Shown: positions 1 to 64,000 of the stretch, piece by piece | Numbering within the stretch: the stretch's first letter is position 1 | Layout of the letters: each line of letters begins with the position of its first letter | NCBI GenBank assembly: GCA_040285855.1 | Contig: JAUFOQ010000005.1 | Location: 372,001 to 436,000, forward strand | Length of the DNA stretch: 64,000 nucleotides | Direction: 5' to 3' | DNA from: Eukaryota sp. GEM-RC1 | Taxonomy: Eukaryota | Program-made: the position numbers and the translations under genes | The notes under the pieces: model-generated | Databases searched by the model: none | The model's input: the letters and a program-made list of their open reading frames with translations, nothing else | Told to the model about the DNA's origin: nothing

Positions 1-243
1 TTGGATAAGCTGTATTTAATTTTTGCCAAACCCAAGTCTTGTTGCTGATCGTATTCATTTTTCATTTCCGTTGTAATCAATTGTACATGCATCACACAAC
101 AAGGAATTTGCATCTATGTATATACTATTAGGTCTAAGTAATAAATTCTCAATAGCGACAGAGTGATTATTGGTTCTTTATGTCAATTATAGGTGCACTC
201 TTCTAACAAAAGGAAATTATTTACTGTAAACTAATCTTTCGAC

Positions 244-2060
244 ATGTTCAGCAACCTCTCAATTGGTGTTTCCCATCCAATACTCTACCCCAAAAATGCC
301 ATGATTGAACTAATACATGATCATGGCGGTGTACATGGCGTACATGGCGACCATTTACATCTGTTAATCTGCTCTACTTCTGAAATGTCCAAAGAAACTA
401 AGATATATCATCAAGCTCTTGCTCAAGATGTTCCCGTTGTTTCTGAAGATTGGTTTGAAGCTGCCATTTCTTTAGGAGAATTACCTTTGGTCAATCAATT
501 TCCACCTCAACTATGTTCTTCTCAAAGTCACTGTCTTTCCCCTGTACTAACTCTCACTTCACTCGCTGAAAAGAATCTGAATCCTGAGCAGATCCACTTC
601 GTACTTTCTGAATCTGATTTGGTGTATAAAACCTTGCAAGCCAATACTCAACTTCTCGTTTGCTCTGAATCAGAGGCTACCAAAACACCTCCTCTCCCTA
701 AACTTTCCACTGCCCATACTCGTCAAATTCCCATTGTAACCACTGCTTGGATCACAGAGTCCTTTGCTGCCAAGAAACTCATTGACTACTCACGTCATCT
801 ACTCACTCCATTGTATCCCACTTACAATCCTGAGGCCAAACGATCACGTCTCTCTTCTAATGTTGAACCTCTAGATCATCCTGGCTTTCTCTTCAACATT
901 CTTCTGGGTTCTCACTTCAAGTTTCCCATACTTAAACCACGACTTCTTTTGGCTCTACATTGGCTCTTAGGAACAGAAGAACAATCAAAAATGATTTGGG
1001 ACCGAAATAAATCAATGTTTGGAGCTTTTGTTGATCGATATCCTGGTGGACTTAGGGTAAACTTTACTGGAGAAAGGTTGTGTTATAACTGCTCAAAATC
1101 AAGAGCAATGACTGACTTTAAGATCTCAGAATCAGAGTTGAACTATTTGCTTGGTTCCAATGGTAAATACAATTTGATTGAAGTCAAGGAACTTTCTCTT
1201 TTTAAACATGGTCTTGATGACTATAGAAGGGTCAGAGACAGGAGAGAGAAGTTTCTGTATAGAAAGCAAGAAATTCGTGATGAAAGAGTTTCCTTTATTC
1301 ACCATTATTTACGGTTTACTTTGAATTTCAGGGACTTTTTGTGGACCTCGAAGATCATTAATTCTGATTATTGCTCTGATTTCCTAGCGAATGGCAAAGG
1401 AAAAACTAATATGAAATCACAATTAAACAAGATTGTTTTTATACATAACCTAACCAAGGACTACTCAGATTCTGATAGAGAACTTGTTCTTGAACGTCTT
1501 AGACTTACTGCAGAAGTGACAGAAGAGATGGTTTTACGAGAAGTTCGCACAGTTATTTGGAATCGAAAGTATGGTAATAAGACCAAATACTTCACCATTG
1601 AAACACAAAAACTGAATTTATTGATGGTTTAATATCTCATCTTGATATGGAAAACTTCATATTAAATTTTAAACAAGATAGAATGCTGGCAAAAACACTT
1701 ATCAACAAGCTTACTGTAGATTGTGCGGAAGCTGTAAGGTGGTCTGTCTTCCATCGACTCCAAAAAACTGAAATAATTACTGAAAATTTAATTCAAAAAA
1801 AAATAGGTCAAGCTACTTGGGAATTGAAATATTCACTGGCTTTTGATAATTCAGGGGACATTGGTAATACAAAGGCAGATTATTTATCTGGAGTTATTTC
1901 AGATGAACAAATGCAAGAAATAATCAAGACGTGCAATGAACAGAATACTCAATCACGTGCTCAAAAGAAAGCTAAGAAAAGAGCCAGCTATAAGGCTAGA
2001 AAGAAAGCTGAGAAACAGGCCAAACAACAGTCTGATTTGTACACCAATTTTCACAATTAG
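244..2060 (+). CDS. Tandem BRCT-domain protein with XPA-C-like domain, copy 1 (frameshift near 1610-1645 separates the 1647..2060 tail)
   Basis: Two BRCT-like units (ELIHDHGG...HLLIC...VPVVSEDWFEAAI; QLLVC...IPIVTTAWITESF), then KSRAMTDFKISESEL...YNLIEVKELSLFKHG resembling the XPA C-terminal domain. The paralog at 43314..45028 reads straight through into the 1647..2060 sequence. Confidence 0.65.
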
Positions 2061-3357
2061 TCTCACTACGGGATTTGTCCATGTCATTGAGACTAAATCT
2101 GATGTGACAGTTTCTGTTGGTTACCTTTACGAAGGGGCTTTTTTCAAAGTTGTAGTTTTATGCAGTATATAAATGATTTGATAATTCTTTAATTGTTAGT
2201 GGTAGTTTTGTTAAATGAAATCAACCCACTAGTGGATAATACAGACGAGTTATTGACTAATTCTTTATCAATGATTTACTTTTCTTTCAATTCCACAACA
2301 CAGATTTCTACTGAGTTCATAGCTATAAGCGATTGCTATTTCTCAAAAAAGATCAAAGAACTGTCGACAAATATTTGATGATAAAATCTGGTGTTTGACA
2401 CGAGTGTTTAACCAGCGACAATTGTTAATCTCACTGAGACTGATCGTGATAATTGACAATTAGTCTCACAAAATTTCTTTTTTCATCTCACCTGACAACT
2501 TATGATCAATATAATGGTTTATTTCGATCCTACATAATCAACCTTGTTTGCTTCTATAAAATCTGGTTTCTCATTCCCTCACATACTAACGATAAATTTC
2601 TTCCATTAAGGTATTAATCCCTGGTGACTGATTGAAATAACTTCTTCCTGGCGCTGATTAACAACAGCTGACACTTGAGTAATTCTAGCAGCAGTTGAGG
2701 TAAGAGGTGTTGGAGTTTAGAAAAAGATGTGGACAGAATATAAATTAATTGTATTAAAATTTGTCATCATCAATGAACGGATCTTCGATAACGATTACAA
2801 TTAATAATCTCACTGAGACAAAATTTAAAGCGAGACAAATAATCAACACAAACTAATTATTGTCGACAGAGTATTTGTCTGTTGATGTTCAACAAATCGT
2901 GAAGAAACATTACATTTGACTCCAGGCATGAAAAGCCAATAACAAGTGTTTGTTTCAGTTTAACTTCTATTTTTGGTAGAAGTGTTTAAATGACTTTTCA
3001 GTGTTTAGATTCATGTTGTGTCTCATTGAATATGTAAAAAATTGTAGGTTCATTTTATCCGCTATCCAAATTGATTTATCTTTTTATATTCTTATCGGTG
3101 ACAGTGTTTGTACATTAAGTGAAATGTTGTATGTGAACTGTGGATCAGTTGCTCAGAATGCTGTGGTTAAGGTATATCATATTTTAGAGTTTCCATTAGT
3201 ATTTGTGTTATTTATTTTCCTCATTTTCATTTTAATCTGTGTTGGTCAATAACCAGGATATTTCATAAAATGATTTAAAATCATTTACAGTTGTCGAAGC
3301 AACGAAAATAAATTAAAATTAAATTACAAGTGTAAATGAAACAGAAAATAAGTTTGT

Positions 3358-3610
3358 TTACCTATTGTTAAAAATCAAAATTAGGTACTGACTTTTCCGG
3401 TTCACCATCTTCCTGCTGGAACACTCCGGTATCTTTCGCATCTTGACAATTGCTTTTACAACTAAAGTCTTCCATAGATTGTTGATTATCTTCAACAACA
3501 GCGCTACATTCAGCATTTTGGAGGACAGTGGAAACCGTTCTGAACAGATTGATGATGCGGAAGAGAATAGGTGTTCAACCTGAGAAGAAGTTGCAGGGAT
3601 ATATGACACC
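3358..3610 (-). pseudogene. hAT transposase C-terminal dimerisation-domain fragment
   Basis: YIPATSSQVEHLFSSASSICSERFPLSSKMLNVALLLK matches the hAT IPATS..ER.FS...R..L motif. Confidence 0.7.
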
Positions 3611-4306
3611 CGCAAAAACGCCTCCGTTAATAAAACTATTATGCAAAAACGTTCCCGTTGCTCGTGTCCTAACAAAACAGCGGCAGAGAACATTGTTTTT
3701 CCTTCTTATGCGTTTTATGATTCTTAACTCTCTCCCATTAATAATAATGGACTCGCCAAAGTTGCTCCAGGCTCTAAAGTTTTTGAATTCTACCGTGAAA
3801 CTTACAAAAAGAAATGTGATGAAAAGAGTCATTGTGAGATCATGTAACACGATTAGATAGAAGGTGTTTGCTTCGGTTTCAGGTAACAAATCACAAGTCT
3901 CTTTTTCCAACAACGATGAGTTGACCAGGAGATGCCGTGCACACGTTTTTCATCTCATTGTAAAACGACTCGTTATGTTCGTAAATTCACGACAAAGCTG
4001 AATCACAGTGGCAGATTAAGAAAGCAGCTGACTGAGATAGTTGTCGACATGAACCACAACTTGACTGTATCAATTTCAGGTGACGTAGCTACAAGATTCA
4101 ATTTCACTTATTTTTTGTTAAAAGGATATTTCAAACTTCTTCCTTTTATCAACTGTTTTTTCGAAACTCCCACAGGCAGTGAGCTTCTCGAGCTCAAATT
4201 AAATGATACTGAAGGGTGAAAGTTGAAGACTTTATCAGTCAATTTCACTAGATCGGAATTTCAACACAACTTCATTTTCTGTTTTTCACAATACTCCATT
4301 ACTAGT

Positions 4307-5188
4307 ATGTCCATTGTTTCAACTGATATAAACAGCTTACCTTGTTTATCAACTGCACAAAGCTTGGATACTTTTCCTGATGCAAGCTTCTGCCCTATTA
4401 ATGTCATTTTATCGCTTTCAAAGAGACAAGGAACGACGTTGAAAGTCAAAATAGTTAACTTATTCTTCCTTTCTGTTCCTACAACCTCTGAATTATCTTC
4501 GTTGCTTCAGAACTTTATACTGATTGCTGCTGCCGCCGAAAACGCTCTTGTTCATCCGGAGTCTATCTTTGAGGTGAACTATCCCAATTCTCAACGAAAG
4601 TGGTGTACTCCAGATGAATTCCCGGAAGACTATGTGTTCTCTTGTCATGAAAAATGGGCTAAGAATCCTGGAAAGAAAGCCTACGCCGTAATGGGGAGAG
4701 TCCAGGCTTCCAACATCACTGCGTTGGATCTAGCGGCTCTTCTAAAGAAGGAAACATCGGACCAAGCAAGAAGTATTACCGTAGACGATTTAATGGCTCA
4801 GAATCCTGAGTGGTATGCTCTTGAAGTCAAATCTTGGGAAAAGTGGGCCAAAATGTACGCAGAAGATCCTGCAGTAAGTGCCATTGGTCCTCCTGCTAGT
4901 CTCATCAATCCTTTTAGAGCTTCTGATGGCTCCATGGATGAAGAACTTATTTATGAAGAAGCTGACCTTATAGCACAACAAATAGGTCAAGATCTTTTTC
5001 AGCTAAAGGAGAATTTGATAGCAATCATTGACTCCAAAATAATGGAACTCAATCATGTTATGTCTGCTCGTATGAAAGTAGCAAGAAAGAGAGTAGCCAG
5101 TAAAGCTCTTGTTCTGAATAACGCTGCAAAGCAAATGAGAAACATAGAAAACGCAGCCGATATTGAGCATGGAGCTGACCCACTTTAA
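4307..5188 (+). CDS. Hypothetical protein (~293 aa), second ORF inside the Tc1/IS630-like element
   Basis: Open frame from ATG 4307 lies wholly inside the TIRs and converges on the transposase. Contains WEKWAKMY...GPP and a coiled-coil-like C-terminus. No family recognised. Confidence 0.7.
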   Translation: MSIVSTDINSLPCLSTAQSLDTFPDASFCPINVILSLSKRQGTTLKVKIVNLFFLSVPTTSELSSLLQNFILIAAAAENALVHPESIFEVNYPNSQRKWCTPDEFPEDYVFSCHEKWAKNPGKKAYAVMGRVQASNITALDLAALLKKETSDQARSITVDDLMAQNPEWYALEVKSWEKWAKMYAEDPAVSAIGPPASLINPFRASDGSMDEELIYEEADLIAQQIGQDLFQLKENLIAIIDSKIMELNHVMSARMKVARKRVASKALVLNNAAKQMRNIENAADIEHGADPL

Positions 5189-5314
5189 TAAACAACTTTT
5201 AAATAACTGCGATTGAGCTTACGGCAACACTTTATTATTAAAACAATATTCTTTGAGCACTGGTTCTTCGTCGTGCTAAAAATAAACGCACTTGTTGCTC
5301 ATCGTCACCAAGAT

Positions 5315-6379
5315 TCACCAGCAACTCTTCTTTTCCAAGTATGGAGATTTATAATATTCGTGGTCAACCCAGCCACTGTGATTCAATAAAGGGCGACAAT
5401 CAACTCTTAAATGAAGATCAAGGACACGATGAATAAAGTCGTTTTCGCTAAAATTGAGTCGAGAATAATCTCTATAAAGTTCACGCATTTTACATCTTAG
5501 AGAACGGAAGAAGTTCTCAATACAGTTCGATTCGGGGCAATAAGGAGGAAGAATAAAGTACTGGATGCCCATTTTACGAAGACCTTCAGAAATATTTTGA
5601 TGTCTATGGATGGAACATCCATCAAGAATGATTTTTGATCGTGATCCTCCTGACGTTCCAATTTTTCCTAATCGAATAAGGTCGATTAGGAACTCCACAA
5701 ATTGTTGACGGTCAAAGTGGCCATACTGAATATGGGAATGGACGTAGCCATTCATATCCATAGCCACAACGGCACTGATTTGTGAACGGGCCAATCTCTG
5801 AGTTTTTGTATTAGGTGACATCCCTTTGAGTGCTCGTCCACATGTTCTAATAAAATCTTCAGCATGAAAGGAGATCTCATCAATGAAAAGCAACTGGTAC
5901 TGTCGAATAGTACCTATTTCCCTACTCAGACGGTATTCAAATGATGCGATGAGGTCAATTTTCGCACGTTTGACCAACAATCTGCAACGTTTGTGGGTAT
6001 ACCCAGCAGTGACCAAAGCTCTGTGAATCGTTGATACCGACACATCCTTGTTTCTTTCATTTTTCATTAGAGTAACTATCTCTTTAAGATAGAGTAAAGG
6101 GTCTGTTTCAACTGTCGTTATTAAAAACTCAACATCACTGTCGTCAAGTTTTCGTCTTGGCTCGTGAGGTTCTTCAAAGAGATGAGCAGAAAAAACACGG
6201 TCAATCCATTTGGAAATTGTACTTTGACGAACACAGTACATCTTCGCGATCGTCTCCTGGGACACTTCTAAGTAGAAGTAGGTCCAAACAGCCCTACAAA
6301 TCGTATCTTCGGACGCATTTACACAAAGAGTTCGGAAATCCAAATCGGGACTAAGGAGCATGTTGTAAGTGAAGCCCAT
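5315..6379 (-). CDS. IS630/Tc1/mariner superfamily DD34E transposase (intact)
   Basis: N-terminal HTHs (SQETIAKMYCVRQSTISKWI; VSVSTIHRAL), LLFIDE, IILDGCSIH, then 34 residues to E in LPPYCPESNCIE. Confidence 0.93.
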   Translation of the reverse strand: MGFTYNMLLSPDLDFRTLCVNASEDTICRAVWTYFYLEVSQETIAKMYCVRQSTISKWIDRVFSAHLFEEPHEPRRKLDDSDVEFLITTVETDPLLYLKEIVTLMKNERNKDVSVSTIHRALVTAGYTHKRCRLLVKRAKIDLIASFEYRLSREIGTIRQYQLLFIDEISFHAEDFIRTCGRALKGMSPNTKTQRLARSQISAVVAMDMNGYVHSHIQYGHFDRQQFVEFLIDLIRLGKIGTSGGSRSKIILDGCSIHRHQNISEGLRKMGIQYFILPPYCPESNCIENFFRSLRCKMRELYRDYSRLNFSENDFIHRVLDLHLRVDCRPLLNHSGWVDHEYYKSPYLEKKSCW

Positions 6380-9300
6380 GAAGACATAAGCAGTGTGAAG
6401 ATGTCAAAAATGGGGAGAGAAGAAATGTTGTAAAAGAGAAAATGTTGGAAAATGGATTTAGAATGAGTATTCCGCCATTCTGAAATTGACTGATATGATT
6501 TTTTGTATGGCTTCTTCAAAGCAGTTTCTTTCCGGCGAGCAAAACGTTACCGTATCTCTGATGACTTCAATTTGGAACAAGACTGTGACGATTTCAATTC
6601 CAGGTGTCTGCATGGCTGCGATCTGCATGTAGTAGAGCTTCTTTGGTTGTTGCTAAATATGCTCCATTTGTTTACAACTGCACCACATTCGAATGCATGT
6701 TCCTTGATCCTAGGTAAATTTGGCAAAATATGTGCCCTCAACTCAAAAACGATAATCAGCTCAACAACTTTAAACAAATTTATGAAGTAAGAAATGTCCT
6801 GTTTTCGCAAGATGTCCAAGCACCGGATATCATTCAAGAGGCACTTCATGGTTCTGATGATGAGTATCTTGCATCACTTCAAGATCAAGTGGTTCATTAT
6901 GAGAGAAATGAGATGGAGCGATATCAAGAAGTAGTACCAATCGATATGACAGCTTGCCCTTTGAGCTGGTGGAAGATTCATAAGAGTGAGTTCGTGGTTC
7001 TTGCGTTCCTTGCAAGAGACTTTTGGCTATTCCAGCCACGTCTGTTCCCTGTGAACGAGTGTTTTAACTTCCAGGGAACATTAAAAATAACAAGAGAAGT
7101 AGACTCGGTGATGATTTGTTCACTTCTTGAACCCTGTTAAAGGACTGGTTGGAAAAGGGTTATGATATCTTAGAAGTCCGTATTGACGACGAAGACGAAG
7201 ACGTTGGTCAGACTTTTGGTGAAGTTGAGGTCTAGTACTACAGTCCAGGTGTATCATTTATACTTATTTATACTAATAAATTGATGTTAAACTATGATGA
7301 ACATTGGTTAATGATGCATTTCTATCAGCACTCACACCCAAGTCATTATACAAGTCAAGTCATTTTGCTCAAGTCGACTTGGTATGATTTGACTTAACTT
7401 GATGAATGACTCAAGTCAAAGTCAAGTCGACTTGAGTCATTGGACAACCCTAATTTTTAAATAGCAAAAAAAGTACTGGAAATTCCTTCCAACAATATTA
7501 GATCGTCAATCATGTAATAATGCTGTAATATTATTTGAAATATTCCTCTTAAGAATCAGACGCGACGAAATCAATCAGGAAAAAGTGATTGAATTGATGA
7601 TGTCATCAATCAGGAATCCAAAGTAAAGAAACAAACCTGAAACTCAAAGTAAAACCAGGTTATCCAAGAGAAATAGACATGTAGGTAGATGAATCGAGAA
7701 ATAGACTCAAGTATAGATGTTAAATCAAGAGTAAGTTAGAGAACAGACTCAACTAGAGTATGATAACGTCAAACACGTTTCCTAACACCGTGTTAACACG
7801 TGTCAAGGATTACTTCTGGTAACGTGTCACGTACACACCACTCAATTGACGAAGAAGAATTGGTCTGTAAATGAGATCATCGATCCTCTGTTGGGAACTA
7901 ATAGAGAAGTGAAGAAGAGAGTAGACGGGAGCAACAGCGTAGAGCAAAGGACATAAATATGAAGTTCGAGAGAGTTGAATCAAAGAGAGAAGTTCATGTC
8001 CTCTCCTCAATGTTGAACATGTAACCTTCTCCTGATCAACATGGGACGCTCTTAGTGACGCGCCACGATTCTTCTGCTCGATCCGATTCAACTGGAGGTA
8101 CAAATCTTTCTTTCCTTGAATATTTTTCTTCTCAAAGTCCTTTCGATGTTCGATCTTCACGTCTTTGCGACCAATCGAACTCCTACAGAGATTTATGAGC
8201 ATTGTTTGGTCTGAAACCAAACACTACCTAAGAACGTGATTACTAGTCTGAAGTCTCTCTCATTTCCTTTAACTAAAACTGGTGAATCTCCACCAAGCTC
8301 TGTCGCTTCTCCTTGTCCTTCACACTCCTTGGATTCCTTCTTTCTCCCTCTCAAAGTAATGTCTTGCCAGTTCTCTCGTCTCCTGACCTTTGTGACTGTC
8401 TACTTGTCAAACACTAGTATTCATCACTGATTTAGGCCATCAATTCAATCTCAAGAAAACTCTGATTTGAATGTCTAACATGAGTTACTATCTATTAAGG
8501 TACCCTATTTATTACTAATGACAGTGTTACTTACTTTCCAGCATTCACACTACCTAAATCTACAGTCTTTTGAATTGACTAATTGTTGTATTTTCTTGGT
8601 ATAATTTTCAATGAAAGTAATAGAACAGGTGTTTTTTTAATATGCTTTCCGAAAAAAGCTTTTATTAAGACCATGTTCATTGTTCTTTTTATTCTGAATG
8701 AGTCCAAAAGAACTTGATTAATGCAGATTATTGGATTCTAAATTTCCTTTTTTACTAAACTAATAACATTGTTGAGTGTTAGTTCTGAGTATACTTAAGT
8801 TAATACTACTGACTTAATAGTTACCTATCAACTTCTTCAATTATTCATGATCAATCTTAATGGACAGTTGTTTACTTATCTTCTTTCTACTTACTTGTTT
8901 TAATTACTGGTTTAAATGGTTCTACTCCAGTGGAGGAAGGAATTTTCACTACTCAGAATCTTTTTCACTGTCTTTTTCTTTTTATTTAGTTCATTTGACC
9001 TTTGAAAATAAATCAACTCAACAGGTCAATGAACTCAAAACAACTGTTAAAACTTTACTTTTACTCTTGTTACTTACTGATAGATATAGAACTCTCCAAG
9101 TATAACCATCATCTTCAGTTAGGGGTTTGACCACTCGAGTCATGAGGTTCTCCCCATTTTAAGAACACGGGCATGGTTGAGATGTACTAGCAGATTCATT
9201 TCCTTTATTCAGCTTTATTCTTTTTTTTCAGTCACTAATAAGAAGGTCTTGTATAAGAGATTTGATTAGGGGAATTTGACAGCTTGGCACACCTCTTGAA

Positions 9301-9589
9301 TCTTGAAATTCGAGACTCTTCCAACTTTTCAAAGATTTTAGGATCTTCAACTGACAAAATGTTTAAGTTCCTTAGATTGTCGACTGTGATGGGTCTACAA
9401 GTAGTTGACACCATTAAAAGATTGGGAGGCTGAGCTTCATCGGATAAAATAATTGCACATCTACCATATTGTGGCACAATTAGTCTATTAGAAGATTGAC
9501 TATGTGTCACAATTTTTTTTAATCAGAGTGGCTCGATTCCGTGCCGTTTGGTTAGACGAACGAGTGAGGTCTAAACAATCACAGTCATA

Positions 9590-10000
9590 TCTCTTGAATC
9601 AAACTGCTCAGGTGTAGCATACTTTGGACTCATAGCATTTGGTCTGGTCACTAGAGTTGTGGTTTACATGGAGCACCTGGACACATTCCAGAGCCATCTG
9701 ATATCAAATAACTGGGTGAAATTTACCCATCAATTCCTCAAGATTTTGACAAAGAGTAATTCGAGCATTTAACCAAATCACGTGATCATTCTTCAAGTGC
9801 TCAAAAAGAGCCACAGACTTTCCTATTCCAGAGTCCTGACAAGACATAGAGACTGTTTCTAGTACAAGAAGACAAAACGTCATCTATATCAGTGGATATA
9901 ATCTATATCTTGTGGCTGCAAGGTTTTTAGAGGTACCAAAATCAGCAACTCTAACGTGATAATCAACTAGGAGAATGTTGGCTGGTTTTTCAAGTCTCAA
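9590..10000 (-). pseudogene. Ser/Thr/Tyr-like protein kinase fragment
   Basis: LEKPANILLVDYHVRVADFGTSKNL and NAMSPKYATPEQFD, rearranged and frameshifted. Paralog at ~49640-49790. Confidence 0.75.
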
Positions 10001-11559
10001 TAACCAATTTTTGTCTAGAACCAACACTGTCTGGTAGGACAGCAGGATGGTTGATGGGAGGACCTTCCTCATTGCAATTGATAATAGCCGGAGTACCAAT
10101 TACAGACTTCATAAGTAGAAACTTCACTACTTGGTATGGTTCTTTAGAGTATCCAAGAGTTGTTGTAGAAACGTCCAGAAGTGTAAAAGTCACCATTTGT
10201 TAACTCAACACACTATAATTCCTTCTTTCAATGGAGAGAAAGACTCAGATGATATGGGTAAATGAGAGAAGTCCAGAGGGTTCTCAAAGCGATCTCCAAA
10301 CTCCAACCAATCAGTGGTTAATTTGATTTCATTTAAATTTGGAATTAATGTGGTTCACAAACAAAGCCTTGGTGGTTACGTCCAGCAATGTAAACGTCAC
10401 CATTTGTTAACAGAACTAGAGAATGACTATGAACAGCAGAAGCTTGTTTAATAGGATAAGGAAGATTGAAGATTAGGATGGTAAGTCACTTTGATTTAAG
10501 GGAATTTCATCGTGTTTGTTTGGAAAAACACCTTGACTGTTATGTTACCAAATTCAAGTGGTCAATGAGTTTGTCCACTTGGAAGTAGTGGACGAGATAG
10601 TAGAAGTCATAAGCATTGCTCTCATTGAGGGTGAAAGATTGTCCGAAGAAGGATTTGAACAACTCTTCAACATAAAACCTTGAAGTTTTTAAAATATAAT
10701 ATTTTCCAAGGATTCGATTGCAATTGATGAAGTAACATTGTCAAAAACAAGTTTCACTGAAGTCATCTAGATCAATTGAATCACGTTTCCAATCAAAGAT
10801 CCTAGTAACAATGAGTTTGTGGGAAAATAGAGTCAGCATCCACAACAAGAGAGGTAGAGGAAGATGAAGAAGAGAGATCAGAACGTAACGTACCTCCATT
10901 AAGTAGAAGCGTATCAGTTATAGTGAGAGTTGAGTGATCTTTGAAGAGGAGAACGACATTGGTGGACAGATTTAGAGAAGATATAGTGACGTGATCATCA
11001 ATAGTGACTGCTTATCATTGTAAGTGTTTTTACAACAAAGTGTTTGTCTCTTGGTGGTCAACTTCTAGTAAGTTAACTTTTACTTCACAAATAACTTTCT
11101 GCAACTTTTATTTGCATATTTAATCCACAAAATTTCATAACCAATAATCATCAACTTTGAGTGCTTCTTTTTGTGTAACATTTTGTATCATATGTTAACT
11201 GTATTGGTCAATTAATAGAATCATCACACTTTTCAAAATTTAGTCATGCTTTGACGTAAATGAATAGTTAACCTCATTTACAAATATAATATAAAATATA
11301 TATATGGAAGACCAATAAAACTTCTACAAAGAGTCATTTACAGGATCAGCGTTTGGTCTGAACTGCAACATCAAGATAACCACCCCCTAACGACTACTTA
11401 CTTTCGCAACGATTCTCAGCTGGATTCAGAAGACTTTCTACATATACTTTTTTTGGTGATTTTGGGATAAACATCGAGTCTGATAACTTAGAATTGGCTT
11501 CGTCATTTAACGGTCGTTATGATCACTTTTCTTCTTTTGCTGGGAATTGAATGCTCTCT

Positions 11560-11860
11560 TCTTGTGTTTTTCATATTCCCTTCACTGACGATCTCATCAA
11601 AAGTTCGAAACAATCATAAAACAGACCTATATTTTCAGCAAAACTTGTTGATTTTGATTGATCTCCACTTCTTGAAATGTCTCTTAAAGTCTACTCTTGG
11701 AGTGGATTATGACCCATTTGGTCGCATTTTCTTTAGTTTGATCCAACAACTGCCTACCGTATTTGACAAGTATTGATCTAGGTGAAAAATTCTATCGGAG
11801 GCGAAGAAGCTAGACCATTGACGCAGGCATTAAATGTCAACAGTACAATTAAAATCTTAA
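11560..11860 (+). pseudogene. Internally deleted LRR-family gene relic
   Basis: Family N-terminal motif YFQQNLLILIDLHFLKCLLKS is joined directly to a single terminal LRR. A similar deletion is seen at ~52050-52325. Confidence 0.7.
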
Positions 11861-12879
11861 TGACATAGCTTACGTAATCAACACTTTATCCGGTATCCAA
11901 ATAGTAACCTTACCACAGAAATATTAAATTTTAACAATCGAAAGATACTAAGAAATATATTTTCAAAATCTATTAGTGTAATAGATTGTTTTTTTCTTTG
12001 GTAGTTCAGAAATTAGTCTGAAAGAATTTTTTGTCAATTTGAAAGAATCAAAATTACCAGTAGAATTTGTCGAAACTACAAACATTAGTTATAAAGCTAT
12101 TTTAATAATAACTGTGGAATTGATACCTTCATACACTGTGTCAAATTTACGGCTGTGTATCAACAATATGCAAAATCATTTTTCACATTATTACTATTGT
12201 CGTATGTGCTTGGAATTTAAAATTCGTCGGAAAGTATAACAAATACCGTATTTGCTATTTTTTGTTCGATTTGAAAAACGTTTTTGTGTGCTTGCTGTAT
12301 AGTCATTCGATATGTGAGCTGATAGGTATAATAATATTAATTAATACTTGAATATTTTGACTTCTATCAATTTAGAATTCTAATAAATGTCTGTAACCAG
12401 GGCGGCGAAAACAATACCGTATAAAAATAAAACGTATTCTAAAAAGAGCATTAAGGCCCTCTCTAGATCACGAATGAAGACTCTCGATTTTCCACTTCAT
12501 GGTACCAGAACCCTGTATAAAAGCGTTCTTAGATAATCAGTTCTTGTGCTCTTTATCTTTGATTGTTTTTAAGAGTAGCTACAACTAATCATATCCATGG
12601 TTCTTCTTCATCACAGTCTTACACTGGTTGTGGCTAGGTGGTTTGGCTTCTTCTGTTTTCGTTAGTTTCCCAACGTTTCAGCACTGAATAGTTTGAAAAG
12701 CCAACCGTCGCTATAACCCGATCTCTAATGCTTCTTAGGTAACAGTAATTTGGCTTTTTTTGTACTTTGTTGATTTGTATTATATGATACCATTTGGTGT
12801 ATTTTGTTGTAGTCCATGTTTGATTTAGTTGCTGCAAAAAAATTGATATTTGTATGTAATTAAATAAAAGTTACAAGTA

Positions 12880-13153
12880 TATTGACCAAAGGTTTCAAGT
12901 TTTTCGATAGTAAAGCAGTTGTACATGGAGATCTCAAGCCAGAAAAAACGTGTTGATTGTGGATGATAGAATCAGAATTGCTGATTTCGGAACTTCTAGA
13001 AACATTGAATCAACTTCAACCGTTCCAAGAACTAATGCAATGACTGTTCGTTATGCCGCTCCAGAACAATTCGACAACATGATCACTCCTCAAAGTGACA
13101 TCTACTCACTTGGAATTATCTTGTATGAATTGTTCCAAAACAAAAGGATCTAA
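12880..13153 (+). pseudogene. Protein kinase fragment, truncated where the Fanzor-bearing element begins
   Basis: VVHGDLKPE (frameshift) VLIVDDRIRIADFGTSRN...YAAPEQF...SDIYSLGIILYEL. Similarity stops at ~13150. Confidence 0.85.
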
Positions 13154-13679
13154 AATATCACAAATTTGAAAAGCGTTGTTCAATTTAAATGTGTTCAAAT
13201 ATCTTCCTTTTCAGGGAAGTAATGGATAGCGTTCAATTCTAGGTGATAATCACCCCAACCTCGACCATCGCGTAGTGAGCTCAACCGTTGAGCCCACTTA
13301 AAGAAGTTCAACGGCGAGTTGGATTGAAGTCATCTGCGTGAAACCCTTTTGCCTTTCCGGATGTAAAGCGCAAAAACACCAACGCAAAACCCCTCAGGTA
13401 CGTACGATTTACACACTTATGTCAGCAAGAGAACAGCAAGGATCTGTCTTAAAGAGAAGACCAGTACAACATATGATGAAGAAGTCATAATGTCAAGTTG
13501 TCAGTGTCAACATCAGCTATAAATAGTTGAAATCTCTTTGACCGGTATCTTTGTCATTCCCTTTTTCGACTTCCAAACACTGCAAAGTGTTTTGGGTAAT
13601 AGTAACAGGATTCAGTTACTCGCACTATCACACGTCGTTTCTCAACAGTCATTTTTATCAACAGTCATCTCAGTTTGCT

Positions 13680-13724
13680 CATGATTTAACCACGGACGGA
13701 GACATAGAGTTCAATCCAGGACCT
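13680..13724 (+). other. 2A-like (StopGo) ribosome-skipping motif
   Basis: HDLTTDGDIEFNPGP matches D(V/I)ExNPGP with the typical DLTxxGD upstream context. Confidence 0.75.
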
Positions 13725-13765
13725 CATCTTACAGATGAGCAACTGAGATCCGTTTTGCACCAAAC

Positions 13766-14365
13766 GTAGACAATATCGACACGTTAGAGCCCAACGTCTG
13801 GGTTAATGATGATGATGTCATCGACTTATACGGTGATTTTCTAACAAAAAGCAGCAGTTGTTGTAAGTACTTTCAAATCAATGACATGATTGGTGCTTTT
13901 GGTGTTTATTATTTTCAATTATTATTAAAAAAGTTCGATTACCTAATTACTTCAATGAATGATTGTGTTCCGAAGAAACGACTTATATTCATGCCAATCA
14001 ACGATGGCCTTTTCGGTAAAACTCCGACTCATTGGACACTTCTAATTTGCGACATTAAGATCAAACGACTTTTTTCAATCGATTCAACGTATACTGAAGA
14101 AGAACACTTCAAACAACTGGCGACTACAATTCGAACTTCTCGCAATGAAACAGTAGTCCAACGTTTACAGCAAGATTTGTTTAATGACGCAGATTACATG
14201 TATATGGATAAACTAGTTGTAAAGCAAGAGCAAACTAAACACGATTGTGGACCTTTTATTCTAATGTACATTCAAAAGTGTGTTGCCTTAACAGACTCAT
14301 CTATTGATTGTTCATCTATCGATTTTAAAGAAATTATAGCCAAACTCGTAACTATGATGCTCTAA
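13766..14365 (+). pseudogene. Ulp1/SENP (C48) cysteine protease domain 1
   Basis: IDTLEPNVWVNDDDVIDLYG, FMPIN...THWTLLICD...SIDS, QEQTKHDCGPFILMY (His-Asp-Gln-Cys). One frameshift from the 2A frame. Confidence 0.85.
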
Positions 14366-14367
14366 AA

Positions 14368-15534
14368 ATGCGGAAAGAAGCTTTGACTCATTTTATATCT
14401 ACTCAATCAGCAGAGAGGGCTGAACGTGCTAGAGAAGTATTAAGGCAACGGTTTCCTACAGAAACCCAACAAGTGCCATTGACTACTCCTAATCAACTTC
14501 TCAACTCAAATCGTACAAGAAAAAGAACATCTTCTCGTCAATCTAGAAAACAACCTCCAAAAAAGAAGAAATTTTCTCAAAAATCTCAAATTATACAACA
14601 TCAACATCGTGGAATTCTAACACAATCTCGTCCTAGACCTCTCATACTTAGATCACGTGATCAAATTGACTCACTGAAACCCAATGTGCTGCTTCATGAT
14701 TCTGTCATTGACTTTTTTGGTCAGTACATTGCTGAAAAGAGTAATCCATGCGAGTTCTTTGAAGTAGCCAACATTCAAGATGCAGTCAATCTTTCACAGT
14801 ATAACATAATGTTTGAACAATTTAGAGAGGTTCAATTATCAATGGGCAAATCCAGTAAAAGACACACTAAAAAGTGTAAGAAACGTTTCTTGTTTATTTC
14901 AATACATGACGGTCTCTTTGGTACAACAGCCACTCACTGGTCACTCTAAATCTGTGATATTGAAAATAAACAATACTTCTCTATTGACTCAATGTGTACA
15001 GCAGATCAACATTCTCAGTTTTCTAACACTTTATCACGTATTGACAATGTCATTTCACAATTACAACAATTCCTGTTTGATATGGCAAATTTCAGCTATA
15101 CAGCCAGAGTACCAGTTCAACAAGTCCAAACTCTTAATGACTGTGGTCTATTTATTCTAATGTATATGAATAAATTTGTCGAGTGTGAATCAACATCAAC
15201 AAGTCTTTTCGAAATTCTGTCTCAAGTCGCTAATTGTATTGTTTATAATGCATTAGAAATGAGAAAACAAATACTGTCTCAAATCGTTACTACTCACCCT
15301 GATGAATACCGACAATATGTATGTACTCATGCCCAAGGTATTTTAAATGAGTTTTATACTGATGAGATTGAATCACCTGTTAATCAACCTGTACAGTGTC
15401 AATCTGAAAGTTTAACTCCTGAAACAATGGCAGATGATAGTAATTACAAGGAAACGGTATCAAAGCTCACCTATCAAAACTTTCTGAAAAGTTTACCTGG
15501 AAATTTGTCTAATCGGAAAAGAGGCGTCTTTTGA
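14368..15534 (+). pseudogene. Ulp1/SENP (C48) protease domain 2 plus linkers
   Basis: IDSLKPNVLLHDSVIDFFG, THWSL*ICD..SIDS (in-frame TAA at 14947), QVQTLNDCGLFILMY. A clear tandem paralog of domain 1. Confidence 0.85.
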
Positions 15535-16487
15535 AGTTCAAAATGATTGAACAAGCGCTGAAAGGGGCTGGAGAATTGTTTCAAGAAAGTTATAATAACT
15601 TTAGTCGTCCAGAGTTGACAGATCTTCCAGAAATTAATTTATCAACTCCAAAAATAAATGTTGCTGCTTGTGAGAAACCTGATACAACAGAAACAACAGC
15701 AGCAACAGTTAATAGTAAGACAACAGTTGCCAAAAGGAAAACCACCAAACCAAAAGCAAGTGGAGTATCCAATGCGACAAAGAGTTTGAAACCTCCTAAG
15801 AAGCCAATGGTTGAGTTTCTCAAACATTCCCAATTACCAAAAAACTCTAATCATTGTTCCATATTGTCTTTTGATATTGAAACTAGAGAAATTGATCAAA
15901 TCCCTGCAGAGACAGTTCCAGAGGAGTTGGATGATCAAAGAAAGAACGAGAATGAATCTCTCAAAATGAAAAGTGATGCAGAAAGAGAAGTGTGGATTGA
16001 AAATCAACAAGTATTTATGATTTCTGGAGTGTTTGGTCATTTTATAAAAGATCAATTTTACTTTCAAGACAATTTTGTTGCAACTTATGAGTTGACTCAT
16101 GAATCTGATGTTGAACTGCCACCTGATTGTAGAACCCTTCGATTTTTTGAAGACGAAAAACAGTTACTAGAGTTTTTTGTCAACTATTTGAATGATAAAA
16201 CACCTTCTATGTTAACTGGATTTAACATCACTGACTTCGATAATGTTGTTTTAGACAAAAGGATTGATACACTTGGAGTAGACTTTCCAGAACCAATGCT
16301 AGATGACACAACTAAATCTCATATATCACCTTTATGGCAGAAAGTTTGTTCTGAATGGGCTGGTAGAATTGTCTGTGATTCATACGTTTATGCTAAGCAA
16401 TTTATTGTTTCAAAATGTTCAAAATCTTTAAGAGCATTAAGTTGGTTTTTATTAAACGAATCTAAAGGACGTCTTTCAAAAGACTGA
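15531..16487 (+). pseudogene. Family-B DNA polymerase 3'-5' exonuclease-like domain (DEDD)
   Basis: ExoI ILSFDIET (~15870), FEDEKQLLEFF, ExoII LTGFNITDFD (~16218), GRIVCDSY...SLRALSWFLLNESK. ExoIII and the polymerase domain are not seen. Confidence 0.85.
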
Positions 16488-16489
16488 TC

Positions 16490-17550
16490 AAGAAGAAAAA
16501 ATGTCAAAAAAAAGAACAGACGGTGTTTCGTTGGAGACTTAGACAAGTTAAAAATGTCTTTCTTGAAGGCAACAGAAATGACACTCCAAAAACCACTGCA
16601 GAAATAAAACAATTTATTCAAAGATGCAGAAATTCTTCAAGACGACAGTAATAGAAGTTTGAACATTGCAGGTAAAATTAAACTTCTGTGGGCAACTAAC
16701 GACTATGTTGAACAATTGTTTAAAGATAAATATTTTATTGATGTTCTCTTTCCACCATCATTTGATATTCAAAATGCTAATGGTGTTTATAAAAAGAAAG
16801 TCGTTAAATCTCTACTAAAAATCAGTTCGTGAACATCCTCAATCCTTTATTAAAACTGCTTTTCAAATAAATTACTATCTTGAAAGTGAAGGAGCAAGTG
16901 CTTACAATGTAATTGGGATTGTTCGTCACGTCACACCAGGTTTCTTTGAAATAGACACACAAGGTCTTTGGGGAATATTACGTTCCACTTTGTCAACACA
17001 ACAAGTGAATGTCAAGAAGAAAATGTCTGTTTGGAATACAAAGAATGAAATTGCACACATGACTCCTGCTGAACAAAATCAATTCTGGTCACATTTTTTC
17101 AACTTTAATCGTGCATTTATAAAGAAAGGTTATAAGTTTAACAATACCATTAAAACTGATGGTTTCTCTGCTTGTGTTGAACTGACTAGAGAGGACTGTG
17201 TTGGAATGTCATTTAAACCAGACAGTGCAAAGTTCTCCAGTAAAGAAGAATATGTTCAAGACTATGATGTTGACGAGTTTTCATTGAAAACAAAAGTGTT
17301 TATTGATCCTGGAAATTCAGATTTACTCTATTTTTGTTCAGAGAAAGTAAATAAAACCCGAGAAAGAAGAGACAAAGAATACGAGTGGCCAAGATTGACA
17401 GAGACAGAATGGTCCATATGGTCAAGGGTTCATCAAAAGTTTAGAAGGGGAAAGAAAAAAGAATTCATTCTCCAAGATGGAAAAACAGTTGAACAAGAAG
17501 AGTCAACATTGTCGAAAGAAAATTCGAAGTCCACTCTTTATGACATATTG
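16490..17550 (+). pseudogene. Fanzor1 (TnpB-like RuvC nuclease), partial
   Basis: VREHPQSFIKTAFQINYYLESEG...TPGFFEIDT, FWSHFF...YKFNNTIKTDGFSACV, EEYV, RuvC-I KVFIDPGNSDLLY (~17302), GKTVEQEESTLSKENSK. RuvC-II/III not seen. Confidence 0.8.
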
Positions 17551-17986
17551 GTAAATAATAAATGGAGTTTTTTGTTTTTCATTAGCAGGAATAAGTCAGG
17601 CCAAATAACTACTGAAGATGTTTCAGATCTTCCTCTAAATGTCCTCGCCATCCAACTAAACCTCTAGAACATTTCTAGACCAAGAAGAAGTTATTACAAG
17701 AAGAATCCAAAATTATGGACAAATGTCAAATAACCAGAGTGTTTGAAAAGATAATATCATTCTAGAGTCTATTGATCCTGATTCTATCATTAAAGGTTTC
17801 CCTTCAAATGATGACGTGGATGAGTGGTTCAAAAGTTTGCTTTTAGTGGAGGGTTTTCTAGCTTGACCCCCTTGGTTTTCTGAGATTAAGGTGATAACAT
17901 AACGTCAAATGTAAAACGGATTGCATATTATATATAAATAAAAAGTCTTACATTTTGGGAATTAGTATGTGTTAATCTTAGATTTT

Positions 17987-19645
17987 AAAAAAGAAAAAAC
18001 AATAGTAAAAAAGATTCTGAGTAGTGAAAATTCCTTCCTCCACCGAGTAGAACCATTTAAACCAGTAATTAAAACAAAGAAGTGTTGAAAGAAGATGAGT
18101 AAACAACTCTCAATTAAGACTGATAATGAATAAATGAAGAAGTTGATAGGTAACTATTAAATCAGTAGCATTAACTTAAGTAGACTCAAAACTAATACTT
18201 AACAATGTTATTAGTTTAGTAAAAAGGAAATTTAGGATCCAATAATCTCCATTAATCAAGTTCTTTTGGACTCATTCAGAATAAAAAGAACAATGAACAT
18301 GGTCTTAATAAAAGCTTTTTTCGGAAAGTATATCAAAAAACACGTGTTCTATTACTTTCATTGAGAATTATACCAAGAAAGTACAACAATCAGTCAATTC
18401 AAAAGACTGTAGATTTAGGTAGTGTGAATGCTGGAAAGTAAGTAACACTGTCATTAGTGATAAATAAGGTACCTTAATAGATAGTAACTCATGTTAGACA
18501 TTCGAATCAGAGTTTTCTTGAGATTGAAGTGATGACCTAAATCAGTGGTGAGTACTAGTGTTTGACAAGTAGAGAGTCACAAAGGTCAGGAGACGAGAGA
18601 ACTGGCAAGACATTACTTTGAGAGGGAGAAAGAAGGAAGGAATTGAAGGAGTGTGAAGGACGAGGAGAAGCCACAGAGCTTGGAGGTGGAGATTCACCAG
18701 TTTTAGTTAAAGGAATTGAGAGAAACTTCAGACTGGTAAACACGTTCTTATGTAGTTGTTGGATTCAGATCAAACGATACTTTTGCATCTCTGTAGGAGT
18801 TTGATTGGTCACAGCGACGTGAAGATGGAACATCGAAAGGACTTTGAGAAGAAGTAGATCAAGAAAAGAAAGAGTTGTATCTCCAATTGAATCGGATTGA
18901 GCAGTAGAATCGTGGCGCGCCACTAAGAGCGTCCCATTTTGATCAGGAGAAGGTTACAGGTATGACATTGTGAGGAGAGGACATGAACTTGTCTCTTTGA
19001 TTCAACTCTCTCAAACTTCACATTTATGTTCTTTGCTCTACAATGTTGCTCTACTCGTCTACTCTCTTCTTCACTTCTCTATTAGTTCACAACGGAGGAT
19101 CAATTATCTCATTTACAGACCAATTCTTCTTCGTCAATTGAGTGTTGTGTACGTGACACGTTACCAGAAGTAATCCTTGACACGTGTTAACACGGTGTTA
19201 GGAAACATGTTTGTTGTTATCATACTCTAGTTGAGTCTGTTCTCTAACTTTTTCTTGATTAAACATCTATACTTGAGACTATTTCTCGATTCAACTACCT
19301 ACATGTCTATTTCTCTTGGATAACCTGATCATTCTTTGAGTTTCATGTTTGTTACTTTACTTTGGATTCCTGGTTGATCACGTCATCAATTCAATCACTT
19401 CATACTGATTGGTTTCTTTCAAGTTCAATGATCTCTTGGTCTCACACTTTTTTAAATTGTTAGGACCTCTAACTTAGGTATCATTTATTGTATTTCCATG
19501 TATACTGCCATTTTGTTTTGGTCCACGAACAATTCTTAAGTTTACGTCTTCATTCTAGTTCAATTGCTTCCATTATTTGATTTGAAACTCAAGAAGATTG
19601 TTCATGATAGATATTCCACTACTTTGTTGGAAGTAATTTCCAGCA
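17987..19645 (-). repeat. Block A partial inverted copy
   Basis: Reverse complement of ~7476..8990 and 47880..49370 (e.g. CACGTGTTAACACGGTGTTAGGAAAC). Confidence 0.85.
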
Positions 19646-20979
19646 CTGTATCATGAACCTTAGTGATGATATCTGGCTGACATTTCCCCTTGGCTCAGCT
19701 ATACTTAGTCACTCATAGGTTGAAATCAGTCTTTTGCACTCTCCAGTATCGTTGTTAAAGCTGTTTGATAACCAGCAATTTGAACCCAAAAAGGATATCA
19801 GAGTCTAATCATTTACAGATTCGGAATCACGTCTCGGATGGCAAATGAAAGTCAATTTGTCTGGTTTGATTGGTGAATGATTCTGGAACTGTCTTAAAAC
19901 CAGGCCAAGTTGCCAATGCTTTCAACTTCTTCCAATAAGAATTCGATGAGACAAGATTTGATCATCTTCATTTTTGTCAAAGTAGTCAAACAAATTTCAT
20001 GTTCAAATATCAATTTCCCCAATTGTTCCACAATGCGCGTATCTCTAACTATGATCTTGTTTTTTTTAGAGTTCGGAATTTCAAAATTAACTGTGAGATT
20101 GTTGAAAGATCTTAAATTTTTTTGTTTCGTACAATTCTTCGAATTCTTGTCATCCAAGAGTAGATAGTAGTAATATTCGGATGCATCGCTTGTATTGACT
20201 CATTTAAATTGACCTGCATTCTTTCAAAAACTGTGAGCCACTCAAGTAGCGTCAACTACAGAATAGATCCCAAGATCTATTCGGCAGATTTTCTTCTATG
20301 AAAATATGTACAGTTTAGAAACAGTACATCCTAATTTAATGTATAAATAACTAATCTACTAGTATTTTGCAACAATTTATGTGACATGTGAAGGTAACTC
20401 GTCGCCTTTTCTACAACAGTTTCCTCTGTTATGGAAGCAAGATTAGCAGCTTTAATGTTTAATGTTTAAAGCTCTCAAAGACATGTTTTTTTAACAAAGT
20501 ATCTAACTCACGTACCCGAGGTTTGAAGACTGCAATTATTCAGTGTTGTCAAAGTAAGAGCTCTGGATTTTACCCAATGTAATGTAACTTGTTCTAGACA
20601 GGACCGTTTTTCTATTATCTCGTCATTCAAGGATTCTTCAAGGTCAGTACTCAAAGGCTTAAGTCCTACACTAGAATTTCCCTTCGAAAGGAAGAAGGGT
20701 ATGACCTCAGCCTGCCAGTCTTCCAATGGTGATCAAGATTCCGGTACTGAGAAAGAACAACAGTTTTGCTCTTTGTTTCTATTACAGTGAGGATATTTTG
20801 TTTATGGCCGTTTGTGAATTGCGTTTGATTACGTTCCAATTGGGGAGGTAACATGAGAATGAATCTTAACTTCTACAAACTGGAAGATGAGGTGATGAAT
20901 AATATTCTTGTTGGAAACGTTTCAGGCAACTCGATAATAGGAATTAGCATCATTCATCCATGGGGCAATCAGTCAGTCA

Positions 20980-21463
20980 TAGGGTTGGTGGACCACTGTT
21001 AATTCTCGCCTTGTACTTCTGGGCCAGCCGGCTTGATCATTGTAATTGCTGATTTTATCCATTTTTTGCACAAACAATAAATACTTAACTACACAACAGT
21101 TGCTTATAGAAGCTTACCAAAAGCAATCACTTTACAATACATTATTGATTTGGATAAAAACTGGTGTGATGTCGTACAATAGCCTACATACGAAATAGTT
21201 ATTAATAATGGAAGATAATAGTAGGACAATACAAACAGTGATAAAAAAGACAACGTATTTGTAATAAATTGTACTACTGTTAAAAATCAGATTGATTTAT
21301 AATCACATCAGTGATCAATCTCCATCATGGTGATTGTAATAACTGATACATATGATTGGAGATATATATTGAATCTGACAGTTTTGTTGTCAAAATATGA
21401 GTTAATCGTAAGCCAGCACAACATAGGACTAGCCGGCTTAAATCGGGCCGGTCGCCAACCCTA
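20980..21463. mobile_element. hAT-type MITE (484 bp)
   Basis: TIRs TAGGGTTGGTGGACC / GGTCGCCAACCCTA and an 8-bp TSD GTCAGTCA / GTTAGTCA (1 mismatch). Confidence 0.8.
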
Positions 21464-21773
21464 GTTAGTCACGTCATCAAGTTTGGTCATAATTCATGAC
21501 CAGACTTTTCATGGTGAGTTGCTGCGTGTTAATAAAACACTTTTCTGTTTGAATTTTTGAAGCCTTTCCGGTGGATGGACTTACTCTGTTGAATTGCAAT
21601 ATTTACCGTTGGATTCAATCTGCTAAAGATTTGGTATCATCGATGTAGAATCTTTGTTATCTGCTCACTTAAAGGAGACTCCTTTTATAAATATTTCGTC
21701 TCTACCATGTACTGTGTGTAAACTGCCACATTAATTGACTGAGAAGTTTGAACTCTTGTACTTTAATAATAAT

Positions 21774-22004
21774 CATACCTAGGAAATACACGAAAACATT
21801 TCCAAATACAGATACAAATACAGAATACAGAGACATCATTGGTCATAAGATTCGGCTGTTGACGTAGCATTGTACTTCGGATTGTTGTTATACAAGCTTG
21901 TATTTCATAATCACAGTGGAACAGATATTTTTTCACATGTATTCCAAATTTGGTTCCAAAAATTTGCAGTTAATTGTTGTTACTGAAGATCAACCAAGAT
22001 CACC

Positions 22005-22036
<32 letters not shown>

Positions 22037-23465
22037 GGAAAGAATCAAAGAACCTGAAGCATCTACTGCTAACTGTTGGAGTCAGTTGTGCAGCATCTGA
22101 GAGCTCAATACCAGAGCCTCTAAATCTTGGAAAAAACTCAGCAAAAAGCTGAAACGTAATAATTACAGAGTTTCGAAAAGAATAGAGAAGGTTTGAATCA
22201 TATCTTTCAAATTCTGACATAGTATGTATGTTAATATATCATTGCAAATAAACTTCCTAGTTTTGAATCAAATTGAAGAAGAAAAAGTTTTACGTGTACG
22301 GAAATATAAAGCTATTTTCTCCTCCGTGAATAATTAGATCAACTACACCAATCGGTTTAAGTAGTCTGGACCAGACTAATTCTTAAAAAGGTTTTTAGAC
22401 CCCAAAAATAACAAATATAGTCTGAAGCATACTATTTCTAGTCCAGACTCATTCTTTATCCAGACTATTTAAACCGATTGGTGTAGAGTAATAATATATC
22501 TTTACAGTTGACAATCATTGTTATGACTTTCTGAAGTTATTATCTTAGCTACTGTACATTACTGTGAGTTACTGTGTTACTAGATCTCTTACATCTTTGT
22601 GATTGTGTTTTCTTTGGAATGATAATTGAATACGAAGCATTAGAAAGAGCAGAATCTAAACACCTTCTGAAATAATTTCAGGGATCACGACTTCACGAAT
22701 ATGCTTCTTCGATTGGGTACGTGGACTGCAATTCTATTAAACTATTCATCTCCTACTTGTAAAATACAAATACTGTAGTTTTTTGCACTTTTGGATTTTC
22801 TGTATGTTTGTATTTTGTGAATTTGTTTACACTGAATTAATACTGTACTTGCTGCATTTTTATGGATAAAACGGTACCAGAACAATCTTTGGATGCAAAT
22901 GCACTGTTCATTTTTATCTCTATCTACGTGTTGGACGTATTCTTTAAAATGCACATATTGGATGATCAAAGATCTCGTGGTCATGTAATTCTTCTCGAGA
23001 ACGAAGTTGTTTTTGATGATGAAAATGGTGTTACCATATACAACTGCGATAAATTGGAAGACGAATTGCAAGTTCTTGTTCTTGATGAATATCACGTTGT
23101 CACACACTTGTCTAATAATGAAGAATATCCCAATCTTCTTGACGTTTTTGGGGGAATCTCAACCTGTAGAATGTTGAGGTTGAAACAATGTGTTGGAAAG
23201 GCCTTCTTTTCTATTCCGAATAGAGGGCAAACTAAATAATTGATATATTGGTATTTGTTAGGGTATTTTTGATGTTTTGTTATGTTTTGTATCACCCATC
23301 TAGTTATCGTCATTGTCACTTTTAAATGCAAACAGTTCTCACCATGACTTTTACGAATGTTTTCTAAGGTCGACGTATGTTCTATTTTTCTGTATTAAAT
23401 GTAATTTCTGTATTTTTTGTATTTTCTGTAGTTTTTTCAGCGAGTGGCTGTATTTTCCAAGTATG
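21774..23465. mobile_element. Possible deleted hAT derivative
   Basis: Imperfect inverted ends CATACCTAGGAAATAC / GTATTTTCCAAGTATG with AATACA subterminal repeats, and an HNHSGTDIF hAT-like remnant at ~21905. No TSD. Confidence 0.35.
22346..22483. mobile_element. Tc1/mariner-type MITE (138 bp)
   Basis: 25-bp TIR CACCAATCGGTTTAAGTAGTCTGGA (1 mismatch) flanked by TA on both sides. Confidence 0.85.
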
Positions 23466-23499
23466 ATTCAACTTGCTCTTGTGGAGCTAATAGTGTTTT

Positions 23500-24190
23500 T
23501 CGTCATTTAATTAATGGTCGTTATTTTATTCATCTACGATTAGTTATTCATGATGGTGTAGTTTTTGATATATCGGAATACGTTTTTAATTCTCTCAATT
23601 AGTTGAGAAATTGTACAAGTTTGGTGTTAAGGTTAATGTTGAAAAACGTAATCTTTTACTCGAAGGGGATGAAGTCGTTCGGATTCGGTTCCAGTATTGT
23701 TTGTTTGTTTTTGCAAATTCATAATATGGAAGGAAAGTTACCTTTTATGGGTTCTGAATAAAGTTTCTTCCCTCTTTATGAGGACAAAGCGGTTGGAAGA
23801 TTTGATAGTGACGGGTGTTGTTTTAATAATATCTAATTATAGTTTTTTCGTTATATTACATCTATAAATTTTTCGTTTCTTTAAACAAACATACATTTTG
23901 GTTGTAAAATTGATTTGTATTCCAAAAATGTTGCTAATTTCAATCAAAATGTATATTTGTTCCATTTGCTATTTCTAGTTGTGGTAATATTGGTGAAATA
24001 ACTTCTACGTTTTTAACTGATTTTGAATCTGTGTGTAAGTCTCAAAATATGAGATTTAACTTATCAATTTGGCATAACCTTTTGATGTTTTCTTGTTCCG
24101 TTCGATGCTTAAGTTTTTTAAATCAATTTTGACAAAGTTGTATAAGAACTGTGGTACTGTTTACCAGGAATTTTCGGTGTCTAGTGTTTC
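23500..24190 (+). mobile_element. Degenerate RLE-type (CRE-like) non-LTR retrotransposon fragment
   Basis: KFGVKVNVEK (RT) and FVPFAISSCGNIGEITSTFLTDFESVCKSQNMRFNLSIW align with the C-terminus of the 24195..25480 element. Confidence 0.6.
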
Positions 24191-24194
24191 ATAG

Positions 24195-25480
24195 CTTTTA
24201 TTATGAAAAAGAACGGATTTATGTGCGGAGAAAAACGCACAACAAGAAAACAACATATAAATTCAGAAAATTAAAACAAATTATCAAACGAACTACCTAA
24301 TTCCGAAAAGTAGTTGCCTCCAAACAACTTGGACAAAATGGAATTAATATATCTATACATAGACCTGAACATCGAAAAAGTAAATTTGCTCTTCCAGTAC
24401 GGTCTGTTAAACTACTTGCCAAATTCTGAACACAAATTTTCAAATAAATTTAAAAACTCCTTGGTCGAAGAACCGAAATTACCGTACAAAGTAACTACAA
24501 AAGGCTGAAAGACGATATTCTTGTGTCTTCGTGGATTCAATGCAGCAACTTGATGTACGTACTTAGACACTTTAGCGTTCTCAGCGTCTTTCAGCGGATC
24601 ATTTGAAGTATTCAAAATATTGGCAATAACTGAAGCTTTGCAAGGATCAACGGTCGTAAAATCAACAACAATTTCTTGGCATGACAACCAATGGCCAATA
24701 AAATCACCACGTTTCTGAGTAGAATCAGGGTGATCTGAAAGATGAGAAAGTAACGGTTCAACTTTGCCATGGAAACCATTCGCCTTAAACATTTCCAAAC
24801 ATGTATCTCGAAGACTGTTGTGCAACATAGAACGGCAATATATGTATTTTGAACAATTGACCAAATGATGAAAGCTTTTTGTTTGTTTTTACAGATACAC
24901 ATGCTGTTCTGTAACACACCAAATGGCCAAAAACATAAACGAAGTCTCATATTAACAAACCATTCATGATCTTTTGGATTAAAAAGAAATCCCCCTGACA
25001 ATAGAGTAATGAAAGTAGATGCTGAGTCACTACTCATGTCTTGTAAAAATGCACAGAAAGCAGAACTTTTACCTTTAGGCAAGCTAATGCAGTTAGTATA
25101 GTCCAAGCTCTCATAGAAAGATACAAATTTGTTCTGCAATTTTTTAACACCAAGAGGAAGGGAAAAAAGCGTACGTTGAGGTGTTTCAGTCACAGATGCA
25201 GGAAACAAGGATTCCCAAACATCAGGGTTCATACCATCTACAAGATTTTGAAGTGCTATAAGTCAGTGACAAGGCCAATATCGAATGAAATCTTCATTAG
25301 ACCAAAGTAAAGGATAACGTAACTCAAATTCATAGCAGATTCTTCAAGCATCCTACAAAGGCGTTTTCACGTATATAACGAGCTCCGGAAAACCCAATTC
25401 CACCAAATCTAACAGCAGCAAATGAATGACGATGAATGGAAAGCTTTTTCGACTCTACCAGCTCTGACAAAAACTCTGTT
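24195..25480 (-). mobile_element. 5'-truncated RLE-type (CRE-like) non-LTR retrotransposon
   Basis: RT thumb AVRFGGIGF, MRLRLCFW, CCHC finger (CICKN...HLVNC), MLHNSLRD, PD-(D/E)xK endonuclease KRGD...VVDFTTVDP...AENAKVSKY...FQPFVVTLYGNFG. Frameshifted. Confidence 0.85.
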
Positions 25481-25564
25481 CTCAAAGACTAATTATGATG
25501 TGTAATTTAGTAACCACCATCAAAGCACTGTTTTTTGGCTGGTGGAAATAAATCAAAAAGAGAA

Positions 25565-25658
25565 TGCAGCGACATGGAATCGAACCATGGTTATTGCGAG
25601 GATTTGTCCGTGTCAAAGAGTGTTCAGTCAATGCTTGCCGTATTATGCATGAAGCTGC
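25565..25658 (-). ncRNA. tRNA-like element (imperfect) with B-box and T-run
   Basis: Perfect T-arm CATGG-TTCGATT-CCATG followed by TCGCTGCA, which can pair with GCAGC at 25658. D-arm-like TGCATAATACGGCAAGCA, and TTTTT 6 nt downstream. Anticodon arm irregular. Confidence 0.45.
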
Positions 25659-25682
25659 TTCTCCAGAAGGCGCTCCTCGTTT

Positions 25683-25761
25683 CATCTGGTTTTAGCAACG
25701 GTTTCCCGTAGTTGTCCCGGAGTTTCTCATAAGTTCTTCCCGTGTTACTCACCCGTTCGTC
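25683..25761 (-). other. Bacterial 16S rRNA-like fragment (approx. E. coli 105-180, helices 7/8)
   Basis: GACGAACGGGTGAGTAACACG...AACTT...ACTCCGGGACAACTACGGGAAACCGTTGCTAAAACCAGAT versus the 16S pattern GGCGAACGGGTGAGTAACACGT...AACCT...GGGAYAAC...GGAAAC...GCTAATACCGGAT. Confidence 0.65.
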
Positions 25762-26049
25762 GGTTTCTCCCAGTTGCGTTCCGTGATGTAATTGGCTGGT
25801 TTGTGATCCATACCGTCCAATTGTACAAAGCGCTTGTGAACCAGGATGGCGTTCAAATGATTACTGCTTCCGGAACACCTCCAGTGCCTAAGGCTGCTTA
25901 CTCTTGTGATGGATCAGATCTCGTTGTGGATGTCATTTCAGTAATGAAGAACGTGTTAAGCTTGCTAACACAACCTTTAACAAATGTAGGAATGTCGGAT
26001 GATCTAGCTGATGCCATAACTTACTCTAATTTCTTTTCCACTTGTATTT

Positions 26050-27430
26050 CCGTTTCTTCTTTCGATGAATAATCGGATCTGGACATGTGATTCCATGATT
26101 GTGAGTGTTTTCACCAAATGTTCTCCCTTAGCACACTTAGAGCAACACTTACTGGTTCGGTACTCATCCACAAGAGAAATCTTGAACCCTGCTTTTCTAA
26201 ATAGCTTCCTCATTGATTTTCCTTTAATTGTTGGAAGAAAACCTTTAGAGCCAAAAGCAGAGTCATCCCAATCGCCAAGAACTTTGTTTGGTTCACAAAG
26301 ATTTTCTCGAAACGGATGATCATTTGGTCTTCTCCCCGTTTCTTGTTGGAGTACAACTGAAGTTGTCTCTTTCTAAACCAAGTTGAGCTGTATAAATTGC
26401 AAGTTCTCAAGTTGAATAATTCTTTTTGATAGATGTACTCACAAAACTCTTCACGAACACAAGATTGTTTTTGTCCTTGATTGACAGCAGCAGAGAAGAG
26501 ATTAGTTGTATCTTTACCAGTTACATCGAGCCAGGTTGTCAATTCAAGCTTTCGTTGTTCTGTTTTACGGTATTTCTTGAATTTGGATTCGTAGTTACGT
26601 TCCCCATGAGTATAAACAAACTTTTTAAACTTGTCTGTTTGTTCTCATTTTAACATCTTCAGATACTTGAACTTCTGGTTTGGGTGTTCTTTTGTTTCTT
26701 CTGTTTTAATGATACGATTGGGTGGCTTTCGTGGTCTTGTGGTTGCATCTGTTTTAATTCCTTCTTTTCTAATTCCTCAGTAGATTTTTCTGTGCCAGCA
26801 ACAATTGGGGCATACTTATTTGGATCAATACCCACCAGAGTTCTATCTTTTAGATTTAATTCCTCAAGATCAGTGACTGTTAAATCATCCAGTTACTTTT
26901 CTTCAGTTTGCAATTGAATTGTAGAGTATTGTTTTCCTACTAAATCGTTTCTTTGTAAAACAAGTGAAACCGAAACACCATCAGTTTGAAATTCACTTTG
27001 AATTGAGTTTGTAAAGGAGTAAATTTGTCTTAGTACATTTGAAGCATCCAGCATCTCTGTTAAGTAGGGAATCCCAAATTTCTGTTCCATTTTGAATAGA
27101 ATGGGTTCAATAAAATTTCTTTGTTTGTTATGTTACAATTTTCTCCCCAGAAATTTTGGATTCTAAATCTTGCACTTCAGCCATGGCTTTGTTTGAAAAA
27201 ATTACCAAATACAACTTTAGTGTCAACTCTAAAATGCTGTGGAATGACAGTCTCTGTTAAAGGAAGACAATTTGGAATACTGCAAGGATTTCCTCTTTCA
27301 TCAGTTTCAGCTCTTCCAAGCCTTGTTGTAAAAATTGCAGGAGACAACAACTTCACTGGATGTACCTTTTGAGAATAGAATAAGTTTTTATCTTTGACAA
27401 ATAGTGAAGTAAAATGATCTTTCAGATATA
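26050..27430 (-). pseudogene. Fanzor1 (TnpB-like RuvC nuclease), frameshifted
   Basis: CLPLTETVIPQHFRVDT, EFQTDGVSVSLVLQRNDLVGK, RuvC-I LVGIDPN (26821), FRKRQLQLYSNKKRGEDQM, VLGDW...PTIKGKSMRKLFRKAGFKISLVDEYRTSKCCSKC. RuvC-III not seen. Confidence 0.88.
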
Positions 27431-27449
27431 TTTTAAAATTCCAAAAGTC

Positions 27450-28140
27450 TACTAAGTGATGACATAATTCCACATCATTAATACAATATCAAGCAAGAGA
27501 CGTTCGGTCTTCATCTGAACCATTCCACAAACGACAAATTTCCTTCAACTTGGCTAAAGTACTTTGATTTCTCAACATTTCACAACCTTGACTCTTGTAC
27601 TTAGTTTGAAGACGAACTTTCTCATCTTTAGATAAAATATACAATTTTTGAACTTGTGAACCTTCAAACAGATATGAAACAACATTTTCCGATGATATAC
27701 CTCCGGGAAATGTAAAAGTAGAACGTAAAAGATGATACAAATTCAGAGACAAAATAGAAGCAAGGTTTGACTTTTCAGCCCATCTTTGAAAAAACATGGA
27801 CAACAAACAGAACCTTCACCCAGTTTAATTAAGAAATTGATGTTCACATCAAGCAGTTGACGAATAATAAACGGTAAATCAAATGAATTACAATTGTAAC
27901 CACAAATGGGTTTTGGCTTTTCCAATTTCAGTAGATCAATAAATTTCACCAACATTTCCTTTTCATTTTCAAAAGCACATCTTCAACATTCAGAATATCA
28001 GTAAGAACTGATTTACAAGTATACAAGAAATTTCTTGACTCTTGTAAATGATGTTCAACAATATTTACAAGTTGAACTGCAATCTGGAAAATTGAATCAT
28101 TTTCAAAGTCGGGTTTCAAATTATCTGGTTTTTCAGAAAG
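27450..28140 (-). pseudogene. Family-B DNA polymerase 3'-5' exonuclease-like domain
   Basis: PDFENDSIFQIAV, FENEKEMLVKFIDLL, ExoII ICGYNCNSFDLPFII (~27880), ExoIII LA*YCINDVEL (27474-27488). Confidence 0.85.
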
Positions 28141-28629
28141 ATTGGTTTGTCTTCTGGTTCGAGGTCATCATCTTGAGAAACATTGAGGCAATTGACGGCT
28201 GGGACTCTTTCAGGATCAAAAGGAGCTCCACTTCTTTGTAATAACACATCCAGCAAGAGAAAACAATGGTTCAGAAGGTGTACTTGTGGTTTGAATAGAG
28301 AATATCTGTGTTTATATTATAGTCAAATTATAATTGTAACATCCTGAAACGATTTTGCATTTAGGACTATTTATGTGTTTAGAGAAATCAGTGGTGTTAT
28401 ACAGAGGTCAGACACAATATTCCATATGGATACACTATTTCACTAGAACAAAATTCGTCGACAAAATTTCCGCGAAAACTCAAAAATAATCCGTCGACTC
28501 GACGACGACGACGACGACGACGGAGAAATGAAATACGAACGTCGACGATTCGTTGATGATTGTTGGTAGCGAATTCGTCATGTCTAGAAAATTGTTTGTT
28601 CAAATATTTCTCATAAGATGAAAAGCAAT

Positions 28630-29976
28630 GCTCTCTTCTTCTGTTCTTTATCCCCTCTTCACTCACGCTCTTACTGAAGACACGAAACAACCAAAAAGGA
28701 CTTGCATTTTCAGCAAAGCTTGTTGATTTTGACTCATCTTCACTTCTTGAAACGTCTCTTAAAGTCTTCTTCTGAAGTGGATTATGACGATCCTGGTCGT
28801 CATTTCCTTAATTTGAAGAAACAATTGCACACATTCTTTAAGAAACTTGGCTATGTATCTCGTCGCTTCTTTGAAACTGCTCGTCTAACTGTCAAGGTGT
28901 ATATCCAGACATACACGTTTCATTTAGTTCCTGACGTTCTTCCTCAACTACATGTATTTGCTTCCTTCTTTGGAGCAGAGGTACAGTCTGTTTTCTTACA
29001 CGTGACCCAGAACTTTAGAGTTCAAGAACTTCTCCATTACTCTAATATAATATCAGGTTTGTTTTTGACATTAGAAAACTCTACTGACTTGGAGTTCCTC
29101 AATAACTCTTCTTCGTTCTTTCCACGTCTTAAACAGCTTCATGTGCGTGTTGATTCTTCTATTTCTTTGTTGTTAATTGAATTGTTAAAAGTCAATACTA
29201 CGGTCACAAGTATTGACCTGGAAGAAACTTTGCTTGGTCCAGCAGGTGCTAGAGCTTTAGCGGATATGTTGAAAATTAATGATACAATGGAAAGTGTAAA
29301 TGTAAGCTACAACTCTATTGGAGATGAAGGTGCAACAGCATTATCAGAAGCGTTGAAAATTAATACTACATTATCAATAATCAATTTGAATTTCAATTCC
29401 ATTGGAGATGAAGGTGCTACTGAATTGGCAGAGGCATTAACAGTTAATACTACGGTGAAAAAAATTGATTTGAGTGGGAATTATTTTGGGGTTGAGGGTG
29501 CTAGAGCTTTAGCGGATATGTTGAAAATTAATGCTACAGTTGAGAGTGTAAATTTGAGTTACAACTCCCTTGAAGATGATGGTGCTGGAGCATTGGTAGA
29601 TGCATTAACTGTTAACACTACAGTTACACGTGTTATTCTGTGGGATATATCTATTACAGACGAAAGTGCAACCGCATTTGCAATTTTGTTAAAACTTAAT
29701 ATTTCAGTAACAAGTATTGATTTGAGTGGAAACTCTATTGGAACTGAAGGAGCTATATCGTTAGCAGAAGCGTTACATGTAAATAATACTGTTGTGAGTG
29801 TGAATTTAAGTGACAACTTTATTGATGACGCAGGTGCTATCGCTTTGGCAAATGCTTTGAAAGTTAATACTACAGTGACTATTGATTTGACTGGAAATCC
29901 TATTACAGATGAATGTGCTATATCACTGGCAGATGTGTTAAACGTAAATGGCACAGTTAAAATATCAACAAGTTGA
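28630..29976 (+). CDS. NLRC3/RI-like LRR protein (5' end frameshifted or disrupted)
   Basis: Family N-domain HFQQSLLILTHLHFLKRL...FFPRLKQLHV plus ~9 28-aa repeats LKVNTTxxxIxLxxNSIGxEGAxALA. Confidence 0.8.
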
Positions 29977-31273
29977 TCTTAATTCGATTTTTATGCTTAA
30001 TATACCCTAAGTTTACGTTCATTTTATCGTGATGAAAACTACTTAATTAGATGTTTCTATAACTCGATTAAGTGATTTTAGGTGATTCGATGTTATCAAT
30101 TGTTACACAGTCTTTTCAGGTTTTTTGATTCCTACCATTTCAAGTAAATGCGTAAAAATATTACAGTTGTTGTTCAGCCACAACAAAGCTGACAATACGT
30201 AGAGTCCAGCTGATCATCCTCATAGATGTATTTATTTACTAATACATCGAAGTTGTTGGAAAAACTAATCTGGATACAGACATAACATTTGAAAACACGT
30301 TTATTGAACAAACTTAGATTCATATTATTGCATTATTGATCACACTTACAAACCCTTTTGTTTAGAGAAATACAAAAACAGGAATCAGCTACATACAACC
30401 AGATAGGGCCAAGGTCTGGTTTAAAGCACTCCCTTAATGTAGAGTGTCTACAAAGGAGGCGCTGCAAAGGAGAAGTGATTGCAAGCAGTGGAGGAAGATG
30501 TCCTGGAACTGTGAGAAGCATGTAGGTGTCAGTTTGAAAGAAGCGTTGAACAGCTGAAAAGCCACAGTCATAGAGGCGTTGACTCACAAAGCCCGCAGTC
30601 ACACGGAATAAGGACAAACTGTGTACCAAGAAAGAAAAGAGTAGGAGGAGGGGATTCAGTGAAGTCTGCGTAAAAGGCGGTTACCATCTAGACGAATTCT
30701 TCCGGCGACGCGATGAAGTATAGATTGATCGAAATCAAGACCGAGGGATAAGCGTTGAGGTGTCATAGCGTCAGGATAGCAGAAGGGAAGAACATTCAGA
30801 GAGAGGAAACATCACTCCGGAATCCGGTATATCACCATGAGAAAGACGACTCTTTTTAAGTGGAGGATCAGTGAAAGTGATGTGGATTCAATCAAGGAAA
30901 CAACATCTGTTTTGAGAGATTCAACCGATCACAGATGCATGACTACAGATTAATCAAGAACTAATAGGTGGTACCACAACATCAGATAGAGATTGTGCAA
31001 GTTCTTTGCTGTTCCTCTTGAATTGACTTGAAAAGACTACCACTAGTAATAGGTCAACACAATCCCATTGTCACACTGATCGTGGAAGATTACTGAACGC
31101 AAAAAGAATATTGTTTCGAGGCTTTTTAAACAACAGAATATGGACATAGGAGACACAGAAGAAGACGGATCATGATAATCTTACCACACCATTGGTTACT
31201 CACTCAAGTTTCTTCAATTCAATTAAGAAGATTGGACCTCAGAAGGAATCAAAGAAATCTAGAATCACCCTCA

Positions 31274-33073
31274 ATGGCCTCTTATCCCTTTATTAAGACA
31301 TTTAGGACAACTCACGTTCCGATCTCTTCTGTCCGCTGCCTTGAATGCTGCGATCAATGGATATCTAGTACATCTCCTTGTAAGCTGTCCTCCTCTTCTT
31401 ATCTCACATCCCCTCCCTTTGTATCGTTCCTGCCGTCGATTACTCGTCAAAGCAACATCACTCGCAAGTCAATTTTCTTCCAACAGTCCATAGTTGTGTC
31501 GATCCTCCTGCATTCCCTCAAACGTCTCTGTAAATCTCCTGGAGAAGTCAATTCCCGTGATCCTCGTGGTCCTCTGCGTTGTTTGAAGGAAAAACTACAC
31601 TCATTTGTTCAGAATGTTGGTTACGTTGGCCAACGTTTCTTTGAATCATCTTTTACTGCAATTCAGTTGTTTGTTGGTGCAAACTCGTTCTCTGTTGCTT
31701 CGGAAGACCTTGTCCAACTCTCCTCAATCACTTCCCTCTTTGGAGCAGAGATTAGCTCTGTTTTCTTAAACGTTGCGGAATTGTTTAAGGTCGAAGATTG
31801 CCGACAGCATTGTAACAAAATTTCAAGATTAAATGTTACCTTGAATGTAGCAAATGATTTAAGATTCCTCAACAAATCGTGTCCTCTGTACTTTCCTCAT
31901 CTTCAACGACTTAATGTACGTGTTGATTCATCTATTTTACAGACATTTGTGGGAACTTTGAAATTTAATTTTACAATTGTTCAAATTGACCTTCGGAATA
32001 ACTCTATTGGCGTTCACGGTGCCAGAGCATTAGCTGAAGCCTTGAAATTTAATCGTTCAATTACTAAGATTAATCTGGGGAATAACTCTATTGGAGCTGA
32101 AGGAGCGGTTCTACTAGCGGATGCACTGGAAATGAACTCTACAATTACTAAGATTGATTTTTCTGGTAATTCTTCCAAAAATGAAGGTGCGATTGCTTTG
32201 GGATATGCTTTGAGAATTAACTCTACAATTACTAAGATTGATTTATCTCTAAACTCCATCGGAGACAAGGGATTAAGGGCTTTGGCTGGTGCTCTGAAAG
32301 TAAATTCTTCAATTAATCAAATTAATCTAGCCTATAACTGTAATGGTTATAAAGGTGTTAGAGCATTGGCTGATGCGTTGAAAGTGAATTCTTCAGTGTC
32401 ACAAATTAATCTAGCTTACAATTCTAATGGAGATAAAGCTGTAAGAGCATTGGCTGATGCTTTGAAGGAAAACTCTTCAATTACTCATCTTAACTTAGCC
32501 TATAACTCTGTTGGAACTAAAGGTGCTCTAGCTTTGGCTGATGCTTTAAAAGTCAATTCTTCAGTTTTAGAAATTAATCTGTCTGCTAATGCAATTGGTG
32601 ATGATGGTACTGTAGCCTTGGCTGACGCTTTAAGATTAAATTCTTCTCTTCTTAAGATTAATTTAGAAAATAATTCAATTAGTTGTGAAGGTACAATAGC
32701 ATTGGCCGAAATGTTGAAGGTTAAATCCACACTTAATGTAATTAATCTACGGAATAACTATATCAATACTGAAGGAATACTATCATTGGCTGCTGGTTTG
32801 AGATTGAATTCTTCTATTAATGTGATTAATCTAGAAAATATTTCTATTGATGCTGAAGGAGCTACAGCCTTGGGTGAAATGTTAAAGGTTAATTCTACTA
32901 TCAGTACAATTAATTTACGGGACAACTCTATTGGGAACGAAGCAGCTCTCTTATTGGCGGATGCTTTGAATCAAAACTCTACAATTGTCAAGATTTCTGT
33001 AGGCTTTATGTCTCTTGACTCTCAAACAAAACAACTCCTGAGGAAAATGTCAAATGATCGAATCTCGTGTTAA
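31274..33073 (+). CDS. NLRC3/RI-like LRR protein (intact, ~599 aa)
   Basis: Same N-domain plus ~13 RI-like 28-aa LRRs. ATG at 31274. Confidence 0.88.
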   Translation: MASYPFIKTFRTTHVPISSVRCLECCDQWISSTSPCKLSSSSYLTSPPFVSFLPSITRQSNITRKSIFFQQSIVVSILLHSLKRLCKSPGEVNSRDPRGPLRCLKEKLHSFVQNVGYVGQRFFESSFTAIQLFVGANSFSVASEDLVQLSSITSLFGAEISSVFLNVAELFKVEDCRQHCNKISRLNVTLNVANDLRFLNKSCPLYFPHLQRLNVRVDSSILQTFVGTLKFNFTIVQIDLRNNSIGVHGARALAEALKFNRSITKINLGNNSIGAEGAVLLADALEMNSTITKIDFSGNSSKNEGAIALGYALRINSTITKIDLSLNSIGDKGLRALAGALKVNSSINQINLAYNCNGYKGVRALADALKVNSSVSQINLAYNSNGDKAVRALADALKENSSITHLNLAYNSVGTKGALALADALKVNSSVLEINLSANAIGDDGTVALADALRLNSSLLKINLENNSISCEGTIALAEMLKVKSTLNVINLRNNYINTEGILSLAAGLRLNSSINVINLENISIDAEGATALGEMLKVNSTISTINLRDNSIGNEAALLLADALNQNSTIVKISVGFMSLDSQTKQLLRKMSNDRISC

Positions 33074-33314
33074 TTTTGTAATGTTAAGACATTGTCTAAA
33101 TTAGTTTTTATTGTTTCATTTTATTAGTTAATTATTCTTTTTACTGTGGTGGGTATTGTGTTCAACACTCACTGAATAAGTTTGAACAAGAAATGGAATC
33201 ACCGTAGTTTGTTTGTGTAATAAAATTGTGTTATGTAACAGTGTAACATTAAAACTGTTTATTTCAAAAAAAATATCGAGGAGAATTATTCTTACTGTAA
33301 ACAAATCTATCGAC

Positions 33315-34900
33315 ATGTTCACCAACCTCTCAATTGGTGTTTCCCACCCAAAACTCTACCCCAAAAATACCATGATTGACCTAATACATGAACATGGCGG
33401 TGTACATGGCGTACATGGCGACCATTTACATCTGCTAATCTGCTCTTCCTCTGAATTGTCCAGAGAAACTAAGTTATACCACCAAGCTCTTGCTCAAGAT
33501 GTTCCCATTGTGTCTGAAGATTGGTTTGAAGCTGCCTTCAGGAGAATTACCCTTGGTCAATCAATTTCCAACTCAACTATGTTCTTCTCAACGTCACTGT
33601 CTTTCCCCTGTACTAACTCTCACTTCACTCGCTGAAAAGACTCTTAATCGCGAGCAGCTTCACTTTGTACTCTCTGAATCTGATTTGGTGTATAAAACCT
33701 TGCAAGCCAATACTCAACTTCTTGTTTGCTCTGGAAACAGAAGCCACCAAAACACCTCCCCCTCCCTATACTCTCCACTGCCCATTCTCGTCAAATACCC
33801 ATTGTAACCACTGCATGGATCACAGAGTCCTTTGCTTCCAAGAAACTCATTGACTACTCACGTCATCTACTCACTCCCTTGTATCCCACTTACAATCATG
33901 AGGCCAAACGATCACGTCTCTCTCCTAATGTTGAACCTCTAGATCATCCTGGCTTTCTCTTCAACATTCTTCTAGGTTCTCACTTCAAGTTTCCCATACT
34001 TAAACCACGACTTCTTTTGGCTCTTCATTGGCTCTTAGGAACAGAAGAACAATCAAAAATGATTTGGGACCGAAACAAATCAATGTTTGGGGCTTTTGTT
34101 GATCGTTCTCCAACTGGAATTTACGAACGTAAAAACTTTTCCAAAAAATTCATCAGTAAGACTTGCTCAACAAAGAGGGCTTTGACAGACTTTAATCTTT
34201 CTGTATTAGAGTTGAAGCCTCTGCATCACTCTTATCACGGCTATAATTTGATTGAAGTGAAGGAACTTTCCTTTTTTAAACATGGTCTTGATGACTATAG
34301 AAGAGTTAGGGACAGAAGAGAGAAGTTTCTGTTCAGAAAGCAAGAAATTCGTGATGAAAGAGTCTCATTTATTCACCATTATTTACGGTCTACTTTGAAT
34401 TTCAATGACTTTTTGTTTACATCAAAGATCATTAATTCTAAATATTGCTCTGATTTTCTAGCGAATGGTAAAGGTAAATCTAATATGAAATCACAATTAA
34501 ACAAGTTTGTTTTTATATATAACCTAACCAATCACTGCTCAGACTCTGATAGAGAACTTGTTATTCAACGTCTTAAAGATACTGAAGAAGTGACGGAAGA
34601 GATGGTTTCACAAGAAGTTCGCACAGTTATTTGGAATCGAAAATATGGTAATAGAGCTGACTTTTTCTTCACAATTCAAACACAAAAAAGTGGGTATGTT
34701 GAGGGATTTATATCTGACCTTGATATGGAAAACTTCATGAAAAAGTTTAAAGAAGAAAGAAAAACTAACTGAAGATCTTATTGAAAGTCTCACTGTAAAT
34801 TGCTCAAAAACTGTAAAGTCGATGGTTCTTAATCGACTTCAAAAAATTGAAATAGTTACAGAAGAATTAATTGCAGAGGAGATTCGTCGAGCTGGAACTT
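33315..34900 (+). pseudogene. BRCT/XPA-C-like family copy 2 (frameshifted)
   Basis: High identity to 244..2060, with frameshifts near 33538, 33733-33765 and 34765. Confidence 0.8.
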
Positions 34901-35440
34901 AAATCAGTCCCTTCTGCGTATTGAAGACAACTTCTCCTAAGAAAACTTGTTCTTTTCGTCAGTGATTTCATTCTCCAGTCTTTTTCAAGATATTTCCGTT
35001 AACCTTTGTGTATACTAATGGTTCATCTAGCAACAGTAGAAAAGAGGTAAATAAACAATGACAATGCCTTATTTTAAGTCCATGATTGATTTAAATAGTC
35101 CAGAGCCTAGGAAAATATGGCTCCTATCAGCATGTTGGATTTTAAGTGTACAGTAGAAGATACACATTTTCTATCTACAAAACCGCATGAGTAAATACAA
35201 GTTCATCATTATATTTTTTAACAGTTGTCGTTAAAATAAATACTAAATGATTTAGGAGGTATTGGTTTCGTTTCATCTAGATGTCTTAATAAAGCCGCGT
35301 TTATTGTTGGTGGTAAAAACTATCTTTTTGCATTCTGAAATCGTTTCCCAGATCTTTTAATTATCCCTTCTCTTCAATACTTCAAGGAGTTGGTAAGACC
35401 AGTTGATGTACTGCCCCTTGATCTTGGGTCTTTCTGCTTT
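34855..35440. repeat. Direct repeat of 41678..42270 (downstream flank of the BRCT family)
   Basis: Shared GAGATTCGTCGAGCTGGAACTTAAATCAGTCCC...CAATACTTCAA...CCAGTTGATGTACTG. Also 35545..35700 recurs inverted at 41500..41660. Confidence 0.8.
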
Positions 35441-35739
35441 CTAATTGATGTTAAAGTGATTCCATCTCACACGGTACCAAATTTATAGTTTTGGAAAAAA
35501 AATACTGCAAAACCATCTTACAAAATATAAGAAAAAAACGGGGTTTATGATCAGTCAGTGAAATAAATGCATTTGCAGAAGTTAATAACTAACAGACACT
35601 AACTAAAGTATCTAAACTATGATCCTTCTGTCCATCACCGAACAACTTACCTAAAATTGAATTAAAATATCTGTGCATTGAACGAAACAACGCAAATATA
35701 AGTGTTCATTTGTAACAGTAAATTAATACATCCTAATTC

Positions 35740-36000
35740 AGAAACTAAAAGAGGTTAAATTTTCCACATCACCACGAGAATTATCGCTGTACAACTTGGA
35801 AAAAATGGATCTTAACTCCTTGGGCATGCTTCTAGACAGAACAAACAGAATTTGATTAATCCATACAGAACCATTTAAAAACCTTGCCATAAGAATGTCA
35901 TAAAAGATTAAAAGCGATGAACAATTTTAAACCCGTTGAACCAATATTAAACAACTGAAATTGTAAATGGAACAATTGAAAACCTAAAATATCAATTTTG
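35740..36000 (-). mobile_element. CRE-like non-LTR 3' fragment
   Basis: FSIVPFTIS...NIGSTG and GSVWINQILFVLSRSMPK. A similar copy lies at 53780..53990. Confidence 0.55.
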
Positions 36001-36719
36001 ATTAGGCTTCTTCAAAGCAAAATATTCCGAAAGCTCGTCAACAAACACAAATGCTGATGTTAAATTGTTTTGTGTGACTTGACTAACATTCTGTGTATTC
36101 TGATCATTGTAAAGCTGTTAATGATCGACATGCTGTGAAGGATTAATAGTCACTCCTAACTAAAGCTGAGAAATCCAAAATTTAGATGCATGTAGAACTT
36201 GCAAAACAATGATATTGCTCGATTTTTTGTCACTTTCTGGCAATAACATAGTACTCAACAGGTCTTACAAACAGCTTCATTCTTCGAAATTGAATCCTAA
36301 TGTAAATTAGTACTCATTTGGATGGGCTCTATGAATAAGAATCAAAGTAAAAAGAAACAAGAACTACAAGTCAGTTACACCCGCTTATATCAGCCTCTTG
36401 AATGAATACAACAGTGTTTTCATGATCATCAGATGAAGTGAGAAGAGGATAATTTAAGACTAGCAGTTCTGGTCCTTTATTTCCTTTGATTTTTAATATT
36501 GTATTCTAATGACGTTAGACGGCACTTCCTTGAGCTCAATAATTACATCGTCGTTTTGATCATAAATGCAGATGTCAACATTGAACCCAATGAAAACTTA
36601 CAACTAGAATATCATCTCGCTACATCAAACAAGCTCTTAGTATAGCAATCAAAAAAGATCTTGTTGATGTTCCCAATTCTTTCCCACAGAAAACTGTTTT
36701 TAAATACTTCTATGTTTTC

Positions 36720-37040
36720 TAGGCCTGTGCAATCGACTCAAATAGTTCACCAAGTCGACTCCGCTTCGTGAGTTGAGTTGAGTCGACTCATGATATATCA
36801 AAGCGGAGTCGAGTTGACTACTATCTATTTCAAACCAAGTCGAGTCGAATCAAAGCCTCTATTAAGTTCCGTTTACATTAAACCAGTTTATGACTATTGT
36901 AAGCTACTTTTGTAGATAGTAAAGCGAAGTTGAGATAACAATTTGTGAATGTACAATCCTCTAAGTATGACTTAGAAGTCGAACTCAGTCGAACTCAGTC
37001 GACCCCGCTCGTGAGTCGAGTCGAGTTGTACACAGGTATA
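36720..37040. mobile_element. hAT-type MITE (321 bp)
   Basis: Imperfect TIRs TAGGCCTGTGCAA / TGTACACAGGTATA, perfect 8-bp TSD ATGTTTTC, and many GAGTCGA subterminal repeats. Confidence 0.85.
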
Positions 37041-37437
37041 ATGTTTTCCGTTAATTTTAGGATGTATACTATGAGCTAAATGTAAATTTCATTGAAATGA
37101 TACACACTCGGACACGTTTGTATCATTTATTGGAGATCTAGCAACACTCTCTACGCTTTGTTATTGATGCGTTTTCCTACAACTTACCTCTAGAACCAGT
37201 GTGTCTGATAAGTCCAGAATTTGAACTTAGAATTGATGCATATCTGTATGAAACTCTTTTGATCTTCTGTTGAAGAACTTGATTTCAATGTTCTTCAGTC
37301 ATTGCTAAGTGTTTGATATGTATTCTTTCTAATTGCGGCTCTTTGATTGCTAATACTGTGAGTACTAATTGTGGTAGTTCTTCTGTCAAATAAAATGAAA
37401 TCAAATCATAATTTCAAAAACTCAAAAGGCAAACAAT

Positions 37438-39960
37438 CTACAGTAAATGTATTTTTACAAAACCATCTCCATCATTACTTCCACTAGTATTTACTGGATT
37501 TAATCCTGAATTGAAAGATCCAGCTCCATACGAGGGGTATGTATTGTTGAACTGAGCATGAGGGACTACACTACCCCCGGTATACCCCCCGCCTCCGCCT
37601 CCTTCATGTCTGGCACCTCCACCACCACCAAATCCTCCGTCAGCTCTTTTAGAATAATTAGTATCACTTTGACCACCCATTCCTCCATTAAGAAAGGACT
37701 TACCTCCAGTACTATTACCATCAGTTCTATTCTGACCATCAAGAGCGAATCCACCTCCACCACTACCTCTTCCTCCTTTGCCAACACCTTCAGTGAAATC
37801 TACTCTACCATTAGGTCCGTTTGTAGTCCATCGGGACTTATTCTGCCCATTACCACCTCCTGCAACTATTAAAGGAGAAGAATTCAAAACAACAAAGGAA
37901 CCACCTCCACCTCCTCCGGCGGCATTACCATTGCCTTGAGCATCACACCCGACCTGACCAACCAATATTTTAATAATTTGACCAGATTTCAATTCAAACT
38001 CACCAATCATTACTGCTCCTTTTCCAGGTTTAGTTGAAGTGTTATAACCATTATTACCACCTCTAGCTCCAGCACATTCAATTCTATACATTCCAGTTAA
38101 AGGTACAGTCCAATGTTGAATCCCATCAATAACATTAAAATTTTGAATATTTTTAAAATATTCATGATTATAAGCACCAATACAGTCCTCAAGAGAAGGC
38201 CCAGTTCTACCTGTTTTTCCTGCATTGGTAAAGGTAAATGGGAAAGGAACCGAAAACATGAAAAACTCCTTATATTGAGAGTTAGTTAGTGATAATTGAG
38301 AGTTACTTTGCTTTAAAGTGGCGACATTCTTTTCTAACTCGGATTTGTCATTAGATAAAGTCTGAATGGTATCGTCAGATGCCTTTTTTTGCTGTGAAAG
38401 ATCCGAGAATTTAACCTGTTGAAATGTCAGAACAATTAAAGCATTATCAGCAAAATACTTTTGGAAGAATTGACACAGTTTTGAATCATTTTTTAATTCT
38501 GCAAATATTTCGAAAATAGCAACAGGATCTGTCACCTTCAAATCAAAACCATTCACACATTCATGAAATACGTCAACATCCCAATCAAAATATCTCCAAG
38601 AATCAACAAGACTTTTGGCCAAAAACTTGGAATAATCAGATGTAACTGAAGGAGAAAGAAGTTTGAAAGCTAAAGGTGATGGAGAAAATCCTTGAAAACT
38701 ATGTAGAAACTCAAAAGGAACAACTTTCATAAAATTGACAACAAAATATTCCAGATCAGATTTAGCTCTATCAGCAGCTTGAAAAGTCCATAAAAACCAA
38801 TGAGGGGGAATTTTGTCCAATTGTTTAATATTTGAAAAAGTATCCACTGACCATTGTGATAAAACAGACTCAAAAGATTTTTCATCAAATAAAGGTTGAA
38901 TTAAAGTGTACAAATTGTTGTAATCAAATTGATGAATATCAATTAAAATTAAAATGGAATTTAGTTCTTCACCATTTAACTCTTGATTTTTAAAAGTTTC
39001 TAAAAGACATTGAAAAAGCCACCAATGATCAACAATAGGAAACAACCTTTGAAGTATTTCAACAGACAATGGTAATGAATCCAGTTTCAAGGGTTGAGAA
39101 AGATTTTTAAAAATATTTAAAATTTCTTCAACAAAGTGAACTTGATTACGAACATTTGCTGAATTCAAAAGTGACAATAATTCCAAATCAGTAAAAGTAT
39201 TTGTCAGTAAAAACGTCTTACAAGCTTCCAAAAGCTCTGGAACTTGGAAATAAAAGGACAATTGATAAAAACTTAAAACAGTTGAAATATTGAGCTTAAT
39301 TGAATCTGAATAGAACAAATTAAAAAATTGTTCAAAAATATTTTCTTCTACTCCTACGAATTCAGATTCATAAGTGATTTTTCGATCGTTTGAATCAATA
39401 AAACTAGTAGAGAATTGGTTCAGAAAAGTTGCTGACGTGGCAACTAAAATTAGGGAATTTGTTTGAAGGTGTACTTCCTTGTAAGTAATTGACACGTCAC
39501 TAGGAGCAAACTTTCTAAAATTAGACACAATCACGTCGTGATTTAATTGGAAAGTAAACGTTTCCTTCAAGTTCAATTCAGATGCAATAAGGGAGAAAAT
39601 AAAATCATAGAGATGTGTGTATTTGAGACAAGAAGCAACGACACCGAGCGGGGGAAGTTCTTGAGCGGAAAAAGAGACGCTTTGGCCATAGAAAGAGCCC
39701 AAGACTTTGAAGAAGAGAGAGGAATCGGGAAGTAAATGGAAAAGGAGATCGAGACCATCTACTTTGGAGGAAGAAAACAGTTTGGTTTGAAGAAGTTCAC
39801 TGAAGAGAGAAACGACGGCAGAATGACAAGGAAACTGGTCATCGTGAAGGGAAATGGAGGAGTCAATGAGAACACCTTCTTTACGAAGACTACAAAGCTT
39901 TGCAGTGATTGTAGAAGGAGGGAAGGCGAAGGTTTTGGTAGGAGAAGATTCAGTCCCCAT
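37438..39960 (-). CDS. Tandem BTB/POZ protein with coiled coil and C-terminal ALK/LTK-type glycine-rich domain (~840 aa)
   Basis: BTB1 LRKEGVLIDSSI...FPCHSAVVSLFSELL, BTB2 SDVSITY...NSLILVATS...YFQVPELLEAC, then FTNAGKTGRTGP...GIQHWTVPLTGMYRIECAGARGG...ILVGQ...GGFGGGGG...GFVKI. Confidence 0.85.
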   Translation of the reverse strand: MGTESSPTKTFAFPPSTITAKLCSLRKEGVLIDSSISLHDDQFPCHSAVVSLFSELLQTKLFSSSKVDGLDLLFHLLPDSSLFFKVLGSFYGQSVSFSAQELPPLGVVASCLKYTHLYDFIFSLIASELNLKETFTFQLNHDVIVSNFRKFAPSDVSITYKEVHLQTNSLILVATSATFLNQFSTSFIDSNDRKITYESEFVGVEENIFEQFFNLFYSDSIKLNISTVLSFYQLSFYFQVPELLEACKTFLLTNTFTDLELLSLLNSANVRNQVHFVEEILNIFKNLSQPLKLDSLPLSVEILQRLFPIVDHWWLFQCLLETFKNQELNGEELNSILILIDIHQFDYNNLYTLIQPLFDEKSFESVLSQWSVDTFSNIKQLDKIPPHWFLWTFQAADRAKSDLEYFVVNFMKVVPFEFLHSFQGFSPSPLAFKLLSPSVTSDYSKFLAKSLVDSWRYFDWDVDVFHECVNGFDLKVTDPVAIFEIFAELKNDSKLCQFFQKYFADNALIVLTFQQVKFSDLSQQKKASDDTIQTLSNDKSELEKNVATLKQSNSQLSLTNSQYKEFFMFSVPFPFTFTNAGKTGRTGPSLEDCIGAYNHEYFKNIQNFNVIDGIQHWTVPLTGMYRIECAGARGGNNGYNTSTKPGKGAVMIGEFELKSGQIIKILVGQVGCDAQGNGNAAGGGGGGSFVVLNSSPLIVAGGGNGQNKSRWTTNGPNGRVDFTEGVGKGGRGSGGGGFALDGQNRTDGNSTGGKSFLNGGMGGQSDTNYSKRADGGFGGGGGARHEGGGGGGYTGGSVVPHAQFNNTYPSYGAGSFNSGLNPVNTSGSNDGDGFVKIHLL

Positions 39961-40203
39961 ATCAACTTGAATCAAGATGGAATGAATTTGAACCAGTGTA
40001 AATGCGCGCTTTTTCCACAAACGCACATACAATTGCGCCGTTTATTTACTCTTACAAATACAAACTATCATCAATATTAACAAATGAGATACAAATACCT
40101 CTACATCATCTCAAATTCATGTCTCTTAGCAAAGAGACTATTCAAAATCGAATCAAAATACCTAAACAAAGCTTTTAAAAGGGAAAACGACAACCTTCCA
40201 CTC

Positions 40204-41124
40204 CAGTAACTTTCCAGAAATGAAATACGTCAAAATGCGCGCATTTTACGTGCGCATTGTGATTGCGAACTTGAGACATCCCACAAAAAAAACTTTTTCG
40301 TCATACTGATACATGTACTTGTAATTCTCTATATACCATGTCCGTTTCGAGATATATCAAAATCCCATTATTCGGCATCACGCTACAATTGTACACCAAC
40401 CTCCTTCCAAAGGTTCTGATGTATCAGAAGCTACAGTTCATTGTCATCATTGTGTCCACCAGTCCGTCACTGGAACTAATCGTTTAAAACAACACTTTGT
40501 ACTGAGGACGATGTAATGTTTTATTGTTCAAAACTGTGTTCAAAGTCTTTAAGCTGAGTTGAGAGCTCGAAAACGCACATCGTCTCTTACATCATCACCT
40601 TCATCTCATTAAACAACTGTTACTGTTGATCCCATACTCTATACAGAAAATGTGTTTCAACTTTAAGGACAAACAGTGGACGTTGGTGTCTTAATAAATG
40701 GTATTTAAACCATATTTCATTCAGTATGTATTCAATATTAACCGTTTATGGTTTTGTATGGATTTACATTGTTCGTAAATATGGATAAAACAGACTTTTG
40801 ATCAAAAGTTTTGGTTGAATCCCACTAACTTCACAGATTTCAAACCAATTCACATTGTGATATCAAAAGAATGTTCATTGAATTGTATACAATACAACTT
40901 TACATTTGTCCAACGAAAGAGGTACTGCAAAACACTGTTTTGAGATCAACATCACTGTTATTGTGTATGGAGACATGTACAGAAGCACAACAAAAAAATT
41001 CCAAAACCAATCTCAAAGTCAAAATGCACAAGATCACAAAATCCCAAATGCGTAAAAGCCGTCAAAATGCGCCAAGTAAGCAACATGCGTACATTTGACG
41101 TTTTGGTGCATTTCTGAAAATTGA
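40204..41124. mobile_element. Possible non-autonomous hAT derivative with BED-finger remnant
   Basis: Imperfect inverted ends (TTCCAGAAATG...ACGTCAAAATGCGCGCAT versus ATGCGTACATTTGACG...CATTTCTGAAAA) and internal VHCHHC...GTNRLKQHF at ~40435. No TSD. Confidence 0.45.
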
Positions 41125-41174
41125 TAAGACTGATTTGAACTCTACCACTGAGACATCGTCCGAAAGACTTCTTT

Positions 41175-41465
41175 TTGTTGATGAAGAGACCTCCTCATTT
41201 GGATCTTAGGAACAGAACAACATTCAAAAATGATTTTGGATCGAAATAAATCTATGTTTGGAGCTTTTGTTGAGATAATCACCTAGACAAACGGAAAAAC
41301 TTCCCTAGAAATTCATAAGCAATACTTGTTCAAAAGCCAGGACTTTCGCTGACTTTAATCTTTATGTATTGGAGTTGGGGCCTTTGGATCGCTCCTATCA
41401 CGTGAAAAATTTGAGTGAAGAAAAGAAAAAGTCGTTGGTCTTTAATCGACTGCAAAGAATTGAAA
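41175..41465 (+). pseudogene. BRCT/XPA-C-like family fragment
   Basis: CTTAGGAACAGAACAACATTCAAAAATGATTT...TGTTTGGAGCTTTTGTTGA matches the family, and the following part resembles copy 2. Confidence 0.7.
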
Positions 41466-42324
41466 ATTCTGAGATTCTGAAATTTTCTGAGTAGGTTAAT
41501 GTTTGCTTTGTTTCGTTCAATGCATAGATATTTTAATTCAATTTTAGGTAAGTTGTTCGGTAATGGACAGAAGGTTCATAGTGTAGATACTTCAGTTAGT
41601 GTCTGTTAGTTATTATCTTCTGCAAATGCGTTAGTTTCACTGATTGAACATAAACCCCGTTTTTAAGAATTGAATTAGTTACAGAAGAATTACGTGCAGA
41701 GGAGATTCGTCGAGCTGGAACTTAAATCAGTCCCTTCAGTATATTGAAAACAACTTCTCCTAAGATTACGTTCTGTTTTCGTCAGTGATTTCATTTTCCA
41801 CTCTTTTTCAAGTTATATACGTTAACCTGTTTGTTTACCCCTAGTTCATCTAGAAATAGCAGCAAAGGGATAAATATACAATCCCAATGCCCTATTTTAA
41901 GTTTATGATTGATTGAAAAGTTCAGAGAAAATATCGCTCCTATCAGCATGCAGGCTTGGTGAATTCAGCATGTTGGATTTTATGTTCAGAGTAGATGGTG
42001 GACAGTTTCTAAATACAAAACCGCATGAGTTGGTACAAGTTCAGATTTATAATGTTTAACACTCGTCGATAAAATATCAACTAAATGATTTATCAGGTAT
42101 TGGTTTCGTTTCATCTACATTGTACATGTAGATATCTTTGCAAAGCCGCGTTTGCTCGAGGTGGTTTTTTGAATTCTGAAATCAGAAAGATATGATATTT
42201 TAATTCTCCTTCTCTTCAATACTTCAACGAATTGACAAGACCAGTTGATGTACTGTCCCCTGATATTTGGTCTTTTTGCTCAGCAAGCACTCGTGTCAAA
42301 CTCCAGATTTAATTATCAAATATT

Positions 42325-43004
42325 CAGGGGCTGTCAAAATTGAATTGGACTTCCAATTATTGCCAATAAATAATTGCAATAATTGATTGGTACCACTTAC
42401 AGAATTGCCAATTAATTGCCAATTAATAGAGTCCATATTGAGAGAATTACGAAACTCGTTTTTGTTGTAAAACAGAATAAATAATGTACATAATATCAAC
42501 CTTTCATTTTTATGATTGACAAATCGCGCAAATCTTAGCAACCGCGCCTTCGTCTACTACCCCTAATTTACCAATAGGCGAAATCTGACAGACGAAGGCA
42601 GTTGAAGAAGAAAAAGATGTCTTGTTAATAGTTCAAAAATTGATTTAAGATTTATTCCTTCCACAAGTGTCGAAGTAGAAAGACTGTTGCCCCAAGTTAT
42701 AGCACAGTATGACCTTTAAAGATAGAATTTGTCATTTGAGTGTAGCTTTGGGACATAGTTGCATGTCTTTTTTTAGTATTTCAATAAAAACTGTTCTGTG
42801 AAAGACGAGATGATTGATAATGAGTTTCTGTAAAGTGTGATCACGAATATTCTCATTTCCTCAAATGTTGTAGTTTTTGGCGAGTTTCTACTAATAATAC
42901 ATAAATTAGTTAATTGGCTTCAATTAATTGCAATTATTGCAATTATTGATTGCTACGTCTTGTTGATGACCAATTAATTGCCAATTCAATTTTGCAAGCC
43001 GCTG
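42325..43004. mobile_element. hAT-type MITE (680 bp)
   Basis: 24-bp TIRs CAGGGGCTGTCAAAATTGAATTGG (3 mismatches), perfect TSD CAAATATT, and an empty site in the paralogous flank at ~2370. Confidence 0.92.
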
Positions 43005-43313
43005 CAAATATTTGTCGACAGTTTTTTGATCTTTTTTGAGAAATAGCAATCACTTATAGCTGTGAACTCAGCAGGAATCTGTGTTGGGGAATTTAAAGAA
43101 AAATAAATCATTGATAAAGAGTATGTCAATGGCGCGTCCGTATTATCTAGGTTGATCATGTTTAAAAAAACTGTCACTAACAATAAAAGAATTATCTTTC
43201 ATTTATAAACTGTATAAAGCTACATGTTGAAAAAACTTCTTCTGTTAAGGCAAACATCATCGACAGTCACATCAGATTTAGTCTCAATGACATTGACAAA
43301 TCCCGTAGTGAGA

Positions 43314-45028
43314 CTAATTGTGAAAATTGGTGTACAAATCAGACTGCAGTTTGGCCTGTTTCTTAGCTTTCTTTCTAGCCTTATATCTAGCTCTTTTCTT
43401 AGCTTTCCTTTGAGCACGTAATTGAGTATGTGACTGTTCATTACTCGTGTTGATTATTTCTTGCATTTGTTCCTGAATTAATTGTTCAGTAACTATTTCA
43501 ATGTTTTGAAGTCGATTGAAAACCGAGCATCTGACAGCATTTGAACAATTTGCAGTAACCTTGTGGATAAGAGTTTTTACAAGGTTTCTTTCAATTCTAA
43601 AATTCGACATGAAGTTTTCCATATCATGGTCAGATATTAATCCAGCAATAAATCCACTTCTCTGTGTTTTAATGGTGAAGTATTCCCCCTTATTACCATA
43701 CTTTCGATTCCAAACGAGTGAACGAACTTCTCGTAAAACCATCTCTTCTGTCACTTCTGCAGTAAGTCTAAAACGTTCAAGAACAAAATCTCTATCAGAA
43801 TCTGAGCAGTCCTTGGTTAGGTTATATATAAAAACAATCTTGTTTAATTGTGATTTCATATTAGTTTTTCCTTTGCCATTCGCTAGGAAATCAGAGCAAT
43901 AATCAGAATTAATGATCTTCGAGGTCCACAAAAAGTCCCTGAAATTCAAAGTAAACCGTAAATATTTGTGAATATAGGAAACTCTTTCATCACGAATTTC
44001 TTGCTTTCTATACAGAAACTTCTCTCTCCTGTCTCTGACTCTTCTATAGTCTTCAAGACCATGTTTAAAAAGGGAAAGTTCCTTGACTTCAATCAAATTG
44101 TATTTACCATTGGAACCATGTAAATAGTTCAACTCTGATTCTGAGATCTTAAAGTCAGTCATTGCTCTTGATTTTGAGCAGTTATAATACAACCTTTCTC
44201 CAGTAAAGTTTACCCTAAGTCCACCAGGATATCGATCAACAAAAGCTCCAAACATTGATTTATTTCGGTCCCAAATCATTTTTGATTGTTCTTCTGTTCC
44301 TAAGAGCCAATGAAGAGCCAAAAGAAGTCGTGGTTCAAGTATGGGAAACTTGAAGTGAGAACTCAGAAGGATGTTGAAGAGAAAGCCAGGATTATCTAGA
44401 GGTTCAACATTAGAATAGAGACATGATCGTTTGGCCTCGGGATTGTAAGTGGGATACAAGGGAGTGAGTAGATGACGTGAGTAGTCAATGAGTTTCTTGG
44501 AAGTAAAGGACTCTGTGATCCAAGCAGTGGTTACAATGGGTAATTGACGAGAATGAGCAGTGGAGAGTATAGGGAGGGGGAGGTGTTTTGGTGGCTTCTG
44601 TTTCCAGAGCAAACGAGAAGTTGAGTGTTGGCTTGCAAGGTTTTATATACCAAATCAGACTCAGAAAGTACGAAGTGGATCTGCTCAGGATTCAGATTCT
44701 TTTCAGCGAGTGAAGTGAGAGTAAGTATAGGGGAAAGACAGTGACTTTGAGAAGAACATAGTTGAGGTGGAAATTGATTGACCAAAGGTAATTCTCCTGA
44801 AGAAATGGCAGCTTCAAACCAATCTTCAGACACAATTGGAACATCTTGAGCAAGAGCTTGATGGTATATCTTAGTTTCTCTGGACAATTCAGAAGTAGAG
44901 CAGATTAACAGATGTAAACGGTCGCCATGTACGCCATGTACGCCGCCATGATGATGTATTAGGTCAATCATGGCATTTTTGAGGTATAGTTGTGGATAAG
45001 AAACACCAATTGAGAGGTTGGTGAACAT
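43314..45028 (-). pseudogene. BRCT/XPA-C-like family copy 3 (frameshifted near 44575-44607)
   Basis: Part of an inverted duplication of 1..2407 spanning ~42288..45260. Confidence 0.8.
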
Positions 45029-45499
45029 GTCGAAAGATTTGTTTACAGTAAAAAATTTCTATATGCCAAAAGAGATTGACTTAAAGAAGAAATACTAACT
45101 ATGTCGTTATTCAGATATTATTACTTAGACCTAGTAGTTTATACATAGATGCAAATACCTTGTCGTGTGATGTATGAGTGCATGTACAATTGATTACAAC
45201 GAAAATGAAATATAACTATGATCAGCAACAAGACTTGGACAAAATTTAAATACAGCTAATACAATCTGTTAACCAAGGCATGTAATTACATATAGTGTGT
45301 TTTTTTCACTAAAGCAGTCACTACAAGAGTGTATCTCCAAGAAAAAATAGAATAACGTTCAACATTGTACTGCAGTTATCTAATTTCTTGTAGACTGTTT
45401 ATGGTTGTAGATGTTTCTGAGTAACTGTGTGGAGTTTCGTTTGTCACAGTTTTTATTATATCATGTACAGTATTTTTGTACCCTCCATCAATAAAATGT

Positions 45500-45640
45500 T
45501 GTTGTTTCTTGAACACAATTCAACAAAATAAGGAAAACTCGATATAATGATATCTAAAGGGCCAACCAAAGAGGTATCATCAGCATACGAGTTTATTCTT
45601 AATCCTGGGAATTCTCTTGAGGTATTGTTTAGTCTCAAAT
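45500..45640 (-). mobile_element. Non-LTR reverse transcriptase fragment
   Basis: PGLRINSYADDTSLVGP (YADD motif). Confidence 0.6.
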
Positions 45641-47879
45641 TCTGTGAAAGCCTTCCAGACTTAGTTATATGAGTGAAGCAAAAACCATTGAACTATCATG
45701 TGTTAAGTGCGGTGGTACTGATGAATAAATCAAACTGCATTTGGGCAATTTCCATGATTGAATCCTTGTCATAAGAGAAACATAAATAGTAAGTTCTGAT
45801 TTGGTATACGCGTTCCAAGACGTTAGATGTCTTCAACTAATTTGAAGCCAATCGATTCGATTTGCCTCTTGTCACGTTGTATGGACTTTAGAATAGATTC
45901 GGGCAGTGTGACTCAATCTAAGTATATCTATATCTTTCCAACTCAAAATTTAAAAATCGTATATCGATGTAATGTAGTTATTGACAGCATGACCCAATTC
46001 CTGTCTTTATACTCCAATAGTGGATAACCCACTGAAAGATCACCTAACTCAGGATTAATTAAGAAGAGTATACTGACCTAAATCACTTCACTTTAAATTT
46101 AAATTATGACTCCACAATGAGGAACTTTATAAAATGAATGTTTTTTTAGTCATGTACATATACCTCTACGTTGAATACGTTCTTAGCAATTTCGTAAAAA
46201 TGGATGTTTTAGAATTAAAATGTGTTCATATGAGGATAGAGTAGAATTGTCCACCTTTACAGTTCCTCCGTGCTAGTTTTGAGCTTTCTGTTGTAAATGA
46301 AGTTGTCTTGTTTCATCAAAATTGTCATTCAAGTTCGATTTCAAAATTTGTCTGGTCGAAATTTTATCAAAAAGTGGAAATGAAAACGGAAATGGAGCAA
46401 TCTGCAAAATGTGGAACCGAATGTGTGTGTGGGGGAATAGAAATTGAAATTAAGAACAAAATGTGGAATGTGTTCGGAATAATCCAATGTAATGCAATTT
46501 GGCCTACTTTAGTGTAGATATACTTTTAACATTGATTGCTCGTGTTGAATCTGATAGAGATTGAAGTCGACAATAAACTAACGTAACTAACAATAAAATC
46601 CTTTTAAAGAATGTTAAATGGAAGAATTTATGGTTACCTTTTTGAGTTCCGAATAATGTTGTTCTATAAGAACCAGTGGCTCAAAAAAAATACATGTATT
46701 TATGATCTTATTGTAGCTAATCAACCTGTTTAATATTTCTAGAATCAAATTGTATTTAGATCATACTTGTATTGTTTATATTTTTCCACCGTGTATCTGT
46801 ATTGTCTCTAAAATCAAAAATGAAACTCAACCTTTGGCCCTTTATAGCACATACAACATACAAAAGAGTAAGTACTTGATCCATCCATTGTTTCGTGAAT
46901 CAAGATAATCCAGTTCAAACTCGTAATATGTAGAGATAAACCATTTTTGAATTTTGGTAAGAACATTTCCGCATTGAGTTCCATGTCTTTATCTCACTAT
47001 CAAGAGTCTCCTAAATTAAAACCTCCTGGGAATCTTTATACAAACATTGTTAACAGCAGCAAAGTAAACATGGAGAATGGTCAAAATCTCCAACAAGATC
47101 ATGGCCGTCTGATGTGGAGGTTGTGGCGGGTTTTTCAAGAAGAACACCTCTCGCTGGGCACGTTTGCATCTGCTCTCATGCTGTGGATTGCAAAATAATA
47201 AAGAAGTTTCTTCATTTCTGGAAGAGCTCAAAGGCAAAGAGGCCAGTGAAGAAAACAACAATAACCAGGAAAAACGTACCATCCTCTGTCAATGAAATAC
47301 GTTGTTTTCTGAGTTTCAAGATCAATATCGTTCAACAGCCAGTATGTTTGCTCCGGTTGCAGAAAAAATTCATGCTCTTATTTGGTGGGAAAACAAGGGC
47401 ATTGACCTCTTTCCATGTCTTTCAGCCTTAGCGATGCAACTCTCTGAGATGTACAGGAGATGAGTACAAGAGCTAAGAAAACCCCTACTCAAGAAATCTC
47501 GAAAAGCATATTAACTTTAGGAATAGAATATTTATTGTATTATGACTTACCTTACTAGTGTTTCATAGACTTTAAACTAGAATTCAGTTTTACAGAAACA
47601 ACTAAGTGAACAAAATGAACCAACACCCAAAATACTAAGTTTATATGAAAAAGTACTCAGGGTTCAAGAATACAAATAATACAAATATAACAATACATAT
47701 GCATTGTATTGCATTTTTTTTCTATTTGTATTATTGTTTGGACCGTGTATATTCCAAGTATGCTTTATAGTGCTTACTATAGAACTGAGATCAGATTGAT
47801 AAAAAGAAATCGTTCAAAATGACATTGGCGGAACGTCATCTGTGTGTTCTTTAAGACTTTTTGAAGAGCAAAACACGTG

Positions 47880-50800
47880 CTGGAAATTTCTTCCAACAAT
47901 ATTAGATCGTCAATCATATATAAATGCTGTAATATTTGAAATATTCCTCTTAAGAATCAGAGATAACGAAAAGAATCAAGAACAAAGTGATTGAGTTGAT
48001 GACGTCATCAACCAGGAATCCAAAGTAAAGTAACAATCCTGAAACTCAAAATGTGACCAGGTTATCCAAGAGAAATAGACATGGATGGAGATGGATCGAG
48101 AAGTAAACTCAAGTATAGATGTTTAATCAAGAAAAAGTTAGAGAACAGATTCAACTAGAGTGTGATAACGTCAAACACGTTTCCTAACACCGTGTTAACA
48201 CGTGTCAAGGGTTACTTCTGGTAACGTGTCACGTACACACCACTCAATTGACGAAGAAGAATTGATCTGAAAATGAGATAATCGATCCCCCATTGTGAAC
48301 TAATAGAGAAGTGAAGAAGAGAGTAGACAAGAGCAACATTGCAGAGCAAAGGACATAAATGTGAAGTTCCAGAGAAGAGAGAAGTTCATGTCATCTCATC
48401 AATGTTGAACATGTAACCTTCTCCTGAACGATATGGGACGTTCTTAGTGACGCGCCACGATTCTACTGCTCAATCCGATTCAATTGGAGGTACAACTCTT
48501 TCTTTCCTTGATCTATCTCTCATCAAAGTCCTTTCGATGTTCGATCTTCACGTCTTCGTGACCAATCGAACTCCTACAGAGATTCTATAGCACTGTTAGC
48601 ACTGTTTGTTTTGAATCCAAACGCTACCTAAGAACGTGTTTACTTGTCTGAAGTCTCTCTCAATTCCTTTAACTAAAACTGATGAATCTCCTCTAAACTC
48701 TGTCGCTTCTCCTCGTCCTTCACACTCCTTCAATTCCTTCCTTCTTTCTCCCTCTCAAAGTAATGTCTTGCCAGTTCTCTCGTCTCCTGATGTCAAACAC
48801 TAGTACTCACCACTGATTTTGGCCATCATTTCAATCTCAAGAAAACTCTGATTTGAATGTCTAACATGAGTTACTATCTATTAAGGTACCCTATTTATCA
48901 CTAATGACAGTGTTACTTACTTTCCAGCATTCACACTACCTAATCTTCAGTCTATTGAATTCACTGATTGTTGTACTTTCTTGGTATAATTTTCAATGAG
49001 AAAACTAGAACACGTGTTTTTCTGATATACTTTCTTGAAAAAAGCTTTCATTAAGACCATGTTCATTGCTCTTTTTATTCTGAATGAGTCTAAAAGAACT
49101 TGATTAATGGAAATTAACAGAGCCACATTTCGTTTTTCATCAAACTAATAACATTGTTGAGTGTTAGTTTTGAGTCTACTTAAGTTAATTCTTTTGAGTT
49201 AATTGGTACTTAGCAAATTCTTCAATTATTCATTTTCAATCTTATTGGAGAGTTATTTCCTCATCTTCTTTCTTCTTTTTTGTTTTAATTACTGGTTTAA
49301 ATGGTTCTACTCAGTGGAGGAAGGAATTTTCACTACTCAGAATCCTGTTTACTGTCTTTTTCTTTTTATTTAGTTCATTTGACCTTTGAAACTAAATTAA
49401 CTCAACAGGTCAATGGACTCAAAACAACTGTTAAAACTTTACTTTCGTTACTTACTCCTGGATTTAGACCTCTCCAAGTATAATAATTACCTCTAATTAG
49501 GGGTTTGAGTAAGTTAAACAAAGACAATTGTAAAGTACTGGACAGCAGTCCAAATCTCCTTATCATAGCTTAATGTTGATGGAGAAAGAGAGTTTGGAGT
49601 AGGAAGAGACTTGATTAGGGGAATTTGACAGCTTGGCACAACTCTTGAATCAAACTGCTCAGGTGTAGCATACTTAGGACTCATAGCATTTGGTCTGGTT
49701 ACTAGAGTTGTGGCTGCAAGGTTTTTAGAGGTACCAAAATAAGCAACTCTAACGTAATCATCAACTAAGAGAATGTTGGTTGTTTCTTAAGTCTCAATGA
49801 CCACTTTTTGTCTAGAACCAACACTGGCTGGTAATACAGCAGGATGGCTGATGGGAGGATATTCCTCATTGCAATTGATAATAGCCGGAGTAACAACCAC
49901 AGACTTCATAAGTAGAAACTTTACTACTTGGTAAGGTTCTTTAGAGTGTCCAAGAGTTGTAGAGACGTCAAGAAGTGTAAACGTCACCATTTGTTAACTC
50001 AACACACTATAATTCCTTCTTTCAATGGAAGCTACGGAACTTGGAAAGGAGAACCATCATGATGGAGTTTTTCAGACATTGCTAAACACTGTTTTAATAG
50101 AAGAAGTGAGATCGATGAAGTGACCAAAGAAGGAAGAGATGAAAGTAGAGAAAGACTCAGATGATATGGGTAAATGAGAGAAGTCCAACCAATCAGTAGT
50201 CAATTTGATTTTATTTAAATTTGGAATTAAAGTGGTTCACAAACAAAGCCTTGGTGATCATTATGGTTACTTCCAGCAGTGTAAACGTCACCATTTGTTA
50301 ACAGAACTAGAGAATGACTATGACCAGCAGAAGCTTGTTTAATAGGATAAGGAAGATTGAAGATTAGGGATGTTTAGGTCATTTTGATTTAATTTCACCG
50401 TGTTTGTTTGGAAAAACACCTTTACTGTTATGCTACCAAATTCAAGTGGTCAATGAGTTTGTTCACTTGGAAGTAGTGGACGAGATAGAAGAATTCATAA
50501 GCATTGCTCTCATCGAGGGTGAAAGATTGTCCGAAGACGGATTTGAACAACTATTCAACAAAAAACTATGAAGTTTTTTAAATTTAATATTTTCCAAGGA
50601 TTCGATTGACATTGGTGAAGTAACATCGCCAAGAACAAGTTTCAATAAAGTCATCTAGATCAATTGAATCACGTTTCCAATCAAAGATCCTAGTAACAAT
50701 GAGTTTGTGGGAAAATAGAGTCAGCATCCACAACAAGAGATGTAAAGGAAGATGAAGAAGAGAGATCGGAGCGTAACGTACCTCCATTAAGGAGAAGAGT

Positions 50801-52480
50801 ATCAGTTATAGTGAGAGTTGAGTGATCTTTGAAGAGGAGAACTACATTGGTGGACAGAGTTAGAGAAGATGTAGTGACGTGATCATCAATAGTGACGGTA
50901 ATCGTAGACGGAGGAAGGTGACAAATCTGAATGCCACGTGGCATACAGGATTACCAGTCAATTCCTTCAGACCATAGTCCGTCAGTTGAATCACTACACT
51001 GTTAGATCAAACCAAGTACGTAGTAGAAGGAGTCCGATGATCATGCTGAACTGCATAGAGCTAAGTGTTTCAACAAAATACATCCTCATGTAATCTTTTT
51101 TTAAAGTTACAAATAAAGATTTATTTTATTTAAACATTTTCAATCAATGTAATCAATTTTCAGAAATATATTAAATGCACGTATTTTGCCCTTTTGAATA
51201 TCTCCATTTAGGATATCTTGATTTAGAGATTGTTTCCAACAATTCATTTCGTCTTCCAAAACTGTCACATGATTCAACCCGTTTGAGGCTTGGAGATGTC
51301 GAAGAAAAGATACGTTGGTTTGAGAAAGTTATTTTAAAACATGTTGGAAGTATTGGGTTTATTTTCTATCCTAATCAGAAGTAAACACGTCGTTCACGTC
51401 ATCACACAGTGAGTTTTTACTTGATACCTATGAAATCATCCTACCAGTCAACTAATGGTAGACGTGAACGGAAAGGAGAAAAAGAATTGTTAGATGCTTA
51501 ACATTGTAAGTTTTTTACGACACAGTGTCGGTCTCTTAGTGGTAAACTTCTAGTAAGTCAACTTTTACAGCACAAATAGCCTTCTTCAATCCTTATTTTC
51601 ATATCTAATCCACCCAAATTCATGTCCGTTAATCATCAACTTTGAGCGCTTTTTTTTGCTTGTGTGTAACATTGTCTATCCTATGCTAACTGTAAAGGTC
51701 AATTAATAGTATCATCGCACTTTTCAAAATTTTGTCCTGTTTCAGTGCCAAGGAAGAATTGAACTCAATTACATGTATATGGAAAACCAATCAAACTTCT
51801 ACAAAGATTTAGATTCATGATCAGAAACTTGGTCTGAACTGCAATATCAAGATAACCTTCCCCTAACGAAGACAATCTTTCTCAGTGACTCGCAGCTCAC
51901 CACATACCTCGTTGATTACTGACTGGTGATTTACGGATAGATGTCGAACCTAATAACTTAGAATTGGCTTGTTCATACGAAGACCACCGATGATCCTTTT
52001 TCTCTATTCTTTAGGGCCCCAAAATTCTGTCACAATACTCTTTTCTTGTGTTTCTCGTCTTCCCTTCACTCACGATCTCACCGAAGATTCAAAACAATCA
52101 AAAGAGGACTTACATTATCAGCGAAGCTTGTTGATTTTGATTCGTCTACACTCCTTGAAACGTCTCTTCAAAACTTCTTCTACAGTCTATTATGACGAGT
52201 CTGGTCGCAATATTTCTAGTTTGACCCAACAACTGCCTGACTACTTTACTGATTTAGGTGGCAGTTCTATCGGTGCCAAATGGGCTAGACCATTGACGGA
52301 GGCATTTGTCAACAATACAGTTTAATGGTAAATGGCATATATTTCATCATTAACACTTTATCCGGTACCCAATAGTAACTTTACCACAAAAATATTCAAT
52401 TTTAACAATCGAAAGATACTAAGAAGTTATATTTTTATAATATGCATTAGATTGTTATTTTCTTTTGTTAGTTCAGAAAC
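47880..52480. repeat. Segmental duplication block A, copy 2
   Basis: Collinear with 7476..12010, including the kinase relic (~49640-49790, -) and the deleted LRR relic (~52050-52325, +). Confidence 0.85.
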
Positions 52481-53779
52481 GATTCTTTGTTGCGTTTAGC
52501 TGGAGTTGGATGTATTGAAATCGATTAGGATTCATTGAAGGTTGCTTAAGACATCGCGATGTTTTCTCCCTAATAACTCTTTGGATTGAGAAAAATGGGA
52601 AACGGATGTTGTGTTGTCAATTGCCAGCAGCTGACAGATAGAGGATACCAAATATGCTACAAACGTTGAACACGGGCGGGCATGTATTCTTTACTTTTTA
52701 GCGTTTAGAATATGGGTAAGAAGTGGGATTGAATCCAAGTTCCGAAAATTGAAGACATGTGGATGTGAAACGCTTTTAAAAACCGCGGATACGTAAAAAG
52801 TACAATTAATCGTGTCCATCATGAGTAACATCAGTTTGTAAATTGACAAGAGGTTGGTTGTTGCAAGTCTAGTACAGTACCTTCTTGTCGCGAACAATTC
52901 GTTATCATGGTGATTATCAATTCTAGTGATAATCACGATATATTTATTTATTGTGATGTGAGTTACCAACATTAATATTATTGCAATATATTTAAATATA
53001 GTGGATTGCTGTATTGTCTGTTGTTACAGTAATTCATTGTGCTATTTTGCAGCAACACTGGATAGTGATCGATTAGAAGTTGCTTACGATACAATTCTAT
53101 CAGAGTTCTTCTTAACGCACGGAAATTGTTGCCCATTTTTTTTACAGATCTACACTTAACACGATTTGTGCTATCTTACATGAAGGATACTCAATCTATT
53201 TTGTTGCTATGCAATCAAGCAAAAATTCATTTTTGAATTTGTTAATCGTTTTCCCAATTACATTTTACTGACTAGGTTCAATTCTTGTAAATATTGAATT
53301 GACGTGAACAAAGCGTTTTTAATAAAAAATGGCCAAATAAAAGAAATGTTATTTTTGATATTTTCAATATTTGTATATAATGGATAAAAGAAATTATCTT
53401 TCTTTTCTATGATCAAATTACCTTTTGACGTTTGGTCTCAGTTTTTCCCAGGATCTTTGTCTGTAATACGTGAGAGATGTTAGACTAATCTTGAGTTTTT
53501 TCTGGAAAAATTGCAACATAGACCAACAAAATTTTTGTGAAAGCTTGAACGTTATAACGTTCGAATTGGCGTGGTTAAGGGAAAAAGTCCCACTTTTGCA
53601 AATTTCTTAATGGCTTAGTGTCTGATTATTCCCTTGCTTCAGAACTTGATTACTGATTCGATGTGTGTGTACTGTAGTAGTGTTAGTGTCAATAACGCTA
53701 GTGCTTGAAAAACAATAACAATTACAATAATAATATATAAGAGTTTATTTGCAACAATAAATTGATACGTATTAATTCA

Positions 53780-53990
53780 GAAAATGAAAAAAGATATATT
53801 CTCCACATCAACACGAGAATTGTCCCTATACAACTTCGAATAGATGAAACTTAAATATTTGGGAATGCTTCTATAAAGAGCGAACATAATTCGATTAATC
53901 CATACAGCACTATTAAACATTCTGCCATTAGAACGACATAAAAGAATAACATCACTGAAAAACTGTAATCCAAAATATAAAATATATGCA
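53780..53990 (-). mobile_element. CRE-like non-LTR 3' fragment
   Basis: FNSAVWINRIMFALYRSIPKYLSFIYSKLYRDNSRVDVEN, paralogous to 35740..36000. Confidence 0.55.
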
Positions 53991-54562
53991 TTTTTATCAA
54001 ATACAATATACAGTTTACCCTCTGAGATGACGGGACGAGAAAAGTACGGATGCCTTATCTGCAAGAAGAAGGGACATACAATGAAGACATATACCAACAA
54101 GTAATGGATGACACAATGTAGATAGATGAGATAACGGTGATAAAGTAAAAATAAGACTTGTTCATATTGATACAGTATCAATATTTTAGTGATCTAATGA
54201 GTGGATTCGAAATATCAAATTCCATTTGAGTGGTTATGAAATATCGATTTGGTAGGTCAGTGTTTTTGTATTTTACCCTTCATTTAAATAAAGTGTTTTC
54301 CACCCCATGCCCTTTTTCTAACTACAGCAATAAAGTCACTTGATATGGGTTTACCAAATAATATTCCTCAAGTATAAGTATCGTAGATGTATCATCCTAC
54401 CCCTGTTATATCAATATTATTGTTGGAATGTTATCACGCCATGACCACAAGGCCATACCCCGAAAACACCCTACCATGGCAGCATGGCAAGCCTGGCAGA
54501 TATGGCGGTCATGGAATAACAGTGATGACGTGTACCAATGGTACCCCAGGTACCATAATTTT

Positions 54563-54818
54563 GGGTACCATCGTGCTATGTTCGGAGTCACCTCAAAACG
54601 TGTTGAATGGGGTTTTCAAGAAGACCAACACGTGATCATTGAAGATCAGTTTCAATTTATCAACTTGGTTCAGCTGTAACATGAGTGAAAAAAGATATGT
54701 GTTTCAGTTTGCTGATCTTACAGTGAGATATTCTGTTCTCCTATTCAAAATTTATTCAACACGTGTCGGCTCCAACACGCAACACCGTGTTGAACCGAAC
54801 ATAGCCATCGTGGTACCC
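54563..54818. mobile_element. Possible MITE
   Basis: Inverted ends GGGTACCATCGTGCTATGTTCGG / CCGAACATAGCCATCGTGGTACCC. TSD unclear. Confidence 0.45.
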
Positions 54819-55299
54819 TCTTTTCAAAATTCAATGTGGGTGGCATTTTTTTTCAAGCTACTGTATAAAAGATGTATATACAATCTCAACACTACTAATA
54901 CACATCACAGTATAGAATTAGCATTTTTTTACAATAAAAACTATGATACAGAACAACTAGACAATATTGTTCACATCATCACCAAACTCGTCTAATGGAT
55001 CCAGCAGAAAAGGTACACGAACAACAAATGGATCATCACAGTCTTCTTCTTCGTTCAAATCCTCCGTGTTGGCCTTTAATTCTCAGTTTGTTTGATCAGT
55101 TTGATCAGCATCATCAGGTTTAAGAATCTTTAAAATCACTATGTTCCATTGCCAGCTCATAATCTGCTTCTTCTACTCCAGTTCACACAAAATCTTGTGT
55201 TTGAAATTGCAATAAAAGGCATCCATTTTGTCCTTGGCGGTGGTGGCCATTAACGCGACCAGCGGCCTGATCTTTCCTCTACCGAACTTGCCTCTTATT

Positions 55300-58130
55300 T
55301 GCAGGTCCCTCCCATTCTGTAAGGTAGGGTAACGATACCAAATTGATACTGTTATACATTATCTCTCCCGTCTGCTAAAATCTTCTCTTGAATGGAAACG
55401 CGATGAGCGTCGCCGTGCTCTGCTTAGTTTGAGGACCGATTTGCTTTATTTCTTTAAAAACGTTGGTTTTGTAAGCAATCACTTCCGTGAATCTGCTTAT
55501 CTGGCCATGAATGTGTTTATCAAATCAAACACGTTTCATGTCTGTCCTCAAAACCTTCATCAACTCTGTGTATTTGCTTCTTTCTTTGGAGCATGTATGC
55601 CGTCTGTTTTCGTACATGTACATGGGATTTTTAATGTTGAAAAGTTTCTTGGTTACAATCATATAATTTCAGGATTGGAATTGGAATTAAGGCATCACAA
55701 TGACTTGAAGTTTCTCAATGATTCTTCCTGTTTTCCACGACTTAAGCAACTTCATGTTACCGTTGATGATTCTATCTCCAAGTTGTTTATTGAAAAACAT
55801 ATGTTGGTATTAAGTACTAAACTTATATGTGTTGATTTGGGGAACAATTCTATTGGAGCTGAAGGTGCCAGAGCTTCGGCAGATGTATTGAAAATTAATA
55901 CTACTTTGACAGATATCAATTTGACAGCCAACTTTATTGGAGCTGAAGGTGCTAGAGCTTCGGCAGATGTATTGAAAATTAATACTACTTTGACAGATAT
56001 CAATTTGACAGCCAACTTTATTGGAGCTGAAGGTGCTAGAGCTTTGGCAGATGTATTGAAAGTTAATACTACTTTGACAGATATCAATTTGACGGCCAAC
56101 CTTATTGGAGCTGAAGGTGCTAGAGCTTTGGCAAATGCATTGAAAGTTAATACTACTTTGACGGATCTCAATTTGACGGACAATTCTATTGGAGCTGAAG
56201 GTGCCAGAGTTTTGGCAGATGCATTGAAAGTTAATACTACTTTGACAGATATTAATTTGACGTGCAATTCTATTGGAGCTGAAGGTGCCAGAGTTTTGGC
56301 GGATGCATTGAAAGTTAATACTACTTTGACGGATCTCAATGTGATGGACAATTCTATTGGAGCTGAAGCAGGGACTGTCAAAATATATTGCAATATATTG
56401 CACGACCAAAATGATTTGCAATACAGTATTGCAATACTGCAATATATTGCAATAATTGGTAGCAATATAAATATTGTTGACGCGAGTATTTATTGTCTAA
56501 ATTCCACTGATAAACCATAAGAACATCATTAAGTGATATCTAATTTGAGCAGTTTCTGATTCACCGTCTTGTGAACCAATCTAATGTCCTAATACTCTCT
56601 AGTTACAGAGAGAAATAGTTGATTGGCAAAATTCCGTTTAGATAAGCAGTGTTTTGACAACACTTGCGCCATTCGAGCTCCACTGAAAAGTCGTTTTGCA
56701 ACATTTATATGTTTCTGGAAAGAAATTTAATTCAATTTTTTTATTCGAGTTAAGACATCTTTAAACAGAGGAAACAGGTCCAGGACGTTCAGCAATTTCT
56801 TCAACTTCATCATCATCACTACTCACGTCATTTACTATCACAGAATTACATTGATGGAGTTGAGTTCCGGGAGATAGTTGAATAGTAGGCTTTTGCCTTC
56901 TGTTTTCGAACGGGACTAGAATGATGCGTCATGTAAGATGATGTGAAGAATGACATTAGGTTTACATTTGTTAGTCAGATCTGACAGATACTACTTACTT
57001 GTAGTATGGACTTTCAATTGTACACAGAATAATCACTGGTGTATTATGTTGCTAAAGAAGTCTCAAGTAACAGAAAAACATTGGTCAAAAAATATTGTTC
57101 AAAATTGAAATTATTGCAATATATTGCAATACAAAATGAGGCTGCAATACAGTATTGCAATACACAATACACAATATTGCAATTATTGCAAAAGTGCAAT
57201 ATATTTTTGACAGTCCCTGAGCTGAAGGTGTCAGAGCTTTGCCAGATTCATTGAAAGTTAATACTATTTTGACGGATCTCAATTTGACGGACAATTCCAT
57301 TGGAGCTGAAGGTGCCAGAGCCTTGGCAGATGCATTGAAACTTAATACTACTTTGACGGATCTCAATTTGACGGACAATTCCATTGGAGCTGAAGGTGCC
57401 AGAGCCTTGGCAGATGCATTGAAAGTTAATACTACTTTGACGGATCTCAATTTGACGGACAACTCCATTGGAGCTGAAGATGCCAGAGCTTTGGCAGATG
57501 CATTGAAAGTTAATACTACTTTGACGGATCTCAATTCGACGGACAACTCCATTGGAGCTGAAGGTGGGGGATTATTGGCAGACGCTTTAAATGTGAATGA
57601 TGTAATTACAAATATTGATCTTATGAAAAACTCTATTGGAGATGAAGCTATCAGACCTTTTGAACATGCTTTGAAAGTGAATAATACACTGACGGCTCTT
57701 AATCTCAGTTACAACTGTGTTGGAAATGAAGGTGTCAGAGGTTTGGCGAAGACATTAAAAGTAAATATGTCACTCACATATTTTCGTCTTGAAAAGAACT
57801 CCATTGGAGCTGAAGGTGCCAAATCATTGGCAGAAGCGTTAAAACTTAACACCACACTTTCGTCTATTGTTCTGTGGGGAAATTCGGTTGGAAATATAGG
57901 TGCCATATCATTGGCAGATGCATTAAAAGTAAATTATAATTTATTATAAATAAAAGTAAAAATTAATTATTTGGACGGAAATTCCTTTGAAGAGGAAGGT
58001 TTTGCAGCGTTAGCAGAGGTGTTAAATGTTAACAATGTTGTTCACTTACGGGCCATGCCTCAATTTTTTTCGAATCAATGCAAAGTAGAAAAAATTTGTC
58101 TTTGGATAGGAATTTCCAAAATTTGATTAA
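55300..58130 (+). pseudogene. NLRC3/RI-like LRR gene interrupted by a MITE
   Basis: Family N-domain, ~11 near-identical 84-bp LRR units (55840-57570), and a MITE at 56369..57219. Confidence 0.85.
56369..57219. mobile_element. hAT-type MITE (851 bp)
   Basis: TIRs CAGGGACTGTCAAAATATATTGCA / TGCAATATATTTTTGACAGTCCCTG, perfect TSD AGCTGAAG, and ATTGCAAT subterminal repeats. Confidence 0.95.
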
Positions 58131-58147
58131 TTAAACCCGAAAATTAT

Positions 58148-58947
58148 GAGAACGGCTATCTGTGTGACAAATGAAATTTGTATTTCTTACCCGTGTGACA
58201 AACTTAAACATCAACTTTTATCCGTGTGACAAGTCATAGTGTTTTGTCTATTAAATAGAACATCTTGTCGTGCAAATATCAGGAAGCAATTGTTCCCATC
58301 ATTGAAGGAATGCTTTGAAGCATGACACTTGGGGTTGTTCTCAGATTTGGGACTTTTTGGTTCGAAATGTATGATTCATCAAGTAGTGTAGACTTACTGT
58401 GTGTCAGATGTACCGTTGTCAGATGGGATGTAGATGTCTTCTCTGAGCACTAAGAGAGGTTTCAAAACGCCAACAAAAAGTTGAATCCGGTTGGTGTACA
58501 GCTTCTAATGTTTCGGAAGATCTTCATCCCGATAATGATAGTTCATATTAACTAAGACGTATCAGTGTCAACGTTTGGTCTACGATTCAAACTAAACAGA
58601 ATCAATGATTTTGGCTACAAGTCAGAGTATAACTACTATAAACGAAGCATCACAACACTTGCAAAGACACATGGAAAACCGTCAGAATTTATGGTCATAA
58701 TAAGAAAATGAAGTTGTGTAGAAGCTAGAAGTTTGAAGAGACTTAAGAAGACAGTGAGTCCGTTACACCTTAGATACAGATGTGTGATGTGAAGGTTTTA
58801 CTAGAAGGTAAACTGAGAAGATGACAGCAAGATAACTTCCGTCTAGGTCTAGGTGTCTGGAGTCTTGGTAAAATCCAAAATCCAATTCAAATTCTGTCAC
58901 ACGGATAAGAATTCCAAATTTCATTTGTCACACGGGTAGATCTACCC
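58148..58947. mobile_element. MULE-like non-autonomous element (800 bp)
   Basis: ~50-bp TIRs containing repeated CCGTGTGACA and a 9-bp TSD GAAAATTAT / AAAAATTAT. Confidence 0.75.
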
Positions 58948-59553
58948 AAAAATTATGGTTGGGAAAATAAAAAGCTAAATTCTGAGTAAAAGATGATGAA
59001 TACGAGGTGGGAATGAAGCCAAGTTCCGAAAGGACATAATAGAAGACATAAGGTGATGCCTCAACAGGGCAGAAAGTAGCTTTATAGGGAGAGATAATCT
59101 ATAAAATAAGAGACTACAGTTTACTTCTAGAACACAGTTCAACACTTGCTGTGCTAACAAAGGATGTGACAAGACCTTAACAAAATAACAAAAGGGTAAT
59201 ACTTAAAGTACAAGTAACAGTGGCCATTATGGGTAACTTCGGTACCTGAATTGATAAGAATTTGGTGAGAAAGGAAAAGATGGAAGAGTTAGTTTCATAA
59301 AGAGATTTCAAGGGTATAGTTTAGGAAGGATCATGAGCACGAAATATGCAGCAACAAACAAAATCATATTTTTGCACAGTACTTTTTTGCCCAAAACAAG
59401 GTTCGTTATCACCTTGATGAGATTACCAATGGTCTATACATTAACATCGTACATTTGATTAACCACCATTAAGGAGATCTCTTTTACTGTAGATCTAACT
59501 ACAGTATTCGTCAAGAATGTTCAACTTGTTGGTTATATCAGTTTCTCAGTGAT

Positions 59554-60412
59554 ATGTCATACTCGAGCCCGACTACTCACGATGAAGATCTTCTTCCAAA
59601 ATTCAACAATGTTCCCTCATTTGCAACTGTTACATGGGGTATCAAAAAGATTCTGACCTGGGTTGTCATAATCTTCATTCTGTTCTGGATCTGCGGTAAG
59701 TTCCTTGTTACTACGGATTGGACGTCTTATGAACAATCAACTCTCAAGTTCTGTGTGCCGGATAACAAACACGAGTTTATCAGAGATTGCTCAGTGTGGT
59801 CTTTGATCATCTTTGCTTTGGTCATTTTGTTTCTCATATGGAAGTTGTGTCACTTCACAAACAAAAACTCCCCCTCATAATTTAGAAACCTTCACATGGT
59901 TGTTTCTTTGCTTCGCCTTGGTGGTACTGTTCATTGGATGGTGGATATTGAAAGCTACTAGAACTTTGGTTGGTGAACAACTTACTGGTTTGGGATCTTT
60001 ACTTACTTCTCTATGGTTTGCTTACTACTCAGTGAATAGAGTTTTAATACATAAGAAGAATGGAGCTGAGAACACAATTGCCCTTTTTTCGATCTTTTGG
60101 GTTGTTATTGTCATTACTTTTGTCTTCTCGGTAGTCATGGTCAAGACATGGTTGTTGGTTTTTATTGTGGTTTTTGTGTTCATTATCATTTCTACTTCCT
60201 GTGAAACATATCTGCAAATGGAGAAGAATGGTGGACTCAAGCTATTCAGTATCATTTGTATCATCTTGTTCCTTGGTTCAGTGTGTTGGTTTCTTGGACA
60301 ATTCATTTGTATTCCCCACTCTGGTCTCCAGCTCAATCTCTTGTGGAAGATTTGCATCATTATTGTAATTTTCCTAGTGTGTAACTTGTACAAAGAAAAC
60401 CCTGTCGTCTAA
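59554..60412 (+). CDS. Multi-pass membrane protein, possibly a divergent ceramidase/CREST-like protein (one frameshift ~59860)
   Basis: Two overlapping ORFs give ~8 TM segments. KFCVPDNKHEFIRDCSVWS resembles the ceramidase FCE...IR...WS region. Confidence 0.5.
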
Positions 60413-60816
60413 TTAGTGTTTCCCAATGAATAAAATGTGTTTTTGTAACTTCAAACATTCAAAACATTCAAAACATTCAAAGATTTATAAAAAACTAAGG
60501 AACATACTACATGTAGACAGTTTATGTTGACGGCCAGACACTATCACAGATTTTGACTTAAAGAACTCAAGTGCAGTGCATTGGTTTCTTTTGAACAGTG
60601 ACGTTAACTCCAATATTGATGATAACTTAACAGATTGAAGTCACTATGAGATATCGTGGTGCTTCGTTTAACCTTCTTCTACAAATAACTATGTAAGTTA
60701 TCAAATCCCTCATAAATAACACTCTTTCTAGAGCAGTTCCAGAAGTGTTATTTAATAACAGATTTTTGAACAGTAAAAACAAACTAAAGATTTATTATTA
60801 CTAGGACATCTTAAAA

Positions 60817-61696
60817 CTACACGACATTGCCCATATCATATCCAGACATTTTGTTAGATTGAACAAGAGGTGGTTTCCACATTGTAAGGAAAAGCTGCCA
60901 ATGAAGTACTAACACAACACATGCAACGATCAACCAAAGAGTTTCTCCAATAGCAAAGTTGGATACAGTAAAGCCGAATAGCCGGACAGTAAAAACAGGG
61001 GTATAGTTATTGATTGCATTTACAGCAGCATGAAACACAATGGCCAGGAACGCACTCCCTTCAGTCTTGAGCCACATCCATGTGAGAATGACAGCAAGCG
61101 AGCAAACAGCCATGGGGTAAAACACAAGCCAATCAACAATGGAGAACTGTGCTTGGAAAGATGTGGGAATTAATGCAAGAGGAATATGCCAGCATGTCCA
61201 TGCTATTCCAAGTATTACACTTGCGAGAAGTGGATTGAAATGAGCCAGAAGCCGAATCTGAGCAAAACCACGCCAACCAGGTTCCTCCATACCCCCCTCC
61301 GATCAGAGCCATAAAGAGGAAGATGAGAGGAAAAGTCCATAATGGGAGAACTTCGTCTGTATTGATATTGTCACCAATGGTATAACAGATCAGCAGTAGG
61401 ATGGATAATACGACGAGAGGAACACCAACGCCAGCAACATACCATTTATAATGGAGTTTGTAGTGGAATGTTGATCGCCAGAATTCGCTGGTTGTTTGAG
61501 TTTTCTTACTGACAATATAAGCAGCAAGCATAGGGCCCAGAACACCGAGCAACATTATAACGGGACCTAAATCTTCAGAAGGAACATATGCTGCAGCAAT
61601 CCAGCAGATCGCCGAGAACAGATAAGCTAGCAGGAAGAAGACAGCTAGGGGTTTCCATTGCGTCATGGATTCCCATTGTGATGGTGATAGGAGCAT
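60817..61696 (-). CDS. CAAX protease / CPBP (Abi) family intramembrane metalloprotease (one frameshift in a G-run at ~61295)
   Basis: EEPGWRG, WTCWHIP and AIVFHAAVN motifs. Removing one G joins the two ORFs as IGGGMEEPGWRG. Confidence 0.88.
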
Positions 61697-62643
61697 TAAC
61701 CTGGGTGCAAAATCAATATAATCTCAACTTCATGATTTCTAAACTTTTCTTGATGTTCCAGTGTAACGTTGGCTGAGTTCTAGGAGTCTTCCTCACATTT
61801 AGATAACATGTCACAGCAAGATACTTTTCATCTTCACTGTGATTTTTGTTAACCACCGATGTTGTGATGTGTTAGTATTAAAGATTTTAAGTTAAAGTAT
61901 AGTGTAGCTCTAGATGATTATTATTTATAATATTCTTTCCTCATACATGTCTACCCATGCTGGTAACATTTTGACTAAAATTACAAATAACTACTATTGT
62001 CCTAAATCTCAGTGGAAAAAAAATGCTGAATGAAAATCGCGATTGTGCTTGATTATATTTTATTATTTCATTGGGTATCCACAGAAACAGGCCAAACTGT
62101 TGAAGAAGCATATTATATATTATTTTTATTATTTATCGTACAAAAATCATCCCCCATACAGTTCAGCAATAATATAAACACCATCGTTTAGTCCTAGTGA
62201 TAAAACTCATGTAGAAGAGAGCGGGAAAGATTATGACTGAATGGTTTTAGACCAATCATTGATCACCAATAGCCAGAAAAGTTGGAGAAATTTTTTGGAG
62301 AAAATGCTTTTCACAGTAAAACTATTCGATATAACCACAAAAGAAATAGTAGATGACAAGGTGAACAAGAAAGAGATCGAGTACTGTTTGTATCATGTTA
62401 TAGTGGTTGTTTGAAAAACAAAGTGTGAAAAAACAAAGTTCGTAAGAGATGTTGTCACAGCATTGTTATGTAAACTCGAAGTAAACAAGCAGAAAAGAAA
62501 TCGATCGCCTGAAGAGAATAAGAGGCATTACTCCTTCGCTTGGAGGTTGAAAAGATTGACATAATAAGCAGAAGCTGATGGTCACGATATTGAGTGTGAC
62601 AAGTTGAGTCCAACTGACCTTTTCTTTTGAACAAAGATGTCTC

Positions 62644-64000
62644 ATGAACTTAATGGAGCCTTCATTAGATGATACTGTTTCCGTTACTGACGTTGTTAAG
62701 TTCTGTCGATCCTCCACTGGTGTCTCCTCCTCAGAACGTAGCTCTGTTGTCTCGTCCACTTCGTTTCCTTCCGCCCCTCCTCCTACCATTTACTTTCCAC
62801 AGTCCTTGCTCACTTTAATCCATGTTCATTATCTCTCCCGTCTGCTACAACCATCTCTTGAATGGAAAATCCATGAGCCCCACCGTGCTCTGCTTGGTTT
62901 GAAGACCTTTCTACCTCCGTTTTTCAAACACGTTGGCTATGTAAGCAACCACTTCCTCGAATCTGCTTCTCAAGCAATCAAGGTGTTTTTTCAAAGAAAC
63001 ACGTTTCATATCGTGCCTAAGGATCTTTCTCCACTGTCTGCTCTTGGTTCTCTCTTTGGAGCTGAATCCAAGTCTTTCTTCTTACACGTCGATGGGGTCT
63101 TTAATGTTGATAAGTTTCTTGCCTATTCTCAAGTACTTTCAGGATTGGAATTAAAAATAAGTCACCAAAATGATTTTGATTTTCTTAACAAGTCTTCTAT
63201 GTTCTTTCCATGTCTTACACAACTTCATGTTTGTGGTAATTCCACAGTTTCCTTGCCATTGATCGAATTTTTGAAACTTAATACAACAATTACAAATATA
63301 AATCTACGAAACAACTCTATTGGTGACGACGGTGCTATAGCTATAGCTGAAACGTTAAAAGCTAATGTTACAATTACCGGTATTAATTTAGGTGAAAACT
63401 CTATTGGTGACGACGGTGTTAGAGCTATAGCTGAAGCGTTAAAAGTTAATTCCACGGTAACCAGTATTTGTCTGGATTGCAACTCTTTTGGGGATGAAGG
63501 AACTGAAGCGCTGGCAGAGGTTTTAAAAGTCAATGATTCAGTTACAATTGTTGATTTAAGTCTCAACTCTATTACTGTTGAAGGTGCTGCGTTTTTGGCA
63601 GATACATTGAAAGTTAACACTACAGTTACTCAAATTAATCTAAGTTACCTCGATATTGAAGCTGAAGGTACCAAAGTTCTGGTAGATGCGTTAAAAGTCA
63701 ATACTTGTCTTACAGTCATTGATCTCAGTGAAAACTCTATTGGAGATGAAGGAGCTACAGCACTGGCAGATTTACTCAAAGTAAATACTTTTATTAAAAG
63801 TATTATTATTAAGAACAACGATATTGAAACTGAAGGTGCTGCAGCTCTGGGGGAGGCACTTAAAGTGAACACCACAGTTACTCGTTTTGATCTGTGGAAC
63901 AACTTTCTTGGAGATCAAGGAACTGCAGTGTTTGCAGATGCATTGAAAATAAATGCATCGATTACCAGCATTAATTTACAGAACAACTCTGTTGGAGCTG
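62644..64000 (+). CDS. NLRC3/RI-like LRR protein (runs off the window)
   Basis: ATG 62644, YFPQSLLTLIHVHYLSRLL...FFPCLTQLHV, then 28-aa LRRs, open to the window end. Confidence 0.85.
   Translation, partial: MNLMEPSLDDTVSVTDVVKFCRSSTGVSSSERSSVVSSTSFPSAPPPTIYFPQSLLTLIHVHYLSRLLQPSLEWKIHEPHRALLGLKTFLPPFFKHVGYVSNHFLESASQAIKVFFQRNTFHIVPKDLSPLSALGSLFGAESKSFFLHVDGVFNVDKFLAYSQVLSGLELKISHQNDFDFLNKSSMFFPCLTQLHVCGNSTVSLPLIEFLKLNTTITNINLRNNSIGDDGAIAIAETLKANVTITGINLGENSIGDDGVRAIAEALKVNSTVTSICLDCNSFGDEGTEALAEVLKVNDSVTIVDLSLNSITVEGAAFLADTLKVNTTVTQINLSYLDIEAEGTKVLVDALKVNTCLTVIDLSENSIGDEGATALADLLKVNTFIKSIIIKNNDIETEGAAALGEALKVNTTVTRFDLWNNFLGDQGTAVFADALKINASITSINLQNNSVGA

Follow-up and report, generated by a model that had tools for sequence, protein, structure and literature searches.

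Introduction

Fanzor1 proteins are recognised by the signature D-X(125-275)-[TS][TS]xx-C4 zinc finger (Bao and Jurka, 2013; PMC3627910), and their known transposon carriers include the DDE superfamilies Mariner, MuDR, Sola2, IS4 and Harbinger, as well as Helitron2. Restorative homing has been described for bacterial TnpB/IscB, not for Fanzor (PMC13565253). In our literature search, we found no paper describing a natural exonuclease-Fanzor fusion, and, as far as we can tell, the pairing of an exonuclease with an RNA-guided nuclease has until now been seen in engineered editors alone. Here, we describe two elements, F1 and F2, in a stretch of 64,000 nucleotides (the window) of contig JAUFOQ010000005.1 from Eukaryota sp. 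GEM-RC1. Both are pseudogenes with internal deletions, and they are dead members of two multicopy skoliomonad element families in which a PolB-type 3'-5' exonuclease is fused to Fanzor1.

Two decayed elements in the window

Searched against the window (E<=0.5), a profile built from 104 Fanzor1 proteins unrelated to these elements returned exactly seven fragments, two in F1 (best E=1.6e-39) and five in F2 (best E=1.1e-17). The features of F1 are as follows.

13151..17544, +, element F1, a degenerate member of the family 2A-Ulp1-exo-Fanzor1 (D-E-N); 5' and 3' limits approximate
13698..13724, +, 2A-like (StopGo) motif GD(V/I)ExNPGP; the sole NPGP in the six window frames
13739..14365, +, Ulp1/C48 protease domain 1; Pfam PF02902 E=8e-8, above cut-off
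14674..15264, +, Ulp1/C48 protease domain 2; PF02902 E=4e-4, 20.6 bits against a cut-off of 20.7; also tblastn with P0014
15513..15863, +, basic low-complexity linker; homologous by tblastn to the linker of intact relatives
15864..16475, +, PolB-type 3'-5' exonuclease; PF03104 E=3e-14, 53 bits against a cut-off of 23
16476..16479, +, internal-deletion joint; about 200 codons (ExoIII and the Fanzor N-terminal WED/REC) gone relative to P0026
16480..17544, +, Fanzor1 fragment covering the REC end, WED and RuvC-I; 80% identity to P0001 over 248 aa

The 5' limit of F1 was set where a kinase fragment breaks off (13150), and the 3' limit at the end of homology to P0001. By eye, no continuation of the upstream kinase is readable after 17545. 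Ulp1 domain 1 has its His-Asp-Gln-Cys motifs and is separated from the 2A-like motif by a frameshift; domain 2, the start of which was taken from the translation, is broken by a stop (14947-14949). In the exonuclease, ExoI (FDIET, 15870-15884) and ExoII (16218-16241) are intact and ExoIII is deleted, with P0026 residues 1-57 aligning to 16296-16475 and residues 269-306 to 16514-16627. The Fanzor1 fragment retains the motifs EIDT (16948), TDG (17152) and RuvC-I IDPG (17302-17313), and is frameshifted and 3'-truncated, ending at 17544 without RuvC-II, zinc finger or RuvC-III.

The features of F2 lie on the opposite strand.

26029..28270, -, element F2, a degenerate member of a second family (2A-exo-Fanzor1, D-E-D); neither terminus preserved, 2A gone
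27441..28256, -, PolB-type exonuclease; PF03104 E=5e-10, 39.5 bits; 71-83% identity to P0197 residues 103-340
27440..27441, -, internal-deletion joint, in frame; the P0197 match ends at 27441 and the P0196 match starts at 27440
26065..27440, -, Fanzor1 fragment; 80-83% identity to P0025

In the F2 exonuclease, a decayed ExoI is found near 28245-28256, ExoII at 27878-27901 and ExoIII (YCIND) at 27474-27488, with a stop at 27489-27491 and at least two frameshifts. The deletion removed the N-terminal WED/REC part of Fanzor, or approximately its first 215-230 positions. Still readable are RVDT (27219), TDG (26977), RuvC-I IDPN (26818-26829), GDWD (26265) and the RuvC-II glutamate within DEYRTS (26151-26168), followed by one CxxC (the first) of the zinc finger; RuvC-III is lost, and the match to PF07282 (E=0.002) falls below the cut-off. 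F2 is of a Fanzor1 lineage other than that of F1 (D-E-D) with the same 2A-exo-Fanzor head, which is known in this family from partial relatives only, no single F2-family protein covering the exonuclease through RuvC-III. For F2, insertion of a Fanzor into an ordinary PolB was also considered, and this idea was dropped on the evidence of P0197.

The original prediction had assigned ExoI/II to F1 and ExoII/III to F2, each followed on the same strand by Fanzor1 motifs, and here the motifs, PF03104 and the Fanzor1 profile agree. Its view that the exonuclease "immediately" precedes Fanzor is correct as to order and not as to distance, since the internal deletions in F1 and F2 have shortened the stretch that separates the exonuclease motifs from those of Fanzor. 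As it had noted, neither a palm motif nor a transposase was found in either copy.

Intact relatives and the exonuclease-Fanzor1 joint

That F1 and F2 share one architecture, as first proposed, is borne out, and both fall in real families with relatives in skoliomonad protists. The hosts of these relatives inhabit soda lakes. The intact F1-family ORF runs from a 2A-like peptide through none to two Ulp1 domains and a basic linker to a PolB-type DEDDy exonuclease and a full Fanzor1, and such single-ORF relatives include P0002 and P0007 (2A, two Ulp1, exonuclease, Fanzor), P0004 and P0180. The original prediction had looked to relatives for one ORF with an exonuclease and a full RuvC triad, and precisely this, with ExoI-III and RuvC I-III in one chain, was found in 10 of the 68 predicted family proteins (F1 family only). 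None of the 68 matches PolB palm motif A or C, nor did Pfam scans detect PF00136. Given the ten complete fusions and the lack of palm motifs in all 68, separate PolB and Fanzor genes are ruled out as the source. F1 and F2 did arise by deletion, but the genes that suffered it were fusions.

More conspicuously, the distance from the ExoIII aspartate to position 1 of the Fanzor profile is exactly 7 residues in 24 of the 26 proteins compared, which come from three genomes, the exceptions being P0197 (11 residues) and P0001 (a gap). Subfamilies sharing this spacing are approximately 30% identical, and the joint sequence itself is conserved. The relatives are automatic gene models, some of them chimeric, P0009 including a helicase and P0029 a DM10 domain; the constancy of the joint across three genomes therefore means that the fusion is not an annotation artefact. 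Copies within a subfamily are 94-98.5% identical and are spread over 11 contigs of TZLM3-RCL and 6 contigs of TZLM1-RC, and from these dispersed, near-identical sequences the F1-family element is judged to be mobile. An AU test on quick trees (p=0.50) did not discriminate between shared and separate ancestry of F1 and F2. Pattern scans revealed no related locus in viral or metagenome contigs, and tblastn gave no match to P0004 in plasmids.

Exonuclease and Fanzor1 moieties

PolB-type exonucleases are a DNA-preferring class. In the relatives, ExoI (DxE), ExoII (NxxxFD) and ExoIII (YxxxD) are all present with PF03104 above its cut-off, and all five DEDDy residues are among the 19 invariant of 205 ungapped columns in six exonuclease lineages that are 20-50% identical; one subfamily copy, P0018, has Lys for the ExoI Glu. 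The closest sequence match is Pol delta (P0004, E=3e-6; P0197, E=2e-9). An AlphaFold model of the exo-Fanzor protein (pLDDT 89.4, pTM 0.85) has high confidence continuing across the joint, and its residues 1-245 match PolB exonuclease domains (Z about 18, rmsd 2.4-3.2 Å), as was also found with Foldseek. Here, the structural superposition of residues 248-940 on SpuFz1 18-631 gave a Z of 27.8 and a rmsd of 3.5 Å with 568 residues aligned, revealing a WED-REC-RuvC-TNB fold with an enlarged REC. Among the larger clusters of the ESM Atlas, the P0197 exonuclease met stand-alone PolB-exo clusters and P0004 met only ordinary Fanzor1 clusters (score 0.76, to be read as a lead only).

The Fanzor1 body matches known Fanzor1 proteins by phmmer (E=5e-24), and P0004 contains the full Fanzor1 signature (D678, T863-S864 and C867/C870/C902/C907, invariant in alignment A4). 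The RuvC-II Glu occupies its relocated place directly ahead of the zinc finger, as seen from E860 and C867 in P0004 (aligned with SpuFz1) and from DEYRTSKCC in F2; in one subfamily copy, P0024, it is replaced by Lys. While the Asp of RuvC-I and the Glu of RuvC-II are retained, the third RuvC residue is Asn in 35 of the 36 F1-clade proteins that reach this position, as opposed to 129 other Fanzors with Asp in 111, Asn in 3 and a gap in 15. Accordingly, the RuvC triad of the F1 clade reads D-E-N instead of D-E-D. The terminal motif is RD in the F2 family (P0025) and RN in the F1 clade, the latter departing from the 2013 motif, and it is gone from both window copies. GtFz1, with Asn at the third position, is reported to be active, and the D606N change to raise the activity of SpuFz1 (PMC11423790); on these observations we dropped the idea that the RuvC-III Asn marks a dead nuclease. 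SpuFz1 is inactivated by N385A, and the corresponding position is Gly in the F1 clade, likewise in 64 of the 129 ordinary Fanzors. None of these 129 hits carries an exonuclease domain by our local exonuclease profile (best E=0.018).

2A-like motif, Ulp1 domains and element ends

The 2A-like motif and the two Ulp1 domains upstream of the F1 exonuclease went unmentioned in the original prediction. GD(V/I)ExNPGP is exact in F1 and five relatives and lies alike in F1 and P0002/P0007/P0021. Five more relatives have variants, with E to H in four (one also P to A) and D to N in P0197. Ribosome skipping also requires the tract upstream of the motif, the motif alone being insufficient, and E to H variants have very low activity (PMC3708506). 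From its sequence, the putative 2A-like motif would free the nuclease from the upstream peptide. No 2A motif was found between exonuclease and Fanzor in the family proteins examined. Ulp1 domains number 0, 1 or 2 and sit before or after the 2A motif as the exo-Fanzor joint stays fixed, and they may be optional cargo. Pfam scans of full-length relatives showed Ulp1, exonuclease and Fanzor only, with no reverse transcriptase or APE domain, nor was a transposase domain found in the scanned ORFs of relatives. The 2A-like recoding motif thus now extends to an element without a reverse transcriptase.

Repeat searches of the truncated F1 and F2 gave no terminal inverted repeat or target duplication above chance-level matches, and both copies lack the 3' ends where a Fanzor1 omega RNA would lie. 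Rfam over 12800-31200 at E<=5 gave 7 matches, all far under gathering scores, and the 5' stretch 13140-13440, which is richer in GC, did not fold better than shuffled sequences (z=-1.3); on both counts, we claim no ribozyme or IRES. The mobilising enzyme is most likely a transposase acting in trans.

Predicted function and alternative explanations

Starting from what is directly seen (the fusion and its fixed joint, the kept catalytic residues, the dispersed near-identical copies, and neither palm nor transposase in the ORF), we predict with moderate confidence that the fused protein uses an RNA guide to cleave DNA and next trims the released 3' strand, a course of events that would promote copy-back of the element. 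As a first step, the Fanzor moiety would probably be active and, by analogy with other Fanzor1s, take its guide from the element 3' end. PolB exonuclease domains prefer a displaced 3'-OH single strand as substrate, and the tethered exonuclease would, as a fairly likely second step, act on the Fanzor cut. Such a strand would be left because the SpuFz1 cut in the non-target strand lies 16-17 nt away from the TAM (PMC10432273). Finally, and more tentatively, trimming of the empty-site tail might both yield a clean gene-conversion primer and spoil simple re-ligation; the primer would be clean because the tail is right-flank sequence, mismatching the left end of the element in the donor chromatid. 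Pol delta proofreading trims invading 3' ends (PMC9477423), and as a counterpoint host Pol delta itself could trim the cut ends. Against restoration, moreover, 5' ends must be resected for homologous recombination, a task that a 3' exonuclease leaves undone, and excessive trimming would tip repair towards deletions, by analogy with what is reported for TREX2-Cas9. Carried to its furthest, our proposal would give a transposase-free class of eukaryotic element in which a 2A-released exo-Fanzor cuts and trims, host repair copies the element in, and the head was joined to Fanzor1 twice independently, an extension that we consider quite doubtful.

Alternatively, the exonuclease might widen the Fanzor break so that deletions remove the target, be it an empty site, a competing element or a virus. 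This agrees just as well with the fixed joint and the intact active sites, and engineered TREX2-SpCas9 is reported to give more and larger deletions (PMC13370227), but an own-flank guide would hit the host empty site, where the element gains little from deletions, no source of guides of a viral or array-like kind came to light, and the recent dispersed copies suggest selfish spread, all of which leaves this outcome rather unlikely. We also find it unlikely that the exonuclease acts on transposition intermediates or matures the 3' ends of guide RNAs, with the fusion a mere polyprotein of accessory modules: KolobokD, P, piggyBac and Terminon elements do have accessory DEDD exonucleases, and the same ORF bears the variable Ulp1 modules and the 2A-like motif, yet Ulp1 varies in number and position when the joint between exonuclease and Fanzor holds to the exact residue, no 2A motif divides the two, and the exonuclease is of the DNA-preferring PolB type. 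The clade-wide Asn, together with known nuclease-dead TnpB repressors, could indicate an RNA-guided binder with little or no cleavage that delivers exonuclease and SUMO protease to chosen sites for editing or a chromatin role; this is improbable in view of the reported activity of Asn in GtFz1 and its reported boost to SpuFz1 (PMC11423790), the retained RuvC-I Asp and RuvC-II Glu, and the canonical D-E-D behind the same head in the F2 family. That a Fanzor insertion in a PolB gene with deletions, or gene-prediction software, made the fusion is extremely improbable, for even if both window joints are deletion joints and some gene models are chimeric, spacing and sequence of the joint are kept in 24/26 proteins, 0/68 have a palm motif, the second family has its own in-frame joint, and the model is continuous and confident over it.

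For the preferred reading, RNA-guided cutting followed by 3' trimming, the conserved rigid fusion offers a direct handle on the role of Fanzor in eukaryotic elements, because exonuclease-dead and wild-type proteins would tell element restoration apart from target destruction. Tests can begin immediately, as intact coding sequences, KAL0213088.1 and KAL0226007.1 among them, are already in public genomes.

Comparison with known systems

With family-B polymerases (Pol delta, epsilon and alpha, Pol II, herpes UL30), the family shares the ExoI/II/III DEDDy motifs and fold, but the fusion lacks the N-terminal, palm, fingers and thumb domains and has a 40-55-aa insertion after ExoI. APE-type non-LTR retrotransposons (L1Tc, Ingi, CR1, L2; PMC3708506) have the same GD(V/I)ExNPGP near the ORF N-terminus, whereas here the motif precedes Ulp1, exonuclease and Fanzor. 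Mobile elements with a 3' exonuclease include KolobokD, P and piggyBac (DEDDh) and the Terminons (DEDDy); their exonucleases are TREX/ERI1-like or are separate ORFs beside a transposase or reverse transcriptase, in contrast to the PolB-derived exonuclease fused here to an RNA-guided nuclease.

In engineered TREX2-SpCas9, T5exo-Cas12f and T5E-SpuFz1, an exonuclease is likewise tethered to an RNA-guided nuclease; the family fusion, however, is natural, rigidly joined and conserved over deep divergence. It thus provides a natural counterpart, of approximately 940 aa, to repair-altering exonuclease-editor fusions, with a D-E-N site that is reported to cut better in Fanzor1. The family shares the whole WED-REC-RuvC-zinc finger body with Fanzor1 (SpuFz1, 8GKH and 9CEU-9CEZ; PpFz1, 9CF0-9CF3; GtFz1, 9CER), the D-E-N triad of the F1 clade with GtFz1, and multicopy occurrence, with no transposase domain in the scanned ORFs, with Fanzor-only elements, e.g., SPu-1 (PMC3627910); to these it adds an N-terminal 240-aa PolB exonuclease, a 2A-like motif and optional Ulp1 domains.

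Window loci

The window DNA is AT-rich, eukaryotic, and crowded with repeats, LRR genes, and transposon fragments. The exonuclease and Fanzor1 motifs named in the original prediction are visible in its six-frame translation. Moreover, both domains were confirmed by profile in the two decayed elements, F1 (13151-17544, + strand) and F2 (26029-28270, - strand), the PolB-type 3'-5' exonuclease (exo) by PF03104 and Fanzor1 by a profile from 104 unrelated Fanzor1 proteins, which matched seven window fragments, every one inside F1 or F2.

13698-13724, + strand, 2A-like motif of F1 (sole NPGP across the window's six frames)
15513-16487, + strand, F1 exonuclease ORF (PF03104 E=3e-14, Pfam)
27746-27982, - strand, F2 exonuclease piece (PF03104 E=5e-10, Pfam)

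Neither locus is intact: stops and frameshifts make pseudogenes of both. F1 has two Ulp1 domains (Pfam) and a 3' end at 17544, and lacks about 200 codons spanning the exo-to-Fanzor junction (the joint) when referred to its relative P0026; its Fanzor piece is 80% identical to that of the relative P0001. A protein kinase fragment (12880-13150, +; Pkinase E=5e-14) breaks off at the F1 start, and its remainder was not found 3' of F1. An unclassified 1.43-kb repeat has three copies (7567-8983, 17988-19419, and 47965-49367; 87-91% identity), one starting 440 bp past the truncated F1 end.

Intact relatives of F1

With the F1 Fanzor piece as query, we obtained five clusters (among 1086 candidates), all labelled Eukaryota sp. 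GEM-RC1 or TZLM3-RCL, which are Skoliomonas strains, free-living soda-lake metamonads (PMC11316075). In view of the 80% identity to P0001, the organism carrying the window is probably closely related to them. Here, the gene models P0002 (1846 aa) and P0007 (1905 aa) each combine in a single chain a 2A-like motif, two Ulp1 domains, a basic linker, the exonuclease, and Fanzor1. A profile search over 1.84 billion representatives gave 1808 matches at E<=0.001, and among the best 150 of these, the new joint-spanning proteins were P0026, P0032, P0039, and P0071, from GEM-RC1, TZLM3-RCL, and TZLM1-RC (the last presumably a third skoliomonad). By cluster membership, family proteins number 40 on 11 contigs in TZLM3-RCL and 17 on 6 contigs in TZLM1-RC, with contigs told apart by their length and some entries being pieces of one copy. 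Identity is 94-98.5% among copies inside one subfamily and 30-53% between subfamilies, a pattern of old diversification and recent spread.

ExoI-III and RuvC I-III occur together in 10 of 68 family proteins (a set including six placed by similarity alone: P0034, P0047, P0049, P0062, P0082, and P0087), and the several loci joining exo to a complete RuvC triad in one ORF, which the original prediction sought as support, thus exist. One further protein has ExoI Glu changed to Lys, and two more miss only ExoI. The opposing case, a full PolB gene in intact relatives, did not materialize, as palm motifs are found in 0/68 family proteins. Likewise, Pfam scans of 10+21+2 relatives revealed no transposase, RT, or polymerase domains, and of the 129 remaining Fanzors among the best 150 of the 1808 matches, not one aligned with the exo domain.

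The exo-Fanzor unit is constant while Ulp1 number and position vary: there are no (P0071, P0197), one, or two Ulp1 domains, placed after the 2A motif except in P0183 (TZLM1-RC), where a 2A-like motif lies 3' of a Ulp1 fragment. The P0183 layout would imply longer upstream polyprotein modules, which might hide a mobilising enzyme. Exact forms of the 2A motif are present in the window and in five relatives, and another five carry variants; alone, such a motif is no proof of ribosome skipping (PMC3708506). Two gene models of TZLM3-RCL (P0009, P0029) have a DEAH helicase or DM10 domain joined to 5'-incomplete element copies, which suggests element insertion within or beside host genes.

The exo-Fanzor joint

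Because the relatives are automatic gene models, the joint was examined separately. Of 26 proteins drawn from three genomes, 24 have the ExoIII Asp placed exactly 7 residues ahead of position 1 of the Fanzor profile, the exceptions being P0197 (11 residues) and P0001 (an internal gap). Among six exo lineages with 20-50% mutual identity, all five DEDDy residues fall within the 19 invariant of 205 ungapped columns. In the F1 relative P0004, residues 91-238 match the Pol delta exo, and the chain from residue 239 matches the characterised Fanzor1 protein SpuFz1 (E=5e-24). Moreover, an AlphaFold2 model (116-row alignment; pLDDT 89.4, pTM 0.85) superposes with PolB exo domains over residues 1-245 (Z about 18) and with the entire SpuFz1 over residues 248-940 (Z 27.8). 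The joint is real, and that the fusion is an artefact is scarcely credible.

The F2 family

The RuvC part of F2 shares 80-83% identity with P0025 (GEM-RC1), whose C-terminal RuvC motif is the canonical RD, and 24% with P0004; judged by sequence, F2 is a second family, distinct from that of F1. Translated through its one stop, the F2 joint region retrieved P0196 and P0197 (among 259 candidates). P0197 runs from a 2A-like motif (D to N variant) through the exonuclease (PF03104 E=2e-18) to a Fanzor1 start covering profile positions 13-65 only (E=2e-4 at Z=1000). Window F2 follows P0197 as far as 27441 and P0196 from position 27440 onward, the two stretches being joined by an in-frame deletion. 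Together, the P0197 layout and these matches show that the F2 family carries the same 2A-exo-Fanzor head as the F1 family, in agreement with the shared architecture first proposed for the two copies; no single F2-family protein running from exo to RuvC-III was found. In a quick RuvC tree of 125 rows (25 or so shorter rows without motifs left out), all 13 rows of the F1 clade group together (SH-aLRT 100), with P0025 as a long branch outside that group, and an AU test (36 rows) did not reject the union of F1 clade and P0025 (p=0.50).

A little downstream of F2 is a decayed ORF (24412-25650, -) with no Pfam match; its motifs seem akin to those at the end of CRE/R2-type non-LTR retrotransposons that encodes the restriction-like endonuclease.

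Proposed mechanism and active site

The SpuFz1 cuts are staggered, falling after base 16-17 in the non-target strand and after base 20-21 in the target strand (PMC10432273), and a break of this type would leave, on the TAM side, a displaced strand ending in 3'-OH. Fanzor guides derive from the flank past the element's 3' end, and TnpB with flank guides cuts empty sites, with the element then restored by gene conversion, a demonstration made in bacteria and not for Fanzor (PMC13565253). Where the site is empty, the tail on the TAM side would be right-flank DNA, requiring removal ahead of synthesis into the element. Invading 3' ends are chewed back by yeast Pol delta proofreading (PMC9477423), and a tethered PolB exo could trim the tail in cis. 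Overall, we give cutting and trimming with restoration of the element about an even chance. The main rival, in which the cut site is destroyed, an outcome known for TREX2-SpCas9 (PMC13370227), appears unlikely; next comes an accessory role for the exo, uncoupled from the cut, likewise improbable.

A nuclease-dead binder would be at odds with the active site. Of the 36 F1-clade proteins that extend to the third RuvC residue, 35 have Asn there and P0176 has Asp; the 129 other Fanzors among the best 150 of 1808 have Asp (111), Asn (3), or a gap (15). Since GtFz1, another characterised Fanzor1, is active with Asn there and SpuFz1 D606N cleaves better than wild type (Xu et al., 2024; PMC11423790), the F1-clade nuclease is, by analogy, likely active. 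N385A kills SpuFz1 activity (PMC13434818), and the Gly of the F1 clade at this position counts against activity, offset by Gly in 64/129 ordinary Fanzors. We consider a dead F1-clade Fanzor very improbable.

Other window features

An open Tc1/mariner-type transposase (362 aa, 5315-6403, -; DDE_3 E=7e-20, HTH; Pfam) is a candidate helper in mobilising F1/F2-type elements, because Mariner elements are known Fanzor carriers. Further features include a weak hAT dimerisation-domain fragment (6718-7140, +; E=0.046, Pfam) and a MITE-like inverted repeat pair (22343-22486; 28 bp, 96% complementary, 88 bp apart). There are also an expanded LRR protein family with 84-bp repeat units (28678-29976, 31130-33073, 55333-57949, and about 63200-63800), three BRCT-family paralogues (235-1632, 33186-34772, and 43314-45058), an 867-aa protein with BTB domains and an ALK/LTK glycine-rich domain (37438-40041, -; Pfam), and a frameshifted, Rce1-like CAAX protease (60817-61723, -; E=2.5e-11).

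Comparison with known systems

Bao and Jurka (2013) give Mariner, Helitron, IS4, Sola2, MuDR, and unclassified elements as Fanzor1 hosts and, in the text available, name DEDDh nucleases in P and piggyBac only (PMC3627910). In the accessible main text of PMC10711439, PMC10530073, PMC10432273, PMC13565253, and PMC10288648, 'exonuclease' has 0 occurrences, as does 'Fanzor' in the available portions of the skoliomonad genome paper (PMC11316075) and a 2026 2A survey (10.64898/2026.09.24.754024). The papers found that combine Fanzor and exonuclease concern editing tools, and no natural exo-Fanzor fusion was found in the Fanzor/TnpB literature searched, a scope outside which lie supplements, Repbase, and subscription journals that may bear on the point. 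The exonuclease-coupled Fanzor1 predicted as new is real, with none described in the literature searched, and is apparently an undescribed Fanzor1 architecture. A DEDD exonuclease is also carried by KolobokD and by Terminons, though in both, unlike in the F1 and F2 families, without fusion to a guided nuclease (PMC9587614, PMC6431247).

Follow-up and report, generated by a model that had tools for sequence, protein, structure and literature searches.

In a window of 64,000 nt from the GEM-RC1 assembly lies what is probably a mosaic and decayed copy of a Fanzor1 element. The family to which it belongs is multi-copy, and its skip motif, proteases and nuclease likely have the roles discussed below. 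The single reading frame, the conservation of the motif, the exonuclease-Fanzor spacing, the catalytic motifs of the sister copies, the swapping of modules and the decay of the window copy are demonstrated. Judged by its sequence, the family is a Fanzor1 variant not previously described in the literature searched, from which the layout of a 2A, swappable SUMO-protease-like domains and an exonuclease-Fanzor was likewise absent.

Reading frame and decay of the window copy

The window copy was compared with a sister set of named gene models from three Skoliomonas-type metamonad isolates (anaerobic protists), which together span every module junction without a gap. P0007 (2A–Ulp1–Ulp1–exonuclease) spans 13659-16388 of the window, P0026 (exonuclease–Fanzor) bridges both modules, and P0033 (1,571 aa) carries all modules in one model (2A-like–Ulp1–exonuclease–complete Fanzor1) that aligned gap-free to 4/4 independent models tested. 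According to these models, intact relatives encode one long ORF with all modules, and the proposal of one original reading frame, made by an earlier sequence-only reading, is borne out in all three isolates. The echo between YDALKMRK and YNALEMRK, which had been taken as a sign of this frame, does not bear on it, as it is the common C-terminal helix of homologous domains (39% identical) and reflects homology, not frame. Because the sister copies are known from proteins, not genomic DNA, the continuity rests on predicted gene models, and P0003 and P0040 are among those that skip sequence. All GEM-RC1 models reaching the site (6/6) change frame at one common position upstream of RuvC-II, so that no full-length GEM-RC1 protein was seen. 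In principle, the modules could be neighbours by chance or fused only in the gene models, the breaks then marking natural boundaries between genes; the predicted nature of the models, the helicase of P0192, which may be such a fusion, and the nanopore-based assemblies of these isolates (PMC11316075) fit such an artefact. However, independent models from three isolates are collinear without gaps across each junction, and the breaks sit within domains; an artefact is already largely refuted and extremely improbable.

The element lies on the forward strand, and its 5′ end falls somewhere in about 13340-13600, downstream of a degenerate host kinase C-terminal exon. No terminal inverted repeat was found among the repeats listed for the window, no target-site duplication was seen, and the family models that were scanned contain no transposase. 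The TATA noted earlier is present at 13518-13525 (TATAAATA) but carries no weight, since this candidate is not separable from chance (8 occurrences in the window vs 4.2 +/- 2.1 expected, with 8/100 shuffles reaching 8). Between 13518 and the 2A motif, no ATG in frame with the 2A was found. The Rfam search of the window gave 0 matches, and the leader (13240-13540) was rejected as an omega-RNA because its folding is unexceptional (z -1.35, -1.10) and part of it is the degenerate kinase exon.

Downstream of the 2A (13683-13724), a 1-nt shortfall in a T run (J1, 13755-13759), where P0007 is continuous, separates the motif from a type A Ulp1/C48 protease (13757-14350) with intact catalytic motifs and 85-89% identity to the alpha models P0007, P0002 and P0011. 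This is followed by a 10-nt shortfall inferred from sister proteins (J2, 14351-14352) and by a type B protease (14641-15290), 86-98% identical to the beta models P0001, P0004, P0006 and P0012 and carrying an in-frame TAA (14947-14949) after the catalytic HWSL. A Lys/Arg-rich linker (15291-15860) contains a 1-nt break in an A run (J3, about 15517) that is common to sister model P0006, and leads into a PolB-type 3′-5′ exonuclease (15861-16475). At 16475-16476, a deletion of about 200 codons has removed ExoIII and the start of the Fanzor WED/REC (P0026 residues 1-60 are followed by 261). The remaining Fanzor1 relic (16474-17544) holds REC pieces, the TDG (17155-17163) and the RuvC-I DPG (17305-17313), and is itself broken by a +1 in an A run (about 16507), a 5-nt shortfall (about 16625) and another +1 in an A run (about 16816). 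Fanzor1 homology ends at about 17544, before RuvC-II, with the zinc finger and RuvC-III also gone, and the copy is without an omega-RNA end. The consecutive ORFs had been described as joined by single frameshifts or one stop, which does not hold for J2, given its 10-nt shortfall.

As assembled, the window copy is dead, its lesions comprising one stop, the 10-nt and 5-nt shortfalls, the ~200-codon deletion and the loss of RuvC-II/III. Each of the four 1-nt indels lies in a homopolymer and may be a read error, read error and true mutation having been assessed from sister proteins only. At 14440-14460, identity switches from alpha (74-89% upstream) to beta (80-98% downstream), and on this comparison the copy is a mosaic of the two subfamilies.

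The 2A motif

The 2A/StopGo motif DLTTDGDIEFNPGP (DLTTDG-DIEFNPGP, 13683-13724), reported by the sequence-only reading, is confirmed. No other NPGP occurs in any of the window's six frames; an analytic estimate puts the chance of D[VI]ExNPGP at 2.5e-5 per window, and 0/60 shuffles contain the motif. A 2A is carried by 9/210 fetched proteins, every one in the exonuclease-Fanzor family and together from all three isolates. The core D(V/I)ExNPGP is exact in the window and in 5/9 sister motifs, while 3/9 have an H at p14, a variant that is active (PMC12846837), and 1/9 (P0033) has two changes. DLTxDG corresponds to motif 4 of the upstream hexapeptide classes, and its representative shows almost 100% skipping (PMC12846837); three residues upstream stands a W in the TZLM3-RCL copies and an F in the window and the GEM-RC1 copies. 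A check of conservation and frame continuity against other copies had been proposed, and the 2A was found to be kept and the modules joined in the sister models; hence, neither of the two sequence-based refuters named in advance, loss of the motif in sister copies or domains encoded as separate genes, occurred.

The motif changes its neighbours between models. It precedes Ulp1 in P0007, P0012, P0033 and P0040, and directly precedes the exonuclease in P0107, P0197 and P0198, with P0107 and P0198 being without Ulp1, and in P0206 and P0209 it lies after the C-terminal half of Ulp1 and before the exonuclease. It is not present in the long N-termini of P0044 and P0192. The 2A quite probably acts as a predicted StopGo site, which would free a short leader in the window subfamily or the upstream protease in TZLM1-RC, with the nuclease starting at Pro. 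We consider it unlikely that the motif is instead a relic or a dosage or targeting switch with a signal-like leader, not a domain separator, as might be read from the short, partly hydrophobic stretch that alone precedes it in most models, from the degenerate motif of P0033 and from the comparable 2As of non-LTR ORF2, which lie at a distance of 40-80 residues from its N-terminus (PMC3708506, and the available part of PMC4981915). Against this, subfamilies that share only about 30% identity keep the NxGP core and the DLTxDG context, and in P0209 a folded domain lies ahead of the 2A.

In nature, recoding by a 2A has been described in RNA viruses, in non-LTR retrotransposons and in a small number of cellular genes. 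Like the 2A-bearing APE-type non-LTR retrotransposons (L1Tc, Ingi, CR1, L2, Crack; PMC3708506), the family has its 2A near the N-terminus of the main ORF, whereas it is without APE or reverse transcriptase, has the exonuclease-Fanzor downstream and, in one subfamily, places the 2A after a protease.

Three YAG sites lie just 5′ of the 2A in the window. A splice-acceptor-2A gene trap was considered and is left as speculation, as sister homology continues through these sites.

Ulp1 proteases as variable cargo

Two PF02902 domains were found in the window (E 8.3e-8 and E 4.3e-4, the latter being the C-terminal half of the second domain and just under the cut-off). The description of two complete C48 proteases stands in that both domains retain the motifs of the His-Asp-Cys triad and of the oxyanion Gln, but the second is interrupted by the TAA. 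A recent tandem duplication was rejected, the two being only 39% identical. Across the family, the proteases are variable cargo, with 0–2 copies per model and at least six types. Their best sequence matches are the cellular SENP5 and Ulp1, with SENP8 best by features, and the low-confidence structure model (pLDDT 48), which also has the poxvirus core protease among its matches, is too weak for typing the substrate.

Cleavage-site patterns (GG, adenain-like), which are general knowledge, were applied to the linkers of 21 models, and 0/10 Ulp1-bearing models had a GG site there; self-processing is therefore unsupported. Of the 'virus-style polyprotein' proposed earlier, the 2A remains but protease processing does not, as there is no GG, the proteases are dispensable and the exonuclease-Fanzor is one fixed unit. 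A true viral-style polyprotein, with the Ulp1 domains cutting the precursor to yield protease, exonuclease and Fanzor in the manner of CE-clan proteases from large DNA viruses, is thus very unlikely. In its favour, viral polyprotein proteases do belong to the CE clan, the fold neighbours include the core protease of poxviruses and C48 clusters of NCLDV, there is one AGT between the proteases of the beta subfamily, and the P0044 subfamily, in which no model shows Ulp1, has one GG before the exonuclease. However, the 10 Ulp1-bearing models also have no adenain-like site in their linkers, P0107 and P0198 have no proteases, exonuclease-Fanzor spacing is constant in 27/27 models, and one subfamily separates Ulp1 by the 2A and not by a cleavage site. 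It is rather more probable that the proteases would strip host ubiquitin-like marks near the target and not cleave the polyprotein. Their targets are likely host SUMO- or NEDD8-type tags, and we infer an anti-SUMO role, with NEDD8 or ubiquitin as alternatives.

Ulp1 cargo is known on DNA transposons (PMC2836005). The Ulp1/OTU-carrying elements among these (Ginger1, Mutator, Helitron; PMC2836005) likewise bear an accessory CE-clan protease thought to be aimed at host SUMO or ubiquitin, but the proteases described here are fused to Fanzor, not to a transposase, and are tandem, swappable and N-terminal.

The exonuclease-Fanzor core

The exonuclease named by the earlier reading matches PF03104 (E 3.1e-14) and keeps ExoI (D at 15873, E at 15879) and ExoII, but has lost ExoIII with the roughly 200 codons (P0026 residues 61-260) absent at 16475. 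Similarly, the Fanzor call holds for a relic with TDG and DPG but not for RuvC-II, the zinc finger and RuvC-III, which are lost. Full-length sisters have all three exonuclease motifs (ExoI DxE, ExoII N...D, ExoIII YxxxD; DEDDy type), and no indel occurs between ExoIII and WED in 27/27 models; by sequence, the constant core couples a PolB-type 3′-5′ exonuclease to Fanzor1, the spacing between them being fixed. The AF2 model of P0015 (pLDDT 90.4, pTM 0.82) matched PpFz1, SpuFz1 and GtFz1 in Foldseek (E 1.7e-27 to 2.2e-17), followed by PolB exonucleases, and the exonuclease-Fanzor family forms one branch (16/100 tree rows, SH 99). A relic of a family B DNA polymerase, Polinton or giant virus was rejected, as no polymerase palm follows the exonuclease and Fanzor comes directly after it.

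The sisters carry the defining Fanzor1 features RuvC-I DPG and WED TDG (PMC10711439), which the P0206 subfamily has as DLG and TNG, and, ahead of a C4 zinc finger, an alternative RuvC-II Glu, both of which are deleted from the window copy. The RuvC-III 'RD' aspartate (Bao and Jurka motif) is Asn in all family models reaching the site, compared to 112 D vs 12 N in the 124/150 best matches with the motif, and the triad is D-E-N (full-length members P0015, P0033, P0044 and P0206). As GtFz1 is active with this triad and SpuFz1 gains activity from D606N (PMC11423790), a nuclease-dead repressor was rejected, and RNA-guided cutting with the D-E-N triad is predicted with good confidence. The family thus shares with Fanzor1 (SpuFz1, PpFz1, GtFz1) the TDG and DPG, the alternative RuvC-II Glu before the zinc finger and the fold, and with GtFz1 the triad. 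In contrast, it adds a fixed-spacing N-terminal PolB exonuclease, the 2A and Ulp1, with models up to 1,571 aa vs about 600-800 for known Fanzor1 (PMC10711439).

An exonuclease was found in 6/150 best Fanzor matches, all from Skoliomonas-type isolates. A metagenome scan gave four loci and a viral scan one, all distant Fanzor1 (26-29%) with ORFs without exonuclease, Ulp1 or NPGP. The window also contains a second, unrelated exonuclease-plus-Fanzor1 relic. Like the MCi-2 Fanzor elements of Mucor circinelloides (PMC3627910), the family has subfamilies that differ 5′ and share the Fanzor-coding 3′ part, and no terminal inverted repeats were seen among those listed for the window, but the variable part of MCi-2 is not described as fused in frame; in the main text and 12/14 supplements of that paper, NPGP, Ulp1 and exonuclease were all absent.

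With a predicted omega-RNA as its guide, the exonuclease-Fanzor likely cuts vacant element sites and trims them. At somewhat less than even odds, the tethered exonuclease would chew back the 3′ ends where the DNA is cut, which would prevent clean re-ligation, make repair use another element as its template and explain the mosaic copies. A 3′-5′ exonuclease shortens and does not create the 3′ tails required by homologous recombination, which counts against the end-chewing step. Rather than cut DNA, the exonuclease might trim the 3′ end of a read-through omega-RNA, given that Fanzor1 omega-RNA reaches into flanking sequence (PMC13565253) and that the exonuclease is fused to the beginning of WED, a domain in contact with the end of the scaffold. 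Guide maturation of this kind nevertheless seems distinctly unlikely, as 144/150 best Fanzor matches show no exonuclease and as both sequence and fold are of the PolB proofreading type, a DNA-preferring family.

Movement may occur via a transposase encoded elsewhere. It is also conceivable, though doubtful, that the element is transposase-free, one RNA-guided exonuclease-Fanzor spreading by cut-and-recombine, with a virus-derived 2A making the front of the ORF an exchangeable counter-defence cassette; if so, the second relic would mark repeated selection for the fusion in the host lineage. The natural fusion resembles the goal of engineered editors: from the available part of its preprint, T5Exo-Cas12j (bioRxiv 10.1101/2025.09.16.676532), one of the engineered exonuclease-Cas12 fusions, also tethers an exonuclease to an RNA-guided RuvC nuclease, whereas the fusion here is natural, 3′-5′ PolB-type and rigidly joined to WED. 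This makes testable the fate of DNA ends following a Fanzor cut, as well as the carriage by mobile elements of de-SUMOylases against host silencing or repair. Finally, a conserved 2A in a metamonad Fanzor element would extend 2A recoding to an RNA-guided nuclease element in a deep eukaryotic branch.

The 2A motif and the original reading frame

The 2A motif DLTTDGDIEFNPGP, which the sequence-only reading had placed at the head of the locus, is present at 13683-13724 (+) and contains the single NPGP of the window in six frames; by chance, a window would hold the full 2A core 2.5e-5 times. Downstream of it on the same strand come a pair of C48 domains, then an exonuclease domain of PolB type and, last, a Fanzor1 fragment. 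The TATA box proposed at 13518 (TATAAATA) was not borne out, as this sequence occurs eight times in the window versus 4.2 expected. There is no in-frame ATG between it and the 2A, and three YAG sites (13648, 13664 and 13673, +) lie shortly 5′ of the 2A.

Sister proteins (predicted gene models, with P handles) were gathered by homologue searches, cluster look-ups and an HMMER search, and one locus may yield several models. By name, they come from Eukaryota sp. GEM-RC1 (n = 25), TZLM3-RCL (n = 33) and TZLM1-RC (n = 14), in agreement with the Skoliomonas isolates of PMC11316075. Since the window is 85-93% identical to the GEM-RC1 models across most segments, its sequence suggests a GEM-RC1-like Skoliomonas host. 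P0007 extends from the 2A through both proteases to the exonuclease; a protease is linked to the exonuclease in P0001 and P0004, and the exonuclease to Fanzor in P0026. In P0033 (1,571 aa), a single Ulp1 and the exonuclease stand between a 2A-like motif and a complete Fanzor, and the alignment of this model is gap-free against all four other models tested. These models bridge the junctions and, as far as predicted gene models can be trusted, settle the frame as one original ORF, as previously proposed.

Decay and mosaicism of the window copy

Relative to its sisters, the window copy differs by a 1-nt indel at each of four homopolymer runs (~13755, 15517, 16507 and 16816); two of these indels also occur in the sister models P0006 and P0023, the kind of recurrence that nanopore error or slippage would produce. 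The other lesions do not fall in this homopolymer class: two shortfalls (10 nt and 5 nt), a TAA within protease 2, a ~200-codon deletion at 16475 and the loss of all sequence past ~17544. The TAA contradicts the earlier claim that both proteases are complete, and we consider the copy dead. The 2A, protease 1 and the next helix share 74-89% identity with subfamily alpha (P0007: 2A-A-C-Exo, with protease types lettered), and the sequence from 14461 onward shares 80-98% with subfamily beta (P0012, P0006 and P0004: 2A-D-B-Exo). The copy appears to be an alpha/beta mosaic, consistent with a recombinant as well as with a third subfamily.

The alpha- and beta-type Fanzors of P0003 and P0026 are unlike in REC yet near-identical from RuvC-I on, which suggests gene conversion of the 3′ end. 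All six GEM-RC1 models reaching the site (P0003, P0013, P0021, P0022, P0026 and P0029) leave the Fanzor frame at one common place before RuvC-II, through a systematic assembly error, a shared lesion or a programmed frameshift.

Elsewhere in the window, a ~1.4-kb repeat that lacks any long ORF has three copies of 87-91% identity (7567-8983, 17988-19419 and 47965-49367), one starting ~440 bp past the Fanzor truncation. Further mobile-element pieces, their translations judged by eye, lie at 5318-6403 (-), 3361-3857, 6718-7137 and 24415-25262, and we take them to be a Tc1/IS630-like ORF, fragments resembling hAT elements and a C-terminal piece of retroelement type. There are also three paralogues of a gene labelled BRCT-like by eye (235-1629, 33186-34872 and 43317-45264), two of them with an identical pair of 1-nt insertions versus the intact copy, and an expanded leucine-rich-repeat gene family with a common N-terminal domain (28678-33070 and 55333-63999).

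A modular front and an exonuclease-Fanzor core

The 2A-like motif was found in 9 of 210 fetched proteins, every one a family member: ahead of a Ulp1 (P0007, P0012, P0033 and P0040), ahead of the exonuclease with no Ulp1 (P0107, P0197 and P0198), or directly after a Ulp1 C-terminal half (P0206 and P0209). The front of the ORF is, on these models, modular. DLTxDG is a known upstream 2A class, with almost 100% skipping in a tested example, and 2A variants with H at p14 are also active (PMC12846837). The lack of a 2A in P0044 and P0192 despite long N-termini, together with two changes in the P0033 core, argues against its universality in the family. The proteases fall into at least six types (mutual identity 23-54%), best matching cellular SENP5, Ulp1 and SENP8. 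Self-processing, as suggested earlier, is unsupported, with no GG in the linkers of ten Ulp1-bearing models. If GG and AGT patterns are assumed to mark cleavage sites, the only candidates are a single AGT, which belongs to beta, and a single GG, which belongs to a subfamily with no Ulp1 in its models.

From ExoIII to the first WED strand, no indel was seen in 27 of 27 models containing the junction, across subfamilies ~30% identical, and exonuclease-Fanzor is, by these alignments, the constant core of the family. ExoI, ExoII and ExoIII are all intact in full-length models. The AlphaFold2 model of the family protein P0015 (pLDDT 90.4, pTM 0.82) ranked PpFz1, SpuFz1 and GtFz1 top in Foldseek, with PolB enzymes next. 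FastTree, run on 100 rows, grouped the 16 rows of the family (including P0048 and P0052, without name look-up) in one branch (SH 99, no bootstrap). The RuvC-III residue is Asn across the whole family; GtFz1 cleaves with a D-E-N triad, and D606N boosts SpuFz1 activity (PMC11423790). Among the 150 best HMMER hits, six have the exonuclease, each from these Skoliomonas-type isolates. One model, P0192 (2,027 aa), has a DEAH-type helicase on the N-terminal side of linker-exonuclease-Fanzor; this helicase is either cargo or a host gene fused on by gene prediction.

Another relic with many frameshifts (26004-28241, -) has part of a PolB exonuclease (PF03104, E 5.4e-10) upstream of Fanzor1 pieces and contains no NPGP. 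In the tree its branch is long, unsure and separate from the focal one. The relic suggests a second exonuclease-plus-Fanzor lineage in the host. Its Fanzor1 pieces keep RuvC-II and the zinc finger.

Proposed mechanism and precedents

Ribosome skipping at NPG/P would free the nuclease from the leader or protease. Fanzor, guided by RNA from the element 3′ end, would cleave sites that lack the element, a role already put forward for OMEGA nucleases (PMC13565253), and the tethered exonuclease would trim the cut ends, biasing repair to copying another element and giving mosaics such as the window copy. The proteases may remove SUMO- or NEDD8-type marks of the host. The weakest steps are the mode of movement and the exonuclease substrate, the exonuclease step because 3′-5′ polarity alone does not favour recombination.

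No exonuclease/2A/Ulp1 Fanzor element was found in the literature on Fanzor with Ulp1, 2A peptide or fused exonuclease (best 15 of 421 for the exonuclease-fusion topic), nor in that on 2A-like motifs, ribosome skipping and NPGP, where no paper mentioned 'DNA transposon'. By term search, a natural exonuclease or protease fusion is absent from the main text and 12 of 14 supplements of PMC3627910 and from the main texts of PMC10432273, PMC10711439, PMC13565253 and PMC10691335. According to PMC10530073, extra domains are frequent in Fanzors and are itemised in its supplement. The main text of PMC13405545 lacks 'Fanzor', 'Ulp1' and 'metamonad'; its 4,218-peptide list, like the tables of PMC12338488, could include these motifs. 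PMC2885027 contributed nothing further. Taken singly, each part has precedent: the 2A in non-LTR elements (PMC3708506), Ulp1 in DNA transposons (PMC2836005) and variable 5′ ends in MCi-2 (PMC3627910). In summary, this variant form of Fanzor1, not previously described in the literature covered, is a real, family-wide and unusual element.

Follow-up and report, generated by a model that had tools for sequence, protein, structure and literature searches.

The window analysed here, a 64,000-nucleotide stretch of contig JAUFOQ010000005.1 from Eukaryota sp. GEM-RC1, holds two broken elements, designated F1 and F2, in which an exonuclease domain of the family B DNA polymerase (PolB) type lies next to a Fanzor1 nuclease (Table 1). 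F2, on the minus strand, is the main subject of this work. F1, the second broken element (13701-17556, forward strand), is arranged as a 2A-like motif followed by two Ulp1/C48 protease domains, a PolB exonuclease and Fanzor1, and belongs to the sister clade of the F2 family. A motif of the form D[VI]ExNPGP, as found at the start of F1, is expected in the window by chance at a frequency of 2.5e-5. The junction between exonuclease and Fanzor1 in F1 has been lost to a separate, out-of-frame deletion which took ExoIII, WED-I and the early part of REC, the alignment to the related protein P0002 jumping from residue 1089 to residue 1279 at 16475/16448.

In F2, ExoI is decayed and not recognisable by alignment, with a possible remnant, 'LLDV', detected near 28250 by eye only. 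No RuvC-III could be recognised downstream of the first CxxC, and a 2A-like motif is absent from what remains of the element. In the F2 family, RuvC-I supplies the active-site residues D and N and RuvC-II the residue E, the RuvC-II stretch of F2 itself reading DEYRTSKCC, with the rearranged glutamate placed just before the zinc finger as in Fanzor1. This family is known from fragments alone, namely P0176 and P0025-P0027. Repeat scans recognised no terminal repeats or target duplication around F1 or F2, no transposase linked to either element was found in the window, and the search for an omega-RNA gave no relevant Rfam match, the best fold reaching a z of -2.0 in one of the 14 segments folded. 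Other genes and repeats of the window are also listed in Table 1.

Table 1. Coordinates of the F1 and F2 remains and of other features in the 64,000-nucleotide window
Feature	Position	Strand	Evidence or remark
F1, 2A-like motif DIEFNPGP	13701-13724	+	Sole NPGP in the window
F1, two Ulp1/C48 protease domains, with frameshift and stop	13739-15534	+	Pfam PF02902, E 8.3e-8 and 4.3e-4
F1, PolB exonuclease, ExoI (DIET) and ExoII, ExoIII gone	15864-16475	+	Pfam PF03104, E 3.1e-14; tblastn
F1, Fanzor1 from mid-REC to beyond RuvC-I, 3' part missing	16448-17556	+	54.5% identity to P0002 1414-1666
F2, exonuclease after ExoI	27982-28146	-	71% identity to P0176 103-157; weak local scores upstream
F2, exonuclease, ExoII GYNCNSFD (27901), frameshifts on both sides	27761-27973	-	79% identity to P0176 161-233; motif scan
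F2, exonuclease C-terminal half, ExoIII YCIND at 27488-27474	27444-27794	-	83% identity to P0176 223-340
F2, deletion joint at a Trp codon, frame kept, some 260 codons of WED-I and REC gone	27441-27443	-	P0176/P0026 match boundaries; motif spacing
F2, Fanzor1 late REC into WED-II (HP...PLT..IP..FRVDT)	27189-27440	-	84.5% identity to P0026 173-256; Fanzor1 profile 233-322
F2, Fanzor1 WED-II (TDG 26988) and RuvC-I (IDPN 26829), frameshifts, three stops	26722-27199	-	66-83% identity to P0026 254-408
F2, Fanzor1 helical segment between RuvC-I and RuvC-II	26300-26644	-	Profile positions 403-522, E 1.7e-17
F2, Fanzor1 RuvC-II (DEYRTS 26168) and first CxxC	26010-26282	-	Profile positions 526-580, E 4.7e-19; Pfam Cas12f1-like_TNB, E 0.0019
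139-codon open frame, antisense to the decayed 3' end of F2	25653-26072	+	No RuvC-III recognisable there
Remains adjoining F2 downstream, same orientation	24300-25500	-	No Pfam match; Atlas 0.96 to unnamed clusters; presumably the 3' part of a non-LTR retrotransposon with restriction-like endonuclease (motifs RHN/RGD/VDFT/E..K..KY)
Protein-kinase-like fragment immediately upstream of F1	12930-13140	+	Label presumed from motifs DFG, APE, DIYSLG
Uninterrupted IS630/Tc1-mariner-type transposase	5315-6403	-	DDE_3, E 7.2e-20, and HTH
hAT dimerisation domain, weak match	6718-7140	+	E 0.046
Repeat in three copies, about 82-97% identical, one adjoining the truncated 3' end of F1	7567-11173; 17988-19416 (inverted); 47979-51658		
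BRCT-domain gene in three copies, partly frameshifted	235-2060; 33186-34772; 43314-45058		
Leucine-rich-type repeat genes, expanded family	28678-29976; 31130-33073; 55333-57949; about 62800 to window end		84-bp/28-residue units; common N-terminal region
867-residue ORF	37438-40041	-	BTB and ALK/LTK glycine-rich domains

The joint in F2

The initial annotation had described an ExoIII motif running in one open frame into Fanzor sequence in F2, and this frame is borne out: the minus-strand ORF at 27177-27488 comprises 103 codons from stop to stop and translates as YCINDVELCHHLVDFWNFKIYLKDHF...KVHPVKLL...CLPLTETVIPQHFRVDTK. By itself, the YC..D motif is weak, with 9 occurrences observed in the six frames versus 3.9 expected. 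A premature TGA (27491-27489) lies immediately before YCIND, preceded by 108 open codons in that frame, and since this upstream frame, read across the one TGA, matches residues 223-340 of P0176 at 83%, YCIND can be identified as ExoIII. P0176 is itself matched by Pfam DNA_pol_B_exo1 (E 1.7e-18) and, in sequence, by human Pol delta (E 1.6e-9). The downstream half of the joint frame is Fanzor1, as indicated by its identity to P0026 (Table 1) and by its match to an ordinary-Fanzor1 profile built from 87 proteins (E 1.7e-9). The joint frame produced no useful alignment with profile A4 (probability 0.2%). The further claim that this frame constitutes the most direct evidence of a protein fusion is wrong, the native junction having been removed by a deletion, while the suspicion that the Fanzor REC part is short through an internal deletion proved correct, with about 260 residues missing when compared to siblings.

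A search with the joint frame retrieved a single cluster (P0025-P0027), in which P0025 and P0026 match F2 from NFK on only and carry up to 172 more Fanzor REC residues before NFK. With the exonuclease half, P0176 was retrieved (82% identical), which matches F2 up to LVDF and then reads FLDKKLQTMLFLPAVKSVKCDLRQILK, a stretch (P0176 351-411) equivalent to positions 16-70 of the Fanzor1 profile (E 3.5e-6). The two sibling matches abut at the Trp codon 27443-27441. Since the match to P0176 stops at codon 27446-27444 and that to P0026 begins at 27440, the joint is, judged from these alignments, a deletion scar and not a native fusion. Siblings 77-88% identical to F2 place at this point the loss of WED-I and most of REC, which amounts to 89 + 172 residues provided that the sibling fragments abut, or to 253-309 residues by motif spacing; the distance from ExoIII to HP is 43 residues in F2, whereas 18 of the 19 relatives have 296-352 and the last one has 234.

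When aligned with SpuFz1, the lost part corresponds approximately to residues 1-210, in a numbering where an offset of 394 reproduces D383, E541 and D606. In SpuFz1, residues H21, T22 and K25 have been reported to contact the RNA, and R96, Q129, Q130 and N133 the TAM (PMC10432273). Equivalents of all seven fall within the part deleted from F2. The coding sequence of F2 also contains six frame changes and four stops, for which reason the copy is considered dead, and F2 is read as a decayed copy of a mobile element with an in-frame deletion at the joint. It is scarcely credible, and already contradicted, that the shortened frame should be a functional miniature exonuclease-Fanzor: although the deletion is in frame, random chance would produce this in one case out of three, and such a protein would have to tolerate the TGA immediately upstream, the frame changes and stops just mentioned and the loss of its RNA- and TAM-binding residues.

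Exonuclease and Fanzor1 in related proteins

Comparison with other copies indicates that the fusion exists in the family, through protein gene models and not through the F2 joint, and we are highly confident that it is real there, the native joint being known from gene models alone. A search with P0004 against 1.84 billion representatives gave 1103 matches, of which the best 150 were taken. Among 194 proteins, 28 were detected at E 2.3e-26 or lower by an exonuclease profile for which 7 of these 28 had served as input; in the remaining 166, the strongest score was E 0.0037. Each of the 28 comes from a record named Eukaryota sp. TZLM3-RCL, TZLM1-RC or GEM-RC1, and TZLM3-RCL and GEM-RC are named as Skoliomonas metamonads in PMC11316075. 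The relatives of F1 include long single-chain models (P0002, with 1846 residues, P0003 and P0004). In the F2 family, P0176 runs from ExoIII into a true Fanzor1 N-terminus and, against a profile of the sister clade, gives an unbroken alignment through ExoII, ExoIII and WED-I (probability 97.2%, 221 columns). The motifs ExoI (DxE), ExoII (NxxxFD) and ExoIII (YxxxD) are conserved across subfamilies, being all present in P0176 and in the 10 of the 28 exonuclease-bearing proteins, from the sister clade, which retain all six exonuclease and RuvC motifs; F2 keeps ExoII and ExoIII. According to the initial annotation, a stop or polymerase domain between ExoIII and Fanzor in other copies would speak against the fusion; at the protein level, this is not what the relatives show: 24 of 25 ExoIII-bearing relatives reach WED-I, no family B polymerase domain follows the exonuclease and no DNA_pol_B match was obtained in the 23 proteins scanned.

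The distance from the ExoIII tyrosine to the WED-I lysine or arginine is also conserved, measuring 29 residues in 23 of 25 proteins and 33 in P0176, while P0001 is devoid of the WED-I basic residue; the WED-I motif list behind this count was chosen after inspection of the sequences. Exonucleases of the sister clade share 26-49% identity with one another and 19-24% with P0176, and the 29-residue linker is common to subfamilies whose exonucleases are about 30% identical. These observations bear on the possibility that the fused proteins are gene-model artefacts, with neighbouring ORFs joined through predicted introns. The records appear to have been annotated with an AUGUSTUS pipeline applied to nanopore assemblies (PMC11316075, linked by strain names), and P0009, which carries an N-terminal DEAH helicase, looks like, and probably is, a merged gene model. 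An artefact is nevertheless very unlikely for the fusion as such, given that the same linker length recurs in 23 proteins, which span several subfamilies and three records, with 33 residues in the distant F2 family, and that the DNA of the window is collinear with the models on either side of the joint.

Several of these proteins have further features of a polyprotein. An exact D(V/I)ExNPGP motif is present in F1, P0002, P0007, P0021, P0188 and P0191, and a variant 2A-like motif in P0176, P0091, P0180, P0181 and P0014; the polyproteins also carry Ulp1 proteases. The position of the motif differs: in P0191 it follows a protease remnant, in P0002 it precedes the proteases, and in P0176 it stands a short way ahead of the exonuclease. 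The presence of both a 2A motif and Ulp1 domains suggests a polyprotein-type Fanzor element that has gone undescribed. In such an element, the exonuclease could be an independent passenger like Ulp1 which does not act on Fanzor targets, in keeping with the variable order in which polyproteins gather accessory domains (C48 after or before the 2A motif) and with DnaQ-like exonucleases being known passengers of LTR elements (PMC6338049). This is quite unlikely, as the proteases are variable and lie behind long low-complexity linkers, whereas the exonuclease is held to Fanzor by a fixed linker of 29-33 residues that is free of any 2A motif.

A predicted structure was used to assess whether WED and REC are complete, which they are in the relative P0004 and not in the F2 copy. 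The AlphaFold2 model of P0004 (105 aligned sequences, pLDDT 83.5, pTM 0.75) superposes with residues 1-243 on human Pol delta 313-528 (Z 15.8, rmsd 3.4, 185 aligned) and with residues 248-940 on SpuFz1 18-631 (Z 27.1, rmsd 4.2, 566 aligned). A single-sequence fold of P0176 (pLDDT 34.8) was left out. According to the model, P0004 is a PolB exonuclease (1-243) followed by a complete Fanzor1 (248-940), and because of these superpositions on PolB proofreading domains and SpuFz1, intact members are predicted to have complete WED and REC and no polymerase domain. The catalytic triad of P0004, composed of D, E and N, aligns to D383, E541 and D606 of SpuFz1, with DERYTSS aligned to E541, the rearranged RuvC-II glutamate. 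RuvC-III reads WNRNK in all 12 exonuclease-bearing proteins extending that far. Across 144 proteins, the RuvC-III residue is D in 106 and N in 30, mostly from the sister clade, with no match in 8. The C-terminal layout of Fanzor1, D-x(125-275)-[TS][TS]xx-C4 zinc finger-x(5-50)-RD (PMC3627910), is likewise found in the sister clade, but with RN instead of RD in these 12 proteins. The asparagine was considered as a sign of a dead nuclease and this was dropped: GtFz1 is reported to be active with D-E-N, that is, with asparagine at the third catalytic position, and SpuFz1 D606N to cut better than the wild type (PMC11423790). By analogy with these two enzymes, the sister clade is predicted to be active. 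The D-E-N triad extends beyond this clade, since P0039, P0057 and P0152, Fanzor1 proteins without exonuclease, also show asparagine at RuvC-III.

With regard to the origin of the fusion, the sister clade is monophyletic, with FastTree support of 1.0 (72 rows) and SH-aLRT of 100 (36 rows, once 4 clade rows that were redundant or short and 32 of the 60 ordinary ones had been dropped). P0026 falls outside this clade in unconstrained trees, a placement flagged as a long-branch join. Two independent fusions were considered in view of this placement, but a tree in which P0026 and the sister clade are kept together gains 22.66 log units (p-AU 0.823), so a single origin is not rejected. It is favoured, without being proven, by the 2A motif, the insert after ExoI and the joint that both families have in common. 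As to relatives elsewhere, no related DNA was confirmed in viral or metagenome contigs, in scans that need short near-exact peptides and so constitute weak evidence. An Atlas search with P0004 1-420 returned PolB-exonuclease clusters only (0.80-0.81), to be taken as leads only, and in a phage tblastn with P0176 only the exonuclease region was matched, the best 10 of 527 records being DNA polymerases or unannotated.

Possible role of the exonuclease

The reading preferred here is that the intact relatives of F2, as annotated, combine a PolB 3'-5' exonuclease and, directly after it, a complete Fanzor1 in one protein, where the exonuclease likely trims the end produced by the RNA-guided cut, a proposal which taken as a whole stands at about even chances. 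Of its parts, action of the exonuclease on the cut DNA end is fairly probable, and its specific use in tail removal for homing-type repair is somewhat short of an even prospect. Cuts by four Fanzors have been reported to fall 14-19 bases from the TAM on the non-target strand and 9-21 bases from it on the target strand (PMC10432273). Once loaded with omega-RNA, the protein would, like other Fanzors, cut an element-free site at a distance of some 14-21 bases from the TAM, and the cut non-target strand would then end in a single-stranded 3' tail of about 16 bases that has no counterpart at the junction on the TAM side of an element-bearing copy. This 3' tail would have to go before copying of the element could start. 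The exonuclease may remove it back towards the TAM, a task to which it appears suited because it would be anchored at WED-I, next to the TAM. Removal of the tail would block re-ligation and yield a 3' end that could serve as primer when the element is copied. Related activities have been described: cutting of empty donor joints by TnpB promotes transposon retention (10.1101/2023.03.14.532601), and proofreading exonucleases work on broken ends both in intron homing, in the case of T4 43Exo (PMC2988022, PMC12153337), and in yeast copying repair, in the case of Pol delta (PMC9477423).

The same anatomy would serve equally if the fusion were real and the exonuclease just enlarged the lesion, destroying element-free or competing sites without copy repair. 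Engineered exonuclease-nuclease fusions are reported to raise editing or deletion yields (PMC12337685, PMC13370227), but loss of its own empty site alone does not spread an element. Near-identical multi-copy clusters, with 10, 6, 4 and 3 members, suggest mobility and recent copying on sequence grounds, and lesion enlargement without repair is considered rather unlikely.

A different substrate can also be envisaged. DEDDy enzymes include RNases, and the exonuclease might mature the omega-RNA by trimming the guide 3' end transcribed from flanking DNA, which is plausible because Fanzor1 protects only a guide heteroduplex of about 15 bp (PMC11423790). We regard this as unlikely: the nearest matches in both sequence and fold are proofreading domains of DNA polymerases, none of the other 166 proteins has the exonuclease domain, ordinary Fanzor1s thus being without it, and tethering at WED-I would probably keep the exonuclease far from the free 3' end of the guide. 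In SpuFz1, WED-I T22 contacts RNA base U76, where the heteroduplex starts (PMC10432273).

Beyond trimming of the cut end, a broader picture can be drawn, somewhat less likely than not, of a natural RNA-guided cut-and-trim Fanzor1 with a D-E-N site, in which the freed strand would be erased as far as the TAM to let the element be copied into the site, delivered by a 2A-processed polyprotein together with SUMO proteases, the fusion having arisen once and diversified across a protist lineage.

Relation to known systems and significance

The P0004 model shares the full WED-REC-RuvC-zinc finger fold of the Fanzor1 proteins SpuFz1 (8GKH, 9CEU-9CEZ), PpFz1 (9CF0) and GtFz1 (9CER), with a TM of 0.79-0.80 to SpuFz1 chains and Z of 21.8-27.1 to Fanzor1 structures, and GtFz1 and the sister clade both have asparagine at the third catalytic position. 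Compared to known Fanzor1, the fusion adds about 245 residues of PolB exonuclease directly before WED-I, as well as upstream Ulp1 domains and a 2A-like motif. DEDDy ExoI-III motifs and fold (Z 14.8-15.8) are shared with the proofreading domains of family B polymerases (Pol delta, alpha, epsilon, ASFV and E. coli Pol II), Pol delta giving the best sequence matches; unlike in those enzymes, no polymerase domain follows, and a charged insert of about 45 residues occurs after ExoI in both fusion families. A D(V/I)ExNPGP-type motif near the polyprotein start is shared with 2A-bearing non-LTR retrotransposons (Ingi/L1Tc, Rex1, L2, CR1; PMC3708506), whereas the fusion polyproteins have no APE or reverse transcriptase domain. 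In T4 intron homing (I-TevI, 43Exo and DexA), a homing-type nuclease is likewise aided by a PolB 3'-5' exonuclease, although in T4 a phage protein distinct from the nuclease provides the exonuclease and the target is recognised by protein, while in the fusion family the link is covalent and the role a proposed one. Engineered TREX2-SpCas9 and T5-exo CasMINI also pair a programmable cutter with an end-trimming enzyme; these are artificial, whereas the Fanzor1 fusion is natural and employs a PolB-type domain.

No description of an exonuclease-Fanzor fusion was found in the literature searched, which left subscription journals mostly uncovered. The word 'exonuclease' is absent from the main texts of PMC3627910, PMC10711439, PMC10530073, PMC10432273 and PMC11423790 and from the text supplements of PMC10530073 and PMC10711439, the first of these two mentioning 'various domains' for its Fig. 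S1B. 'Fanzor' is likewise absent from the literature on these protists among the matches listed.

If the proposal is true, these proteins would represent a ready-made nuclease-exonuclease of about 940 residues, a combination which editors build artificially in order to alter repair outcomes, and the role of the fusion could be tested with one point mutant. On the question of why eukaryotic transposons keep Fanzor, the covalent attachment of a catalytically conserved end-processing enzyme points to the events that follow the cut.
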